A stretch of DNA of 56,001 nucleotides, the filler included, from Stramenopiles sp. TOSAG23-2 (lineage: Eukaryota), in the NCBI GenBank assembly GCA_900128395.1. It is 5 parts of 5 records of this genome, joined end to end, with 100 filler letters (N's around TTAATTAATTAA, not from the genome) between each part and the next. Parts side by side here need not be neighbours in the genome. Positions count along the whole stretch, not along the records: positions 22,462 to 33,581 come from LT649962.1; 4 more parts are not named here. One strand, given 5' to 3'. A model generated the notes under the pieces. That model made no database searches. It saw only the letters and a program-made list of their open reading frames with translations, and had not been told where the DNA came from. Below, piece after piece: positions 1 to 56,001 of this stretch; positions within the stretch are counted from its first letter, which is position 1, and every line of letters begins with the position of its first letter. The position numbers and the translations under genes were made by a program.

Positions 1-139
1 AATAACTAAAAAAAATAAAAAAGTCATTTTTAGTTATCCAGTCGTTAATATTAATAATCAATATAATACTAGTAATTTATTTATAAACGAAAGAAGTTTG
101 TGGACATTCGGTACTGAAAAGCCAAAATATAAGAAAACA

Positions 140-610
140 ATGAGTGGTAAAAAAAATTTCCCTGTTGTAAAGAGTGAACTAGATTGGCAAAAAGAACTAA
201 GTCCTGATGAATATTATGTCTTACGTCAAAAAGGAACAGAAATGGCTGGTACAGGAGAGTATGACCATTTCTACCCCAAGCCAGAGGAGGGATACTTTTG
301 TTGCCGTGCTTGTAAGCAACCATTGTACTCTGCAGCATCTAAATTTAATTCAGGGTGTGGTTGGCCAGCATTTGACAAATGTTACAAAGATGCATTGGAA
401 GTTGAAATTGATCGTTCTTTAGGTATGGTACGAATTGAAATTATGTGTGCAAATTGTGGGGGACATCTTGGACATGTCTTTGAAGGTGAACGTTTTACAA
501 ATACTAATGAGCGTCATTGTGTAAATTCATTAAGTATAAAATTTGTTAAAGGGACTGTCGATAAAGATATTGAAGAACAAGCACTTGAAGCTACAAAAGG
601 TAAATTGTAA
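140..610 (+). CDS. msrB: Peptide-methionine (R)-S-oxide reductase MsrB
   Basis: Motifs LRQKGTE, CRAC, SKFNSGCGWPAF, CANCGGHLGHVF and RHCVNS; first ATG at 140. Confidence 0.95.
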   Translation: MSGKKNFPVVKSELDWQKELSPDEYYVLRQKGTEMAGTGEYDHFYPKPEEGYFCCRACKQPLYSAASKFNSGCGWPAFDKCYKDALEVEIDRSLGMVRIEIMCANCGGHLGHVFEGERFTNTNERHCVNSLSIKFVKGTVDKDIEEQALEATKGKL

Positions 611-768
611 AAAAATGAATTATTAATATGAGAGAGTGTAGCAATTTATATATATACGAGTATATATACATGATCTAATAAAGATATTGAAGAACAAGCA
701 CTTGAAGCTACAAAAGGTAAATTGTAAAAAAAATGAATTATTAATATGAGAGAGTGTAGCAATTTATA
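561..768. repeat. Near-identical ~90-nt duplication of the msrB 3' end (561-650 and 678-768)
   Basis: Direct comparison. The copies differ by one A and have diverging TA-rich tails, like two alleles assembled in tandem. Confidence 0.85.
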
Positions 769-1041
769 ATATATATATATATATGATCTAAAATATATGA
801 TAATAATATGATATGTGAGAGATATGATATGATACTCAAATTACGAGTAGTTAATTTAAATAATTATATATTGATACCCTGGGTATAATAAAATTCTCTT
901 AAAAAATAACATATTTTTATTATACACACGAGCTACATATATATACGAATATAACTTTTTTAATATTTTGCACATTACTTCTCGTATATACCCAATATAT
1001 ACTTCGTATATCATACTCTCTATACCAATATGTATATATAC

Positions 1042-1250
1042 ACATGTGTGCACTAAAACCCTATATTGAAAATTCTTGATTATTCTCACTTTCATCCATC
1101 TCTTCATCCTTCTTTTTTAAATTAACACTATCTGGGGTTGTAACAACATGTGTGCACTAAAACCCTATATTGAAAATTCTTGATTATTCTCACTTTCATC
1201 CATCTCTTCATCCTTCTTTTTTAAATTAACACTATCTGGGGTTGTAACAA
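1042..1250. repeat. Tandem 104-nt duplication covering the kinesin stop region
   Basis: acatgtgtgcactaaaaccc...ggggttgtaacaa starts at both 1042 and 1146. Confidence 0.9.
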
Positions 1251-4200
1251 TCCCCCCATCTTCATCATCTATAGGTGTTGTTGGTGAAAACATATTAGGA
1301 GGTACAAACGGAGTTTTACTACCGGCGCTGATTAAGTTTTTACTACCGTCAAATGATTTTTTATTTCTTTGAATTGGGGTTGATTCGTTCGATATGCGCC
1401 CAGAGTAAGAACGTCGACGATTTCTTCGTTGAATAAGTGTTGGAGAAGATTTTGTATTGCTTAAACCTCCACCACCTCGTAATGGAACACGCAACTTTCC
1501 TCCAATATTTGCAGAAGATGAAGATACTCGTTTCATATCCGACATCTTAGCTTGTTGGACTTTTTCTTCTAGCTCTTTGATCCGTTTATCTTTTCTAGAA
1601 CTTTTTATTCCTTGAATTTCTAAATCCATTTTCAATTGTTGATTTTCTTTATTTGCTGCTCGAATTAAAAGCTTTAACTCTTGACAAGATGTTTCCAGTA
1701 ACGTTAATTTGCTTAATTGTTCATCCATATCGTTTCCTCTCATCAAACGTGTAATTTTAGAATTATATGAATTAATGGTATTTTGCATAATTGCTTCTTT
1801 ATTTCGCAATTTTTCAATTTCATCCTTCAAATTTTCATTTTCCTCCGTTGTTTTCATAGTCATCTCCGCATGTTCTTGCACTTGCATCATTAATGCAGCA
1901 ACACTTTCGCAACTAGCCGCATATTTTTCAGGTAAATCCGGATCGTTGAATGGATTAATGTCTCCACCAACAACCACGTCTTGTGCTGCAGTGACACTAT
2001 CCGAATGCATTGTTCTACCAACTGAGGATTGATTGTTTGTTTCTTCTTCTTCTTTTCGTCTACCAAATGGAAACCACGAAGTCTTTCTTTTCTCCGGTGC
2101 TGCTTTTGCTTTTTCCATTGCTAATCGTTTTTCAGTATCGTTGTGTCCTAATTTAAATAGCATTTGCTTATGTTGACTTTGAGTCGATACCTGTTGCAAT
2201 TTGAATTCTTCGGTTAATTTTAACGTTAAATCCTTCTCTTGCACTTCTAAATCTGTTTGGTGGTCCATTTCCAATTCCTTTAAAACACGCTGGTGTTCTT
2301 CCTCCATCGACGATTTCAATTCTTCCAATCTTTTATTTAATTCTTCTTTTCCACCCAATTTAAACGTTTCTATATCATTTCTAGTTTGCTCTTTCACTAC
2401 TTCAATTTGTCGTAGCATTTCCATTTTTGCTTCTTTTCGTTCCTCCTCCAGCGTTTGCTTCCATTGATCTCTGACTTTCGTCAACGCAGCTTCTTTCTGT
2501 GTTGCAGCTTTTCGCAACGCTTTTTGCATCTCACTCATAGTGGTCTCCATACAGCTTGTAATTGCCCTATTCTTCTCTTCCGTCAATTGTTTTCGTAAAT
2601 CGTTCAATGCTTCTTTTTTCTCCACACGAAATGTCGCAGTAATTTTTTCACGTTTCTTTGTTTCATCTTCCACTACACGTGTAATATCTAACGTTGATTG
2701 GGAAGTCCATTTCAAATGCTCCTCTTCATGTTCGTTTTTTAATTGGATCATATGATTTTCTAATTCTTTATTTGAATTTTCTAATTCTAAGATCTTTTCC
2801 GTTGATTTTTTTCCCTCCAGGTCGAGCGTATTGTTTAATTCTTTAATTTTTTTATCATATTTAGATATCAAATCCTTACACTCTGTCTGTTTCTTTTTCA
2901 AATCTTCACCCGTTTGTTCGAGCGAATCTTCTAACTTGCGAATTTTACTTAAAAATGCTTCAACTTTTTGACGGTGATCTTTTCTGGTTTCTTTTTTTTC
3001 ATTTTCAAATTTTAACATCTGCTCTGAAACTTTATCCTTCCATTCGTTTCTAACGCTTAAGAGCGTATTTTCCTTCTCCTTTGCAGCATCTTTTAATGCT
3101 TTTTGCATCTCGTTCATTGTTGTTTGCATACAATTATTCACTGCTTTATCACGCTCGCTATTCAATTGGTTTCGTAACTCCTCCATAGCTTTATTTTTTT
3201 CTTCGTTTTTGGATGCCAAGAGACTTTCTTGCTTTATTTTTTCTTCGTTCATTGCATTTTCCAACTCTGACTTTTTTCCTTCTTTAAGTTTTAGAATTTC
3301 CGTATTATGTCGATCAATTGTATTTTTCAATTCCGTTTCGCTTGCATTTAATTTTAATCTTATCGTTTCTACTCGTTCTTCGTACTTCACTCTTTCTTCA
3401 TCACGCCTTTTATTTATTTCATTTAATTCTGATTTGTGCGTTTGTATAAGTTGCATAGCATATTCCCCTTTTTCTTCTATTGTTTTCTCTAGCTTTTGTT
3501 GCTTTATGGAAGCTTCGCGAGTTTTTTTCTCATATAAAACTTCTTGTTGCTCAAATTTCTCTTTCAAAGCTGTCAATTCGCTTGTCAAACGTGTTGCTTC
3601 TACTTCATGTGCGCTTTTCATTTCCTCAATTCTTTCTTTCAATTGCCTTTGAAATTCTTTTTTCTCAGAATTCAACATCTCTTCTGCCCGCATGGCCCTT
3701 TCATTTTCCATTCGTGCTTCCGACGTTTTCTCTTCTACTTTACCCTCTAACGATTTTACTTTTTGGGTTGTCAGCTGCAATGTCTCATTTACGCCTTTTA
3801 ACATTGCTAAATTGTTATTCAAAGTCGTTTGCTGTCCTCGCAATTCTGCTAAACCTTCTTGTGTCTTGACAACTTCGTCCTTTAATCGATCCCGCTCTGC
3901 TTTTACGGATCCATACGCTTCGCGTGATTTTTGTAAATCTTTTTGCACGGTGTCTAATTGGCTCATTAACTTTTGTTCCACAGCTTCTTTTTGCTCCGAT
4001 GATGCAATTCGCATAGTTTCCTCCGCTGCTTGAGATCGATCCCTTTCTGCCATGACGGTATTAAGAGAAGCTTTTAATTCATCTGCTGCTTTGCCATGTT
4101 TTACATTCATTTCGTCTTTTTCACGTAGCAATGCATTAATTTCTAAATTCTTGTCTTCAAGATTTTTCGTAAATTTAATTTGATTCAATCTTATCTGTTC

Positions 4201-7200
4201 ATTATGTTTACCTTTCAATTCACTGATTGCATTTTTATGGGCTAAAATATTATTATGCAATTCTTTTTCTGAATCCCTTAATTGTGTTGAATATTCCTCA
4301 CACCGATTTTCTAATTCTTGAATACTATTTCTAGCGGTAGATAGCTTATCTTCCCATTCTTTTTTAAATATTTCTTTATCATTTTCAATTTTTTCAATAC
4401 TTTTTAATAATTCTTGATGCTTGGACGATGACGAGAACAATTTGTCATTTAAAGTTTTAAATATTTCTTTATCATTTTCAATTTTTTCAATACTTTTTAA
4501 TAATTCTTGATGCTTGGACGATGACGAGAACAATTTGTCATTTAAAGTGCGTTGCACCTCTTTGCTATTTTCCATAATTTCATGCTTCGCATTTTCAAGC
4601 AATTTAATTTTCTCACTTGTTACTACTTTTTCACTTTCAATATTGCTAGTCAATTCGTTACATTTATTTTTTAAGACCAGAATTTCATCATCTAGTTTCT
4701 TAATTGAGCCATTTGCTTGATTTGTTTCATTGTGAAGTTTCTCTATTTCATCCTCATAACGACTTATTTTTTCATTGTTCATTTTTTCCATTTCTTTTTT
4801 CTCATGGGTGTACTCAGCATTCATATTGCTTATTTTATCATGTAATTCAATCGCTTCTTTTTGAAACTTTTCTGCTGCGTTCAATTTTTCTTGGACGGAG
4901 GATAATTCATTTTCTTTATCTTCCAGCAGTTGTTTTGCTTCTCCAATTTCTTGTTCTGCTTTTAATTTTTCTTCTGTTGCTGTCATTTGCATTGAAACCC
5001 TCAATTTGTTTTGTTCCTCAATTTCTTTTTCAACTGAAGCAACTCTTTGGATGTTTTGTTCGTTAATATTATTTAACTTCGTTATTTTTTCATCTTTTTC
5101 TAGAAGTAATTTTGCAGTCGTAGCTTTTTCCGTTTCAAATTGGCTAGATAATTTATTAAATCTCCCTGTTTCAACAGATAGCTTGGAAGTTAATGATTCA
5201 ATAATATTCATTTTCTCTTCAATTTTTTGCTCATATTCACAAGTCATATTTTTCAACATTTGTTCTTTCTGTGTAATTTCCGTTTCTTTCGCCTTTAGCG
5301 ATTCTTCCATATGATTGACCATAGTTTCCGCTTTTGCAGCTCTCATAGCAACACTTTTTATTGACTCTGCATGTTTATTTTCTAATTGGATAATTCTATT
5401 CTCTGTCTTGATCTCATTGTTTTTCAATTCCTCTTTTAGCTCATCACAATATTGATCTGCTTTTTGCAAACGCTCAACGTCAATTTTTAATTCCATTTCG
5501 CGATTTTTCTTTTCCTCTACTTCTGATTTTAATTTAGTCAATTCTTGCACATATTTCATATTTTCCTCTCCCATTTGCTTCTCCAATAACTGTTTTGCTT
5601 CAGCAGCTGCCTTCACTTGTTTTTCTAATGATTCTACTTCTTTTTTTGTATCTGATATATTAGTTTCTAACTTTGTCATTGTTTCCATTTTTTCGTTTAT
5701 TTTCATTTCCAATGATTTTGTTTCTTCTCCAGCTTTGGCTGACAATTCTTTTTCATCTACTAATTTCGAATTTAAATTAACAATATCTTTAGTCAAATCA
5801 TCAATTTTTGATTGAGCAATACCAAGGTCCTCTTCTAAAGCATTAGTATTTTCCAACATTGCTAAATTTCCTTTTTTCGTATTTTCAAATTTCTTTTCTA
5901 ATTTTACTTTTTCCTCCTCTAGCAGTTTATTCTTTTCTGTTAAATCGCTGATCTGTTTATTCATCTCATTATCTTTTTCATTAATATTATCAAGTAATTG
6001 ATTTGACTCATTCAATTTCTTTTTTAATGCTTCATGTTCACCCATCATATTTGCTCGCTCTAATTGTAATTCGCTAGTTAAATTTTGATAATGTTTCAAT
6101 TGTTCCTTTAATGCCAATATTTCATCTTTTATTTCTTCCATTTCTGCAGAATTTGAAGTTTTATTATTCTTCCTCCTACCACCATTACCATCCCTTTCTT
6201 CATCATCTGAATCCTCAGTGGATGAATAACTATCACCATCTTCTTCATTGATAGTTCCCGTATTTGGCGCAAGGCTATGTTTCTTTTTTCTTGATGCAGC
6301 GCCACTTTTACGTATATTACCAGTGGTTAATCTTCGTTTATTCAATTTATTATCTTTAATGGTTACAGGCTTTTCTACCCCACGATATGATGCAAGCTCA
6401 TTTTCTAACATTTGTATTTTTTTCTCTAACAACATAATAGCCTTTTGTGAGTGCCTCAATAATCGCATTAACTCTTCACGCGTACGTTCTTGATTGATCT
6501 TTGCCTTATTTTTCACACGTTTTGCACGTTCACCAAAACGAAGCGTAGAAACAGTTTCGTCATGGTTAAAACTACTTGGACTACAGCATATGACAAGTGC
6601 TGTTTTTGCATTACCACCTAATGATTCTTGTAGTAATCTAGTTAATTTACTATCCCGATAAGGTATATGAGTGGAATTTGTTTCAGTTAATTTTTTAATT
6701 ACAAGTCCTAATGCTGATAAGGATTGATTGATCATTTTTGCTTCATCTAATCGTGCACCACTGGCACCCGTTTTTCGTATTTTCTCCGAACCAGCTAAAT
6801 CAACTAAATACAATTTCCCTTTCTTTACCGTTCCATTTCTTTCATCTTTTTGTGTTATGGTTACAATGAAGACACTGTGTGAACGACTACTCTCATCATT
6901 CATATTCGTGGAGCTAGTAGCACGATTCGTTGCACCAACATTTAATGCTTCCATAACGTCATCGTATGATGATATATACAATTCCGTACAACCTTCTATA
7001 AATACAGTTTCATGCTTCTTAATTCTTAAATTATCCCTCGTTGGATCTAATAAATCTCTAATTTTTTCTAAATATATTTCAACATATGATACTTCTATAC
7101 TAAAAGTAGAATGTTCATCAGCAGAGTCAATAGCATCAAAAATTGTTTGAATACAACGTGGTATCATACCTTGGATATCTGCATCATCAACATCTGGACC

Positions 7201-7566
7201 TTCCATAGTAAATGTTTTACCACTGCCAGTTTGTCCATATGCAAAAATAGTCCCATTGTAACCATTGAGGACATCTAGTACAATTTTCTTACCACACGAT
7301 TCAAAAACTTCAGCCTGGGTACTATCAGGTCCAAAAATATGGTCAAAATGAAAGGAACGTTTATCATGCATTCGCTTTTCACCTTCATTTATACATACAG
7401 TAGTATCATTCACTTTTTCTGCACATATTGAAGATTTTAATCCAACTTCCTTCCGGTTCATTGGTCTGATTCGACAACATACTTTGACAGAGCTGCTGTT
7501 GCTACTTTTATTATTTTTAGCATTATTATTTTCATTAATATTTTCACGTTGTTGATTTTCAGCCAT
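1165..7566 (-). CDS. Kinesin-1 (KHC)-like motor with a very long coiled-coil stalk, 2133 aa
   Basis: N-terminal motor motifs GQTGSGKT, SSRSH, LVDLAGSE and HIPYRDSKLTRLLQESLGGN; neck KNKAKINQE; tail KLRVPLRGGGG resembles the kinesin-1 IAK motif. Confidence 0.93.
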   Translation of the reverse strand: MAENQQRENINENNNAKNNKSSNSSSVKVCCRIRPMNRKEVGLKSSICAEKVNDTTVCINEGEKRMHDKRSFHFDHIFGPDSTQAEVFESCGKKIVLDVLNGYNGTIFAYGQTGSGKTFTMEGPDVDDADIQGMIPRCIQTIFDAIDSADEHSTFSIEVSYVEIYLEKIRDLLDPTRDNLRIKKHETVFIEGCTELYISSYDDVMEALNVGATNRATSSTNMNDESSRSHSVFIVTITQKDERNGTVKKGKLYLVDLAGSEKIRKTGASGARLDEAKMINQSLSALGLVIKKLTETNSTHIPYRDSKLTRLLQESLGGNAKTALVICCSPSSFNHDETVSTLRFGERAKRVKNKAKINQERTREELMRLLRHSQKAIMLLEKKIQMLENELASYRGVEKPVTIKDNKLNKRRLTTGNIRKSGAASRKKKHSLAPNTGTINEEDGDSYSSTEDSDDEERDGNGGRRKNNKTSNSAEMEEIKDEILALKEQLKHYQNLTSELQLERANMMGEHEALKKKLNESNQLLDNINEKDNEMNKQISDLTEKNKLLEEEKVKLEKKFENTKKGNLAMLENTNALEEDLGIAQSKIDDLTKDIVNLNSKLVDEKELSAKAGEETKSLEMKINEKMETMTKLETNISDTKKEVESLEKQVKAAAEAKQLLEKQMGEENMKYVQELTKLKSEVEEKKNREMELKIDVERLQKADQYCDELKEELKNNEIKTENRIIQLENKHAESIKSVAMRAAKAETMVNHMEESLKAKETEITQKEQMLKNMTCEYEQKIEEKMNIIESLTSKLSVETGRFNKLSSQFETEKATTAKLLLEKDEKITKLNNINEQNIQRVASVEKEIEEQNKLRVSMQMTATEEKLKAEQEIGEAKQLLEDKENELSSVQEKLNAAEKFQKEAIELHDKISNMNAEYTHEKKEMEKMNNEKISRYEDEIEKLHNETNQANGSIKKLDDEILVLKNKCNELTSNIESEKVVTSEKIKLLENAKHEIMENSKEVQRTLNDKLFSSSSKHQELLKSIEKIENDKEIFKTLNDKLFSSSSKHQELLKSIEKIENDKEIFKKEWEDKLSTARNSIQELENRCEEYSTQLRDSEKELHNNILAHKNAISELKGKHNEQIRLNQIKFTKNLEDKNLEINALLREKDEMNVKHGKAADELKASLNTVMAERDRSQAAEETMRIASSEQKEAVEQKLMSQLDTVQKDLQKSREAYGSVKAERDRLKDEVVKTQEGLAELRGQQTTLNNNLAMLKGVNETLQLTTQKVKSLEGKVEEKTSEARMENERAMRAEEMLNSEKKEFQRQLKERIEEMKSAHEVEATRLTSELTALKEKFEQQEVLYEKKTREASIKQQKLEKTIEEKGEYAMQLIQTHKSELNEINKRRDEERVKYEERVETIRLKLNASETELKNTIDRHNTEILKLKEGKKSELENAMNEEKIKQESLLASKNEEKNKAMEELRNQLNSERDKAVNNCMQTTMNEMQKALKDAAKEKENTLLSVRNEWKDKVSEQMLKFENEKKETRKDHRQKVEAFLSKIRKLEDSLEQTGEDLKKKQTECKDLISKYDKKIKELNNTLDLEGKKSTEKILELENSNKELENHMIQLKNEHEEEHLKWTSQSTLDITRVVEDETKKREKITATFRVEKKEALNDLRKQLTEEKNRAITSCMETTMSEMQKALRKAATQKEAALTKVRDQWKQTLEEERKEAKMEMLRQIEVVKEQTRNDIETFKLGGKEELNKRLEELKSSMEEEHQRVLKELEMDHQTDLEVQEKDLTLKLTEEFKLQQVSTQSQHKQMLFKLGHNDTEKRLAMEKAKAAPEKRKTSWFPFGRRKEEEETNNQSSVGRTMHSDSVTAAQDVVVGGDINPFNDPDLPEKYAASCESVAALMMQVQEHAEMTMKTTEENENLKDEIEKLRNKEAIMQNTINSYNSKITRLMRGNDMDEQLSKLTLLETSCQELKLLIRAANKENQQLKMDLEIQGIKSSRKDKRIKELEEKVQQAKMSDMKRVSSSSANIGGKLRVPLRGGGGLSNTKSSPTLIQRRNRRRSYSGRISNESTPIQRNKKSFDGSKNLISAGSKTPFVPPNMFSPTTPIDDEDGGIVTTPDSVNLKKKDEEMDESENNQEFSI
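4362..4548. repeat. Exact 93-nt in-frame tandem duplication inside the kinesin
   Basis: TLNDKLFSSSSKHQELLKSIEKIENDKEIFK occurs twice with identical DNA. Confidence 0.9.
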
Positions 7567-8123
7567 ATTATATTTGTAATATTAAAATATATATATATTT
7601 TTAGTAAATTTTAAATCAAATGTATGTAAATTCTATCTGTTTTTTTTTATTTTTATTTTGTGGTAGATATTTTGATAGGTCGTATATATTTCTGTATATG
7701 TATAATATATATTGAATCTGAAATGACAGTAAAAGTATATTGATACAATAAACGAAGATTAAAATTACAATATATTATTTGATATTATTATTCCTGAGGT
7801 TGTCATTTCTATTCACTCTATATATACTGTATTTTTTTGTATTTTTTTTTTAAAATTCATTGTTTTGTACAAAACAATCTGGCAATGAATTTTCAACTAT
7901 AATAACAACATGTTGTTGTTGAGTTGCTTGCCTGGCCAGCAGGCTTGCCCGGCTTGCATTAGCTACTACGCCAGCTTGATTTAGATTGTGATTGATTGAT
8001 TTTTGATGGAGGATTGTTCAACAAGAATAATTTCAATATCTATTTCATCTAACCAGGCTATAGAGCTCAGCTATATATCCTATCACTCAATCTAATTATT
8101 ACCAGGTAATTGTAAGTATAATA

Positions 8124-9086
8124 ATGGAGGATTCATTTAATGATGAGAAATTAGTAATAGCCGTGAAAGAATTAAAAGACATGTTAAGTAATAAAACAAC
8201 TATGAATGTCAACGAGAAAGATAAAGCCAAGACATTATTTCCGATAGTGGATGAATGTGATTTTGAATCAGATTTAGAATTAGCTTTTTTTGTAGTTGGA
8301 TGGAAATATGATTTGAACAAAGCTATTGAAACAATTGGTAAAAGTAGAGAATTAAGGAATTCATCCGATAAACTACGTGTTGCCCGTAGAAATATAAGAT
8401 CTGGAAAAATAGTGAATATTGAAGATTTTCCACACCGTGATGAAGTAAATAAATATTGGGAACATGATCAAACACACACAGGAATATTTACAAAGGATAA
8501 TATGCCAGTTGCGATATGTAGAGTGGGCGAAGTTGATTTGTATGGTATGCAAGATAATGTTCCTGTTGAAGATTTTCAAGAATATATGATATATGTATTT
8601 GAATATAGATTATTCATGTTGGAAAATATAATGAAAAAACAAAAAAAAAATAATAATAATAATAAGGAGGAACAACAACAAAATAATAGCTTACCTCGCT
8701 TTGTTGATATTCATTGTTTAAATTGTCCAAGAGGATTTTTGTCTACGTTTTCGTATTCTAATATACAATATTTTCGCTGGTGGATGGGTGTTCTTGGACC
8801 AGCATATCCTGAACAATGCAGCCATGTAATCTTAGTAAATACGCCATGGGTATTTTATGGAGGATGGGGCATAACAAAAGGTTGGTTACCCACAAGAACA
8901 GTGGAAAAAATTGAAATATTAGGAAGTGATGTAGAGACGTGGAGAGCGGAATCTTCATCATTAATCTCAAAAATTGGAAAAGAATGTGTTGATAATTGTA
9001 TAAAATATTTAGCAAGAGAACAAATGGATGATAAAAATGAAAAAGAGGACAATAATGATGATAAGAAAAAGAAGGAGAAGATGTAA
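8124..9086 (+). CDS. CRAL-TRIO / Sec14-like lipid-binding protein
   Basis: FFVVGWKYDLNKAIETI (CRAL_N-like) and YPEQCSHVILVNTPWVFYGGWGITKGWLPTRTVEKIEILG (Sec14 signature region). Confidence 0.88.
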   Translation: MEDSFNDEKLVIAVKELKDMLSNKTTMNVNEKDKAKTLFPIVDECDFESDLELAFFVVGWKYDLNKAIETIGKSRELRNSSDKLRVARRNIRSGKIVNIEDFPHRDEVNKYWEHDQTHTGIFTKDNMPVAICRVGEVDLYGMQDNVPVEDFQEYMIYVFEYRLFMLENIMKKQKKNNNNNKEEQQQNNSLPRFVDIHCLNCPRGFLSTFSYSNIQYFRWWMGVLGPAYPEQCSHVILVNTPWVFYGGWGITKGWLPTRTVEKIEILGSDVETWRAESSSLISKIGKECVDNCIKYLAREQMDDKNEKEDNNDDKKKKEKM

Positions 9087-9202
9087 GAGAAATGATGGAA
9101 AGTCTCTCGTAATCATATTATATATATAAAAAATATGATGTATTTACAGTGTGTGTGAGCATTAATTTCATGTGTCATGTATATCTACAATTCATCATTT
9201 TT

Positions 9203-10915
9203 TTACACCAATGTCATGACGGGATCGTATGGTCGGGACGTGTCAAATCGTCCAATTGTTACTAATTTACCACCTGTTAACGAGCTTCGTTCTCCACTAA
9301 TATTCCCTGAATTCAAAGAATCACCACCACCATGATGATTTTTTAATTGTGGTTGAGAAAAAATTTTCATATCTTTCAAAATATTTACAACTGTTTTCAT
9401 CCCATGTTTATAATCAATCATATCATCCTCTGGAACTAAAATAGGTATAACACCTCGATGTAATAAAATACTATTTGCTGTTTGGTTATTACTAGTAACG
9501 CAAAATATTGGACATGATGGTCGATATTTTGCCAAAGCTTTAACCATCGTACCAGTATAAGAAAATACTACTATTGCTGGTGCATTGATTTCCAAGGAGG
9601 CAACCACTGCTGAAGTTGCAATAGTTTCAAGAGACATTGGGAAATTAGTTGGAATTCCATATTTTTTATTACTACCTCTAATTTGCCTGAAAAATGAATC
9701 ATAATCAATTGCCACTTCAGCTTCTTTGCAGATATCAGACATCATATCAACTGCTTTAAATGGAAAATTACCTTTTGCCGTTTCCCCTGATAACATAACA
9801 GCATCAGCACCATCTAATACTGCATTTGCAACATCGGATACTTCTGCCCTTGTTGGTCTAGGATTTTCTACCATACTTTCAAGCATTTGCGTTGCACATA
9901 TCACAGGTTTCCCTGCAATATTACATCTACTTATCATATGTTTTTGCGCTAAGAAGACCGTATGCGCGGGAATTTCAATTCCTAAGTCTCCTCGTGCAAC
10001 CATTATTCCATCGCTTTCTTGTAAAATTTCATCAAAATTATCACAACCTTCTTTATTTTCAACTTTTGATATTATTTGTACATTTTTTCCATCGGGGCCT
10101 AATGCTTCTCTTACTGCTATGACATCTTTACGGCTACGTATGAAAGAGGCAAAGATGAAATCAACACCAATATCCGCTGCAAACTCTAAATCTTTTCGGT
10201 CTTGCTCCGTAATCGATGGCAAATTGCTTTTAAATGGTTCTGGTATGTTGATACCTTTTTGCTGCCCTAATTTTCCACCATTTTCAATTTCACAAACCAA
10301 CGTTTGCTCATCAATAACTTCTTTCAATACAAAACTAATCAAGCCATCGTCTAAAAATATTTTTTGACCAGGAAATATTTCGTTTGCTAAAGTCTGATAA
10401 TCACAATATATTAAATCTTTTGTACCAGCATCATAATGATCAAGGTTTGTCGATATAGTAATTTCATCACCAATTTTTAAATGCACTGCTTCTACATCTT
10501 CTCCAGCAAATAACCCTGTCCGTATTTCTGGCCCTTTTGTATCAGCTGCAATTGCACAAATATCTTCACGAGACCCATCAGAAAAATCAACAGAATCTTT
10601 TTCACGAATATCTTTAACAATATTTCTTAAATTTGAAATTACTTCAGCTTTTTGTTCATGCGTCCCGTGTGAAAAGTTTAAACGTAAGACATTCATGCCA
10701 CGATCAAGTAATTTACGAATACTATCATTATCCCAAGTTGATGGGCCTACCGTACATATGATTCTTGTTTTACGATCAAAATTTTCAGGCAAGTCCATAT
10801 CCATGGATGCGTTATGTCCTATTGTACTAATATATCGACCACATTGCAAGCGATAAAGTAGAGATGGTACTTGACAACATTTATTATTATATAATAACTT
10901 TTTTATTGCAAACAT
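9203..10915 (-). CDS. PK: Pyruvate kinase with a probable N-terminal mitochondrial presequence
   Basis: Motifs RKTRIICTVGP, RLNFSHG, DTKGPEIRTG, IMVARGDLG, ATQMLESM, RPTRAEVSDVANAV and MLSGETAKG; ~45-aa N-terminal extension whose first ~37 aa lack acidic residues. Confidence 0.96.
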   Translation of the reverse strand: MFAIKKLLYNNKCCQVPSLLYRLQCGRYISTIGHNASMDMDLPENFDRKTRIICTVGPSTWDNDSIRKLLDRGMNVLRLNFSHGTHEQKAEVISNLRNIVKDIREKDSVDFSDGSREDICAIAADTKGPEIRTGLFAGEDVEAVHLKIGDEITISTNLDHYDAGTKDLIYCDYQTLANEIFPGQKIFLDDGLISFVLKEVIDEQTLVCEIENGGKLGQQKGINIPEPFKSNLPSITEQDRKDLEFAADIGVDFIFASFIRSRKDVIAVREALGPDGKNVQIISKVENKEGCDNFDEILQESDGIMVARGDLGIEIPAHTVFLAQKHMISRCNIAGKPVICATQMLESMVENPRPTRAEVSDVANAVLDGADAVMLSGETAKGNFPFKAVDMMSDICKEAEVAIDYDSFFRQIRGSNKKYGIPTNFPMSLETIATSAVVASLEINAPAIVVFSYTGTMVKALAKYRPSCPIFCVTSNNQTANSILLHRGVIPILVPEDDMIDYKHGMKTVVNILKDMKIFSQPQLKNHHGGGDSLNSGNISGERSSLTGGKLVTIGRFDTSRPYDPVMTLV

Positions 10916-11140
10916 TCTTATTCTTTGTAATATATGTCTATGAAAAGGACGAAATTTTTCTTATCCAACACACATACACACAAAAAAAAATGTTATATCT
11001 GTCGATCATCTAGTCAGCTAGAGTCGAAGAATTAAAAATTATTATTTATATTATCTTTGAATTTAAAATAACATACGTGTAGTCGTCTATGTAGTAATAA
11101 TAATAATAATAAAAAAATTGAATAGCGAGCGTGATAAAGC

Positions 11141-11240
11141 NNNNNNNNNNNNNNNNNNNNNNNNNNNNNNNNNNNNNNNNNNNNTTAATTAATTAANNNN
11201 NNNNNNNNNNNNNNNNNNNNNNNNNNNNNNNNNNNNNNNN
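11141..11240. other. Artificial contig linker N44-TTAATTAATTAA-N44
   Basis: Identical 100-nt six-frame-stop spacer recurs four times. Confidence 0.98.
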
Positions 11241-11242
11241 AA

Positions 11243-12286
11243 CATGTGTTTGGGTTAGATCATGCCATAGAAGCGTTAAAACCATATATATTGCAATGTC
11301 GATTTCCATCATTATTGAAAGGCAAAAGATCAATGGTAAATCATGGAATATTATTATACGGCCCGCAAGGTACTGGAAAATCATATTTAGCAAAAGCAGT
11401 TGCAAAAGAAGCAAAGGCAAAATTAATTATTCCATCTGGTCAAGATTTATTAAAAACTGGTGAAGAAATGTTGAAGAAATTATTTGATCAAGCTCGTCGT
11501 AGTATTATAGAAGAAGTGGTTGATGGAAACGACGATGATCGTTTTCAGTCATCTATATTATTATTTCATCGCATCGATTCATGGCCAGAGAATGTAATTG
11601 AATGTTTTAACGCTGAATTGAAAACAATATCCATTCAACCAATATTTGTAATAGGTACAACAAACATGCCATGGAAGTTAAACAATAGATTAACAAATAG
11701 ATTTTCGTTACGATTATATATTAATTTACCAGATAAAGATGCACGTGTAAAAATATTTAAAATGCAATTAAATAAAGTAAAACATCAATTAAATGAACAT
11801 AGTGATTTTGATGTATTAGCATTATTATCAAACGGATATTCTGGGAAAGATATTAATAATGTTGTAAAAGAAGCATTGATGGAACCAATACGTGAATGTC
11901 AAAAGGCACGTTTTTTTAAAATAACAAATGAACATCAAATGTTAGTACCAGTAATAAAATACCCACCATGTAGTCAATGTCCAATGAAATTTGAAAAAGA
12001 TAAAAAAGAATTGTTATGTAGAACGTCTTGGTCATCCAAACTAAAATATTTGGTTGTTGTAGGTGAATTTACACTATTTACAGGTTCGATACGTATTCAA
12101 GTAACAGATCCAGGATTTCCTTCCAATAAATTACAAATTGGAGATCTATCGTTTTATCATTTGAAAAAAATATTAGAAAGTCGTAGTATGGATAATAATA
12201 AGATGAAGAAAGGTGATTTGAATGGTGGTGTTGATGAAGAAGTGTTGTTGAAACAGTTTGATAAATGGACGGAGGAGTTTGGGTAA
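11243..12286 (+). CDS. VPS4-like AAA+ ATPase, 5'-truncated at contig edge, degenerate Walker B
   Basis: GILLYGPQGTGKSYLAKAVA, RLYINLPD, GYSGKDI, ALMEPIRECQKARFF and C-terminal FDKWTEEFG match VPS4. Walker B reads LLFHRID rather than hhFIDEID. Confidence 0.8.
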   Translation, partial: HVFGLDHAIEALKPYILQCRFPSLLKGKRSMVNHGILLYGPQGTGKSYLAKAVAKEAKAKLIIPSGQDLLKTGEEMLKKLFDQARRSIIEEVVDGNDDDRFQSSILLFHRIDSWPENVIECFNAELKTISIQPIFVIGTTNMPWKLNNRLTNRFSLRLYINLPDKDARVKIFKMQLNKVKHQLNEHSDFDVLALLSNGYSGKDINNVVKEALMEPIRECQKARFFKITNEHQMLVPVIKYPPCSQCPMKFEKDKKELLCRTSWSSKLKYLVVVGEFTLFTGSIRIQVTDPGFPSNKLQIGDLSFYHLKKILESRSMDNNKMKKGDLNGGVDEEVLLKQFDKWTEEFG

Positions 12287-12819
12287 GTGGGTATAAGTGT
12301 CAAAGAGGGTATATTATATTTGCGCCCGTAAATATTACGACGATGTGTTCTCATCTTTAAAATATAATACTTCGTATATTTTTTTAATACTAGTTCGTTT
12401 TATAATATTTTATTTTTTTATATATTATAGTATGCATATATATCGATGGTTAAAATCTACGTAAGTTATAATAATTTTTACACTCTTCTCGTGTTAAGTA
12501 TAATATGCTCAATACTCAATCGCAAGAATAATATTATAATACTCTATCCTACTATAGTAAAGCTCTAACGCACCTCTACAAACTAATACTCTACAAGCAC
12601 GAGTAGGTTTCTATCCTTCCATGCACACTCGTTGAACGGGCTGGACGTCGGATTCATTCGAAAACGGTGAGGTTGTCGAAGTGAAAGATCCTGTTGTGAA
12701 CAACAACCGGTAACTATCCGGAGAAAGATCTTGAAGTGCACGGTTGTGGCAATTATCATATACGATAATACGTTGTCGTATATCAGTACACTTCGTATGA
12801 TGATATCATATATATATAA

Positions 12820-12948
12820 TTTACGCATAATTTATTGTTTTAATTTACTCAGAATGATAATTCCTGTACGTACGTACTTCGTACTCTTCAAAACTTCAAA
12901 AGAATACAATATAACTGAAATAATCTATCTCACACTATGCATAGTGTG
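12820..12948. repeat. Dispersed intergenic repeat, long copy; related copies near 18699-18740, 18772-18810, 21280-21320 and 43787-43892
   Basis: Shared TTTACGCAT...AATTTATTGTTTTAATTTACTC...ATGATAATTCCT...CTCTTCAAAAGAATACAATA...GAAATAATCTATCTCACACTA. Confidence 0.8.
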
Positions 12949-13016
12949 TATCATATTATATGAAAAAGAGTGTGTAAAAATACAGCAGGACCCGCCGTGT
13001 GTGTGTGTGTGTTTTT

Positions 13017-14284
13017 TTAAAATCTTCCATTATTATAATCATCAAATGCTTGCTCTAACTCATCGCGTGTATTCATCACAAATGGTCCATGTGATGCTAT
13101 TGGTTCACCAATAAATGGTTCCCCAGCTAATAATAATACCTTTGCTTTACCATCACCCGTGTATTCATCACAAATGGTCCATGTGATGCTATTGGTTCAC
13201 CAATAAATGGTTCCCCAGCTAATAATAATACCTTTGCTTTACCATCACCATCATCCGTACCTAATGATTTTAAAATAATTTTTGTATTCTCATCATCACG
13301 ATTCATTAATACCACATCTTGTGGCCCAAGTATTTGATCATTTTGTATTTGTATTTTCCCACTACGAACAAAGATAATAACATTATTACCTTTTACCGTA
13401 TCAAATTCATATACATTTGATGTATTATGTATATTTATATCTAACATATCAACTTGGCTAAATGTTTTTGCCGGTCCAATTACACCTTTAAATTGTCCAG
13501 CAATAACACGTACATATCCAGATGTATTGTTATTATTATCATTATTGAATTCGCATGTACCATCATTTTCTTTCTCATCGCTATTATTGTTATTATTATT
13601 ATTATCATCATCATTGGCACAATCTTTATTATTATCATTACTAATGGTCTCCTTCTCCTCATTATTATATATATACAACGGTGAAGATGGAATTTCATTT
13701 GATAAAATTGGTTGATAACGTGGAGTTGTTAATTTGAACTTTTTCGGTAAATTTACCCATAGCTGGCACATTTCTAGAATTCCACCTGTTTTAGCAAATG
13801 TTCTGGAATGAAATTCTTCATGTATAATGCCTTTTGCAGCTGTCATCCATTGCACATCGCCATGCCCAATAATCCCTTTATTACCTTTGTTATCACCATG
13901 TTCCACTTCACCTTGAAATGCAATTGTTACAGTTTCAAATCCACGATGTGGATGTTTACCAACCCCTAATTTTTTTGTAGTTGGTGGAAAATATTTTGGT
14001 TTTCCATAATCAAACATTAGAAATGGTGATAATTCTTCACTAAAAGCTTTATCGGCAAAAACAGGATATACATGAAATCCATTTCCAACCCAGTGTGGTG
14101 ATGGCTTACGCAGTATTTGTTTCACAGATTTCAGCATGTTATTATTATTATTATTATTTGTTATTTTGTTTGAAAATGATAAAATAATATGATTGTTCAA
14201 TGATAAAATTGATAATAATATTGTTGATATAAACAGAGGATAATTGGTAATAAATTTTCGTATGGTGTTATTGTTATTATCCAT
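13017..14284 (-). CDS. Pirin-family bicupin protein; true C-terminus shifted out of frame by a 92-nt duplication
   Basis: Motifs [29 protein letters not shown] and QLWVNLP. Removing one copy of 13066-13157/13158-13249 restores ...[23 protein letters not shown] with the stop at 13017-13019. Confidence 0.92.
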
Positions 14285-14349
14285 TGATATGAGGTAATGC
14301 GTACAGCGCAGAGTTTTCTTAACAGGGATTTACTCTGGCAAGCGGAGAA

Positions 14350-14610
14350 TTATCCAAGCGGGCAAGCTGAGATTTCCAGTTGTTCTTCTGCAACAACAAA
14401 TGTTCATCCGTCTCTTCTTCGATCATCTGCTTCTTCGATCATCTTATCCAAGCGGGCAAGCTGAGATTTCCAGTTGTTCTTCTGCAACAACAAATGTTCA
14501 TCCGTCTCTTCTTCGATCATCTGCTTCTTCGATCATCTGTTTCGCGATCATCTTCTGCTTTCTGCTTCTTCGATCATGTGCTTATTATTATCTGCTTCTT
14601 CGATCTTCGT
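14350..14610. repeat. 94-nt tandem duplication plus a 16-nt (CTTCTTCGATCATCTG) minisatellite
   Basis: 14350-14443 equals 14444-14537; cttcttcgatc recurs about six times. Confidence 0.8.
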
Positions 14611-14930
14611 CACTGCAACTGCACCACTCTTCTATAGACTACTACAGCAACTGCTATACTAATCCTAATTTTGTGCTATCATCCAACTTTTATTCCGGGT
14701 ATAGAAAGATACTGTAGAAAGATATATCATTATTAGGTTAAAATACTAATTGTCTATTTTTATATTAATATATCAGAAATGTATAAATAATTTAAACATT
14801 GTATAATATATGTTTTTATGATATTTTTTTGTAATTCTAATTCGTCGTTTGACTATTCATCTTATTTCTAATACGCCTATTTCTAATTTTCCAATAATTT
14901 TGTGGTTGACTGCGAATAAAAAATTCATTC

Positions 14931-15398
14931 TCAAATTCTAGTGTAGAAGAGTCTTTTGCACTTTTCTTGAATCCATAATTGTTCACCTACGAGAGAATTT
15001 CCACGTTGTGCTTGATGGTAATTTGATGAGCTGCTACTATCTCCATTTTTGGAACTATTATTCATGTCCACAGGACCTCTTGCGAATTTTTCCATGGGGG
15101 GAGAAGATTTTAATAACGATGCGGAATTAAAACGCAATTGTACCGGCTCATAAGATTTCGATTCCGTTGGTACATCATCATCCGTCAAATCAATGTAATT
15201 ACTACTATCATGCAAGTTTGATTCTGGTTCCTCTTGTTGATATTGTTGTTCTCCAACAGTATTGTTACCACTCAAAGCACTACTATTTGTACCATTCATT
15301 GATGAGTCACCCATATACATGGGCAAATTCAAAAACTTAAGAGCATGTTCATGTTGGAGCGAAATATCCTTAGGTAACGAATCATTGTTAGTGTTCAT
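14931..15398 (-). CDS. Hypothetical low-complexity protein (155 aa)
   Basis: ATG-started ORF with host-like Asn/Ser-rich composition and AT-rich flanks; no recognised motif. Confidence 0.45.
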   Translation of the reverse strand: MNTNNDSLPKDISLQHEHALKFLNLPMYMGDSSMNGTNSSALSGNNTVGEQQYQQEEPESNLHDSSNYIDLTDDDVPTESKSYEPVQLRFNSASLLKSSPPMEKFARGPVDMNNSSKNGDSSSSSNYHQAQRGNSLVGEQLWIQEKCKRLFYTRI

Positions 15399-16423
15399 GT
15401 CAAATTACGTTTTTTTTAAATTAATAATTCGATTTGAGTTTGAAACAAAATACTATAATATTATTAAATATATTCTATATTATTTTCTCCGTATATAAAA
15501 TGGAAATACAATAGCTTATATTTCCTCGTTATAATGATGTATATTTGCTGCTTCTTTTTATTCTTGTTGTTATCCGATATTTGTGTATATATATGTAATT
15601 GCGTTTGTATGTAATTGTTTGTGTTTATGGTGATTGATTGTTTATTCAATTGTTACATGTAGTCATTTGTCATTTTAATTTCGTTTTGATGAATGCTGGA
15701 TTGATGATGAAGAAGAAATGATTTCAATGATATTAGCACATTAACATTAAATAATACCAGGTTTTGTACTTAATACAATATTGTTTTCGAAAATGTCAAT
15801 TTTATTTTTCTAATATTTGAAAAAACAGCAAAATTATCCGAAGATACACAAAACATAACAAATATTTTCCCCATAGTGAATAGTGTTACATGTACAGTTT
15901 TGACACGGTTTGCACAGTGTTGGAAGATTTGTATTATGGAGGTGTTTTTAGTTTAACGAAGCTATACAATGTACACAGCATTGTAAAATTTCCTAATGAA
16001 AACATACCGTGCGTTGTTGGCGCCAGAAATTCAAATAAAACCACAACACGAGAAAATTGGCACATTTGTCGCCTCTCCCTATCAAGTTGTTAAATTACAG
16101 TATACTAATATTGCACTTAATTTTATTTTTTTGTTAAATCGGAGGGATTAATGTGAACACTACTATTCCTTATTAAAAATAATAGCACTATAATTGAAAT
16201 AATAATAATATTATAATAATTTTTTCAATAGTAATAATAATCTATAATAATAATAATCAATTTATTATGTAATTAATAACTAAAAACTACTAAGTATTGT
16301 TCCCAATAGATGTCTATATGTCTATGTTACAAGTGTATAATACAAACATTATACAATCAATACAAAACATTATTCAATCAATACTGGTAAAAAAAATAGT
16401 AAAACGAACGATTGGCAATAAAC

Positions 16424-18261
16424 ATGTCGGTCTTATCGTCTTGTATATCAGAAATGCTTCTGCAGGTTACAGAGTATAATTCAGAGGTCAATTATATTAC
16501 AAAATTAATGAAAGATGAAAGTTATCCATCTGACCCGGCATATCGTGCGCAAGATAATAAAATATATGCATATGATCGAAAATGTGCTTTGGAAAGAATG
16601 GGCAAAGTATGGGACAAAATGGGTACACATTATCTTACGGAATATGTTTTCCCCCATGCCTATTTTCATTTTAATAAAATGACGATCAAGCAAATCGATT
16701 TAGAAGTAAGTAAATACGATAAATAATCAACAAAGTGATGTTGTTTTGTCTTTGCGCATTATTACGTTTATCTCTGAAAATATAATTCTACATGTCAATA
16801 TTCCATTTTAACAATCACTAACAAATCATTTTTATATCGGTATAGCATGCAGCAAATATATTAGATCGTGTCTCATCACAACATAAAATTGACTACAATT
16901 TATGTGACAAAACATGGAAAAATAACACGTACAATTATAATATTGTTGCGATCGTGTGTTTGCATATTGTAATGAAATTTAATCATTCATCCGGATATGA
17001 AAACCCGGTGTTTTTAAATTTTCCCGGATATTTAAAAATTTTCAACGATTGTTGCGGTCATGAAGGAAAAAAGATTTTTCAAACATTTTTATCAAATGCA
17101 AAAACAACGGAAGAAAGTAAAAGAACAAGGGAGTTTGTTTATTCAATAATTGATAAATGTGAAAGATTTATACTTCGAATAATTGATTGGCGCATTGCTG
17201 GTCTTAACATAACTCCGCAAAGAATCGTATCGTCATTTTTACATGCAAACTGTATTATACCAAACAAAAATATTAAACGCATGTGTTATAATAAAATAGA
17301 TGATAAAATTGTTGCAAATGTGGATTATACGAACATTGAACAATTTGAAGAAGAAAATAGTAAAATTTTATACGACATGTTAGTTGAAATTATGATGTTC
17401 AATGATGAAGAAAAATTATATTCACCTGATATTTTAGCTATTTCATCCATTATTATGACGATAGCAAAAACTATGACACTTTCCAATTGTTATTCTTTTG
17501 AATATTTTTTTAATTGCATGAAAAAACAATGTAAATATGATGTTATTAAAGATACAAAGATTAAGAGCAAAGTAATATCTTGCTTACGATTGTTTAGAAA
17601 TAAGCAATCGGAATATACTCCATACTTTTCAGATGATGACGACAATAAAGACGATACTTTTTGGCATAATATTGATATTTTAATGGAAAGACATAAAGAT
17701 GAATGCGACGTTACTGAATTATTTCATTGGAATGTTCAAGGCAATATTAATAATAGTAATCATACACCGGTCACGAAATATAATATTACTGATTCAAATA
17801 ATGTCAAAAGAACTGTTACAGGCTTAAATTTCACAACGCAAACTGTTGAAAGAAATATCAAAAAATCGAAACCAGAACGACCTTTCTTAATTAAGCAGAA
17901 AAAAATTAATACAAATGTTCCTTGTCCATATGCAACTGTACATGAGCACCAGCGTCAGCGAGGACGTATGCGGCAAACGCATATTCCAAAAGTTTCAAGA
18001 AAAAAACGTAAATATGAAGATTATTCGATACTTAAAAGCAATGATCGCACTGATACAACAGAACCATCATCGTTGTGGTCAAGCCGTTCGCATAGTTTGC
18101 ACAATGTTAATCCACTTTTTTATCGACCGACCCAAAAGAACAATAAAAAGGCAGATATTGATAGTAATTTACCTCCCAAAAAACACCAAACACGAACTAT
18201 AGCTTATCGTCAAATGATGAAAGCTCTCGAGAAAAACAGTAAACGTAGTAAACGCAAATAA
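16424..18261 (+). CDS. Divergent cyclin (two exons: 16424-16705 and 16846-18261)
   Basis: GTAAGT...CACTAAC...TATAG intron joins the exons in frame, giving cyclin-box elements HAANILDR, IVAIVCLHIVMKF, ERFILRIIDWRI...TP and YSPDILAISSI. Confidence 0.8.
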
Positions 18262-19082
18262 CAGTTCACACGTAAATGACCACATTTTAGGTAATTGTAA
18301 AAATTCGTAGTACGAGTACTCTGCCATTATTTCGCATAACCGGAAGAAAGAAGGTATGATACACGCACACAAAAAAGTCGAAAAAGAAAATTAAAAATAT
18401 TTTTATGATAATTATAATATCAATATATTATATAATATGATATGGGGTTAAAATCTAAAAGTTATATATAATAATTTTACACTTCTTGTGTTAAAGTAAC
18501 GCACACAAAAAAATCGAAAAAGAAAATTAAAATATTTTTATATATAATATATTTAAATAATATATATATATATGATATATATATATGATAAGAGTATTAT
18601 GATGTGGTTTATTACAATCTTGATGGTTAAAATTTAAGTTTTTATTACTCGTGTAATAATATACTCGTATAAAATTTTCTCTTATCATACTTGTATATTT
18701 TACGCATAATTTATTGTTAATTTACTCATGATAATTCCTAAAAAATAATATATATATATGTTACATGCATATACGCATATAATTTATTTTTAATTTACTC
18801 ATGATAATTAATATATATATGAGCTTAGATTTTAACCATCATTTTATGAGTAAGAGAACATTTTATATATATGCATAAGCATATAATATAATATATATAA
18901 TATGCATATGCATATGTATAAATGCATACCATTCATATCATGTATAATGATGTATGCATACACAAAAATTAATTATATATGTGCGTTACCTGTTACAAAT
19001 GCGTTGTAACACTGAACCATCACAAAATCCATACTGTGTTTCTTTTTTCTTTTTTTTAGTTTCACGTATTTATTTACATTTT

Positions 19083-19970
19083 TTACTTAATTCCTTCCGG
19101 AGGATACGATTTCAATCCTGCATTGTTGTTTTCCTGTGGCATACTATTAGTTGCCGCAATTTTACGTACATTTCGTGGTTCAAGTTTTTTTTGCTCCATT
19201 TTTTCTCTCATTGCGTTCTCTTTTACTTTTTTTTTCGCCGAGTTACGTGTTTGTGGTGATTTTGTTTGTAGCTTCCGTTTCCGTGCTGGTGGCGATCTTT
19301 TAGCAGTCGAGTTCCTCAACGCTTCGCTTAATCCGTTATCGCCATCTTGTGGAGCTACCAAGGCACTAATATATGCTCCAATGTCATCAATTGACTCATG
19401 ATCGATAGACATATCTTTGTCTTTGCTGTGCCCAACGTTGTGTTGCAGTTTTCCACATTCAGTTGTTAACGTTGATGTTGTCGTGACTGAACCTCCATTT
19501 TTGAACCCCGTATTGTTTTTTTTGAGCATACGCATGTTATTATTGTTGTCCACAGTCGTAACATTATTCTGTGTTGACGACGCCTTTATCCGTTTGACAC
19601 TGTTAGTGCTATTGCCATCTGTATTGTTTGATTCAGTCACTTTGTGTATAATAATATCAGTACATGGTACTTCCTGCATGGCCTTCGTTATAGTGCGAAT
19701 ATCAATAAAATCAAGGAAATGGGCTGCAACATCATCTTGATTGTTGTTACTATCATTGTTGTTACTATTACTCATACAATTGTTGTTGTTGTTGTCTGAG
19801 TTGCTATTTTTTTTTGATGCTACCGTCTCCGAAGAATTGTTTTTATGACTAATACATGTTGGTACTTCCTGCATGGCCTTCGTTATAGTGCGAATATCAA
19901 TAAAATCAAGGAAATGGGCTGCAACATCATCTTGATTGTTGTTACTATCATTGTTGTTACTATTACTCAT
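19083..19970 (-). CDS. Hypothetical Asn-rich/basic protein with an internal ~110-nt duplication
   Basis: 295-aa ORF; MSNSNNNDSNNNQDDVAAHFLDFIDIRTITKAMQEVP appears twice (period 195 nt); NLS-like RKRK. Confidence 0.5.
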   Translation of the reverse strand: MSNSNNNDSNNNQDDVAAHFLDFIDIRTITKAMQEVPTCISHKNNSSETVASKKNSNSDNNNNNCMSNSNNNDSNNNQDDVAAHFLDFIDIRTITKAMQEVPCTDIIIHKVTESNNTDGNSTNSVKRIKASSTQNNVTTVDNNNNMRMLKKNNTGFKNGGSVTTTSTLTTECGKLQHNVGHSKDKDMSIDHESIDDIGAYISALVAPQDGDNGLSEALRNSTAKRSPPARKRKLQTKSPQTRNSAKKKVKENAMREKMEQKKLEPRNVRKIAATNSMPQENNNAGLKSYPPEGIK

Positions 19971-20519
19971 ACTATTATTGTTGTTGTCGGAATTGCTATT
20001 TTTTCAAAAGATGTTGTTACTTAGAATTGGTTTCTCTTTTATTATGATAATGGAAATACATTTTATTTACTTTTATTGTTAAAAAAATAAACACATGATG
20101 ATTACAGGATATATATTAAGTGCATTACCAGGAGGTAATATATATAATAATAATAATACATGTTGTTTTTAAAGACGACAGGCACACCACCTATAATACA
20201 AGAAGGCATTAGCAACGCATTAGCAACGCATTTTCCTTTATGATAGATGATCTATTTTTAGTAATAGTGCTGTGCACACCTGGCATACTAGTTGCCCAGC
20301 ATGCCCAGCATGCCACAACACCACTCTTTTTTAATGGCGGCTATAATGAACCAGCCACCAGGCCATAGCTAAACACAAGTATAATAAAAGTAAATTAATA
20401 ATCACAATAATAAATAATACGCCAAAATAAGAAAAATAATACATTAATAAAAAATATAATAAAAAATAGAAAATAGATATATGGTATGTATAGATTGAAA
20501 AAGATATATATATAACAAC

Positions 20520-21251
20520 ATGAATCATATTACTGATCATATTACTTATTCTGAACACCTGGAAGAACATAGCAGAATAGCTGAAAGGTATACAAAGTTC
20601 ATACACCATCCTGCATATGATGTCTCTAAACATTTATATCACATCAACCCATTAACATTTAAATCTATTCCTTTCGTTATGGCTCTGGATCTCAAGAATT
20701 ATCAATTAAATTCTAAATTGATTCAAAACAGAAGAACTAGGTTGCCGGTGAATTGTTCTGTAGTGAAATACTATGACTACAATGATAATGCATACAAGGT
20801 GTCATATTGTGATTCAACAATGTGCAGCAATTATGAGCAGTTTGATGTGGATTATAACATCTCTGGACATGGATTTCAAATACGTAATTTTTTGGCATCC
20901 AATAGGGATCACATAAGCGGATGGAAACGGTTGGAGCTTGGAATTCAATTGATTGCTTTATTACGAAGGAGTGCAGGTGTATTGGGAATATCAAGAGTAA
21001 CTGACTTGCACTGTCCTGTGGACAACAAGCAGTATAAAAGGATGGACATAGAACATGTGGATGGTACGTTTACTTCTCTGGACATTATCTCAGTAAATCC
21101 TCTCGCTCAACCTTTCGTTAATACTGGTGGTGGAAAAACAATATTGGATCCACATTGCCCAACATCAAAGGGTATGGGAAAGTGGTGGCCCAATGAGAAT
21201 ATATATGGGACATCATTGCAAGTTTATAGTGTTAATGGAATGACACAATAG
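20520..21251 (+). CDS. Hypothetical protein (243 aa), family not recognised
   Basis: Long ATG ORF with globular composition between very AT-rich flanks. Confidence 0.65.
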   Translation: MNHITDHITYSEHLEEHSRIAERYTKFIHHPAYDVSKHLYHINPLTFKSIPFVMALDLKNYQLNSKLIQNRRTRLPVNCSVVKYYDYNDNAYKVSYCDSTMCSNYEQFDVDYNISGHGFQIRNFLASNRDHISGWKRLELGIQLIALLRRSAGVLGISRVTDLHCPVDNKQYKRMDIEHVDGTFTSLDIISVNPLAQPFVNTGGGKTILDPHCPTSKGMGKWWPNENIYGTSLQVYSVNGMTQ

Positions 21252-21330
21252 TTTAATTATATATAATGTATTATGTATTAATTTATTTTTTATTTTACTC
21301 AATTATATAATAATTCCTACACTATATATA

Positions 21331-22361
21331 TCATATGTTCCATCTTTGTTTACATGTATCGAATTTAATATCATACATTCCATCATCGTTTACACATGTT
21401 ACTTCACCACCGTAATATTTTGTCACCCCTTTTACTTTTGCTTCTACACGATCACCACGACGATGTTTTTTTACCAGTAGATGATTTCTTTTTTGGTGAT
21501 TTGCTACGTTTTGAACGACAATCGTCATAATCAGATTCATCATTGTCTTCATCTTTTCCACCTTTGATTTCAGATGTTTTAACTCCACGTTTACGCTCAC
21601 CATCATCGAATTTAATATCATACGTTCCATCATCGTTTACACGTGTTACTTCACCACCGTAATATTTTGTCACCCCTTTTACTTTTGCTTCTACACGATC
21701 ACCACGACGATGTTTTTTTACCAGTAGATGATTTCTTTTTTGGTGATTTGCTACGTTTTGAACGACAATCGTCATAATCAGATTCATCATTGTCTTCATC
21801 TTTTCCACCTTTGATTTCAGATGTTTTAACTCCACGTTTACGCTCACCATCATCAAATTTAATATCATACGTTCCATCATCGTTTACACGTGTTACTTCA
21901 CCACCGTAATATTTTGTCACCCCTTTTACTTTTGCTTCTACACGATCACCACGACGATGTTTTTTTACCAGTAGATGATTTCTTTTTTGGTGATTTGCTA
22001 CGTTTCGAACGACGATCGTCATAATCAGATTCTTCATCTTTTCCACCTTTGATTTCAGATGTTTTAACTCCACGTTTACGCTCACCATCATCGAATTTAA
22101 TATCATACGTTCCATCATCGTTTACACGTGTTACTTCCCCGCCATAATATTTTGTCCACCCTTTTACTTTTGCTTCTACACGATCTCCACGGCGTATTTT
22201 TTTACCAGTAGATGATTTCTTTTTTGGTGATTTGCTACGTTTCGAACGACGATCGTCATAATCAGATTCTTCATCTTTTCCACCTTTGATTTCAGATGTT
22301 TTAACTCCACGTTTACGCTCACCATCATCGAATTTAATATCATACGTTCCATCATCGTTTA
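21331..22361 (-). repeat. Tandem array (~4.3 units of 238-247 nt) encoding Tudor/Agenet-like domains
   Basis: Unit encodes RGDRVEAKVKG(W/V)TKYYGGEVTRVNDDGTYDIKFDDGERKRGV plus a charged linker; equivalent unit positions at 21451, 21698, 21945 and 22183. Confidence 0.88.
21946..22361 (-). CDS. 3' end of a multi-Tudor-domain protein (5' part beyond the contig edge)
   Basis: Open frame through the intact KGWTKYY unit, ending KKTSSW-TGA at the first +1 frameshift. Confidence 0.55.
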
Positions 22362-22461
22362 NNNNNNNNNNNNNNNNNNNNNNNNNNNNNNNNNNNNNNN
22401 NNNNNTTAATTAATTAANNNNNNNNNNNNNNNNNNNNNNNNNNNNNNNNNNNNNNNNNNNN
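22362..22461. other. Artificial contig linker
   Basis: N44-TTAATTAATTAA-N44. Confidence 0.98.
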
Positions 22462-22768
22462 GTAAGTTGTATTCTTGTTCATTCTTTTTAGCACATATAG
22501 CTTCTAAATGCGTAATTTCTGCTAAGGTAGCACCGGTCAATACGGAACCTGTTAATGAAATAAGAATATGTAATAAAACTATAAAACTTCTCATTCGTTT
22601 TAGACGATAAAACATTGGTGGGATAATCGAAATGACTATAAATAAAAAACTTAGCATAGGAAAATTAAGTTTTGAACATGAGCTAACTTGTTCCGATACA
22701 ATATATTGTATAACTGATGATCCAACGATTGCAATGAATAAAAATCCAAAGATTAAAGGTCTGGTCAT
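22462..22768 (-). CDS. Small multi-pass membrane protein, 3'-truncated at contig edge
   Basis: Three hydrophobic segments in about 100 aa. Confidence 0.6.
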
Positions 22769-22800
22769 AATGTTAAGTTATATATTAATATTACATAGGT

Positions 22801-23415
22801 TTATATACTTATTTTTATCCACTCTGGTAAATAATACGTATCTCTATTTACATCTCTTGACAGGTAATTATTTTTAAATTCATCACGATAATATATCGTC
22901 GCTTTGGTGTTCAAATATGCGGCCCACCATGCAAATGTTCCTCTACTAAAAACAATATTGTCACACAAAGTGGCCATTATAGTAAAGTCTACTCGTAAAT
23001 CGGCCTTTGAAATTGTAGTATTTATATTGTAATCTTTGATAAAATCTAATTGTTTTAAAGCTTTTGATGGTTCGTCGCTAATGATAAGAAAATGATTACT
23101 AAAACCGGTTTTTAGTACTCTAGATAGCACCTTTAAATAAAATGCCTTTGGTGGCAAAGTCATTCCCTCATTTTTTCTTGCCATGTCTCCTAAGCGATAA
23201 TGAAAACAAGTCAATTTATCGTATTCGTATTTTAGTTGTTTCTTTAAATATTCTTTAGCTAATGTTTTGTAAGCAGATTGAATCTTAAACATAGATAGAA
23301 TATCTTTTCTGTATTCGTCAAAATAGTTGTAACATTGAAAATACCTTCTAAAACCAATGTGTTTTATATTATCGTATTTTTTATAAAACCTATTATCACA
23401 AAACCCGAATGGGTT
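22801..23415 (-). CDS. Glycosyltransferase family 11 (alpha-1,2-fucosyltransferase-like), 5' end lost at a duplication junction
   Basis: Frame extends upstream of the tracked ATG as ...RRYFQCYNYFDEYRKDILSMF; motifs HYRLGD, FLIISDE, DFTIMATLCD and SRGTFAWWAAYL. Confidence 0.88.
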   Translation of the reverse strand, partial: NPFGFCDNRFYKKYDNIKHIGFRRYFQCYNYFDEYRKDILSMFKIQSAYKTLAKEYLKKQLKYEYDKLTCFHYRLGDMARKNEGMTLPPKAFYLKVLSRVLKTGFSNHFLIISDEPSKALKQLDFIKDYNINTTISKADLRVDFTIMATLCDNIVFSRGTFAWWAAYLNTKATIYYRDEFKNNYLSRDVNRDTYYLPEWIKISI

Positions 23416-23761
23416 TTACATTAGTAATAGTGGATTTGAATACCCAGAACCAACAGAATATTCATGTCACGAATTCAATAACAGCAGATATGATAGGATA
23501 CGAATGGCATTTGTTAGTAAATCCAAAACATTGAAAAACTTAAAACTAGTAGATGTGGGTAAAGATGAAGCTTCAGCTAGTAAGCGAGAAAATTTTTTTG
23601 ATAATAAATTAACTACTATTACTACTACAGAAGAAGGGTCGATTATTGAATTGTTTAGCAATTGTGTTGATAAAAAACAAAAACATTTTCACTCTGGTAT
23701 TATTACATTTAATACAAATAACCTTAAATCACAACCATATTTGATTGATATACCAGCAGAT
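23405..23761 (+). repeat. Exact 357-nt direct copy of 24965-25321
   Basis: Identity from ccgaatgggttttac to taccagcagat; offset 1560 nt. Confidence 0.92.
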
Positions 23762-26512
23762 GAAAAGGAACCCTATTATTGCGATTTTGATGAAAACAAA
23801 AAATTTTCAGAAACTAATCACGGCGGCGGTGTATACAACAATGAAGGACTAATTAAATATTTAAATAAAGACGTACAATTAGCTGCAAAAATAGATGTTT
23901 TGGATGAAATTCAAGAATGTATATGTGCGGATTTCAGTGGCGCAAGTGTTGAAAATTGCAAAGATATATTTTTATGTAATATTAACTGTAACACGATACT
24001 AAAACGAAATCCTAAGTTGTGTCGAATTGATTGGTATCGTCATTTTTGTGCCGCAGAATGTGGTTTGCAAAAGGTTAAAACAGATAAAAAACAAACAAAA
24101 GAATTAGGATTTCCAAATGATTCATACCAATTTACAGTAGAAACAACACTAAAGAAGAACCAAATCCAAGTATTTAGTATAGGACATATTTTAAAAGAAA
24201 ATATAATCAATCCTACAACATTTCAAGTAAAAGAATTTTTGGAAACGTTAGCAAAAGATAACGACATACAAACAAATGGGCAAATAGAAGAATCATTAAT
24301 TCACAAAGATTGGTTTGATATAAATAAATTACAATGTCATACAGTGTCTGATACAACTTTGCAAGCATTTGATGTTGAAAATTTAACAACAGAGTTTATG
24401 CCTTGTCAATTTAGAAAAGGTTGGTCTAAAGCGACGTTGGATGGTGACAACAGGGATTTCATGCGATGTGCTGGTAAGACAATGAATGAACCTAATTTAA
24501 AAAAACAATTCATTCGAAGATTGTTCTACGACGATTATGACAAAGGTTACATCACTGGGAATAGTTTCATTAAAGAATATGCAAGTTTAAAATCAAATAG
24601 ACAACTTATTAAATTTATTGTTTCCGTTAATGAACAAGATATTAGGCATTGTAATTCTATGAATCGAAGAAACAATAAAATATCTTACATTAAACCTAAC
24701 ATAGAAAAGGTACCATTCTGTAAAACTGTCATTTCAAAAACAAAACTAGCAGAGGAAGAGTGTGTCAATTTGGTAGTACCAATGGATTGGAAAAATGATA
24801 TAACAGCTCATAACCCTGTACGACAATCCAATGAAAAAAACCCTAGTATATCAATCTTAGAAAAGGGTGCTTATTGTCGTACAGAAACAGGAAAAGTAGA
24901 TTCAATTCAACAGGACCAAGGCATTTGTTTGCCATACAATTTACCTTCTAAAATGACTACAAAACCGAATGGGTTTTACATTAGTAATAGTGGATTTGAA
25001 TACCCAGAACCAACAGAATATTCATGTCACGAATTCAATAACAGCAGATATGATAGGATACGAATGGCATTTGTTAGTAAATCCAAAACATTGAAAAACT
25101 TAAAACTAGTAGATGTGGGTAAAGATGAAGCTTCAGCTAGTAAGCGAGAAAATTTTTTTGATAATAAATTAACTACTATTACTACTACAGAAGAAGGGTC
25201 GATTATTGAATTGTTTAGCAATTGTGTTGATAAAAAACAAAAACATTTTCACTCTGGTATTATTACATTTAATACAAATAACCTTAAATCACAACCATAT
25301 TTGATTGATATACCAGCAGATACAACCATAGAAGAACCTTTATTTAAGGATTTTGGTTTAAGTAAGGATTTGGAACTTTATACAAAAGTTTGGTTGACAA
25401 AAAATTATGACACCTATAAAAATATAGATAAAAGTGCTGAAATACACATCAATGACTTTACTGACTTTCAAAAGCTATTATTTACAACACATAGCAAACA
25501 AAAAAACGATAATATTCACATCATCAGTGCAGCAGTTTGTAGCAATAGAGACATAAAATATTTACAACAAAAATCAAATTATCAAATCCCAGAATATGTA
25601 TTTGAATGTATCGTTAAAGGTAACAGATGCCAAGAGATTAAAGAAAAAGAAAATATGCATGTAAAGATTGAATATATGAATCAGCAATTATGGTTGATCC
25701 CAAAACATGACTTAATAATAAAGAATCACGGACCAATGCGAGTCTCAAATACATGTGATTCAAAAACCATTGATTATTTATTAGATCTTTTAAATTATAA
25801 GAAAACAGGCATAACTGGTCAAGATTTTTTTCTTGTTTCTAACCAATTATTAAAAAATCAAAAACCAATGCATAAAACCAACATTAAACCTTGCAAATCA
25901 ACAAGTTTGTGCGTAGATAGAAATGCAAACATAAAAAAATCAACCACAGGAACAACGACGTGTAGTATCGATGTTGATATTGGTTATGAAGAAAAACAAT
26001 CCTTGGCATGGGATGCTATCTTTATGGACCCAATATTTTATTTAAGAACATACAAAAATGCTGTCGTACCTTTAAAGTTTGACGTAATCGTATATAAAAT
26101 AAAAAAATGTGGTAATTATAAACAAACAACGAAACGAAGGTTGCAATTATTATCCGATATGGCTACGATAGAATATGGAGGATCTGTTAGCAGCATTTTT
26201 AACATACTTGCTACGATGAATAACACAAAACCACAGATGATATCTTTTGCAGATACTTTGATTGACAATCTACATGAGCAATGGCCATTGGCAACAAATA
26301 CAAACGAAGCTAGGGAACAGTTGTATGAACAAATTACTAAATTGTATACCGAAGATTTGCTATGTCTACATAATAGTTATATATTTTACATTGGGCTAGC
26401 ATTCGTTTTACATTATGTTGTATTGTTAATATTAGCGACGATATTTAGTTGCTTACCAGACACGATTACCGGAAAACCTGTATCTATCTTTTACCAACCA
26501 AACTCCAGATAG
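23504..26512 (+). CDS. Large Cys-containing protein with a C-terminal transmembrane anchor (true 5' end uncertain)
   Basis: 1002-aa ORF; hydrophobic YIFYIGLAFVLHYVVLLILATIF near the C-terminus; KRRL site; the first 86 aa come from the duplicated block. Confidence 0.75.
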   Translation: MAFVSKSKTLKNLKLVDVGKDEASASKRENFFDNKLTTITTTEEGSIIELFSNCVDKKQKHFHSGIITFNTNNLKSQPYLIDIPADEKEPYYCDFDENKKFSETNHGGGVYNNEGLIKYLNKDVQLAAKIDVLDEIQECICADFSGASVENCKDIFLCNINCNTILKRNPKLCRIDWYRHFCAAECGLQKVKTDKKQTKELGFPNDSYQFTVETTLKKNQIQVFSIGHILKENIINPTTFQVKEFLETLAKDNDIQTNGQIEESLIHKDWFDINKLQCHTVSDTTLQAFDVENLTTEFMPCQFRKGWSKATLDGDNRDFMRCAGKTMNEPNLKKQFIRRLFYDDYDKGYITGNSFIKEYASLKSNRQLIKFIVSVNEQDIRHCNSMNRRNNKISYIKPNIEKVPFCKTVISKTKLAEEECVNLVVPMDWKNDITAHNPVRQSNEKNPSISILEKGAYCRTETGKVDSIQQDQGICLPYNLPSKMTTKPNGFYISNSGFEYPEPTEYSCHEFNNSRYDRIRMAFVSKSKTLKNLKLVDVGKDEASASKRENFFDNKLTTITTTEEGSIIELFSNCVDKKQKHFHSGIITFNTNNLKSQPYLIDIPADTTIEEPLFKDFGLSKDLELYTKVWLTKNYDTYKNIDKSAEIHINDFTDFQKLLFTTHSKQKNDNIHIISAAVCSNRDIKYLQQKSNYQIPEYVFECIVKGNRCQEIKEKENMHVKIEYMNQQLWLIPKHDLIIKNHGPMRVSNTCDSKTIDYLLDLLNYKKTGITGQDFFLVSNQLLKNQKPMHKTNIKPCKSTSLCVDRNANIKKSTTGTTTCSIDVDIGYEEKQSLAWDAIFMDPIFYLRTYKNAVVPLKFDVIVYKIKKCGNYKQTTKRRLQLLSDMATIEYGGSVSSIFNILATMNNTKPQMISFADTLIDNLHEQWPLATNTNEAREQLYEQITKLYTEDLLCLHNSYIFYIGLAFVLHYVVLLILATIFSCLPDTITGKPVSIFYQPNSR

Positions 26513-26546
26513 TATATATTATTGGTTTAGTAAAATATAAAACAAT

Positions 26547-27269
26547 ATGGCTACTAAAACTCAACAAATTTTCTTGGACCTCAAAACCAAAATTGATAAA
26601 TTAAACAAAAAAATAGATAAGTTAGAAATAGAAAAACAAAATAACGAACAAAAAATCAAACAAAATTCGATACTAGAAGAAACAGCAATTACAAGATTAT
26701 ATAAAATTGTTAAACAAGATGATAAAAATAATGCAGTAAAAATGAAAGAACTGATACAAGAAACTGCGGATCTATTAACAAAAAGTTTAGAAAAACATGC
26801 CAAAGATCTAATGGGAGCGACACAACTTAAAATGGATTTAAACTCTACCTTAAAAGACAACAAATTAAAGAAAGAGCTGAATAAGAACATCAATACAAGA
26901 GGTAAATTAACAGAGACCAAATTAGATATGCAAGATATAAAAATTGACACCTTAACAACGAATCAGGGCATAAACAACGATACACTTAAAAACCAAATAT
27001 TAAAGGATAAACAACAAATAGAAGATAGAATAGACCAATCCGACAGATCGTATAAACAAATGAATGATTCATTGAAAAGTCAATTAAAGCTATTAGAAGG
27101 TGAAATAATTAATATGCGTGAACTTGTAGACGACGTAATTGCAACAAAAAATACAGCAGAAATAGAGACCGAAGAAGAAGAAACAAAAACAGCAACAAAA
27201 AATAAAGAAGAGATTAAAGTTGGCAAACCGGATGAAGACGATGATGATACATTTGCAAATGAAATTTAA
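26547..27269 (+). CDS. Coiled-coil protein with acidic tail (240 aa)
   Basis: Heptad-like K/E/L/I/Q composition; DEDDDD tail. Confidence 0.75.
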   Translation: MATKTQQIFLDLKTKIDKLNKKIDKLEIEKQNNEQKIKQNSILEETAITRLYKIVKQDDKNNAVKMKELIQETADLLTKSLEKHAKDLMGATQLKMDLNSTLKDNKLKKELNKNINTRGKLTETKLDMQDIKIDTLTTNQGINNDTLKNQILKDKQQIEDRIDQSDRSYKQMNDSLKSQLKLLEGEIINMRELVDDVIATKNTAEIETEEEETKTATKNKEEIKVGKPDEDDDDTFANEI

Positions 27270-27436
27270 ATATGAATATTCTTAATTTTATCGATAACAT
27301 CAATCCAATATTTACAATTTTTAAATGCTTCTTCAGGAGTTACTTTTTTTTCTAGTTTATAATGTTTTAGACATGTATGATATTTCCTTGCTAAAAAAAA
27401 CTCTAATCTAGTCGTAGGCTTTATTGGGTCTGGCAT
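27266..27436 (-). CDS. Small ORF (56 aa) not in the ORF track
   Basis: MPDPIKPTTRLEFFLARKYHTCLKHYKLEKKVTPEEAFKNCKYWIDVIDKIKNIHI*. It exactly fills the gap, overlaps the BAF-like gene end and shares TTAA with the convergent stop. Confidence 0.65.
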   Translation of the reverse strand: MPDPIKPTTRLEFFLARKYHTCLKHYKLEKKVTPEEAFKNCKYWIDVIDKIKNIHI

Positions 27437-27786
27437 TCTGGTATTTTCTCTAGTTCCGTTTCTATACTAACTTGGTTTTCTTGGTTTATAGTAACTTCGT
27501 TAGTTTCATTAGTTTCGGTTTCAGCAGGTTGTTTTAGTTCTGATATAGCACAAAAAATACGATGGCTATTTACATATTTTGGTAAAACGTTTAGTAAATC
27601 ATTATACGAATCTATATTATTTAATAAATCTCCTATTGTATTTATGTTCTTTTTTTTAAAATGTTCATATGTTACTTCCCCAACACCGGGTATTTTTATA
27701 ACACTACTTTCTATTGAATTTTCTGATACAAACTTTTCCAATTGATAAGCACTTAGATGAGATTTTTCTTTACAATATTTCTTCAT
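27421..27786 (-). CDS. Barrier-to-autointegration factor (BAF)-like helix-hairpin-helix DNA-binding protein
   Basis: KFVSENSIESSVIKIPGVGEVTYEHFKKKNINTIGDLL aligns without gaps to the BAF core ([25 protein letters not shown]...); HhH hPGhG motif. Confidence 0.7.
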   Translation of the reverse strand: MKKYCKEKSHLSAYQLEKFVSENSIESSVIKIPGVGEVTYEHFKKKNINTIGDLLNNIDSYNDLLNVLPKYVNSHRIFCAISELKQPAETETNETNEVTINQENQVSIETELEKIPECQTQ

Positions 27787-28470
27787 TCATATGTTTGTAA
27801 GCCTACTATTACGTCTACTATATATTCGTGGCGTAAAATCAAATATTTGTTGATCACAAACCACCGAATGTGGTGTCATCATGTATCGAGATTGGATATG
27901 AAAATTTTGTTTTATAGTATTATCCGTGGCCAAATATTTTCTACACATTGGACATTTATAAATTAATGTAAATTCTGATTCTTTTTGGAAATATTGTTTT
28001 AAGCATTTTTTATGAAACATATGCCCACAACATGTTTTTGTTACAATATCATTTTGTTCATAGTTTGATTGACATATAGGGCATATTTCATCCTTATCTA
28101 ATTCTGATAATTGCTTCTTTGATAATTTAAAACCTTTTAGTTTTGGTTTAATGGAAGCGCGATTATATTTTGATTTTTTTGCAATCATTTGCCATAATTT
28201 ATGAAAATTTAATGGATCTATCAACGGACCACCTTGGGTAGTGATATCGAAAACGACGCGAAAATTTTGTCGTTGATGCTTTAAGCATGGGCATTTTCTA
28301 GAACATTGACTTGACTCAGGATTGTCACATGTAGTTTGATGTAGATCATCGTCGTTTGATAATTCTTGTTCTATTTGATTGGGTGATAATTCTGCTATAG
28401 TGCTTGACAGGATATTATTTCTTCTCCTTCGCGCAGAAATTAACTGATTTGGGACACGTCGGCTTGGCAT
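27787..28470 (-). CDS. RING-H2 (C3H2C3) E3 ligase-like protein
   Basis: CPIC...CGHMFHKKC...CPMCR; basic N-terminus RRRR. Confidence 0.88.
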   Translation of the reverse strand: MPSRRVPNQLISARRRRNNILSSTIAELSPNQIEQELSNDDDLHQTTCDNPESSQCSRKCPCLKHQRQNFRVVFDITTQGGPLIDPLNFHKLWQMIAKKSKYNRASIKPKLKGFKLSKKQLSELDKDEICPICQSNYEQNDIVTKTCCGHMFHKKCLKQYFQKESEFTLIYKCPMCRKYLATDNTIKQNFHIQSRYMMTPHSVVCDQQIFDFTPRIYSRRNSRLTNI

Positions 28471-28525
28471 TTATTTTATAGACTATAATATATACAGATT
28501 CTTCTTGTTAAGACTTTTGTATATA

Positions 28526-29884
28526 ATGATCAACACATCTTTATATAGGTTAACTCATGGAAATCTAGATGACGTACAAGCAGATGTTGAGAAACTGGAG
28601 AATTATTTTCAAAACCGAAGAGAACAAGTTGCTCAAATTACTTTGACACCTAATTTTGGTATTGATTATGATATGACTAGTATGGTAGAAATGATTTTCC
28701 CAGAATTTAAAACACAGGAAATAAAGATTTATAAAGGGTTATTAGTGGAATTGAGAATGAATTACACGATACAACTAACAGATGCCATGTGGTTGTTCCC
28801 GCAATTATATAAAACAATTGGTCTAGTTGAATTACCTATAGGAACAAATTTAGAAACAATGAAGGCGCAAATACGTGATATAAAAGAGTTTGATATTACA
28901 GGGTTTAATACAAAGACAGAAAATACAGAAGAGTATGAAATGAGCCCATTGTATAATAGCATTGGTATTTATATACACAATGACGCCAGCAATGACTGGG
29001 GTACAAGCAACGATAGCTACGTACTTGGATACAACTTGAGCTGTGACAAACTTATTATACACCCATGGAAATACTTATTAGAACAAAATTTAAAAGTACA
29101 TGACTTTTTTCAAAAACTAAATGTCATGAAAATTGAAGGACAAACAATTAAATCAGTCATGAATGAATCGTCAAAAGTTATTGTGGAATTTTTAACTGGG
29201 AAAAGGGAACACATGCTTAATTATATCACAGAAATGGCAAGCAATTGGTTTTATAGAAACGATCAAAACTATTTCTTTTTCAATAATTGTTGTAACATCT
29301 TATCACTTTCACAAAGACCTGTTGCCTTTGAAACATCACCTTTGGCTGGTATACAATTGTATAAAAATGACTGCAAATCCGAACATCCGTATAATTTCTT
29401 GTTTCCAATAAGCAGCAAGACCTACAATGAATTTTATATTTACGACGATTTAAATCTACAACAAAAAGATAGAGTCAAGATGGGGTTCTACTGGGACAGG
29501 AATCAAATCCCATTCAATACACACCTTATGAGAAAATGTGCATCAGTGAATACAGGCGAATGGAAAAGAACAGAACAAACACTACAAGTTGTACCGCAAA
29601 AATTTTACAAGGTATTTTACAATAGGATCAGTACACATAACTTATATGCATCCTTGGCACCAGAAACATTAATACAATTACAACCCGGGGATACTAATGA
29701 GAGTATTTACTTTCCAATGGATTTGAAAAATGTGATTGTAAAAACATTAATAGAAAAATATGACGAATTGCAAAGATATAGAATTATAAATGACCAATAT
29801 TATTGTAATAGGAAAAAAATGTTGAAAATACCAAGACAAGTAGCAAAAATTATATTAAATACATATAATAATAATAATAATTAA
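28526..29884 (+). CDS. Hypothetical 452-aa protein, possible inactive RtcB-fold derivative
   Basis: Long ORF with first ATG at 28526; motif order loosely parallels RtcB (see findings). Confidence 0.7.
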   Translation: MINTSLYRLTHGNLDDVQADVEKLENYFQNRREQVAQITLTPNFGIDYDMTSMVEMIFPEFKTQEIKIYKGLLVELRMNYTIQLTDAMWLFPQLYKTIGLVELPIGTNLETMKAQIRDIKEFDITGFNTKTENTEEYEMSPLYNSIGIYIHNDASNDWGTSNDSYVLGYNLSCDKLIIHPWKYLLEQNLKVHDFFQKLNVMKIEGQTIKSVMNESSKVIVEFLTGKREHMLNYITEMASNWFYRNDQNYFFFNNCCNILSLSQRPVAFETSPLAGIQLYKNDCKSEHPYNFLFPISSKTYNEFYIYDDLNLQQKDRVKMGFYWDRNQIPFNTHLMRKCASVNTGEWKRTEQTLQVVPQKFYKVFYNRISTHNLYASLAPETLIQLQPGDTNESIYFPMDLKNVIVKTLIEKYDELQRYRIINDQYYCNRKKMLKIPRQVAKIILNTYNNNNN

Positions 29885-30864
29885 CGTTTTCTTTTCTTTT
29901 TTTTAGTCGCACTTGTAAAGATGTTTGCCACGTCCGACTCCTCGAATTCAGAGTCGGAGTCGCTGCTACTGCTACCCAAAAGAAGATCAGCGTCCCGTCT
30001 TTCTAAGTTTCTCCCTTGTGCTCTTAATGATCCCCTTCGAAACATCGCTTTTTGATAATCACTTTTCTCGCTGCTATTAAGTTTTCTCATCGCATAAATT
30101 ACAGGCACCTTTGTAGCACCCCCACCTGCTAAACTAACTCTTACTCTGTGTATTCCATCATCTACAAAGAACTCAATGACTTTCCAATATCTCCCATAAG
30201 ATAATAACGGGGAAGATTCATCAGTAGGCGTAACAATATCCCCTACTTTATATGTTGGTACTGTCAATTTCTTTAGCATTTCTTTGGAAATAGCAGCGGA
30301 TGGTTGAAAATCATTACGAATATCTTTGCGGAACCTATCATTCATGTGCAATTGTGCTGAACTTACATATTCATCGTCTTGTACATCTAATTTTTTCATC
30401 ATCCGTAATGCTAAACTATCCGAATATTCATCTGTTTTAAATGGATTTGTAATCTTGTCATCCACATTTGTGACCATATTTGCAGTATATGAATCCCATG
30501 CTTCTCTTTTTCCGGTACCGGTAGCTTTAGGAAGAACAATTTTCGAAGCATCGACACATTCGCGAATGACGTGACTCGTTTGTTGCGATTCATTGTGCAC
30601 TTCTTGATAGGATTTATTTTTTAAGTCTATTAACTTGTTAAATTCATCTGGATAGACGTTTCTGTTACTTTTTGGTTGCCCTATCATACCTTGTTTTGTG
30701 TAAAAATTATATAAATGATTTGCAATATGTTCCCAGTTACCACTTCGTCTATATGCGATATTGATTTTTAATTCCATTTGTCGGATAGCATCTTTGGAAA
30801 TGCTAAATCGTTGGTCTGGGTTTTTACAATTAATGAACGTGAATGTAGAATTTGTAAACGACAT
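29881..30864 (-). CDS. Hypothetical protein with a small SH3/KOW-like barrel and C-terminal NLS
   Basis: YKVGDIV...WKVIEF...RVRV segment; Ser/acidic patch followed by KKKKRKR*. Confidence 0.7.
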   Translation of the reverse strand: MSFTNSTFTFINCKNPDQRFSISKDAIRQMELKINIAYRRSGNWEHIANHLYNFYTKQGMIGQPKSNRNVYPDEFNKLIDLKNKSYQEVHNESQQTSHVIRECVDASKIVLPKATGTGKREAWDSYTANMVTNVDDKITNPFKTDEYSDSLALRMMKKLDVQDDEYVSSAQLHMNDRFRKDIRNDFQPSAAISKEMLKKLTVPTYKVGDIVTPTDESSPLLSYGRYWKVIEFFVDDGIHRVRVSLAGGGATKVPVIYAMRKLNSSEKSDYQKAMFRRGSLRAQGRNLERRDADLLLGSSSSDSDSEFEESDVANIFTSATKKKKRKR

Positions 30865-30911
30865 ATTCTCGTGGTTAGTATTTCGTATTAGTCTATAATA
30901 TAGTAATAAAA

Positions 30912-31676
30912 TTATAAATCCACGCGATGGATCTTAAGTTGTTCGTATTTTCTAGGAAATAAAATAGTTATACCACCATCCATATTGTATCCTGAATCTG
31001 CCGCTGTTCCGGTTCGGAAACCTAAAGTATGAAAGTACGAAGGTTTATGCATTGTTAATGCAAAACTGAAACCCAAAGCACTAAAAACGTGCCATATTGC
31101 ATGCGATGCTAAATCATCTACAAATAAATAAATCGAACATGCAATTATAAACGAAATAACAGTTAACAATGTATCAAAAACGTCAAACTCTCGCCGGTAT
31201 CGAATACCTACAAAAACTGCTGCTAATAGATAAATAGCAACTATAACCATTTTAAATGAACGGCATTCAAAATTGCCATGCTTACAATGTGCTTCGTGTG
31301 AAAAAATAACAATTGCTGCATTTAAAGGGGCTAGTTCCCAAAACATTTTACCAAATGCTAATAAAGCACTTAAACACAACAACGTAAACCAACTATAGGT
31401 AACGTCCATAAACATCCAACCATCGCTATCTAACACGGCACAAACATCATAGGCTTTACAGGTGTGATACAACGAACTGATTAAAAACACTAATAAAATT
31501 AACAAAATAATTTGAGTAGTTTTGTTATAGTAAGACACCATGATTGGTAAAACAAAGGCTGCGTTAGAAAAGACAGACATAAATTTAGCCCATTCTTCGT
31601 CAAAGTAACTTGGTATCGATGCTAACAATAAGAAACCAATTCCAGCGACTGACAACCAAGAACGTAGCTTAGACAT
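30912..31676 (-). CDS. TMEM8/myomaker/PGAP6-like 7-TM CREST-superfamily protein
   Basis: SNAAFVLP, SSLYHTC, MD and HAIWH motifs with about 7-8 hydrophobic helices. Confidence 0.8.
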   Translation of the reverse strand: MSKLRSWLSVAGIGFLLLASIPSYFDEEWAKFMSVFSNAAFVLPIMVSYYNKTTQIILLILLVFLISSLYHTCKAYDVCAVLDSDGWMFMDVTYSWFTLLCLSALLAFGKMFWELAPLNAAIVIFSHEAHCKHGNFECRSFKMVIVAIYLLAAVFVGIRYRREFDVFDTLLTVISFIIACSIYLFVDDLASHAIWHVFSALGFSFALTMHKPSYFHTLGFRTGTAADSGYNMDGGITILFPRKYEQLKIHRVDL

Positions 31677-31720
31677 TATTTGCTTAATAATAATAATTAT
31701 AAATAATATATATACTTATT

Positions 31721-32284
31721 TTAATGATAATTATTTATGCTATATACATCACCTTCATCCATACGAATCATGAAACCAATTATAGTACCACGGGAAAAAT
31801 AATTGTAACCAGTACAAAGAATTTCCATATTAAGAGATTTTGTTACTAGAAATAATTCTAAGTCATCCAACTCACCATATTCCTTTTGAAATGGGTAGAT
31901 ATGGAACGGCATAATATCTGGTCGATTTAAATTAGCTAACTCATCGACGCTATTCTTCCAATCATTTAGTTTTTCCCAGTCGGCATGATATGCATCTGAA
32001 AATATGACATAACCATCTTCTGTTTGTGCCATTTTAGGAGTCTTGTTTGTAAAACTGTTCTTATTGCTACATAAATCATGTAACATCTCCTCCGTTTTCA
32101 TATTACCTTTTCCGTAACCTTCAAACCAAGTATGTCGTCGGGCATAAGCTAACTTACGCAATATTTTTGAAGCATGACGTTTTTCAAAGAATGGTAAAAT
32201 TTTTAAAGATTCTAATGCTTCTAAGGGTGAGTTGTAAACACTCATACATCGTTCGGTTTCACTATAAGTAAAATTATTCTGCAT
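31721..32284 (-). CDS. Hypothetical protein (187 aa)
   Basis: ATG ORF in a tightly packed array; no motif recognised. Confidence 0.7.
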   Translation of the reverse strand: MQNNFTYSETERCMSVYNSPLEALESLKILPFFEKRHASKILRKLAYARRHTWFEGYGKGNMKTEEMLHDLCSNKNSFTNKTPKMAQTEDGYVIFSDAYHADWEKLNDWKNSVDELANLNRPDIMPFHIYPFQKEYGELDDLELFLVTKSLNMEILCTGYNYFSRGTIIGFMIRMDEGDVYSINNYH

Positions 32285-32388
32285 TATAATTTACTTTTAA
32301 ACACTATCGGTGGTTTTGGTTTTGGATCTAAAGGCAAAGGTATTTCTGGTACTGGTATTGGAGCCGGTATGGGTGTTACTTTTAACAT
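32284..32388 (-). CDS. Pro-rich micro-ORF (34 aa) not in the ORF track
   Basis: MLKVTPIPAPIPVPEIPLPLDPKPKPPIVFKSKL*; stop overlaps the next ATG (TAATG); fills the whole spacer. Confidence 0.55.
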   Translation of the reverse strand: MLKVTPIPAPIPVPEIPLPLDPKPKPPIVFKSKL

Positions 32389-32395
32389 TATATTA

Positions 32396-32812
32396 TTAAT
32401 TTGTTTTTACTACTATATCTCGTATCGATAAATACTCTTCGTCTCTCGAATGAATTACATCATTCCAATTTGAAATCATATCACGATAAGTATTTGTAAG
32501 AACCTTTAGTCCTTCTTTTCCTTCATCGCTTAATGTACTAGCATTAGTAGCTTTTTCAAAACTGACATCTAAATAATCCATCAATTTTTTTATTGTTGAA
32601 TAACCATTCTTTTTCGGTTTTTTTTTAATTGATATACGAATTTTGTTATTTTCGTCAACACAACCCATCATATTGCATTGTCTCATTGTTTGTAATAAAG
32701 CATCTTTCGTTTTCTGGATATCCAGTAATTGCTTTTTTCTTTCCAAATTGATTTTTTTTAACGTCTCCCGCTGAGACAACAATTGACTTTGTAAGGTTTT
32801 GATTTTTGTCAT
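32396..32812 (-). CDS. Short coiled-coil basic protein reminiscent of the giant-virus DUF5760-like pattern
   Basis: First ATG at 32812; LKKINLERKKQLLDIQKTKDALLQTMRQCNM...IRISIKKKPKK (helix, Met, short beta, basic). Confidence 0.6.
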   Translation of the reverse strand: MTKIKTLQSQLLSQRETLKKINLERKKQLLDIQKTKDALLQTMRQCNMMGCVDENNKIRISIKKKPKKNGYSTIKKLMDYLDVSFEKATNASTLSDEGKEGLKVLTNTYRDMISNWNDVIHSRDEEYLSIRDIVVKTN

Positions 32813-33437
32813 TCTTATTTGTTTCACTTCCCGTGTATTTAATAAATACCTTGTAACTGCTGCAAATATAGCATTTCTTCTTTGTCATAGTACCACATGC
32901 ATTATGGTAAACATGCGTGCTACAACTACATCTACCGATACAACATTCGTTACCTTGTACAGTTTTATTACATGCATAACAAGTAAATGTATGCCTTTTT
33001 GTAACATAAATTACATTGTTAATTCGACTAGCCTTGTTTTTTGCTGTATGGATACTAGCAAAAATTTCCAATGGTAGAATAGTAATAAGCGTTGGATCTT
33101 CTTTCAAAATAGTTTCAAATGATTGTATAGCGTCTTGTAATTTATTTGGATTTTGTTCTTTAATATAAGTCTTTATAACATACAAAATCTTTGCTATTTC
33201 AAAATGTGATTTTGCTTCTAATAATTTATTTAAAAAGGCAACATAAGAATTTTTTTTATCAAATTTATGTTTCGACATCAATGTCTTGTAATAGACTAAA
33301 GCATTATCATAACTATCGTTATTTATTAAATTTTCTTTACCGAATACCTTTTCAAAGTCAGGAATAGCGAATAAAAGACGTTTATTACTAACGTGATTTT
33401 TCCAATTACGTATATAATAACTTGTATTCTTATTCAT
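32655..33437 (-). CDS. Protein with a RING-variant (C4HC3-like) zinc finger
   Basis: CYAC...CSC..HVYHNAC...CYIC; the 3' end overlaps the next gene by 158 nt. Confidence 0.7.
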   Translation of the reverse strand: MNKNTSYYIRNWKNHVSNKRLLFAIPDFEKVFGKENLINNDSYDNALVYYKTLMSKHKFDKKNSYVAFLNKLLEAKSHFEIAKILYVIKTYIKEQNPNKLQDAIQSFETILKEDPTLITILPLEIFASIHTAKNKASRINNVIYVTKRHTFTCYACNKTVQGNECCIGRCSCSTHVYHNACGTMTKKKCYICSSYKVFIKYTGSETNKNDKNQNLTKSIVVSAGDVKKNQFGKKKAITGYPENERCFITNNETMQYDGLC

Positions 33438-33453
33438 ATCACTATCAGTTCAT

Positions 33454-33581
33454 ATGGTGGTGATTTTAGGCATAGACGTAGGTACAGTTAATTTAGGTTG
33501 GGCAGTCGTAAAAGATGGGAAATTCTATGCAGCGGGCGTAGATTGTCGTACCAGTGCAAGATCTTCTGTTCTTTTATACAT
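33454..33581 (+). CDS. RuvC-like Holliday junction resolvase, N-terminal fragment truncated at contig end (not in the ORF track)
   Basis: MVVILGIDVGTVNLGWAVVKDGK matches the RuvC/poxvirus A22 first motif hhGIDxGxxNhGhuhh. Confidence 0.8.
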
Positions 33582-33681
33582 NNNNNNNNNNNNNNNNNNN
33601 NNNNNNNNNNNNNNNNNNNNNNNNNTTAATTAATTAANNNNNNNNNNNNNNNNNNNNNNNNNNNNNNNNNNNNNNNNNNNN
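33582..33681. other. Artificial contig linker
   Basis: N44-TTAATTAATTAA-N44. Confidence 0.98.
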
Positions 33682-34228
33682 ATAGATTTAAAGCTACAGA
33701 GTCTAATATAATAATTTATACTTTTTATACTATATTCATTTTAATACTATTTTCCTTAAATATTTATTTCTTCCAAGTCTCTACTTTGTTATCTTGAAAC
33801 GTTAACACCCCTACACATCAGGGCAGGGAATAATAAAATAATAGTCGTCTTTAATGATAAGGTGTACAATGTTAGGATACATATTTTATAAATCCGACTA
33901 TATAATACCTGGTATTATAACTAATTATAATTGCTAATGGTGCTATAATTATAATGTAAAAATGCCACACACTGGAACTACTATTATACTACCAGGATTA
34001 AAAAATAATATTTATTATTAATTATTATATATTTATGATAGCTCGGAGCTAGGTTGCCTAGGTGCGTAGCCTAATAATAAACACTTTATCAGATTCTTTC
34101 TTCTTCATCAGAAGAAATAAAAGAACAAACTTTTTTTTTTATGTTCGCAATACAGCAAAAGTCGGAAGAACAAATATTTCTAAGCTATACTACATAAAAG
34201 CAATATAGTTTGAACACTGCAGATAAAT

Positions 34229-36301
34229 ATGGCGGAAATAACTCCAAAAGATGTTAGTAAAGACTACTCATTGCCAAATCAGAGAAGAAACTCTAGAAGA
34301 AAAAGTTCAAAATCTTCTCAAGCAAAACGTACCTCATCCTCTGATAAAGACAGCAAAAATGCTAGAGACGACAAACTAGATAAAACAGATGAAGAGGAGG
34401 GAAGCAAACCTAGTATGATGAAGATGGCAAGGCGAAGTTCTGCTGCTGCATTGGAGCACTTAACAGCTAACATTGGAGACGCGGATGTTGGAGTAGATGG
34501 CTTCTTAGGCATGGAAATAAAAGGTATGATGGAGGCTCAAGAGGAACTAAAGGAAGCTATTGGAGATCGTGAAGAATTTAAACTAAAAGGTTGCGTAATG
34601 CGTTTTGCTGATATAAAAGCAGAACATACGTTTCATGAACATTGGAGACGAAAGTCAACACCAACTGCCGTTTGCATAATTTCATTTGTATTTTACTTGT
34701 ACAAATGTTTCACTACCAATCCAAGCTTTTTATCTGGATCACAAAATATTGCTACGACAACCTTCGCATGTGTATCTGCATTGATTTTACTTTTAATAAT
34801 TCAATGTACCAACGAATGTTTCCACCGATGGTATGATTGGATAAGTAGCTGCGTTATTTTGCATGTAGTTGTGACTGTATCAGTACAAAATTATTTAGGT
34901 GCAACAAATACCATTGGCTACATGCATAGAGATGGCTGCTATGGACCAAGTTGTCAATATTTATATCCTTCAACACTTATTATGCTTTGCATGTACGGTG
35001 CATCAAGCGTATTTCGCATGCGATTTGTTCCAGTTGCAATATTAATTTTGCTGATTGTAATAATAGAAGAAACGTTATTAAATGTTGGTGCAGAAAATCC
35101 TGCACCATGGGACCTAGTGACGCAATTGTATTCTCTTGCATTGGTGGTATGGGGATGTTTGGTAGAAGCACATGGATCTGAAATATTACATCGAAAAACG
35201 TATGTCTTATCCGTACTTTTTCATGAAAGTCCAGAACATTTGCAAGAAACCATTGAAAAGGAACGCTATGGTTGTTGTTATGACAAAACAGACAAGAAAT
35301 ATTGCACTTGCTTGAAATTTCGAGACGAACGAGAACAAATGGATTTTGAAAGTTTTGATAGGCATGAGCGCTTAGCCGATGGTGTTGGACTAGGAGCTAC
35401 TGTATTTGCAACTTTTATGGCTATATGGTTATTCTTGTATGGAACATTACCGGAGGGCTCTAATCTTGATGATTATTGGACTCTAGTTTATCTTCCAAGT
35501 TTCATTCCACTATTTGCCTGTGTTGGAATTCTCTTTGTTGTTTGGATTTATTGGACGTACATGCAAAAATTTAAAAAAGAAGGTGGCTTTGATGATAGCT
35601 TAAAGGAAGCAACTACGAAGAACAGAAGGATCGGTACGTGCTTTACGTTAATTCTTCCAAGTGTATTTTTATTTTCATGGCTTCTTACAATTTCTCTTAG
35701 TCAAGGAAAAGCTATGAATACGTATTATAATGCATCGCCTTATGAACAAGTGCCATGCCTCTCTCAATCGGAATGGATGGAAATTGTATCAGAGGGTGAT
35801 ATTAGTGTTGATCCGCTAAATAATACAATTTGTGCAATGACGACAGGATACAATGTAACTAACAATCAAACCGTATGCAACCCTGAATATTTTGAAGCTA
35901 TAACACAGTATTGCAAAATATTTTCATTGCCTACATATATGATATTTATATTACAAACTACACAATTATGGATTCAAAGGGATATGTTGAAAGCTACAAT
36001 TATATTTATTACATCAATGATATTTTTTTTATTTATGTTATCGATATTGATTGGCAACTTTCAAATGTTTATAGTAGAATTTGTTCGAGTAGGACCATAC
36101 TACTTTGGCCTTCTCGTTATTTTATATGAACACATTATTGTAACGCAAGAAGAATTCATATTAGATAGACATATAAAAAAGGCAAAAGTAGTCAAGGCTT
36201 TTAGAGACAGTTTCGTAAACAAAACAATGGGCATAAAAAATAAAGGGATAACTGGAACTTCAAGATGGGCTCTTGCTGCTAAAGCAGCTTTAAATGCATA
36301 A
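34229..36301 (+). CDS. Polytopic membrane protein (~12 TM in two blocks), 690 aa
   Basis: Two sets of ~6 hydrophobic helices, each preceded by an F-x-D...E-x2-F motif; extracellular-type Cys/NxT-rich loop. Confidence 0.8.
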   Translation: MAEITPKDVSKDYSLPNQRRNSRRKSSKSSQAKRTSSSDKDSKNARDDKLDKTDEEEGSKPSMMKMARRSSAAALEHLTANIGDADVGVDGFLGMEIKGMMEAQEELKEAIGDREEFKLKGCVMRFADIKAEHTFHEHWRRKSTPTAVCIISFVFYLYKCFTTNPSFLSGSQNIATTTFACVSALILLLIIQCTNECFHRWYDWISSCVILHVVVTVSVQNYLGATNTIGYMHRDGCYGPSCQYLYPSTLIMLCMYGASSVFRMRFVPVAILILLIVIIEETLLNVGAENPAPWDLVTQLYSLALVVWGCLVEAHGSEILHRKTYVLSVLFHESPEHLQETIEKERYGCCYDKTDKKYCTCLKFRDEREQMDFESFDRHERLADGVGLGATVFATFMAIWLFLYGTLPEGSNLDDYWTLVYLPSFIPLFACVGILFVVWIYWTYMQKFKKEGGFDDSLKEATTKNRRIGTCFTLILPSVFLFSWLLTISLSQGKAMNTYYNASPYEQVPCLSQSEWMEIVSEGDISVDPLNNTICAMTTGYNVTNNQTVCNPEYFEAITQYCKIFSLPTYMIFILQTTQLWIQRDMLKATIIFITSMIFFLFMLSILIGNFQMFIVEFVRVGPYYFGLLVILYEHIIVTQEEFILDRHIKKAKVVKAFRDSFVNKTMGIKNKGITGTSRWALAAKAALNA

Positions 36302-36979
36302 ATCGTGCGTGCGTGCGTGCGTGTGTGTGTATTAATAATAATATCTTGCTTGTAGAGAGAGTAAATTACGAGCTCGGTAGTATATTTGTTATTTTAACCA
36401 CTCCACTTTTAATGTTTGGTAAAAATTTGTAGAGTTCTACGAAACGCCGAAAGCACGGTGCGAAACAAAAACAAAAACGTATCACGTTGTACTAAATCAT
36501 ATTCTAAGCAATAGGTACCCAATCGCGGTAAATTCTTTCCAACACTTCGCTGCTCTAGCTCGCTGCTAATACCTGAAACCAGAATATAATAGTTATCTTT
36601 ACACTATATTACACTATATCATTTTATACTACAAGATTAAATAGAGATAGTTCCTTATGTAATATATCTTATACATCTATTTAAACAGACGACACGACGA
36701 CACATGATTGACACTTCAGAATAGGGAATTTAAGGTGTAAAATAAAATAAAGTTTTAAGAAACGAGGAGAGCAGGAAACAGGATGGAGGAAAATTTATAA
36801 AAAAGAGGGAGGACCAAAAAGGCGGGCAAATTTGAGACATTTTACAAGTGAAAAAGTGAAAAAAGATCTAGCCTGTGATGCTGTGATGGTGCCTGGTACA
36901 TTGTACACAGTATACTCTCAGTAGACTATCATGTTCTCAGTACACAGTATACAGTATACAGTATTTATATTATTAATAC

Positions 36980-37072
36980 ATAGATTATAGATTATAGATT
37001 GTAGATTGTAGATTGTTGATTGTAGATTATATTATATTATAGATTATAGATATTATTATATATTATAGATTA
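36980..37072. repeat. 7-nt (TAGATTA/TAGATTG) minisatellite upstream of the 2110-aa gene
   Basis: About ten degenerate copies visible. Confidence 0.75.
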
Positions 37073-37271
37073 GCCGATTAGCCTGGTTTGAGAATCAAAA
37101 TATATATCAAACGACAACCAATATAGACATTTTTATTAAGCTTTATTTTTAATTACAAAAAAGTATTTCATAAGTATTTTGTTATTGTAGTAATCAATCA
37201 AAGTCCTCTGTTTTTAACTCTGTAGTAAATATAGTAGAATTTATTACCGAAAAATAAAAAGTAAAAAAGGT

Positions 37272-40200
37272 ATGATGAAAATGGCATATTTAGTAACTTT
37301 ATTATCGTGTTTAATAATGGTAAATGTGGTATATGGGATAAAGGATCCTCAGTGTAACGAAGGTCAGTTTCTTGCATTTGAAGTACGTGAAAGTGGTCGA
37401 TGTGCAGAGTATATGGAAGACGCAGTGGAATGTGATAATGCAGTTAAAGCAAATAGGCACGCTGGTGTTATAGAAGGTGTTAATCGTGGCTTTGGTGGTA
37501 ATGTAGACGATAACCGGTTTCCTCAAAGTTGCTATGTACAAAATCAGAAAACTTATAATAATGTTCCCCACACAGACACAGATTGTAGCTCCGCAAAGAA
37601 ATGCGTTTGCAAGACAAAGGTATGCACTAAATGCGATTTTGGTTTTAAAGAAGATCCTAGCACGCCGGGACAATGCGTAAAATGTCCAGCGAACACATAT
37701 AAGAATAGACAAGGAAAAAGTGATTGCGAAGCTTGCCCAACAGGAAGCCAACATACAATTCACCCGACTGGTAATGCTTTTTGTAGTAAAAAGTGTGTTG
37801 CTGGTGAAGCATATGGTTACGAAATACGTAGAAGTGGTAAATGTGACGATCCAATAGATACGCTTGAAGAGTGTATGTTAGCGGTTGACATGAACAAGTA
37901 TTTTGGTATCGATAAGGACGCAAAACATTATTCCCAAACAGATAACTACGGTAATAACAACTCCCCAGGTTGTTTCATTCTTGGTAAATACTACGAGTTT
38001 AACACCAACATAGCTTCAACAAAAGACTGTTCAGTTGAAATGCCTTGTGTATGCAAAAAGAAGCAATGCCAAGAATGTCCAAAGAATACATATAGCGAAG
38101 ATGGCTCAAAATGCGTTAGTTGTCCAGACGATAAAAAATATACATTTTCAAATTCTCCTAAAACATCTATCAATGCTTGCACGTCAACACAGCATGCGAC
38201 TGCCCCTTTAAACTGTAACGCTGGTGAAGGTTTTGGTTACAGTATAAAAAATAGTGGTACATGCGAAGAAAAGATTGATAAAACAGACGAATGTGAAGAA
38301 GCTGCGCAATTTAATAAGGACAATGGTATAGATCCTAGGGTTAAGCTTGATCATCCTGAAGTGGGTAGATATCATAACGTACCAACCGGATGCTACCGCT
38401 TTCAAGATATAAATATACCAAAAAAATACAGCTTGAATACAATGGAAACTTCCAATGAATGTGGTGCTAACAATGCAAGATGCATATGTAGAACAAAATC
38501 ATGTACAATCTGTCCATGGAATACATATAGTAGTGGTGGATCTGGCGCAAAATGTTTACGTTGTCCAGATACTAAGCCAACAACGCATTTTCAAAAGGGG
38601 CAGACATCTGTAGAAGCATGTAAAGAGGTACGTTCAAAAACGTGTGAAGAAGGTGAAGGATACACAGGTGATGATATTTATGTTCCGAAGAGCTGTCACC
38701 AATGTTCTGAGGGTACCTATAGTAAAGGTGGTGACTCGAAATGCCTTCAATGCCCTACAAGTAAAGTAATTATAATTCGCGAGCAGTTGCAACGACGTGT
38801 AGATTGTCAACAAAACTGTCCTGCAGGATACGGTTATAGATATACAGGCGAGCATACATGTACTAAATGCAGAGAAAACACTTTTAGTCCTGGCGGTAGA
38901 GAGCAATGTATACCATGCAGAGATGGTTACGAAGCTGAGAAAGGTTCTAGTATATGCAAGCAAGGTGAATTAGCACGCAGCCAAAGTGCAATGAAAGAAT
39001 TATTACAATCAGTATCTGAAAGTGTATCTATGTCGGAAGCATCACGAGCCAAATTACGTCGTAAATTTTCAACGGAAGACACTCGGGCTGAATACTCTAA
39101 AATGAGAAACCTGAAATTACAGGAAGATGAAACTGCTGAACGTGATGATTGTACTCGTCAAAAACAACCATATAAGCATGGTACAGAAAGTGAACAACCA
39201 GGTATGGTTATTTTCTCCGGTGTGCCATTACAAGATGAAGTAGATGACAAAACGTGTTTATATGAAAATCGGGATCGTATCGTACAAGCATTTTGTATTT
39301 TCCGTGATAAATTTGATAAAACATTGAGGCAACGCAATATTCATGTAGCATCGTCAAAAGAATTCTGGCCCAATATATGCTGTCCATCGCCAGACAAAGA
39401 TGATTGTAATAGTACAATATCGGGTATTAAACGTAGCGACATGATACCATTTGCAACTTCACAAGGTGCTCATGCAACGAAAGAAAATTTATTTGGCGAA
39501 ATTCGTGATTTATTAGGCCATCACTCAAAAGGTAGTACACGTAAGGATGGTTATTTGTTACAAGGTATTGAAAACTTGCTAACGAAAGTGAAATCCGATC
39601 ATAGTATTACGACCGAACCGTTATTAAAACGTATGAAAAAACTCTTTGGGAATATTAATTTATGTGGACCACGTATATTTACATCACCGAAAGATGACGA
39701 TATACAGATATGTCAATTGTTTTACCCGTATCCGCACATGATGAATGTATTTTACAAGCATTTTGAAAAATTGTTTGAGACTGAAGATTTGAACAAATTA
39801 AACGCTATTCGTACTATTCGTCGCAGAATGTTAAGCACTACTAAGTATCGTGGTGGTGATGGTGGTAGAGCACAACATAAAAAATATACTAGTACTGGAC
39901 CAAGTCCAAAAAACGCTACTAAGTATGGTAGAGTACAATATATTAAAAAATATGCTAGTACTGGACCAAGTTCAAAATACACTACTAAGTATGGTAGAGC
40001 ACAACATAAAAAATATGCTAGTAGTGGACCAAGTTCAAAATACACTACTAAGTATGGTAGAGTACAATATATTAAAAAATATGCTAGTACTGGACCAAGT
40101 TCAAAATACACTACTAAGTATGGTAGAGCACAACATAAAAAATATGCTAGTAGTGGACCAAGTTCAAAATACACTACTAAGTATGGTAGAGTACAATATA

Positions 40201-43200
40201 TTAAAAAATATGCTAGTACTGGACCAAGTCCAAAATACACTACTAAGTATGGTAGAGCACAACATAAAAAATATGCTAGTACTGGACCACGTGGACGCGT
40301 AGATGCAAAAAAGAGCAATAGTAATGTTGAAACAAAGCTCTCTATGTCGGAAGCATCACGAGCAACATTACGTCGTCGATTTTCAGCGGAAGATGGTCCG
40401 AGAAGAATGATGATGGAGAAAGAGAAAATGTTGCTAGCAACATTACGTCGTCGAGTTTCAGCGGAAGATGGTCCGAGAAGAATGATGATGGAGAAAGAGA
40501 AAATGTCAAAAGGCAACGCAACAGAAGCGACGATGATGAAGAAAGAAGAGGCAACAGATGCAACGATTGAAAATGAGAAAACGTCAAAAGGCAACGCAAC
40601 AGAAGCGACGATGATGAAAGAGAATGATGAAAGAGGATATGCCCAAAACAATCCAATGGAAGCGAAGATGATGGAGAAAGAAAAGACAATAAATGGGAAA
40701 GAAAAGAAGTCAAAAGAAAGTGCAACAGATGCAACGATGCAAAAAGAGGAGATGTCCAAAGTCGAAAAAAGAGCAGAACCGGTACAAGAAAGGAAGGCTT
40801 ATAAATTATTGAAGAAAAAAGAACATCAATTTTCCATTACTTATTACAAAATGCCAACAGGAAACTGTAACCACCACGGTAAATATGTAGAGCATGGGAA
40901 ACACGATGAAGCATCTTGTAAGGCATTGTGCGATGAAGATGTTAGCTGCGAAGTATATGCTGTAAAAGACAGTGAATGGTGCATAACATATCAATATTGC
41001 AAAATACAAAACACTGCAATTGTTAATTCACAATGGGGTGGAAAATTTTTCAGGAAAAAACAAAAGCTTGGGAGACGTTTAGCAATTGCAATATTGGATG
41101 AAGCAAAAGATACTATAAAAGAGCAACTCTCCACCATGAAAGGGGAACAAGGTAAACAAGGCGAACCAGGTCTACAAGGCGAACCAGGTAAAGATGGTAA
41201 ATCAATAGTAGGATCAAGAGGCGAACCGGGTGTTGCCGGTCCAGAAGGCAGACGGGGTGCAATTGGTCCAAGTGGCAAACACGGCCTGAAAGGTGACAAG
41301 GGTGAAAAGGGTAACGATGGTTTAGGATTAACACTGAAAAAATTTAATTTGGATACGAAGTTGGCGTATAAATCGATAACATCCGGCACGTGTAATGAGA
41401 AAATAAAAACAAGTGCAGATTGCAAAGCAGCAGCTTTAGCAATTGGAAAAAAATATTCCAGTCGATATTTAAACTCTTATTTATATCCAACTGGTTGTAT
41501 AATTACAACTATTTATATTAAATCTAAAATTGGCAAATACACGCCTGTGAAAACGGATTCAATTAGATTCAATTCACGCAGCTCAACAAAAACTTGTAAT
41601 GCCAACACGAAATGCATATGTAAAGATTCAAAAGTACAATTCAAAAGTCAATATTATAAAAAAGGCGATTATGTTTTTGCACCAGCAACAACTGGAAAGC
41701 ACAATTCGATGTATATAGCAGAGAGAGACTTTAGCACCACTAAACAACCAAAAGATGATTTATACAATTGGGAAGAGTTTCAAGCACCACGTGGCGAAAA
41801 AGGCGAACGTGGGGAACAAGGTGATCCTGGCTTCCAAGGCGCCACAGGAGTTAGAGGAGACAGAGGCACCAAAGGGGATAAAGGTGACAGAGGAGACCCA
41901 GGAAAAACTGGTAAACAAGGCAACTCTATTGTTGGCCCTGCAGGCAAACAAGGCCCAAAAGGTTATAAAGGGGATGCCGGTTTGAATGGTATTCAAGGAT
42001 CACGAGGGCCAAATGGCGTAAAAGGTGCGAAAGGTGCAAAAGGCGACCCTGGTGCAAAAGGTGATCGTGGTAATGATGGAGCTGGTTTAACATTGAAACA
42101 TTTTTCGCTGGGCCAAATGTACGGACATGGTGATTACGTATTTTCAAAATCAAGCAATAGTAACCACGATTCAATGTACGTAGCAGAGAAGAAAACATTT
42201 AAGGCTATGAAAGAACCGCGCAAAGATCTTGAGTCTGGAAATTGGGTAGAGTTTCATGCACCGCGTGGTGTCGATGGTAAAGATGGTAAGCCAGGTGTTG
42301 ATGGAAAAGATGGTAACGATGGTAAAGATGGTAAGCCAGGTGTTGATGGAAAAGATGGTAAAGATGGTAAGCCAGGTGTTGATGGAAAAGATGGGAACGT
42401 TGAAGCGTTGAGTAAGCAGATAAGTGATTTGATGAAACAAATTGAAGATGTGAAGCAGGACACGTCAACAAAAATTGCCAATGAAGAGAAAGAAATACAC
42501 AGTCAGGAGCAAACAATCAAAAAACTTACTAAAGATGCCAAGAAATGCCCAGCTGGATTGCGTTTTGAACGTCAAGTCGAGTTACTAGAAAAGAAGGAAG
42601 TTTTTTGCCAAGATTACGGCTTAGATCTAGCAGACAATGACATTAAAAATTATGCTATGGTGTATATTGAAAAAGATGATGGCCGCGAAGAATACGATCA
42701 ATTTATGCAAACAATAAGCGAACATGCTTTGTTCAAAGTAAACGCTCAATGTCCAAAACCAATGTTTAGCGGTGTTGATGTTTCAGTACAACAAATTGAT
42801 GGTTTAGCAGCTGGAACGAAAGACTGGGCGTTTTTCATGGAATTGGATTCAGTATCTCCAAATGGATACGTGAAATCTGAATTACAAAAATGTAAAGTTT
42901 CCGAGGAATATTTGCCAAAGACATCGCTTCGCATGCAAGTGTATGTTGATAAAAATAATTGTTGCAAAGATATTAAAGATTACAATGTATGCAGTCGTAA
43001 TTGCACATTGAAGCCATTAGATCATCATTGGACAAAAGAACCTTTGGCATTTCAAATGACAGTAACAGGCACACAATTTAAATGGCAAGTTAGTGATTTC
43101 GTTGTTGATGGTACACAATTTACAAGTCCAACGAAACGCAATAAATTGTCAATTGGTAAAGATGTTAATGATGGAGATGTAACAAAGGCAAAAGAAGGAG

Positions 43201-43604
43201 GTACTGGCACTTCATTGATTGAAGTAAGCGATCAAAATAGTTTATTGTCAGGCTCTGATTTAAATGTAGAATTATTTAATACCATTAAACAAAATTTGCA
43301 AGGCGCATGTTTTGATGTAGGCAATGCAAATGAAATGTTTAAAGATATGAAAGTTGTAGATGGCAATATACAATTTTCTTGTGAAGAAAGCCCTGTATTG
43401 TGTCAATGCCTTACAAAAAGTGCTGGCGAGACAAAAGAAGTAATATTTACATCGGAGGCAGCTAAATTGGTTTTGAAAGGAGATGGTGATTATACATCCT
43501 ATTTTATTGAACATGAAAGCTTGCCTGAAGTTCAAACTGCAACAGCAAGAAGACGACGTTTGTTAACTGGTACAACTGTTCGTGGTTCAGGTGGTGGATG
43601 TTAA
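37272..43604 (+). CDS. Giant secreted mosaic protein: signal peptide, TNFR/GCC2-GCC3-like Cys-rich repeats, peptide repeats, collagen Gly-X-Y tracts, coiled coil
   Basis: Hydrophobic N-terminus; CxxCPxNTYS repeats; GXY runs at ~41142-41320, 41793-42080 and 42267-42396; no TM anchor; ends RRRRLL...GGGC. Confidence 0.88.
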   Translation: MMKMAYLVTLLSCLIMVNVVYGIKDPQCNEGQFLAFEVRESGRCAEYMEDAVECDNAVKANRHAGVIEGVNRGFGGNVDDNRFPQSCYVQNQKTYNNVPHTDTDCSSAKKCVCKTKVCTKCDFGFKEDPSTPGQCVKCPANTYKNRQGKSDCEACPTGSQHTIHPTGNAFCSKKCVAGEAYGYEIRRSGKCDDPIDTLEECMLAVDMNKYFGIDKDAKHYSQTDNYGNNNSPGCFILGKYYEFNTNIASTKDCSVEMPCVCKKKQCQECPKNTYSEDGSKCVSCPDDKKYTFSNSPKTSINACTSTQHATAPLNCNAGEGFGYSIKNSGTCEEKIDKTDECEEAAQFNKDNGIDPRVKLDHPEVGRYHNVPTGCYRFQDINIPKKYSLNTMETSNECGANNARCICRTKSCTICPWNTYSSGGSGAKCLRCPDTKPTTHFQKGQTSVEACKEVRSKTCEEGEGYTGDDIYVPKSCHQCSEGTYSKGGDSKCLQCPTSKVIIIREQLQRRVDCQQNCPAGYGYRYTGEHTCTKCRENTFSPGGREQCIPCRDGYEAEKGSSICKQGELARSQSAMKELLQSVSESVSMSEASRAKLRRKFSTEDTRAEYSKMRNLKLQEDETAERDDCTRQKQPYKHGTESEQPGMVIFSGVPLQDEVDDKTCLYENRDRIVQAFCIFRDKFDKTLRQRNIHVASSKEFWPNICCPSPDKDDCNSTISGIKRSDMIPFATSQGAHATKENLFGEIRDLLGHHSKGSTRKDGYLLQGIENLLTKVKSDHSITTEPLLKRMKKLFGNINLCGPRIFTSPKDDDIQICQLFYPYPHMMNVFYKHFEKLFETEDLNKLNAIRTIRRRMLSTTKYRGGDGGRAQHKKYTSTGPSPKNATKYGRVQYIKKYASTGPSSKYTTKYGRAQHKKYASSGPSSKYTTKYGRVQYIKKYASTGPSSKYTTKYGRAQHKKYASSGPSSKYTTKYGRVQYIKKYASTGPSPKYTTKYGRAQHKKYASTGPRGRVDAKKSNSNVETKLSMSEASRATLRRRFSAEDGPRRMMMEKEKMLLATLRRRVSAEDGPRRMMMEKEKMSKGNATEATMMKKEEATDATIENEKTSKGNATEATMMKENDERGYAQNNPMEAKMMEKEKTINGKEKKSKESATDATMQKEEMSKVEKRAEPVQERKAYKLLKKKEHQFSITYYKMPTGNCNHHGKYVEHGKHDEASCKALCDEDVSCEVYAVKDSEWCITYQYCKIQNTAIVNSQWGGKFFRKKQKLGRRLAIAILDEAKDTIKEQLSTMKGEQGKQGEPGLQGEPGKDGKSIVGSRGEPGVAGPEGRRGAIGPSGKHGLKGDKGEKGNDGLGLTLKKFNLDTKLAYKSITSGTCNEKIKTSADCKAAALAIGKKYSSRYLNSYLYPTGCIITTIYIKSKIGKYTPVKTDSIRFNSRSSTKTCNANTKCICKDSKVQFKSQYYKKGDYVFAPATTGKHNSMYIAERDFSTTKQPKDDLYNWEEFQAPRGEKGERGEQGDPGFQGATGVRGDRGTKGDKGDRGDPGKTGKQGNSIVGPAGKQGPKGYKGDAGLNGIQGSRGPNGVKGAKGAKGDPGAKGDRGNDGAGLTLKHFSLGQMYGHGDYVFSKSSNSNHDSMYVAEKKTFKAMKEPRKDLESGNWVEFHAPRGVDGKDGKPGVDGKDGNDGKDGKPGVDGKDGKDGKPGVDGKDGNVEALSKQISDLMKQIEDVKQDTSTKIANEEKEIHSQEQTIKKLTKDAKKCPAGLRFERQVELLEKKEVFCQDYGLDLADNDIKNYAMVYIEKDDGREEYDQFMQTISEHALFKVNAQCPKPMFSGVDVSVQQIDGLAAGTKDWAFFMELDSVSPNGYVKSELQKCKVSEEYLPKTSLRMQVYVDKNNCCKDIKDYNVCSRNCTLKPLDHHWTKEPLAFQMTVTGTQFKWQVSDFVVDGTQFTSPTKRNKLSIGKDVNDGDVTKAKEGGTGTSLIEVSDQNSLLSGSDLNVELFNTIKQNLQGACFDVGNANEMFKDMKVVDGNIQFSCEESPVLCQCLTKSAGETKEVIFTSEAAKLVLKGDGDYTSYFIEHESLPEVQTATARRRRLLTGTTVRGSGGGC
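39838..40289 (+). repeat. Coding tandem repeat of alternating 63/66-nt units (~7 units)
   Basis: TTKYGRAQHKKYASSGPSSKY alternates with TTKYGRVQYIKKYASTGPSSKY. Confidence 0.92.
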
Positions 43605-43786
43605 AATATATTTTATATTTAATGCATAAAGAGGAGTGTTGTTTATATTAAAGTGAAAATTCATGTTACGAACTTACTGGTAAGGGGTGCTACGTCTCCG
43701 ATGAGGACGAAGGCGTTTTTTTAAAGGACAGACTGGTAAAGCGAAAAAAGTCGAGAGGATCTCCGACTATAATATTTTAATTTAAT

Positions 43787-43892
43787 TTACGCATTAATTT
43801 AATATTTAATTTATTGTTTTAATTTTACTCATGATAATTCCTACTCTTCAAAAGAATACAATAACAGAAATAATCTATCTCACACTAGTGTG
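43787..43892. repeat. Dispersed intergenic repeat, second long copy
   Basis: Collinear with 12820-12948; ends in the palindrome CACACTAGTGTG. Confidence 0.8.
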
Positions 43893-44793
43893 TTGATATT
43901 CCCATAATTAGAGAAAACCAATAAAGAGGTAAATAAGATGGTATATATACGAGTATACAACTTTATGAAGGAGTAGCTTCTTCACCTAACTCTAAATCAC
44001 AGACAGAGGAAGAATCTTTTGAATACTAAATAATTTACTAAACTTTTATATAGATATATATACTCCCATGATGTTGTTGCTGGTGGTGGGTGCTGAAAGT
44101 AACGATTGCTCACAAAATCAATAAATAATTTACGAAGTAATAAAATTTCTCTTATTTAATGGTTAAAATCTATATACATAAACAAATATATAGAGGTGTA
44201 AATAAAAGGAAAATATACAGTGAAATAGAAAAAAAGAAAAGAAAAACAATTTATACATATTATAAAAAAATAAAAAAATTTATAAGATCCACAGCGTCTA
44301 TATGGAAGGTTATAGTGTGTAGTGTTATTACAATGATATTCCAATGCTAGCTAAAAGGTAAAAAGGTATATATTTAACATTATGTACTATAGAGTGTATT
44401 TTTAATGGTATTTATATGCTATTTCTACATATTTTTAAAGCTACATTTAACATTCTTCGTGCACTGGCACACTGGTGCACTCGTCATCACAACAAATTTC
44501 ATCATTTCAACATCTACTCAGGAAACCCCGCTATGCTATTCGGATATTAAATATACATGGTTTGTTTGCGGCGATTCAACATTCATCATCATCAAGTTTC
44601 AGTGCCACCAATAGAAAAAAAGATTTATTATACACATCTTATAATACATATACTACTCTTGCCGCTTCTTGGTAACATATATTTCTTTTTTAAACAGTTT
44701 TATTTGTTTTGAAAAGGAGTTTTATTGCGGTTTTTTATTCATTTATATTATTACATTTATATATATATATATATATATCTATTCATATTATAT

Positions 44794-44893
44794 NNNNNNN
44801 NNNNNNNNNNNNNNNNNNNNNNNNNNNNNNNNNNNNNTTAATTAATTAANNNNNNNNNNNNNNNNNNNNNNNNNNNNNNNNNNNNNNNNNNNN
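44794..44893. other. Artificial contig linker
   Basis: N44-TTAATTAATTAA-N44. Confidence 0.98.
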
Positions 44894-44894
44894 A

Positions 44895-45773
44895 AGAATG
44901 AATGGATGGCCAATTGTTGGGCCAAATGGATCAAATGCATGGTACGATGCGTATGATATGGCAATTGCAGATCCTGATGTACATGTTATTATTGTTACTG
45001 GTTCAGGGCGTGCATGGTGTGCTGGTGCCGATATGCAAATGTTAAATGGGCTCAGCACAGGTAAAGATTCAATGACAGGTGGAAATAACGAAGCAAAAAG
45101 GGCAGCTGCAAAAGCAGCTGCTGATCGTGGTGAATCCAATGATCATAAAGGTCGTCCATTGAATTATGCACATCATGTACCAAAACCAATTATTGCTGCT
45201 ATTAACGGCGCAACGGCTGGTGGTGGTTTCTCACAAGCAATGGCATGTGATATTCGTTTTGCAGCAGCTGGTGCTAAATTTGCAGCTGGATTCCCACGAA
45301 GAGGATTAATTGCTGAATGGGGTATCTCGTGGTCTTTACCACGTGTAGTTGGAATGGGTAATGCGATGGACATTTTATTGTCTGGTCGTAAATTCACTTC
45401 AGAGGAGGCATTGGAACTTGGTATTATTCAACGTATCTATCCAAAAGAAACATTGATGGCAGAGACGATTAAATATGCAACTGATATGGCAAAGAATGTC
45501 CCATCTAATTCCCTTGCTATTATCAAAGAGCAATTGATCCGTCATCAAAACCGTACAGTCGACCAAGCATTGAGAGAATCAAATAAATTGATGATCATGT
45601 CTACAACGAAAAAAAATCCTGAATTTACAGAAGGCGTTAGTTCATTTATGGAATCAAGGCCACCGAATTTCAGTCCATTCGATCCAAAAAATCCTATGCA
45701 AACATTTAAAAAAGAAGTGTTGCGAGATGAACAAGCTGTGGAAGATTTACCAGATACGATATCGAAACTTTAA
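44895..45773 (+). CDS. Enoyl-CoA hydratase/isomerase (crotonase) family, peroxisomal; 5'-truncated
   Basis: RMNGW at the contig edge, TGSGRAWCAGAD, KPIIAAINGATAGGG, ACDIR; C-terminal PTS1 -SKL. Confidence 0.92.
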   Translation, partial: RMNGWPIVGPNGSNAWYDAYDMAIADPDVHVIIVTGSGRAWCAGADMQMLNGLSTGKDSMTGGNNEAKRAAAKAAADRGESNDHKGRPLNYAHHVPKPIIAAINGATAGGGFSQAMACDIRFAAAGAKFAAGFPRRGLIAEWGISWSLPRVVGMGNAMDILLSGRKFTSEEALELGIIQRIYPKETLMAETIKYATDMAKNVPSNSLAIIKEQLIRHQNRTVDQALRESNKLMIMSTTKKNPEFTEGVSSFMESRPPNFSPFDPKNPMQTFKKEVLRDEQAVEDLPDTISKL

Positions 45774-46091
45774 TCATATATATATTATATGATTTAATAT
45801 AATATTTAAAAATTAACATAGCCGAAGTAAAGGAACTCGCAGCATCTAATTGGATTTCTACTACATGTAGAGATATACAAACTGCGATTATTAAAACTTG
45901 CGCTTATAATAATCGTTTTGCTTTGAAATGTGGATTTGGTGAGTCGTATGATAAATTGTATAATGTTACATTCGTTTTTTAGTATTTTACTCGTATAATT
46001 TATTTTCGTACTTCGTACTCTCTTAAACTCTGCCAGCAGTCTGATATATTTAAATATAGTGTATGACATATTCACTTTTCTTTTTTCATTT

Positions 46092-47066
46092 TTACAATTT
46101 ACTGAATTTTGCTTTCTTCTTTTTCATACCGGCAACAGCTGCTTTTACAACATCTTGTGTTTCTACATATATATATGATGTATTGAAGAAAATAAAAGTG
46201 ATAAAGTTAGAAATATAAAATATAGACGACACATGTGATGTGTGTGTGTGTGTGTGTGTGTTTAGATTTATATTATAATAAAAAAACTTACGAAGGGCTC
46301 CTGCATTCCATGTTAATATGTAATCTAAACCATCTTCTACAGAATGATCTCTGGAATATATTAAATTTGCTTTGGTTGATGCAATTGCAACTGGACTATG
46401 TTCTGCAATGAGACCAGCAGTATGGCATGCATGTTTCAACAGTTCTTCACGTGATGGTAATACTTTACTAACTAAGCCTAATTCTTTTGCTTCATCTGCA
46501 TACATATCTCTAGCAGTTAATGCTAATTCTCTGACTATTGAGTGATTACCAATGATTTTCGGTAATCGTTGCAATGTGCCCAAGTCAGCAGCTATACCGA
46601 TTGCCGCCTCTTTAATGCAAAATTTTGCATCGTCACTACAAAACCGGATGTCGCAGGCACTAATTAAATCAATACCACCACCAATACAAGCACCATGTAC
46701 AGCTGCAACAACTGGTTTCCAACACTTCTCCAAACTTGATAATGAATCTTGTAATCGTTTTGTATTTTGTATAAAACGTAACCCATGCCTTGCAGCATCT
46801 ACTTTTTCACCACTACTGGCGTTTGGACTACTCATAAACGCTTCTTGAATATCTAGGCCAGCACTAAATGCTCTACCATTTGCACTAATAACTATACATC
46901 TTACATTATTGTCTCTTGCTGCACGATCAAAACATGATCGCATATCATCCCAAAATTGATCATTCATTGCATTTAATTTCTTTGGTCGATTTAATCGTAC
47001 ATGTAACACTGCATCATTGTCTGGTAAAAAGGATACTTCCAATGTATCAAAATTGTAATAATTCAT
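46092..47066 (-). CDS. ECH1: Delta(3,5)-Delta(2,4)-dienoyl-CoA isomerase, peroxisomal; intron 46163-46291
   Basis: LNRPKKLNAM, FSAGLD, GGGIDL...CDIR, KEAAIGIAADLGTLQRLPK; splicing GTAAGT..TAG gives NAGALQTQDVVK...FSKL as in ECH1. Confidence 0.92.
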   Translation of the reverse strand: MNYYNFDTLEVSFLPDNDAVLHVRLNRPKKLNAMNDQFWDDMRSCFDRAARDNNVRCIVISANGRAFSAGLDIQEAFMSSPNASSGEKVDAARHGLRFIQNTKRLQDSLSSLEKCWKPVVAAVHGACIGGGIDLISACDIRFCSDDAKFCIKEAAIGIAADLGTLQRLPKIIGNHSIVRELALTARDMYADEAKELGLVSKVLPSREELLKHACHTAGLIAEHSPVAIASTKANLIYSRDHSVEDGLDYILTWNAGALRKFFYYNINLNTHTHTHTSHVSSIFYISNFITFIFFNTSYIYVETQDVVKAAVAGMKKKKAKFSKL

Positions 47067-47448
47067 GTTTTTTTTTAATGTTTACAAATGTTGTTGCTTT
47101 TTTGTTTTTCGTTATTGGAAATTTATATTATTATTATTATTATGCGTTTAAGATTGATGCAGACACACAGTTTTGAATTCTTAGTATTTGTATGTTCTTT
47201 TCAATTTTTTTTTCCCCATTGTTATTGTGCATCATTCCAGCATTCATTATTCCATATTATAATAACAACAACGTGTTAGTAAGTGTATATATAATACACC
47301 TGATGTATTTTAATATAATACTGAAAATAATAATATATATATTATTGTAATGATAGACATTGGACAGAGAAAAAAGAAAAATATAATTATATAAATTAAA
47401 TCGATGGTACATAATTAAAACAAAAAGAAAAGAAATACTAAAGGAAAC

Positions 47449-48483
47449 ATGTCACGTGCATTTTTACAAAGAAATAATACAGCAAGTAATAGACAAATGA
47501 TTATTGCAAGTATGCCAAATGGTCCCCTGCAACCATCAAATTTTCAGTTACAAGTTCAATCAGATATGCAAGAATTAAAAGATGGAGAAGTAAGGCTCAA
47601 AACTCTTGCAATTACCATTGGTGCAGGACAAAGAGCTGGGTTACAAGGATCAGCATCATACCTCGCAAATAAACCAGGTGATGCACAAGTTATGAATGGA
47701 ACTGGTGTTGGTACAGTAGTTGAATCAAAAGATATGAATTTCAAAGTTGGTGATGTTGTCATGGGTGGTTGTGGCTGGCAAGAATTTGCTACTTTACCTG
47801 GAAAAGCATTGACAAAAGTTCCACCTGGTGTTGATCCAGCAATGCAATTAGGATTGCTTGGAACAAATGGATTAACTGCATATTTTGGTTTATTGGATAT
47901 TGGTATGCCAAAATCTGGTGAGACGGTATTAGTATCTGCTGCATCTGGGTCTGTTGGACATATTGTAGTTCAAATTGCAAAGATTAAAGGATGTGTGGTG
48001 ATTGGAACAGCTGGGTCAGATGAAAAATGTCAACGTTTAATAGATGAATTAGGTTTTGATCAGGCAATTAACTATAAAAGTGATGATTTTAGAAACTTAT
48101 TAAAAGCAGCAACACCAAAGAAAATCGATGTATATTTTGATAATACTGGTGGTAAAATCTTACAAAGTGCATTGTTTCGTATGAATACATTTGGACGTAT
48201 TGTTTGTTGTGGAAATGTTAGTCAATACGATACAAGTACTCCAGGTGGTGGACCAAAAGGCGTTCCTGGGATGCTTGTTAATAATCAAGTTAAAATGCAA
48301 GGTTTCATTGTATATTCATATGCAAAACAATATGAACATGCAAGACAAGAAATGGTTGGTTGGGCAAATGAAGGGAAGTTAGTTGGATGGTCAACAGAAT
48401 ATCAAGGAATGGAACGTGCACCACATGCATTTATTGATATGTTAAATGGTGTCACAAAAGGTACAACGATTGTACATTTTTAA
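47449..48483 (+). CDS. NADP-dependent alkenal/prostaglandin reductase-like MDR oxidoreductase (PTGR1/CurA family)
   Basis: GLTAYFGLLDIG.PKSGETVLVSAASGSVG, GTAGSDEKC, DVYFDNTGG, GRIVCCG.VSQY. Confidence 0.92.
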   Translation: MSRAFLQRNNTASNRQMIIASMPNGPLQPSNFQLQVQSDMQELKDGEVRLKTLAITIGAGQRAGLQGSASYLANKPGDAQVMNGTGVGTVVESKDMNFKVGDVVMGGCGWQEFATLPGKALTKVPPGVDPAMQLGLLGTNGLTAYFGLLDIGMPKSGETVLVSAASGSVGHIVVQIAKIKGCVVIGTAGSDEKCQRLIDELGFDQAINYKSDDFRNLLKAATPKKIDVYFDNTGGKILQSALFRMNTFGRIVCCGNVSQYDTSTPGGGPKGVPGMLVNNQVKMQGFIVYSYAKQYEHARQEMVGWANEGKLVGWSTEYQGMERAPHAFIDMLNGVTKGTTIVHF

Positions 48484-48873
48484 ATTCTGTTCAAAAGAAA
48501 TTTTACATTTTGAAACAAAAGCATAAAATATGCAAGAGAAGAAGATAGAAGAGTGCATAGTGATTGATGAGAGTTGTATATTTTTTTGTGTATGTAGTGA
48601 GATGTGGTGTATATAGATTATATTATCTGAATAAATGCTTGGTGTCAATACTTTTATATAATTCAATATGAAACATGCAAGATGTGACTTCTCTCTCCCT
48701 CCTCTTGATTTTTAATAATCAATCGTCTTGATCTTCATTTTTTTTTAAAATCCCCCCGCTTGCCCTCTTCATAATACCAGCATATATATATATAAATATA
48801 ACAATAATATATACCAGGTATAGTAAGACAATAGCAATGATGAAAAGATAGAAATAGAAACAACAGCATCAAC

Positions 48874-50304
48874 ATGGATACCTCAATGTTTGGTGGTAGC
48901 CATGGAGATTATAGATTATTAGCACCACCAACTGTACATGTGAATACCTTGAACAATAACAATACAAATCAATATGATGACGATGAAAATAATAATTTAA
49001 ATTTTATTAATGTAAATCAAGAAGATAATTTACTACCAAATTGGTTAAAGAAATTACTTGAACAAGAAATTATTCCAACTGAAGGTATACCAGTTTTAAT
49101 ATCAAAATATATGTACAATAGGTACCAAAATAGAATCAAACGGATATTTGATAATGAATATCTCACCAGTAAAAAGAACAGAAGCAATGATGATAAAAAT
49201 AATGACAACAACAACAACAATCATATCATACAAATAGTTCTTATTGATATTGATACTATTTTAAGATTTTCAAAAGATGGTATGGAAAAATTATTAATAA
49301 ATAAGAAGAAGAAGAACGAAGAAGAAGAAGAACAAAATAATGTTTTAACATTAACCACTACGTATCATATTTATCTTGAATTACTATGTAAAAAACGAGA
49401 TTTAATGGTAGCATTTCATAATCAACATATTGAAATGCGTGGTAATATGTTAATTTCATTCAAGTTGAAAAAATTAATTGAAATATTTGCAGTTCCAATT
49501 AAATTTCCCATGTATAAATTATATAAAATCACTTGTTGGAGATGGGTATTAATATCAGGCATGCAATTGACATACATTGATCGTCATGGTCAATATTATA
49601 AAACAGATAGAGTAGGAAAGGTAGGTTGGCAAGATTCAACGGAAGATTATGAATTTATATTAGAGGATGATGAAGTATTGATAAATATGGATGTTTACAT
49701 TGGGAATAGAAGACATGCAGGTGGAAGAGACGGCCTTGGTTCAATGACATTTAGTACAAATAAAAATAGAACATGGAAATTTGGTATCGAAGTTGGTGGG
49801 TTAAGATATAATACAGATATGAACTTTAATAATAATTATAATAATAATCATAATCAGATCAGTTTACATGAAACATTATTACATAATATACGTAATCGAG
49901 GTAATAATAATGTAACAATGAATAATAATAATAACAGTCGTCAAGATAATGTTAGACGAAAACAATCATCTTCATATATACATTGTTTTCGATTACGAGC
50001 TGCTGATAATATACATGCAATTGGTGTTGGTGCAATTAAAGATCCACAATTATTCAAACGTTTGAAACGTAATAATAATACTACGAATAATAAAAATAAA
50101 AAAAAAAGTACTTTAGATGGTAATAAATATTTTCCTGTTTGGACTGTTACAAATCATCATAAATTTTTATTACATGATCGTAAAGCAATTGAAACATTTT
50201 ATTTTATTATATTATATAATAAAGCATTGTTTCAAGTATTACAAGGGAATGATTCAGTTTTAATACCAGAAGCATTGATACGATATATCTTGCAATTTTA
50301 TTAA
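48874..50304 (+). CDS. Protein with a jacalin-like beta-prism domain and an F-box-like C-terminal motif
   Basis: LISGMQLTY...EFILEDDEVLI...LGSMTFSTNKNRTWKFG...IHAIG; tail WTVTNHHKF...IETF...LIPEALIRYILQF. Confidence 0.6.
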   Translation: MDTSMFGGSHGDYRLLAPPTVHVNTLNNNNTNQYDDDENNNLNFINVNQEDNLLPNWLKKLLEQEIIPTEGIPVLISKYMYNRYQNRIKRIFDNEYLTSKKNRSNDDKNNDNNNNNHIIQIVLIDIDTILRFSKDGMEKLLINKKKKNEEEEEQNNVLTLTTTYHIYLELLCKKRDLMVAFHNQHIEMRGNMLISFKLKKLIEIFAVPIKFPMYKLYKITCWRWVLISGMQLTYIDRHGQYYKTDRVGKVGWQDSTEDYEFILEDDEVLINMDVYIGNRRHAGGRDGLGSMTFSTNKNRTWKFGIEVGGLRYNTDMNFNNNYNNNHNQISLHETLLHNIRNRGNNNVTMNNNNNSRQDNVRRKQSSSYIHCFRLRAADNIHAIGVGAIKDPQLFKRLKRNNNTTNNKNKKKSTLDGNKYFPVWTVTNHHKFLLHDRKAIETFYFIILYNKALFQVLQGNDSVLIPEALIRYILQFY

Positions 50305-50585
50305 AAACAAAAAGGAAAGAGAGAGTATGTATAGGGGTGAGACGCTTTGACGCCGCAGTAATTTAAAAATATCAAAAAATAATATAAAATAATTGAGAAC
50401 ATGAAAAAATTAAAATTAATTGGCGAACTAAATATTTTTAAAACATACAGCTCCAAATCCTTTTCTCACTCGCACTTGAAATTCTCTTTCCTTTCTCCTG
50501 GGTTAAAAATCAAACAAACACGCTTTTTCTTTTTTATATGCAGATTTCGTGTTTGTTTGCTTTTTTTTGTGTTTTATATTTAAAT

Positions 50586-51299
50586 TTATTTGGAACCACC
50601 AGTAATACTCTTTAAGAATTGATCCAAATTTTGTGCTTGATAACGTAAAAATGCTATTTCATCTTGACGTTTCTTTTCATCCAATTGTCTCCTTTCTTGT
50701 TCCCGTTTTTCAATTACCTCGACTTTGTTTCTTAATTCTAAAACTTGATTTTCCAATGTTTTCTTTGTTTCATTCAAATTTTTTATTTTACCTTCCATTT
50801 CTGCCATACCTTGTTCTGCTTGTAATTGTTTTCTAACACCAAAGGTTACAGAGCTATCATATAATGTTTTGTACGCATCGATCGTCATGCGAATTTCATC
50901 CCTAACGCGCAACAATAACAACCCACGCTCGGCGCCATTCAATGTTACCTGCCTTATAAGTTCATCAAAACCCTGTGAATATAAATCTTCACGTACTGGA
51001 CATATTCCCATTTCCCTTGCTTGCCTTTCCAATAATTTTTTATCCAATTCCTCTTGCAAATGTATTACGTCTAGCCTAGTTGCTGGTTGTTTAACAACGT
51101 ATTGCATGAAATTGCCACCATCCGGTGTTTGAAATGTACGTGGTGGCAAGATGGAATTCAATATCTCGTCGGTTTGCGTATTCCCTGACGAGGAACTTGC
51201 CTTTCCTTTCGTTTTACTTTTTGGTGATAATACACCAGCTTCATTTATTGGCAACGGCCCTTCATATTGTAACAATGATGGTGGTGCAAATTCTTCCAT
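50586..51299 (-). CDS. DNALI1: Axonemal inner-arm dynein light chain p28
   Basis: ILNSILPPR, PATRLDVIHLQEELD...RQARE.GICPVREDLYSQ.FDELIRQVT...ERGLLLLRVRDEIRMT. Confidence 0.96.
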   Translation of the reverse strand: MEEFAPPSLLQYEGPLPINEAGVLSPKSKTKGKASSSSGNTQTDEILNSILPPRTFQTPDGGNFMQYVVKQPATRLDVIHLQEELDKKLLERQAREMGICPVREDLYSQGFDELIRQVTLNGAERGLLLLRVRDEIRMTIDAYKTLYDSSVTFGVRKQLQAEQGMAEMEGKIKNLNETKKTLENQVLELRNKVEVIEKREQERRQLDEKKRQDEIAFLRYQAQNLDQFLKSITGGSK

Positions 51300-52148
51300 A
51301 GTTTACTTTTTTATACTTTTTTGTTGTTGTATATATATATTATATATATATATATTAGACAGATTAAGAAATATCTATATATTACTAATACACAAAAAAA
51401 AATATAACAATATAACAATCTGTGTGTTTCTCTCTATCTTGAACGATAATAATGTTTCCTCAAAACGTCTCTGCCCATGTTCCTCAACTCTTATATATAT
51501 ATTTACACTCTATTTTATAGAATATTGTTAAACTGATGTTCAATGCTGTGTAGTGTTAATTTGGACAATTAAAAGCCTCGAAACGTCAATTAAATTGTTT
51601 TTTTTGTTTTTTGTTTTTTTTTTTTTGTGTGCAAAATTGATAGGTGTATTATATCGTATACTAATAATTTAGAGCTTGTGTATATGTTAAATGAATATAT
51701 AGTTTGTACTTAGATCAAAGCATTCTCAACCTTTCTACAAAATTAAAAAAGTGCTTAAAAATGACACCAACAGAATTATGATTGTTTTGAATCAACAACG
51801 GCAAAATGTAATAGTCTACGTTACGGCTTTACATCACCAAAAACTACCAACTTTACAATAGAAAAAATATACATAGGCCTGTATTTGCAGGTTGAAATGT
51901 CTGTATATTGGGAAAGAATGGCTTATTATCGGAAATATATCACATAGCACTACACAGCATTATCTATTATGTACAGGTAAATTTATTATATTCTTTTTAG
52001 ACTACATATAGTACAAAACAGCCAAATTAGTGTATAGCATGTGAATACGATGGGTTTACATTAACATATACACAGCATTGATATGTAAACCAGGATATTT
52101 ATGCACAGCTTAAGATGCAGGGGGCTAGAAAGTGGTATTTTATTTTTA

Positions 52149-53538
52149 TTACTGCCTAGTGGCGGCTTCCAGTACGTCAGTCTCCTCAACATACTGTGCA
52201 TACTCTTTTGTGCTTTCAATTTTTTTAAAATGACGATCAACTGAAGTTTTAAATTTACCAAAACGTTTTCTTCCATCTCTTCTTAATACGCGCATCCATG
52301 ACCCTTTGTTAATTCTCGTCGTAATATTCCCACCATCAGCCGGGTGCATAAATGTTGTATAAATAGTATCATCAACACAAATAGTTTTTGTTGTCATTAA
52401 TTGCCACATTGTAGTTTCAGTGACATCATCATCTTCCACAGTATTTAAACACGATTGAACAAATAAGCGCCTTTTTCTACTGTCGCATATATTTTGCCAG
52501 TCATTTTCAATGTACGTAGTAATACTATTATCCGTTGGATCTTGTTTAGAGCAGTCCATGTTTGTTTGGACTAAACACGATGTACCATCATCCCCAAGGA
52601 ATACAACATCCTTTTCAGGATCGTTAGGGGAACGGTCGCGAGTGATGATTGCGCCTTCGTCTACACCACATCCACAAACAGTAAAATATACTGGAACTAT
52701 TAATTCAACATTTTGCAACCAATCTACTGCATCAGTAAACGTCTCGCACGTTTCCATTGCGTCTCTTACGGCGTAACCTACAGGCCAATTCCCGACAATT
52801 AAACGAAACAGGTTTTGCAACATAACAATTTCGCCATATTTATCCATCCCTTTTGATCGTCGGTAGTTTACAGAAACTGAAAATGAATTTGCTTTCACTC
52901 CAGTTAATACACCAATATAGCCAACTGGGTGTGAAACGCAAAACATGTGTATATGTTAGTTAATTATTATATATTCTGGAACGTTATCGATATGATTTTA
53001 AGTAAAAAAACGTACCCCATGTCGTGCAACTGAATAGAACTTCCTTGTTTTTCGTGTAATTTACCCGAATAGTTAAGTCAGACAATCCATCCATATCCCA
53101 ATCCATAGTGCGTATATGCAACGGGCTACCCGCAGCTTCAAATCTACCTTTGATAACAGATGTGCAGCCTGTTGATGCTTCATACGCAATTTGTAAGAGG
53201 ACAACTTGCCCAAACGAAAGATTAGCAGCCTTTGCAATTCCATTTAACTCTTTTATATGTATAACCAACCCAAAGTAAGATGCAAATGAAATAATAGGTG
53301 CAACTATTGATTCCCCATACTCTCCTAATATGTCTTTTGAAGCTTCCAATACAATCGGTAGTTTATCTTTGTAATCATTTATGATATGGGTCCATCTATC
53401 TTCTGGTGGTAGATCAAGGTCAACAGTATAAGTTGGAACATTTTCAAATTTACTTTTATCGCGAAGTTGAGGAGATGAAATTTTCGTAGCAACACTCTTT
53501 CCCCTCTTCTTCGTTTTTGTTCTTGTCTTTTTTGGCAT
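52149..53538 (-). CDS. Acid ceramidase / NAAA-like Ntn hydrolase (two exons; intron 52925-53015)
   Basis: VDLDLPPEDRW, nucleophile GCTS, HIRTMDW; splicing GTACGT..CTAAC..CAG gives TTWVGYIGVLTGVK; GAIITR, LVQTN.D. Confidence 0.9.
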
Positions 53539-54266
53539 TGGTTAAACTTGTAATATATGTATACTGTATATATATGTATTCGATAATTCAATTTCAAAAG
53601 ATAATAATGTTATACAATCGTATTGATTATTATATATCTTCCTGATAATTCGTATAATATATTTAAAAATATATGTCCAAATATATGTATACTATTATAT
53701 ATAGACGATTTTTACAACATTAATATTAGATTATTGGCTACGTTATTGCACTATTGAATGACAAAATTTACCAATAATCAAAAGAAATATAAAGATGATA
53801 TGAAATGAACTTTTTCACTTGATTTTCGAAATAATAATTGTCGTTTTTGAATATCTATACTTTTTGAGGGAACAAATACAAATTTGTATAAAATGATACT
53901 TCTAACTTTCTTAAAAAGTAAAATGTATATACAATTTGTATGAATTTATGATTAATTTGTTAAACTTGTGTTTCTTTTCTTTTCTTTTCTTTTCTTTTCT
54001 ATCTGTGTATGTGTATGTTAATGTGTTTAGTCAAAATAATATAGTAATAAAAAATGTTGTTCTTTAAATTTTAAATAGCAGGTAAATAGGCCTTGTTAAT
54101 AAATTTCGATGTCATTTCTTATAGTTGAAATTTTTATTACAATGCTGTGTCCATTGTACATATATTCTAGCATAGGACTACGCTTAAAACCAATAGCATA
54201 GGACACAAGGGGTATTATTTTCAATTTGGCATTCGGATTTGGAACAAAACCTTAACCGAGGATATG

Positions 54267-54285
54267 AGGGTTAGGGTTAGGGTTA
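54267..54285 (+). repeat. Three telomere-type (GGGTTA) units in a divergent promoter region
   Basis: AGGGTTAGGGTTAGGGTTA. Confidence 0.7.
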
Positions 54286-54486
54286 TGATGAGTTTGGTTT
54301 TTTTTTTTTTTTTGTTGTTGAATTTAATAATTATTTATATTATTCCCAATAATAACCACAAATAACCCAATAAAAGTTGGATTTACAAGTATATACATAT
54401 GATGTGATGACACCACACCAACCTACATTACTGATCATGCCACATGGTAAATGTGATTACTACTACGACAACCTTCAAACACCACC

Positions 54487-55499
54487 ATGGCAGAATCGAT
54501 TTTTGAAGCATTATTCTTTGGACAACCAAAATCAATCGCAAATAGTAGAAATAATATTGCTAATGCTAATAATTTAAATTCAAATGATAATATCCAATTC
54601 GGTATTAATTGGTGTGAAAGTGATTATAAGAAAACGAAATATATAGCTGAATTTTATAATACTTTTACAAATATTGTGTATATATATGTTGGTATTAAAG
54701 CTATATTGATTTCAAGACAAAAAAAACTTCCATTGCGTTTTTATTTGATTGCATATTTTGTATTATTCACTGGTATAACATCTGCATTATTTCATGCAAC
54801 TTTACAATTAACTCACCAAAGATTAGATGAAATTTTTGAAAATGCAAGTATGATATCAATATATCATACCGTATCGTCATTGTCCATTTATAATACCACG
54901 ACGTCAATCGAATTATATATATTGTTTCATGTTGCATTTTGTATTATAGGTATTTTATTTGTTACGTATTTTTTATTTTGTGAAATACATTTAATTGGTA
55001 TATCTATTTTAAGTGGTAAATTATTATATAATATTGTTACAAACAATGAAGAACAACATCAAGGAAAACACAAATTGTTGTTGTATCGTGTAAAACGAAT
55101 ATTATTTTTAACATTAATCGGTGGAATATGTTGGTTATTGGATCGTATAGCATGTGAACCATTAAAGTCATTTCGTTTTGGATATATACAATTACATGCT
55201 TGGTGTAAGTTCTGCGTACATATATATATATATATTAACACATATGCAATTATATTTATAAATATATATAAGTTTTCTAACACAACAATATTTATGATAT
55301 ATATATTTATTAAATATCATATATTATAGGGCATGTATTTACAGGACTTGCATTGCATGAAGTATTTATAATTACAGTTGCATTGCATTTATATCGATAT
55401 AGAAAAGTTAAAATAGATAATAACGACAAGTCAGTTAAGGATGCATCACATTATATGAAACCATTAAAAAATTATTTTACGCTGAGTAAATTGGTATAA
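54487..55499 (+). CDS. Alkaline ceramidase (ACER/CREST family; two exons; intron 55205-55329)
   Basis: INWCE.DY....IAEFYNTFTN, SALFHATL, LDE; splicing GTAAGT..TAG restores HAWWH; stop at 55497-55499. Confidence 0.92.
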
Positions 55500-56001
55500 A
55501 ATAGCAAATCAAAATGTATCAACGCTCCATGGGTATAAATATCAAAAAGTATAAAGTGTAAAAAGAAGTGTATAAAAAAATACGAGAGTCACAACGAGCC
55601 GAATTCGTGTATAATTGTGTGTGTGACTGAAAAGACATTCGTCGTACGTACATGTTTTAAACAGCTACACGAAGTAATATAATAACTTAAAAGCTGATAT
55701 ACGTATAAATTATAAAAGATTAAAAAATAAAAAATATTTTTTTTTTTTTTAATTACACGCCTGTGGTCGGTTCATATTTTTTTATAATATTTTTTTCATG
55801 TTTCAACAACCCATCCCTCTATCTCTCTCTTTGCAGCTTTTTTAGTTTCCATCATTGTCAGTTTCTTGTTTTTCACATTTTAATAAAAGTCGTTCTCGTT
55901 CATTGTCACCCGCGTTCTCTCCTCATCATACACACATATCCTTGTTTTTACCCTAAAATCATTAAAAACTCCCCCCCCCCCCCTGCCTGAGTGAAATATA
56001 G

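Follow-up and report, generated by a model that had tools for sequence, protein, structure and literature searches.

Does the small open reading frame (ORF) studied here encode a viral copy of BAF, as a first-pass annotation had proposed, or a protein of another kind? The window, that is the whole 56-kb stretch of DNA analysed (56,001 nucleotides), was found to consist of five contigs of ~11.1 kb linked through N44-TTAATTAATTAA-N44 spacers. It is therefore not one molecule, and only the gene's own contig is physically linked to the BAF-like gene (Table 1). Genes for kinesin, pyruvate kinase, dynein and ceramidase had been considered as parts of the same virus and were withdrawn when the contig spacers were found.

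The ORF listing of the window gives an ATG start for the 121-aa ORF, and both strings quoted in the first-pass annotation, FVSENSIESSVIKIPGVGEVTYEHFKKKNINTIGDLL and VNSHRIFCAISE, are present in its product. The ORF was confirmed as a real, conserved gene under purifying selection. Near-copies of the protein (86-100% identity), the family clusters described below and a low dN/dS of the folded domain indicate that it is more than a chance reading frame; small counts put the latter ratio at 0.11-0.15 for close relatives and at 0.25 for the comparison with a relative of 48% identity. A 56-aa ORF overlapping the 3′ end of the BAF-like gene (27266-27436, minus strand) was rejected as a gene, since in a collinear contig, L003, only 16 nt separate the stop of the BAF-like gene from the next gene, leaving no room for it. 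A 170-nt contig from an RNA library spans positions 27652-27821 with zero mismatches, which is a weak hint of expression because DNA may occur in RNA libraries. In three of four metatranscriptome runs coverage was confined to parts of the RING gene, and in the fourth it reached the 5′ part of the BAF-like gene; the uncovered gene parts in these runs carry no weight.

Table 1. Features of the BAF-like locus, with positions along the whole window.
Feature	Position	Strand	Basis or remark
Gene's own contig	22462..33581	.	Inside concatenated window, six-frame-stop spacers at its bounds
~1000-aa Cys-rich protein, C-terminal hydrophobic segment	23504..26512	+	Position conserved in L002 (970 aa) and L003 (1106 aa)
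240-aa coiled-coil-like protein, convergent	26547..27269	+	Position conserved in L002 and L003
BAF-like/HhH protein with CaaX box, whole ORF	27421..27786	-	121 aa + stop
C-terminal CaaX box CQTQ, residues 118-121, candidate farnesylation signal	27424..27435	-	Family alignment
Disordered acidic linker, residues 88-117	27436..27525	-	pLDDT < 50
Folded helical domain, residues 1-87	27526..27786	-	Six helices, AlphaFold2
Helix-hairpin-helix hairpin IPGVGEVT, residues 32-39	27670..27693	-	Pfam profiles and family alignment
RING-H2 protein, 227 aa, upstream	27787..28470	-	zf-RING_2; stop codon directly before BAF-like ATG
Conserved 452-aa protein, syntenic block	28526..29884	+	100% identical in L002, 75% in L003
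A22-like (RuvC-type) resolvase N-terminus, cut at contig end	33454..33581	+	L003/L002 comparison

The gene had been described as virus-borne and as adjoining a RING-H2 gene on the same strand, and both statements were upheld. The RING-H2 product matches zf-RING_2 at 42.9 bits (cut-off 27.3), and its gene lies immediately upstream in all three loci with context, abutting in the window and in L002 and overlapping by 4 nt in L003. The viral call rests on these three collinear contigs. L002 carries a 90% identical BAF-like protein, a split Rpb1 and a full-length counterpart of the resolvase that matches Pox_A22 at 30.9 bits (cut-off 22). L003 carries a divergent Rpb1, which matches cellular Pol I, II and III at only 110-160 bits over 760 residues, and an ORF with which the first 29 residues of the resolvase fragment in the window are identical. 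Because its own contig is collinear with contigs bearing resolvase and Rpb1 genes, the BAF-like gene is regarded as viral. Genes on this contig abut or overlap, have no introns and are mostly ORFans among the neighbours. No major capsid protein, DNA polymerase B or packaging ATPase was seen in the DNA examined, and the early-promoter octamer of the Mimiviridae, AAAATTGA, was not enriched (20 matches versus 15.3 ± 3.9 expected).

An exhaustive phmmer search over 1.84 billion representatives returned 20 matches, comprising family members, HhH-repeat proteins and one probable chance match. A profile search delimited a family of 74 clusters, all from marine metagenomes (E ≤ 2.1e-13). Contigs that carry its members reach lengths of up to 311 kb. 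The family is sharply bounded, as the next match follows after a gap at E 0.11, and the first matches beyond it are DinB-type polymerases. Each member stands alone, with a length of 102-169 aa and without a polymerase domain, and two sources label members as ‘DNA polymerase involved in DNA repair’. When longer relatives were sought, only two 571-aa proteins were found (E 3.5e-5), with long precomputed Pfam lists of mostly HhH-type domains and no Y-family catalytic domain. A eukaryote protein set contributed one relative, P0018. Among IMG/VR viral contigs no relative was found with the single protein, with sub-alignments A2 and A3 or with three JGI-sourced members as queries, nor was a relative of the 452-aa neighbour; the pattern pre-filter of these scans is insensitive, which makes the lack of relatives weak evidence. 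In prokaryote genome contigs none was found, and tblastn against phage genomes gave three marginal HhH matches (E 2-10), none of them bridging to BAF. In the full-text papers searched, no giant-virus BAF-like protein or CaaX-bearing HhH protein was found; supplementary annotation tables of giant-virus metagenome papers might list the family as hypothetical.

The HhH motif noted in the first-pass annotation is borne out. The hairpin IPGVGEVT lies between helix 13-22, followed by a helical turn at 28-30, and helix 37-45, and its consensus h-P-G-h-G-x-x-T is the most conserved element of the family, in which P33 and G34 never vary and G36 is kept in at least 90%. Profiles do not show the supposed membership of the BAF family: generic HhH families outrank SAM_BAF in both member counts and E-values. 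Over 50 members, the two families IMS_HHH_1 and HHH_5 were matched by 43 and 41 (best E 2.4e-7), and SAM_BAF by 16; over 18 members the tallies were 14, 12 and 7. The SAM_BAF tallies count matches at E ≤ 0.1, the best being 0.0025. For the window protein itself, SAM_BAF reached 14.8 bits (E 0.041), below the Pfam cut-off of 25 bits, with residues 15-55 aligned on profile positions 6-46 of 88, corresponding to the N-terminal helix and the hairpin. IMS_HHH_1 (18.9 bits) and HHH_5 (12.3 bits) also stayed below their cut-offs of 27 bits, and the divergent member P0013 scored 26.0 and 26.3 bits against these same two cut-offs, which some further members may exceed. Precomputed domain annotation listed IMS_HHH_1 and/or HHH_5 in 24 of the 74 clusters and PF02961 in none of the 74. 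Weak matches were also seen to SAM_CEP-1_C and the RNA polymerase alpha CTD. When the family profile was compared with the PDB, the thumbs of Dpo4 and Dbh led (E 7e-5) and BAF was absent from the best 60 of 89 matches. With the N-terminal 45 residues alone, only FliG and RuvA were matched in the PDB (E 0.5-1.1), with no BAF at E ≤ 10. Bona fide BAF was retrieved neither by phmmer among the 1.84e9 representatives nor by the family profile search.

The predicted structure gives another picture. AlphaFold2 modelled the folded domain with block means of pLDDT of 86-94 across residues 1-80 and helices at 6-9, 13-22, 37-45, 51-57, 61-67 and 74-85; a model of a second member had the same helix pattern. 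Residues K8, S9, F19, P33, G34, L64, N73 and H75 are invariant in the family, and near the invariant K8-S9 pair S12 (window numbering) is near-invariant (at least 90% in alignment A5). In a Foldseek search of the PDB with the window protein, chains of human BAF occupied ranks 1-8 of 264 matches, with a probability of 0.99-1.00, a TM-score of 0.59-0.62 (normalised to BAF) and an rmsd of 3.1-3.4 Å. These alignments cover the whole helical bundle (82-84 columns of 86-89-residue chains) at an identity of 14-21%, and their Foldseek E-values are marginal, about 0.04-0.11. In the replicate with P0013, BAF was found at ranks 7-9 (TM 0.58-0.63), outranked by a mitoribosomal protein and Y-family polymerase thumbs; BAF chains were again the sole small whole-domain matches. 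Neither run gave a PDB match at E ≤ 0.001, and the best match in the BFVD viral structure library had an E-value of 0.3, with nothing informative. Language-model features, which are taken as leads only, ranked BAF clusters first to third for each of the two members examined (0.88-0.89 and 0.86-0.88). The net charge of the domain has a family median of 0 (range −4 to +6) and is +2 in the window protein; such a near-neutral domain is unremarkable for BAF-type backbone binding, yet gives no positive support for it.

The window protein thus does not match a generic HhH domain alone, BAF being its best whole-domain match in the PDB. Of the proposed BAF-like identity, the part that stands is the fold, predicted to be closest to BAF; membership of the BAF family is not supported, with SAM_BAF below threshold and BAF not retrieved by sequence. 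Taken together, the overall predicted fold appears most like BAF, and the sequence appears most like generic HhH DNA-binding modules.

The acidic tail reported for the protein was also recovered, with a net charge of −8 across residues 87-117. This tail ends in a conserved CaaX box, the main feature, which had been overlooked. The pLDDT is below 50 for residues 88-117 and again for residues 119-121, which predicts a flexible, accessible segment ahead of the box. Across the family the linker measures 23-79 residues; its centre is hypervariable with indels, and the ~10 residues preceding the Cys are conserved. The BAF-like proteins of the window and L002 show no difference before residue 86; those that follow lie in the linker, and the last 21 residues are kept except for one I/V change.

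A CaaX box has an aliphatic residue at a2, and a terminal S, M, Q, A or C directs farnesylation, while L or F directs geranylgeranylation. Of 84 family sequences, 76 have a Cys at position −4, as do 16/18 of a smaller set, and the remaining eight of the 84 are apparent fragments or read-through/fused calls. Among small representatives at 50% clustering the box was kept in 14/16. As a baseline, a Cys at −4 occurs in two of the 82 window ORFs of at least 60 aa, and the BAF-like gene is one of these two. The 76 sequences have 32 different boxes, hence it is the pattern that is conserved and not the letters. Position a2 is I, V, M or L in 69 of the 76 and T in six, including the window protein, whose box CQTQ thus has a non-aliphatic Thr. 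The X position is of the farnesyl type in 62/76 (Q 43, S 15, A 2, M 1, C 1), with Q or S in 58/76; the remaining residues are F (4), T (4), V (3), I (2) and N (1). No polybasic or second-Cys signal precedes the box. The conserved box favours a membrane-anchored protein and speaks against one that is freely soluble, such as the BAF decoy that had been envisaged. From models and sequence, the predicted architecture runs from a folded HhH domain through a disordered, acidic linker to a lipid anchor.

The combination of domain, linker and anchor signal points to a protein that would tie DNA to membrane, and not to a simple BAF copy. A farnesylated DNA-to-membrane tether of a giant virus is the best reading of this three-part protein, and we give it about an even chance of being correct. 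For DNA binding, lipidation, location and tethering we infer the following steps. The Cys would be lipidated by the cytosolic farnesyltransferase of the host, and the protein would be retained on endomembranes of the ER or nuclear-envelope type, as expected when no polybasic or second-Cys signal precedes the box. The HhH domain would bind the backbone of dsDNA without sequence specificity. DNA would in this way be tied to a membrane, most plausibly the viral genome to an ER-derived membrane that becomes the inner membrane of the virion or encloses the replication factory. One small protein would then combine the roles of BAF, LEM proteins and farnesylated lamins.

A more specific version of the tether is possible and is held only tentatively. 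In it, the proteins would be a minimal nuclear-envelope-style tether of marine giant viruses, in which a BAF-fold DNA binder, farnesylated by the host, puts membrane around the genome or replication factory of the virus, or loads DNA against the virion inner membrane. The hypervariable acidic linker could set the distance between DNA and membrane or be a DNA-mimicking autoinhibitor, and the turnover of the BAF-like protein could be controlled by the upstream RING ligase.

Several other explanations were weighed against the tether. The protein could be a viral BAF orthologue that is soluble, forms dimers and bridges DNA, compacting or shielding the viral genome or acting as a dominant-negative decoy of host BAF. 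The eight top structural matches, the leading BAF clusters in the feature search and the sub-threshold SAM_BAF match over N-terminal helix and hairpin all fit this proposal, and a counter-measure would make biological sense, since host BAF restricts cytoplasmic poxvirus DNA replication (PMC13443024). It is nevertheless improbable: the near-universal CaaX box and the long linker are foreign to the BAF architecture and imply membrane anchoring, neither sequence searches nor profiles show BAF family membership, and identity within the structural alignments is low. Alternatively, the domain could be a generic HhH module unrelated to BAF, for instance derived from a Y-family thumb, serving viral DNA repair or replication, with the Cys in a non-prenyl role (disulphide or metal). 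The dominance of IMS_HHH_1 and HHH_5 in the Pfam tallies, the Dpo4/Dbh thumbs as best PDB sequence matches, the higher rank of thumbs in the P0013 fold search and the polymerase label used by two sources speak for such an origin. We judge it rather unlikely, as the members stand alone without a polymerase domain, no longer fused relatives were found, and thumb matches at an acceptable rmsd extend over 65-74 columns only, whereas BAF matches the whole domain including two N-terminal helices. A Cys at −4 with an aliphatic a2 and a Q/S end, repeated over 32 boxes, is moreover a prenylation pattern and not one of metal or disulphide sites.

SAM-like and HhH-like folds commonly make protein contacts. 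The protein might accordingly be a prenylated membrane adaptor whose domain contacts proteins and not DNA, possibly recruiting the RING-H2 ligase or being regulated by it at endomembranes. That the canonical hairpin is the most conserved element, and that the nearest families by profile and structure are all DNA-binding modules, makes this unlikely in spite of the near-neutral domain and the weak SAM_CEP-1_C and alpha CTD matches; the RING gene does lie directly upstream in all three loci, but adjacency of genes alone is weak evidence for interaction. A cellular origin of the contig, either from a compact protist genome or as host contamination of the bin, would make the protein a eukaryotic nuclear-envelope factor. 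In favour of this are the make-up of the window, a concatenation from a bin whose other contigs here carry typically cellular genes (kinesin, axonemal dynein light chain, pyruvate kinase), the origin of P0018 from a eukaryote set and the lack of relatives in the IMG/VR scans. The gene's own contig, however, ends in the A22-like resolvase, is collinear with L002 (Pox_A22 above threshold, split Rpb1) and with L003, whose Rpb1 is only distantly similar to cellular polymerases, and has abutting or overlapping, intronless genes and mostly ORFan neighbours, so that a cellular source is very improbable.

To our knowledge, it is poorly understood how giant viruses attach their genome to the internal membrane and recruit the ER to replication factories. 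A conserved viral family that combines a DNA-binding fold with a signal for a lipid anchor that would depend on the host is a concrete candidate for the link between genome and membrane. If the tether is real, the few viral proteins that are clients of host prenylation would be joined by a virus-specific one, and farnesyltransferase inhibitors would be predicted to perturb assembly of these viruses. BAF may have given rise to the family as a very remote viral branch, or the likeness may be convergent and start from a generic HhH module; either answer would be informative on how DNA-membrane tethers arise.

The comparison with BAF was made against BANF1 (PF02961, SAM_BAF; PDB 1CI4, 2EZX, 6GHD, 7ABM and 7Z21). 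BAF is 89 residues long and an obligate homodimer, with the LEM-binding groove formed by the dimer interface; it binds dsDNA non-specifically through an HhH motif and bridges DNA (PMC13443024). The same source has BAF linking chromatin to the nuclear membrane indirectly, via LEM proteins and lamins, under an N-terminal phospho-switch (Ser-4, Thr-2 and Thr-3) operated by VRK or B1 kinases (PMC13443024). According to the models, the family shares with BAF a small all-helical domain of equal size with the HhH hairpin at the same place. It differs in having the acidic linker and the CaaX box, both absent from BAF, and, from Pfam alignment offsets, ~9 extra N-terminal residues with the invariant K-S motif.

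Generic HhH modules, represented by HHH_5 (PF14520) and IMS_HHH_1 (PF21999; Dpo4, Dbh, Pol iota), are closest by sequence profile and have the hairpin consensus in common with the family. Three helices around the hairpin superpose on the Y-family thumb with an rmsd of 3-5 Å. The two extra N-terminal helices and the long last helix of the family lie outside the thumb matches, and the family proteins are stand-alone, not part of a polymerase, and carry a lipid-anchor signal.

B-type lamins and prelamin A are farnesylated, anchored through a CaaX box, and hold DNA/chromatin at an endomembrane. A CaaX anchor and DNA at an endomembrane would be the points of likeness, as a functional analogy; lamins have neither a sequence nor a structural relationship to the family. 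The family protein lacks the coiled-coil rod and Ig fold, is about one-fifth the size, and its contact with DNA would be direct, via the HhH domain.

Among viruses, hepatitis delta's large antigen and herpesvirus US2 are prenylated by the host, and Rab-like and DnaJ-like (-CAQQ) proteins of Mimivirus are predicted to be, the -CAQQ box being farnesyltransferase-only (PMC1847700). The family would share with them the dependence on host CaaX machinery, which is predicted here, and the DnaJ-like box ends in Q, as does CQTQ of the window protein. The Mimivirus candidates are homologues of prenylated host proteins, whereas no prenylated cellular counterpart is known for this family, which pairs its anchor signal with a DNA-binding-type fold.

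Four spacers, each N44-TTAATTAATTAA-N44, interrupt the window; the 12-mer at their centre is a stop in all six frames. The window is thus made up of five contigs, each about 11.1 kb long, that come from a binned metagenome assembly and were joined artificially, and gene neighbourhoods across the spacer positions are not real. Only one contig is physically linked to the BAF-like gene. The others carry kinesin, pyruvate kinase, pirin, collagen-like, enoyl-CoA hydratase, axonemal dynein light chain and ceramidase genes, which are tied to the genome by binning alone and were therefore not used as evidence. The axonemal dynein light chain gene either got into the bin as host contamination or was captured, unusually, by the virus; the overlapping Tudor-like ORFs either arose by tandem duplication or belong to one two-Tudor gene with a frameshift. 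The split acid-ceramidase/NAAA-like gene, in which the second ORF, compared with the family, presumably picks up about 65 residues further on, looks like a decaying gene with a deletion and not like an intron.

Coordinates of features in the window and in the metagenome loci L002 and L003
Sequence	Position (strand)	Feature	Observation
Window	1165-7566(-), 9203-10915(-)	2133-aa protein with N-terminal kinesin motor (E 1.9e-115); complete pyruvate kinase (E 1.9e-138)	CRAL/TRIO protein on the same contig
Window	11141-11240, 22362-22461, 33582-33681, 44794-44893	Spacers	
Window	21331-22118(-)	ORFs overlapping in different frames	Tudor-like domain in each
Window	22462-33581	Contig of the BAF-like gene	
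Window	23405-23761, 24965-25321	Exact 357-nt duplication	No mismatches
Window	27266-27436(-)	56-aa ORF	Overlaps 3' end of BAF-like gene and convergent neighbour
Window	27421-27786(-)	BAF-like gene	121 aa, ATG start
Window	27652-27821	RNA-library contig	170 nt, zero mismatches
Window	27786/27787	RING/BAF-like junction	Same frame, parted by TGA alone
Window	27787-28470(-)	RING-H2 gene	227 aa
Window	33454-33581	A22-like RuvC-type resolvase	First 42 residues, at contig end
Window	37272-43604(+)	2110-aa protein, separate contig	Collagen triple-helix and ephrin-receptor-like Cys-rich repeats
Window	50586-51299(-)	Full-length axonemal dynein light chain	Ax_dynein_light, E 1.6e-78; linked to the virus by binning only
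Window	52149-53538(-)	Acid-ceramidase/NAAA-like gene	Two ORFs 38 nt apart; the first stops just past the catalytic-Cys motif
Window	54487-55329	Alkaline ceramidase	Same contig as split acid-ceramidase/NAAA-like gene
L002	6263/6264	RING/BAF-like junction	Same frame, parted by TGA alone
L002	13510-16632(-)	Split viral Rpb1	78-nt gap between ORFs
L003	5270-5273	RING/BAF-like overlap (ATGA)	Frames differ
L003	13359-15641(-)	Viral Rpb1	Ends in a non-canonical proline-rich tail, three copies of a ~18-residue repeat, where the cellular heptad CTD would be

Both amino-acid strings quoted in the first-pass annotation lie inside the BAF-like ORF of the window's ORF listing. The acidic tail described there carries a net charge of −8 across the 31 residues beyond residue 86, and the same-strand gene said to abut the ORF ends in a TGA immediately before the BAF-like ATG and encodes a RING-H2 finger (zf-RING_2 42.9 bits, cut-off 27.3). 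What had been observed is thus confirmed. A RING-H2 gene lies directly upstream in all three loci with context, the window and the two metagenome loci with relatives of the gene (L002 and L003), which suggests a possible co-regulation or control of turnover of the BAF-like protein. Since the frames differ in L003, a read-through RING/BAF-like fusion is not conserved, though the tight coupling is. As such libraries can contain DNA, the RNA-library contig spanning the junction points only weakly to expression. The 56-aa ORF is probably no gene; L003 has no room for it.

The claim that the gene is virus-encoded was borne out by its surroundings. The contig breaks off within an A22-like resolvase and is collinear over an eight-gene block with L002 (source contig 114 kb) and L003, whose BAF-like proteins are 90 % and 48 % identical to that of the window. 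The order is a 260-aa protein, a DUF3522-like membrane protein, a protein beginning MSFTNSTFTFINC, a 450-aa protein, the RING gene, the BAF-like gene, a coiled-coil protein and a Cys-rich protein of about 1000 aa with a C-terminal hydrophobic segment. The full-length resolvase of L002 reaches 30.9 bits with Pox_A22 (cut-off 22), and Rpb1 is present there as two ORFs. Against the largest subunits of cellular Pol I, II and III, the L003 Rpb1 fragment scores 110-160 bits over 760 residues, about equally far from each; a cellular nuclear polymerase would reach far higher scores. Genes lie end to end or share 4 nt, no introns were seen and the majority have no Pfam family. From the resolvase, the collinearity, the divergent Rpb1 and the gene packing, we conclude that the contig belongs to a giant virus (Nucleocytoviricota). 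No capsid, PolB or packaging ATPase genes were present in the DNA examined around the gene and its collinear loci, and IMG/VR scans found neither the BAF-like family nor its 452-aa neighbour. Runs from four studies besides those flagged as possible sources contained at least 60 % of the sampled words of the locus; nearly all of these runs were labelled marine metagenome.

The 357-nt duplication, an assembly artefact or a very recent event, makes the N-terminus of a 1002-aa ORF repeat its own residues 521-606; the L003 homologue begins with a signal-peptide-like segment instead. Between the homologue of this ORF and a GT11 gene, L002 has genes for a 156-aa protein, a patatin and a 149-aa protein; all three are missing from the window.

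Of 1.84 billion representatives searched exhaustively with phmmer, 20 matched at E ≤ 1e-3: 16 small proteins (102-169 aa), three off-family repeat proteins and P0018, a 570-aa protein from a eukaryote set. P0018 has the family domain near its N-terminus (residues ~51-140), followed by a long region including a Cys/His-rich C-terminal part without Pfam match. It lacks a CaaX box and could be either a relative from a cellular genome or a viral gene that became endogenised. When 5.8 billion sequences were searched with the family profile, 74 clusters came out at E ≤ 2.1e-13; the next matches, DinB-type polymerases, start at E 0.11, so that by sequence the family is discrete. Its members lie on contigs of up to 311 kb, and a search for genuinely fused longer forms found none. 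Invariant in the 18-sequence alignment are K8, S9, F19, P33, G34, L64, N73 and H75. Over residues 1-87, dN/dS was 0.11-0.15 among three close copies and 0.25 against L003, from small counts. Between the window and L002 the 452-aa neighbour is 100 % identical, and differences in the BAF-like protein are confined to the part starting at residue 86, where a low-complexity stretch of E, T and N shows substitutions and indels; the final 21 residues are the same but for one I/V change.

On whether the domain is BAF or a generic HhH, the alternatives posed with the first-pass annotation, sequence profiles, predicted structure and language-model features disagree. Profiles favour a generic HhH. All Pfam matches of the window protein's domain were below their cut-offs, with IMS_HHH_1 (E 0.0021, 18.9 bits) ahead of SAM_BAF (E 0.041, 14.8 bits, cut-off 25). 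Among 50 members, IMS_HHH_1 matched 43 (best E 4.9e-7), HHH_5 41 (2.4e-7), DNA_pol_lambd_f 28 (1.5e-5), IMS_HHH 22 (0.0025) and SAM_BAF 16 (0.0025), and precomputed domains listed HHH_5 and/or IMS_HHH_1 in 24 of the 74 clusters and SAM_BAF in none. Against the PDB, the family profile best matched the thumbs of Dpo4 and Dbh (E 7e-5), with Pol iota, Pol beta and FAAP24 next; BAF was absent from the best 60 of 89 matches, and was not found in the PDB with the N-terminal 45 residues alone.

The predicted structure, on the other hand, favours BAF as whole-domain analogue. AlphaFold2, run on the 18-sequence alignment, gave six helices, with pLDDT block means of 86-94 for residues 1-80, and predicted residue 88 onward to be disordered. 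In Foldseek against the PDB, ranks 1-8 were BAF chains (6GHD, 7ABM, 7Z21, 2EZX, 1CI4; probability 0.99-1.00, TM 0.59-0.62 normalised to BAF, rmsd 3.1-3.4 Å, 17-18 % identity), covering 82-84 columns of 86-89-residue chains at E-values of 0.044-0.11, with no match at 0.001; Y-family thumbs followed with 65-74 columns. For P0013, a divergent member about 31 % identical to the window protein and modelled as fold replicate from a 50-sequence alignment, a kinetoplastid mitoribosomal protein ranked first and Y-family thumbs second to sixth (E 0.026-0.073), several of the matches above BAF having an rmsd >10 Å. BAF chains took ranks 7-9 (E 0.11-0.12, TM 0.58-0.63, 84-96 columns), as well as 20 and 46; here too, BAF alone among small proteins is matched along the full domain, yet it is not clearly ahead. 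The top three language-model matches were BAF-annotated clusters for both proteins (0.88-0.89 for the window protein, 0.86-0.88 for the replicate; 120-131 shared features), under the tool's 0.9 mark and thus leads only. As modelled, the domain is a BAF-like fold around a canonical HhH. BAF family membership is not demonstrated, and the chances of a common ancestry specifically with BAF are about even.

A feature not mentioned in the first-pass annotation is the Cys-x-x-x terminus of the tail. Cys at −4 was found in 16 of the 18 sequences of the first alignment and in 76 of 84 family sequences (the 74 clusters and 10 further phmmer representatives); the eight without it seem to be truncated, to result from read-through or fused calls, or to have a frameshifted end. 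Among the window's 82 ORFs of at least 60 aa only two have it, the BAF-like gene being one. The family uses 32 different boxes, with I (44), V (16), M (7), T (6), L (2) or S (1) as second 'a' and Q (43), S (15), F and T (4 each), V (3), I and A (2 each), M, N or C (1 each) as last residue. A textbook CaaX farnesylation signal has Cys at −4, an aliphatic a2 and Q or S at the end, which the family's boxes match. Prenyltransferases also require a disordered segment before the box, and one is predicted here by AlphaFold2. The residues immediately before the box are acidic or neutral, with neither a polybasic run nor a second Cys. By analogy with Ras-type targeting, a farnesylated protein lacking both would be expected to remain on ER and nuclear-envelope membranes and not to reach the plasma membrane. 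A -CAQQ box is a substrate of farnesyltransferase only (PMC1847700).

The gene product is most likely a membrane-anchored tether. Cys118 would be lipidated by the host farnesyltransferase, placing the protein on an ER-type membrane, and the HhH domain, 23-79 disordered residues from the anchor, would bind the dsDNA backbone and so tie DNA to the membrane. This could attach the genome to ER-derived membrane destined to become the virion's inner membrane, or recruit membrane around the replication factory. The large Cys-rich membrane protein, the coiled-coil protein and the multi-pass membrane protein nearby would fit a structural block. Of the original interpretation, which is partly supported, the viral gene and the BAF-like fold are retained; BAF membership is not demonstrated, and a role as soluble bridging factor or decoy is less likely than that of a tether.

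Among viral proteins, prenylation was by 2007 known or predicted for the HDV large antigen, viral Ras variants, a herpesvirus US2 protein, two Mimivirus homologues of host prenylated proteins and avipoxvirus ankyrin proteins (PMC1847700); no virus-specific family that pairs a DNA-binding-type domain with a conserved CaaX box is listed there. A full-text literature search likewise found none described, although supplementary tables, which lay outside it, might list the family as hypothetical. BAF itself is an 89-residue homodimer in which each monomer binds dsDNA through its HhH, the dimer groove binds LEM proteins, and phosphorylation of Ser-4 by VRK or B1 kinases releases DNA (PMC13443024). 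The viral family has the domain size, predicted fold and HhH in common with BAF, but carries, in addition, roughly nine N-terminal residues containing an invariant K-S pair, a long acidic linker and a putative lipid anchor.
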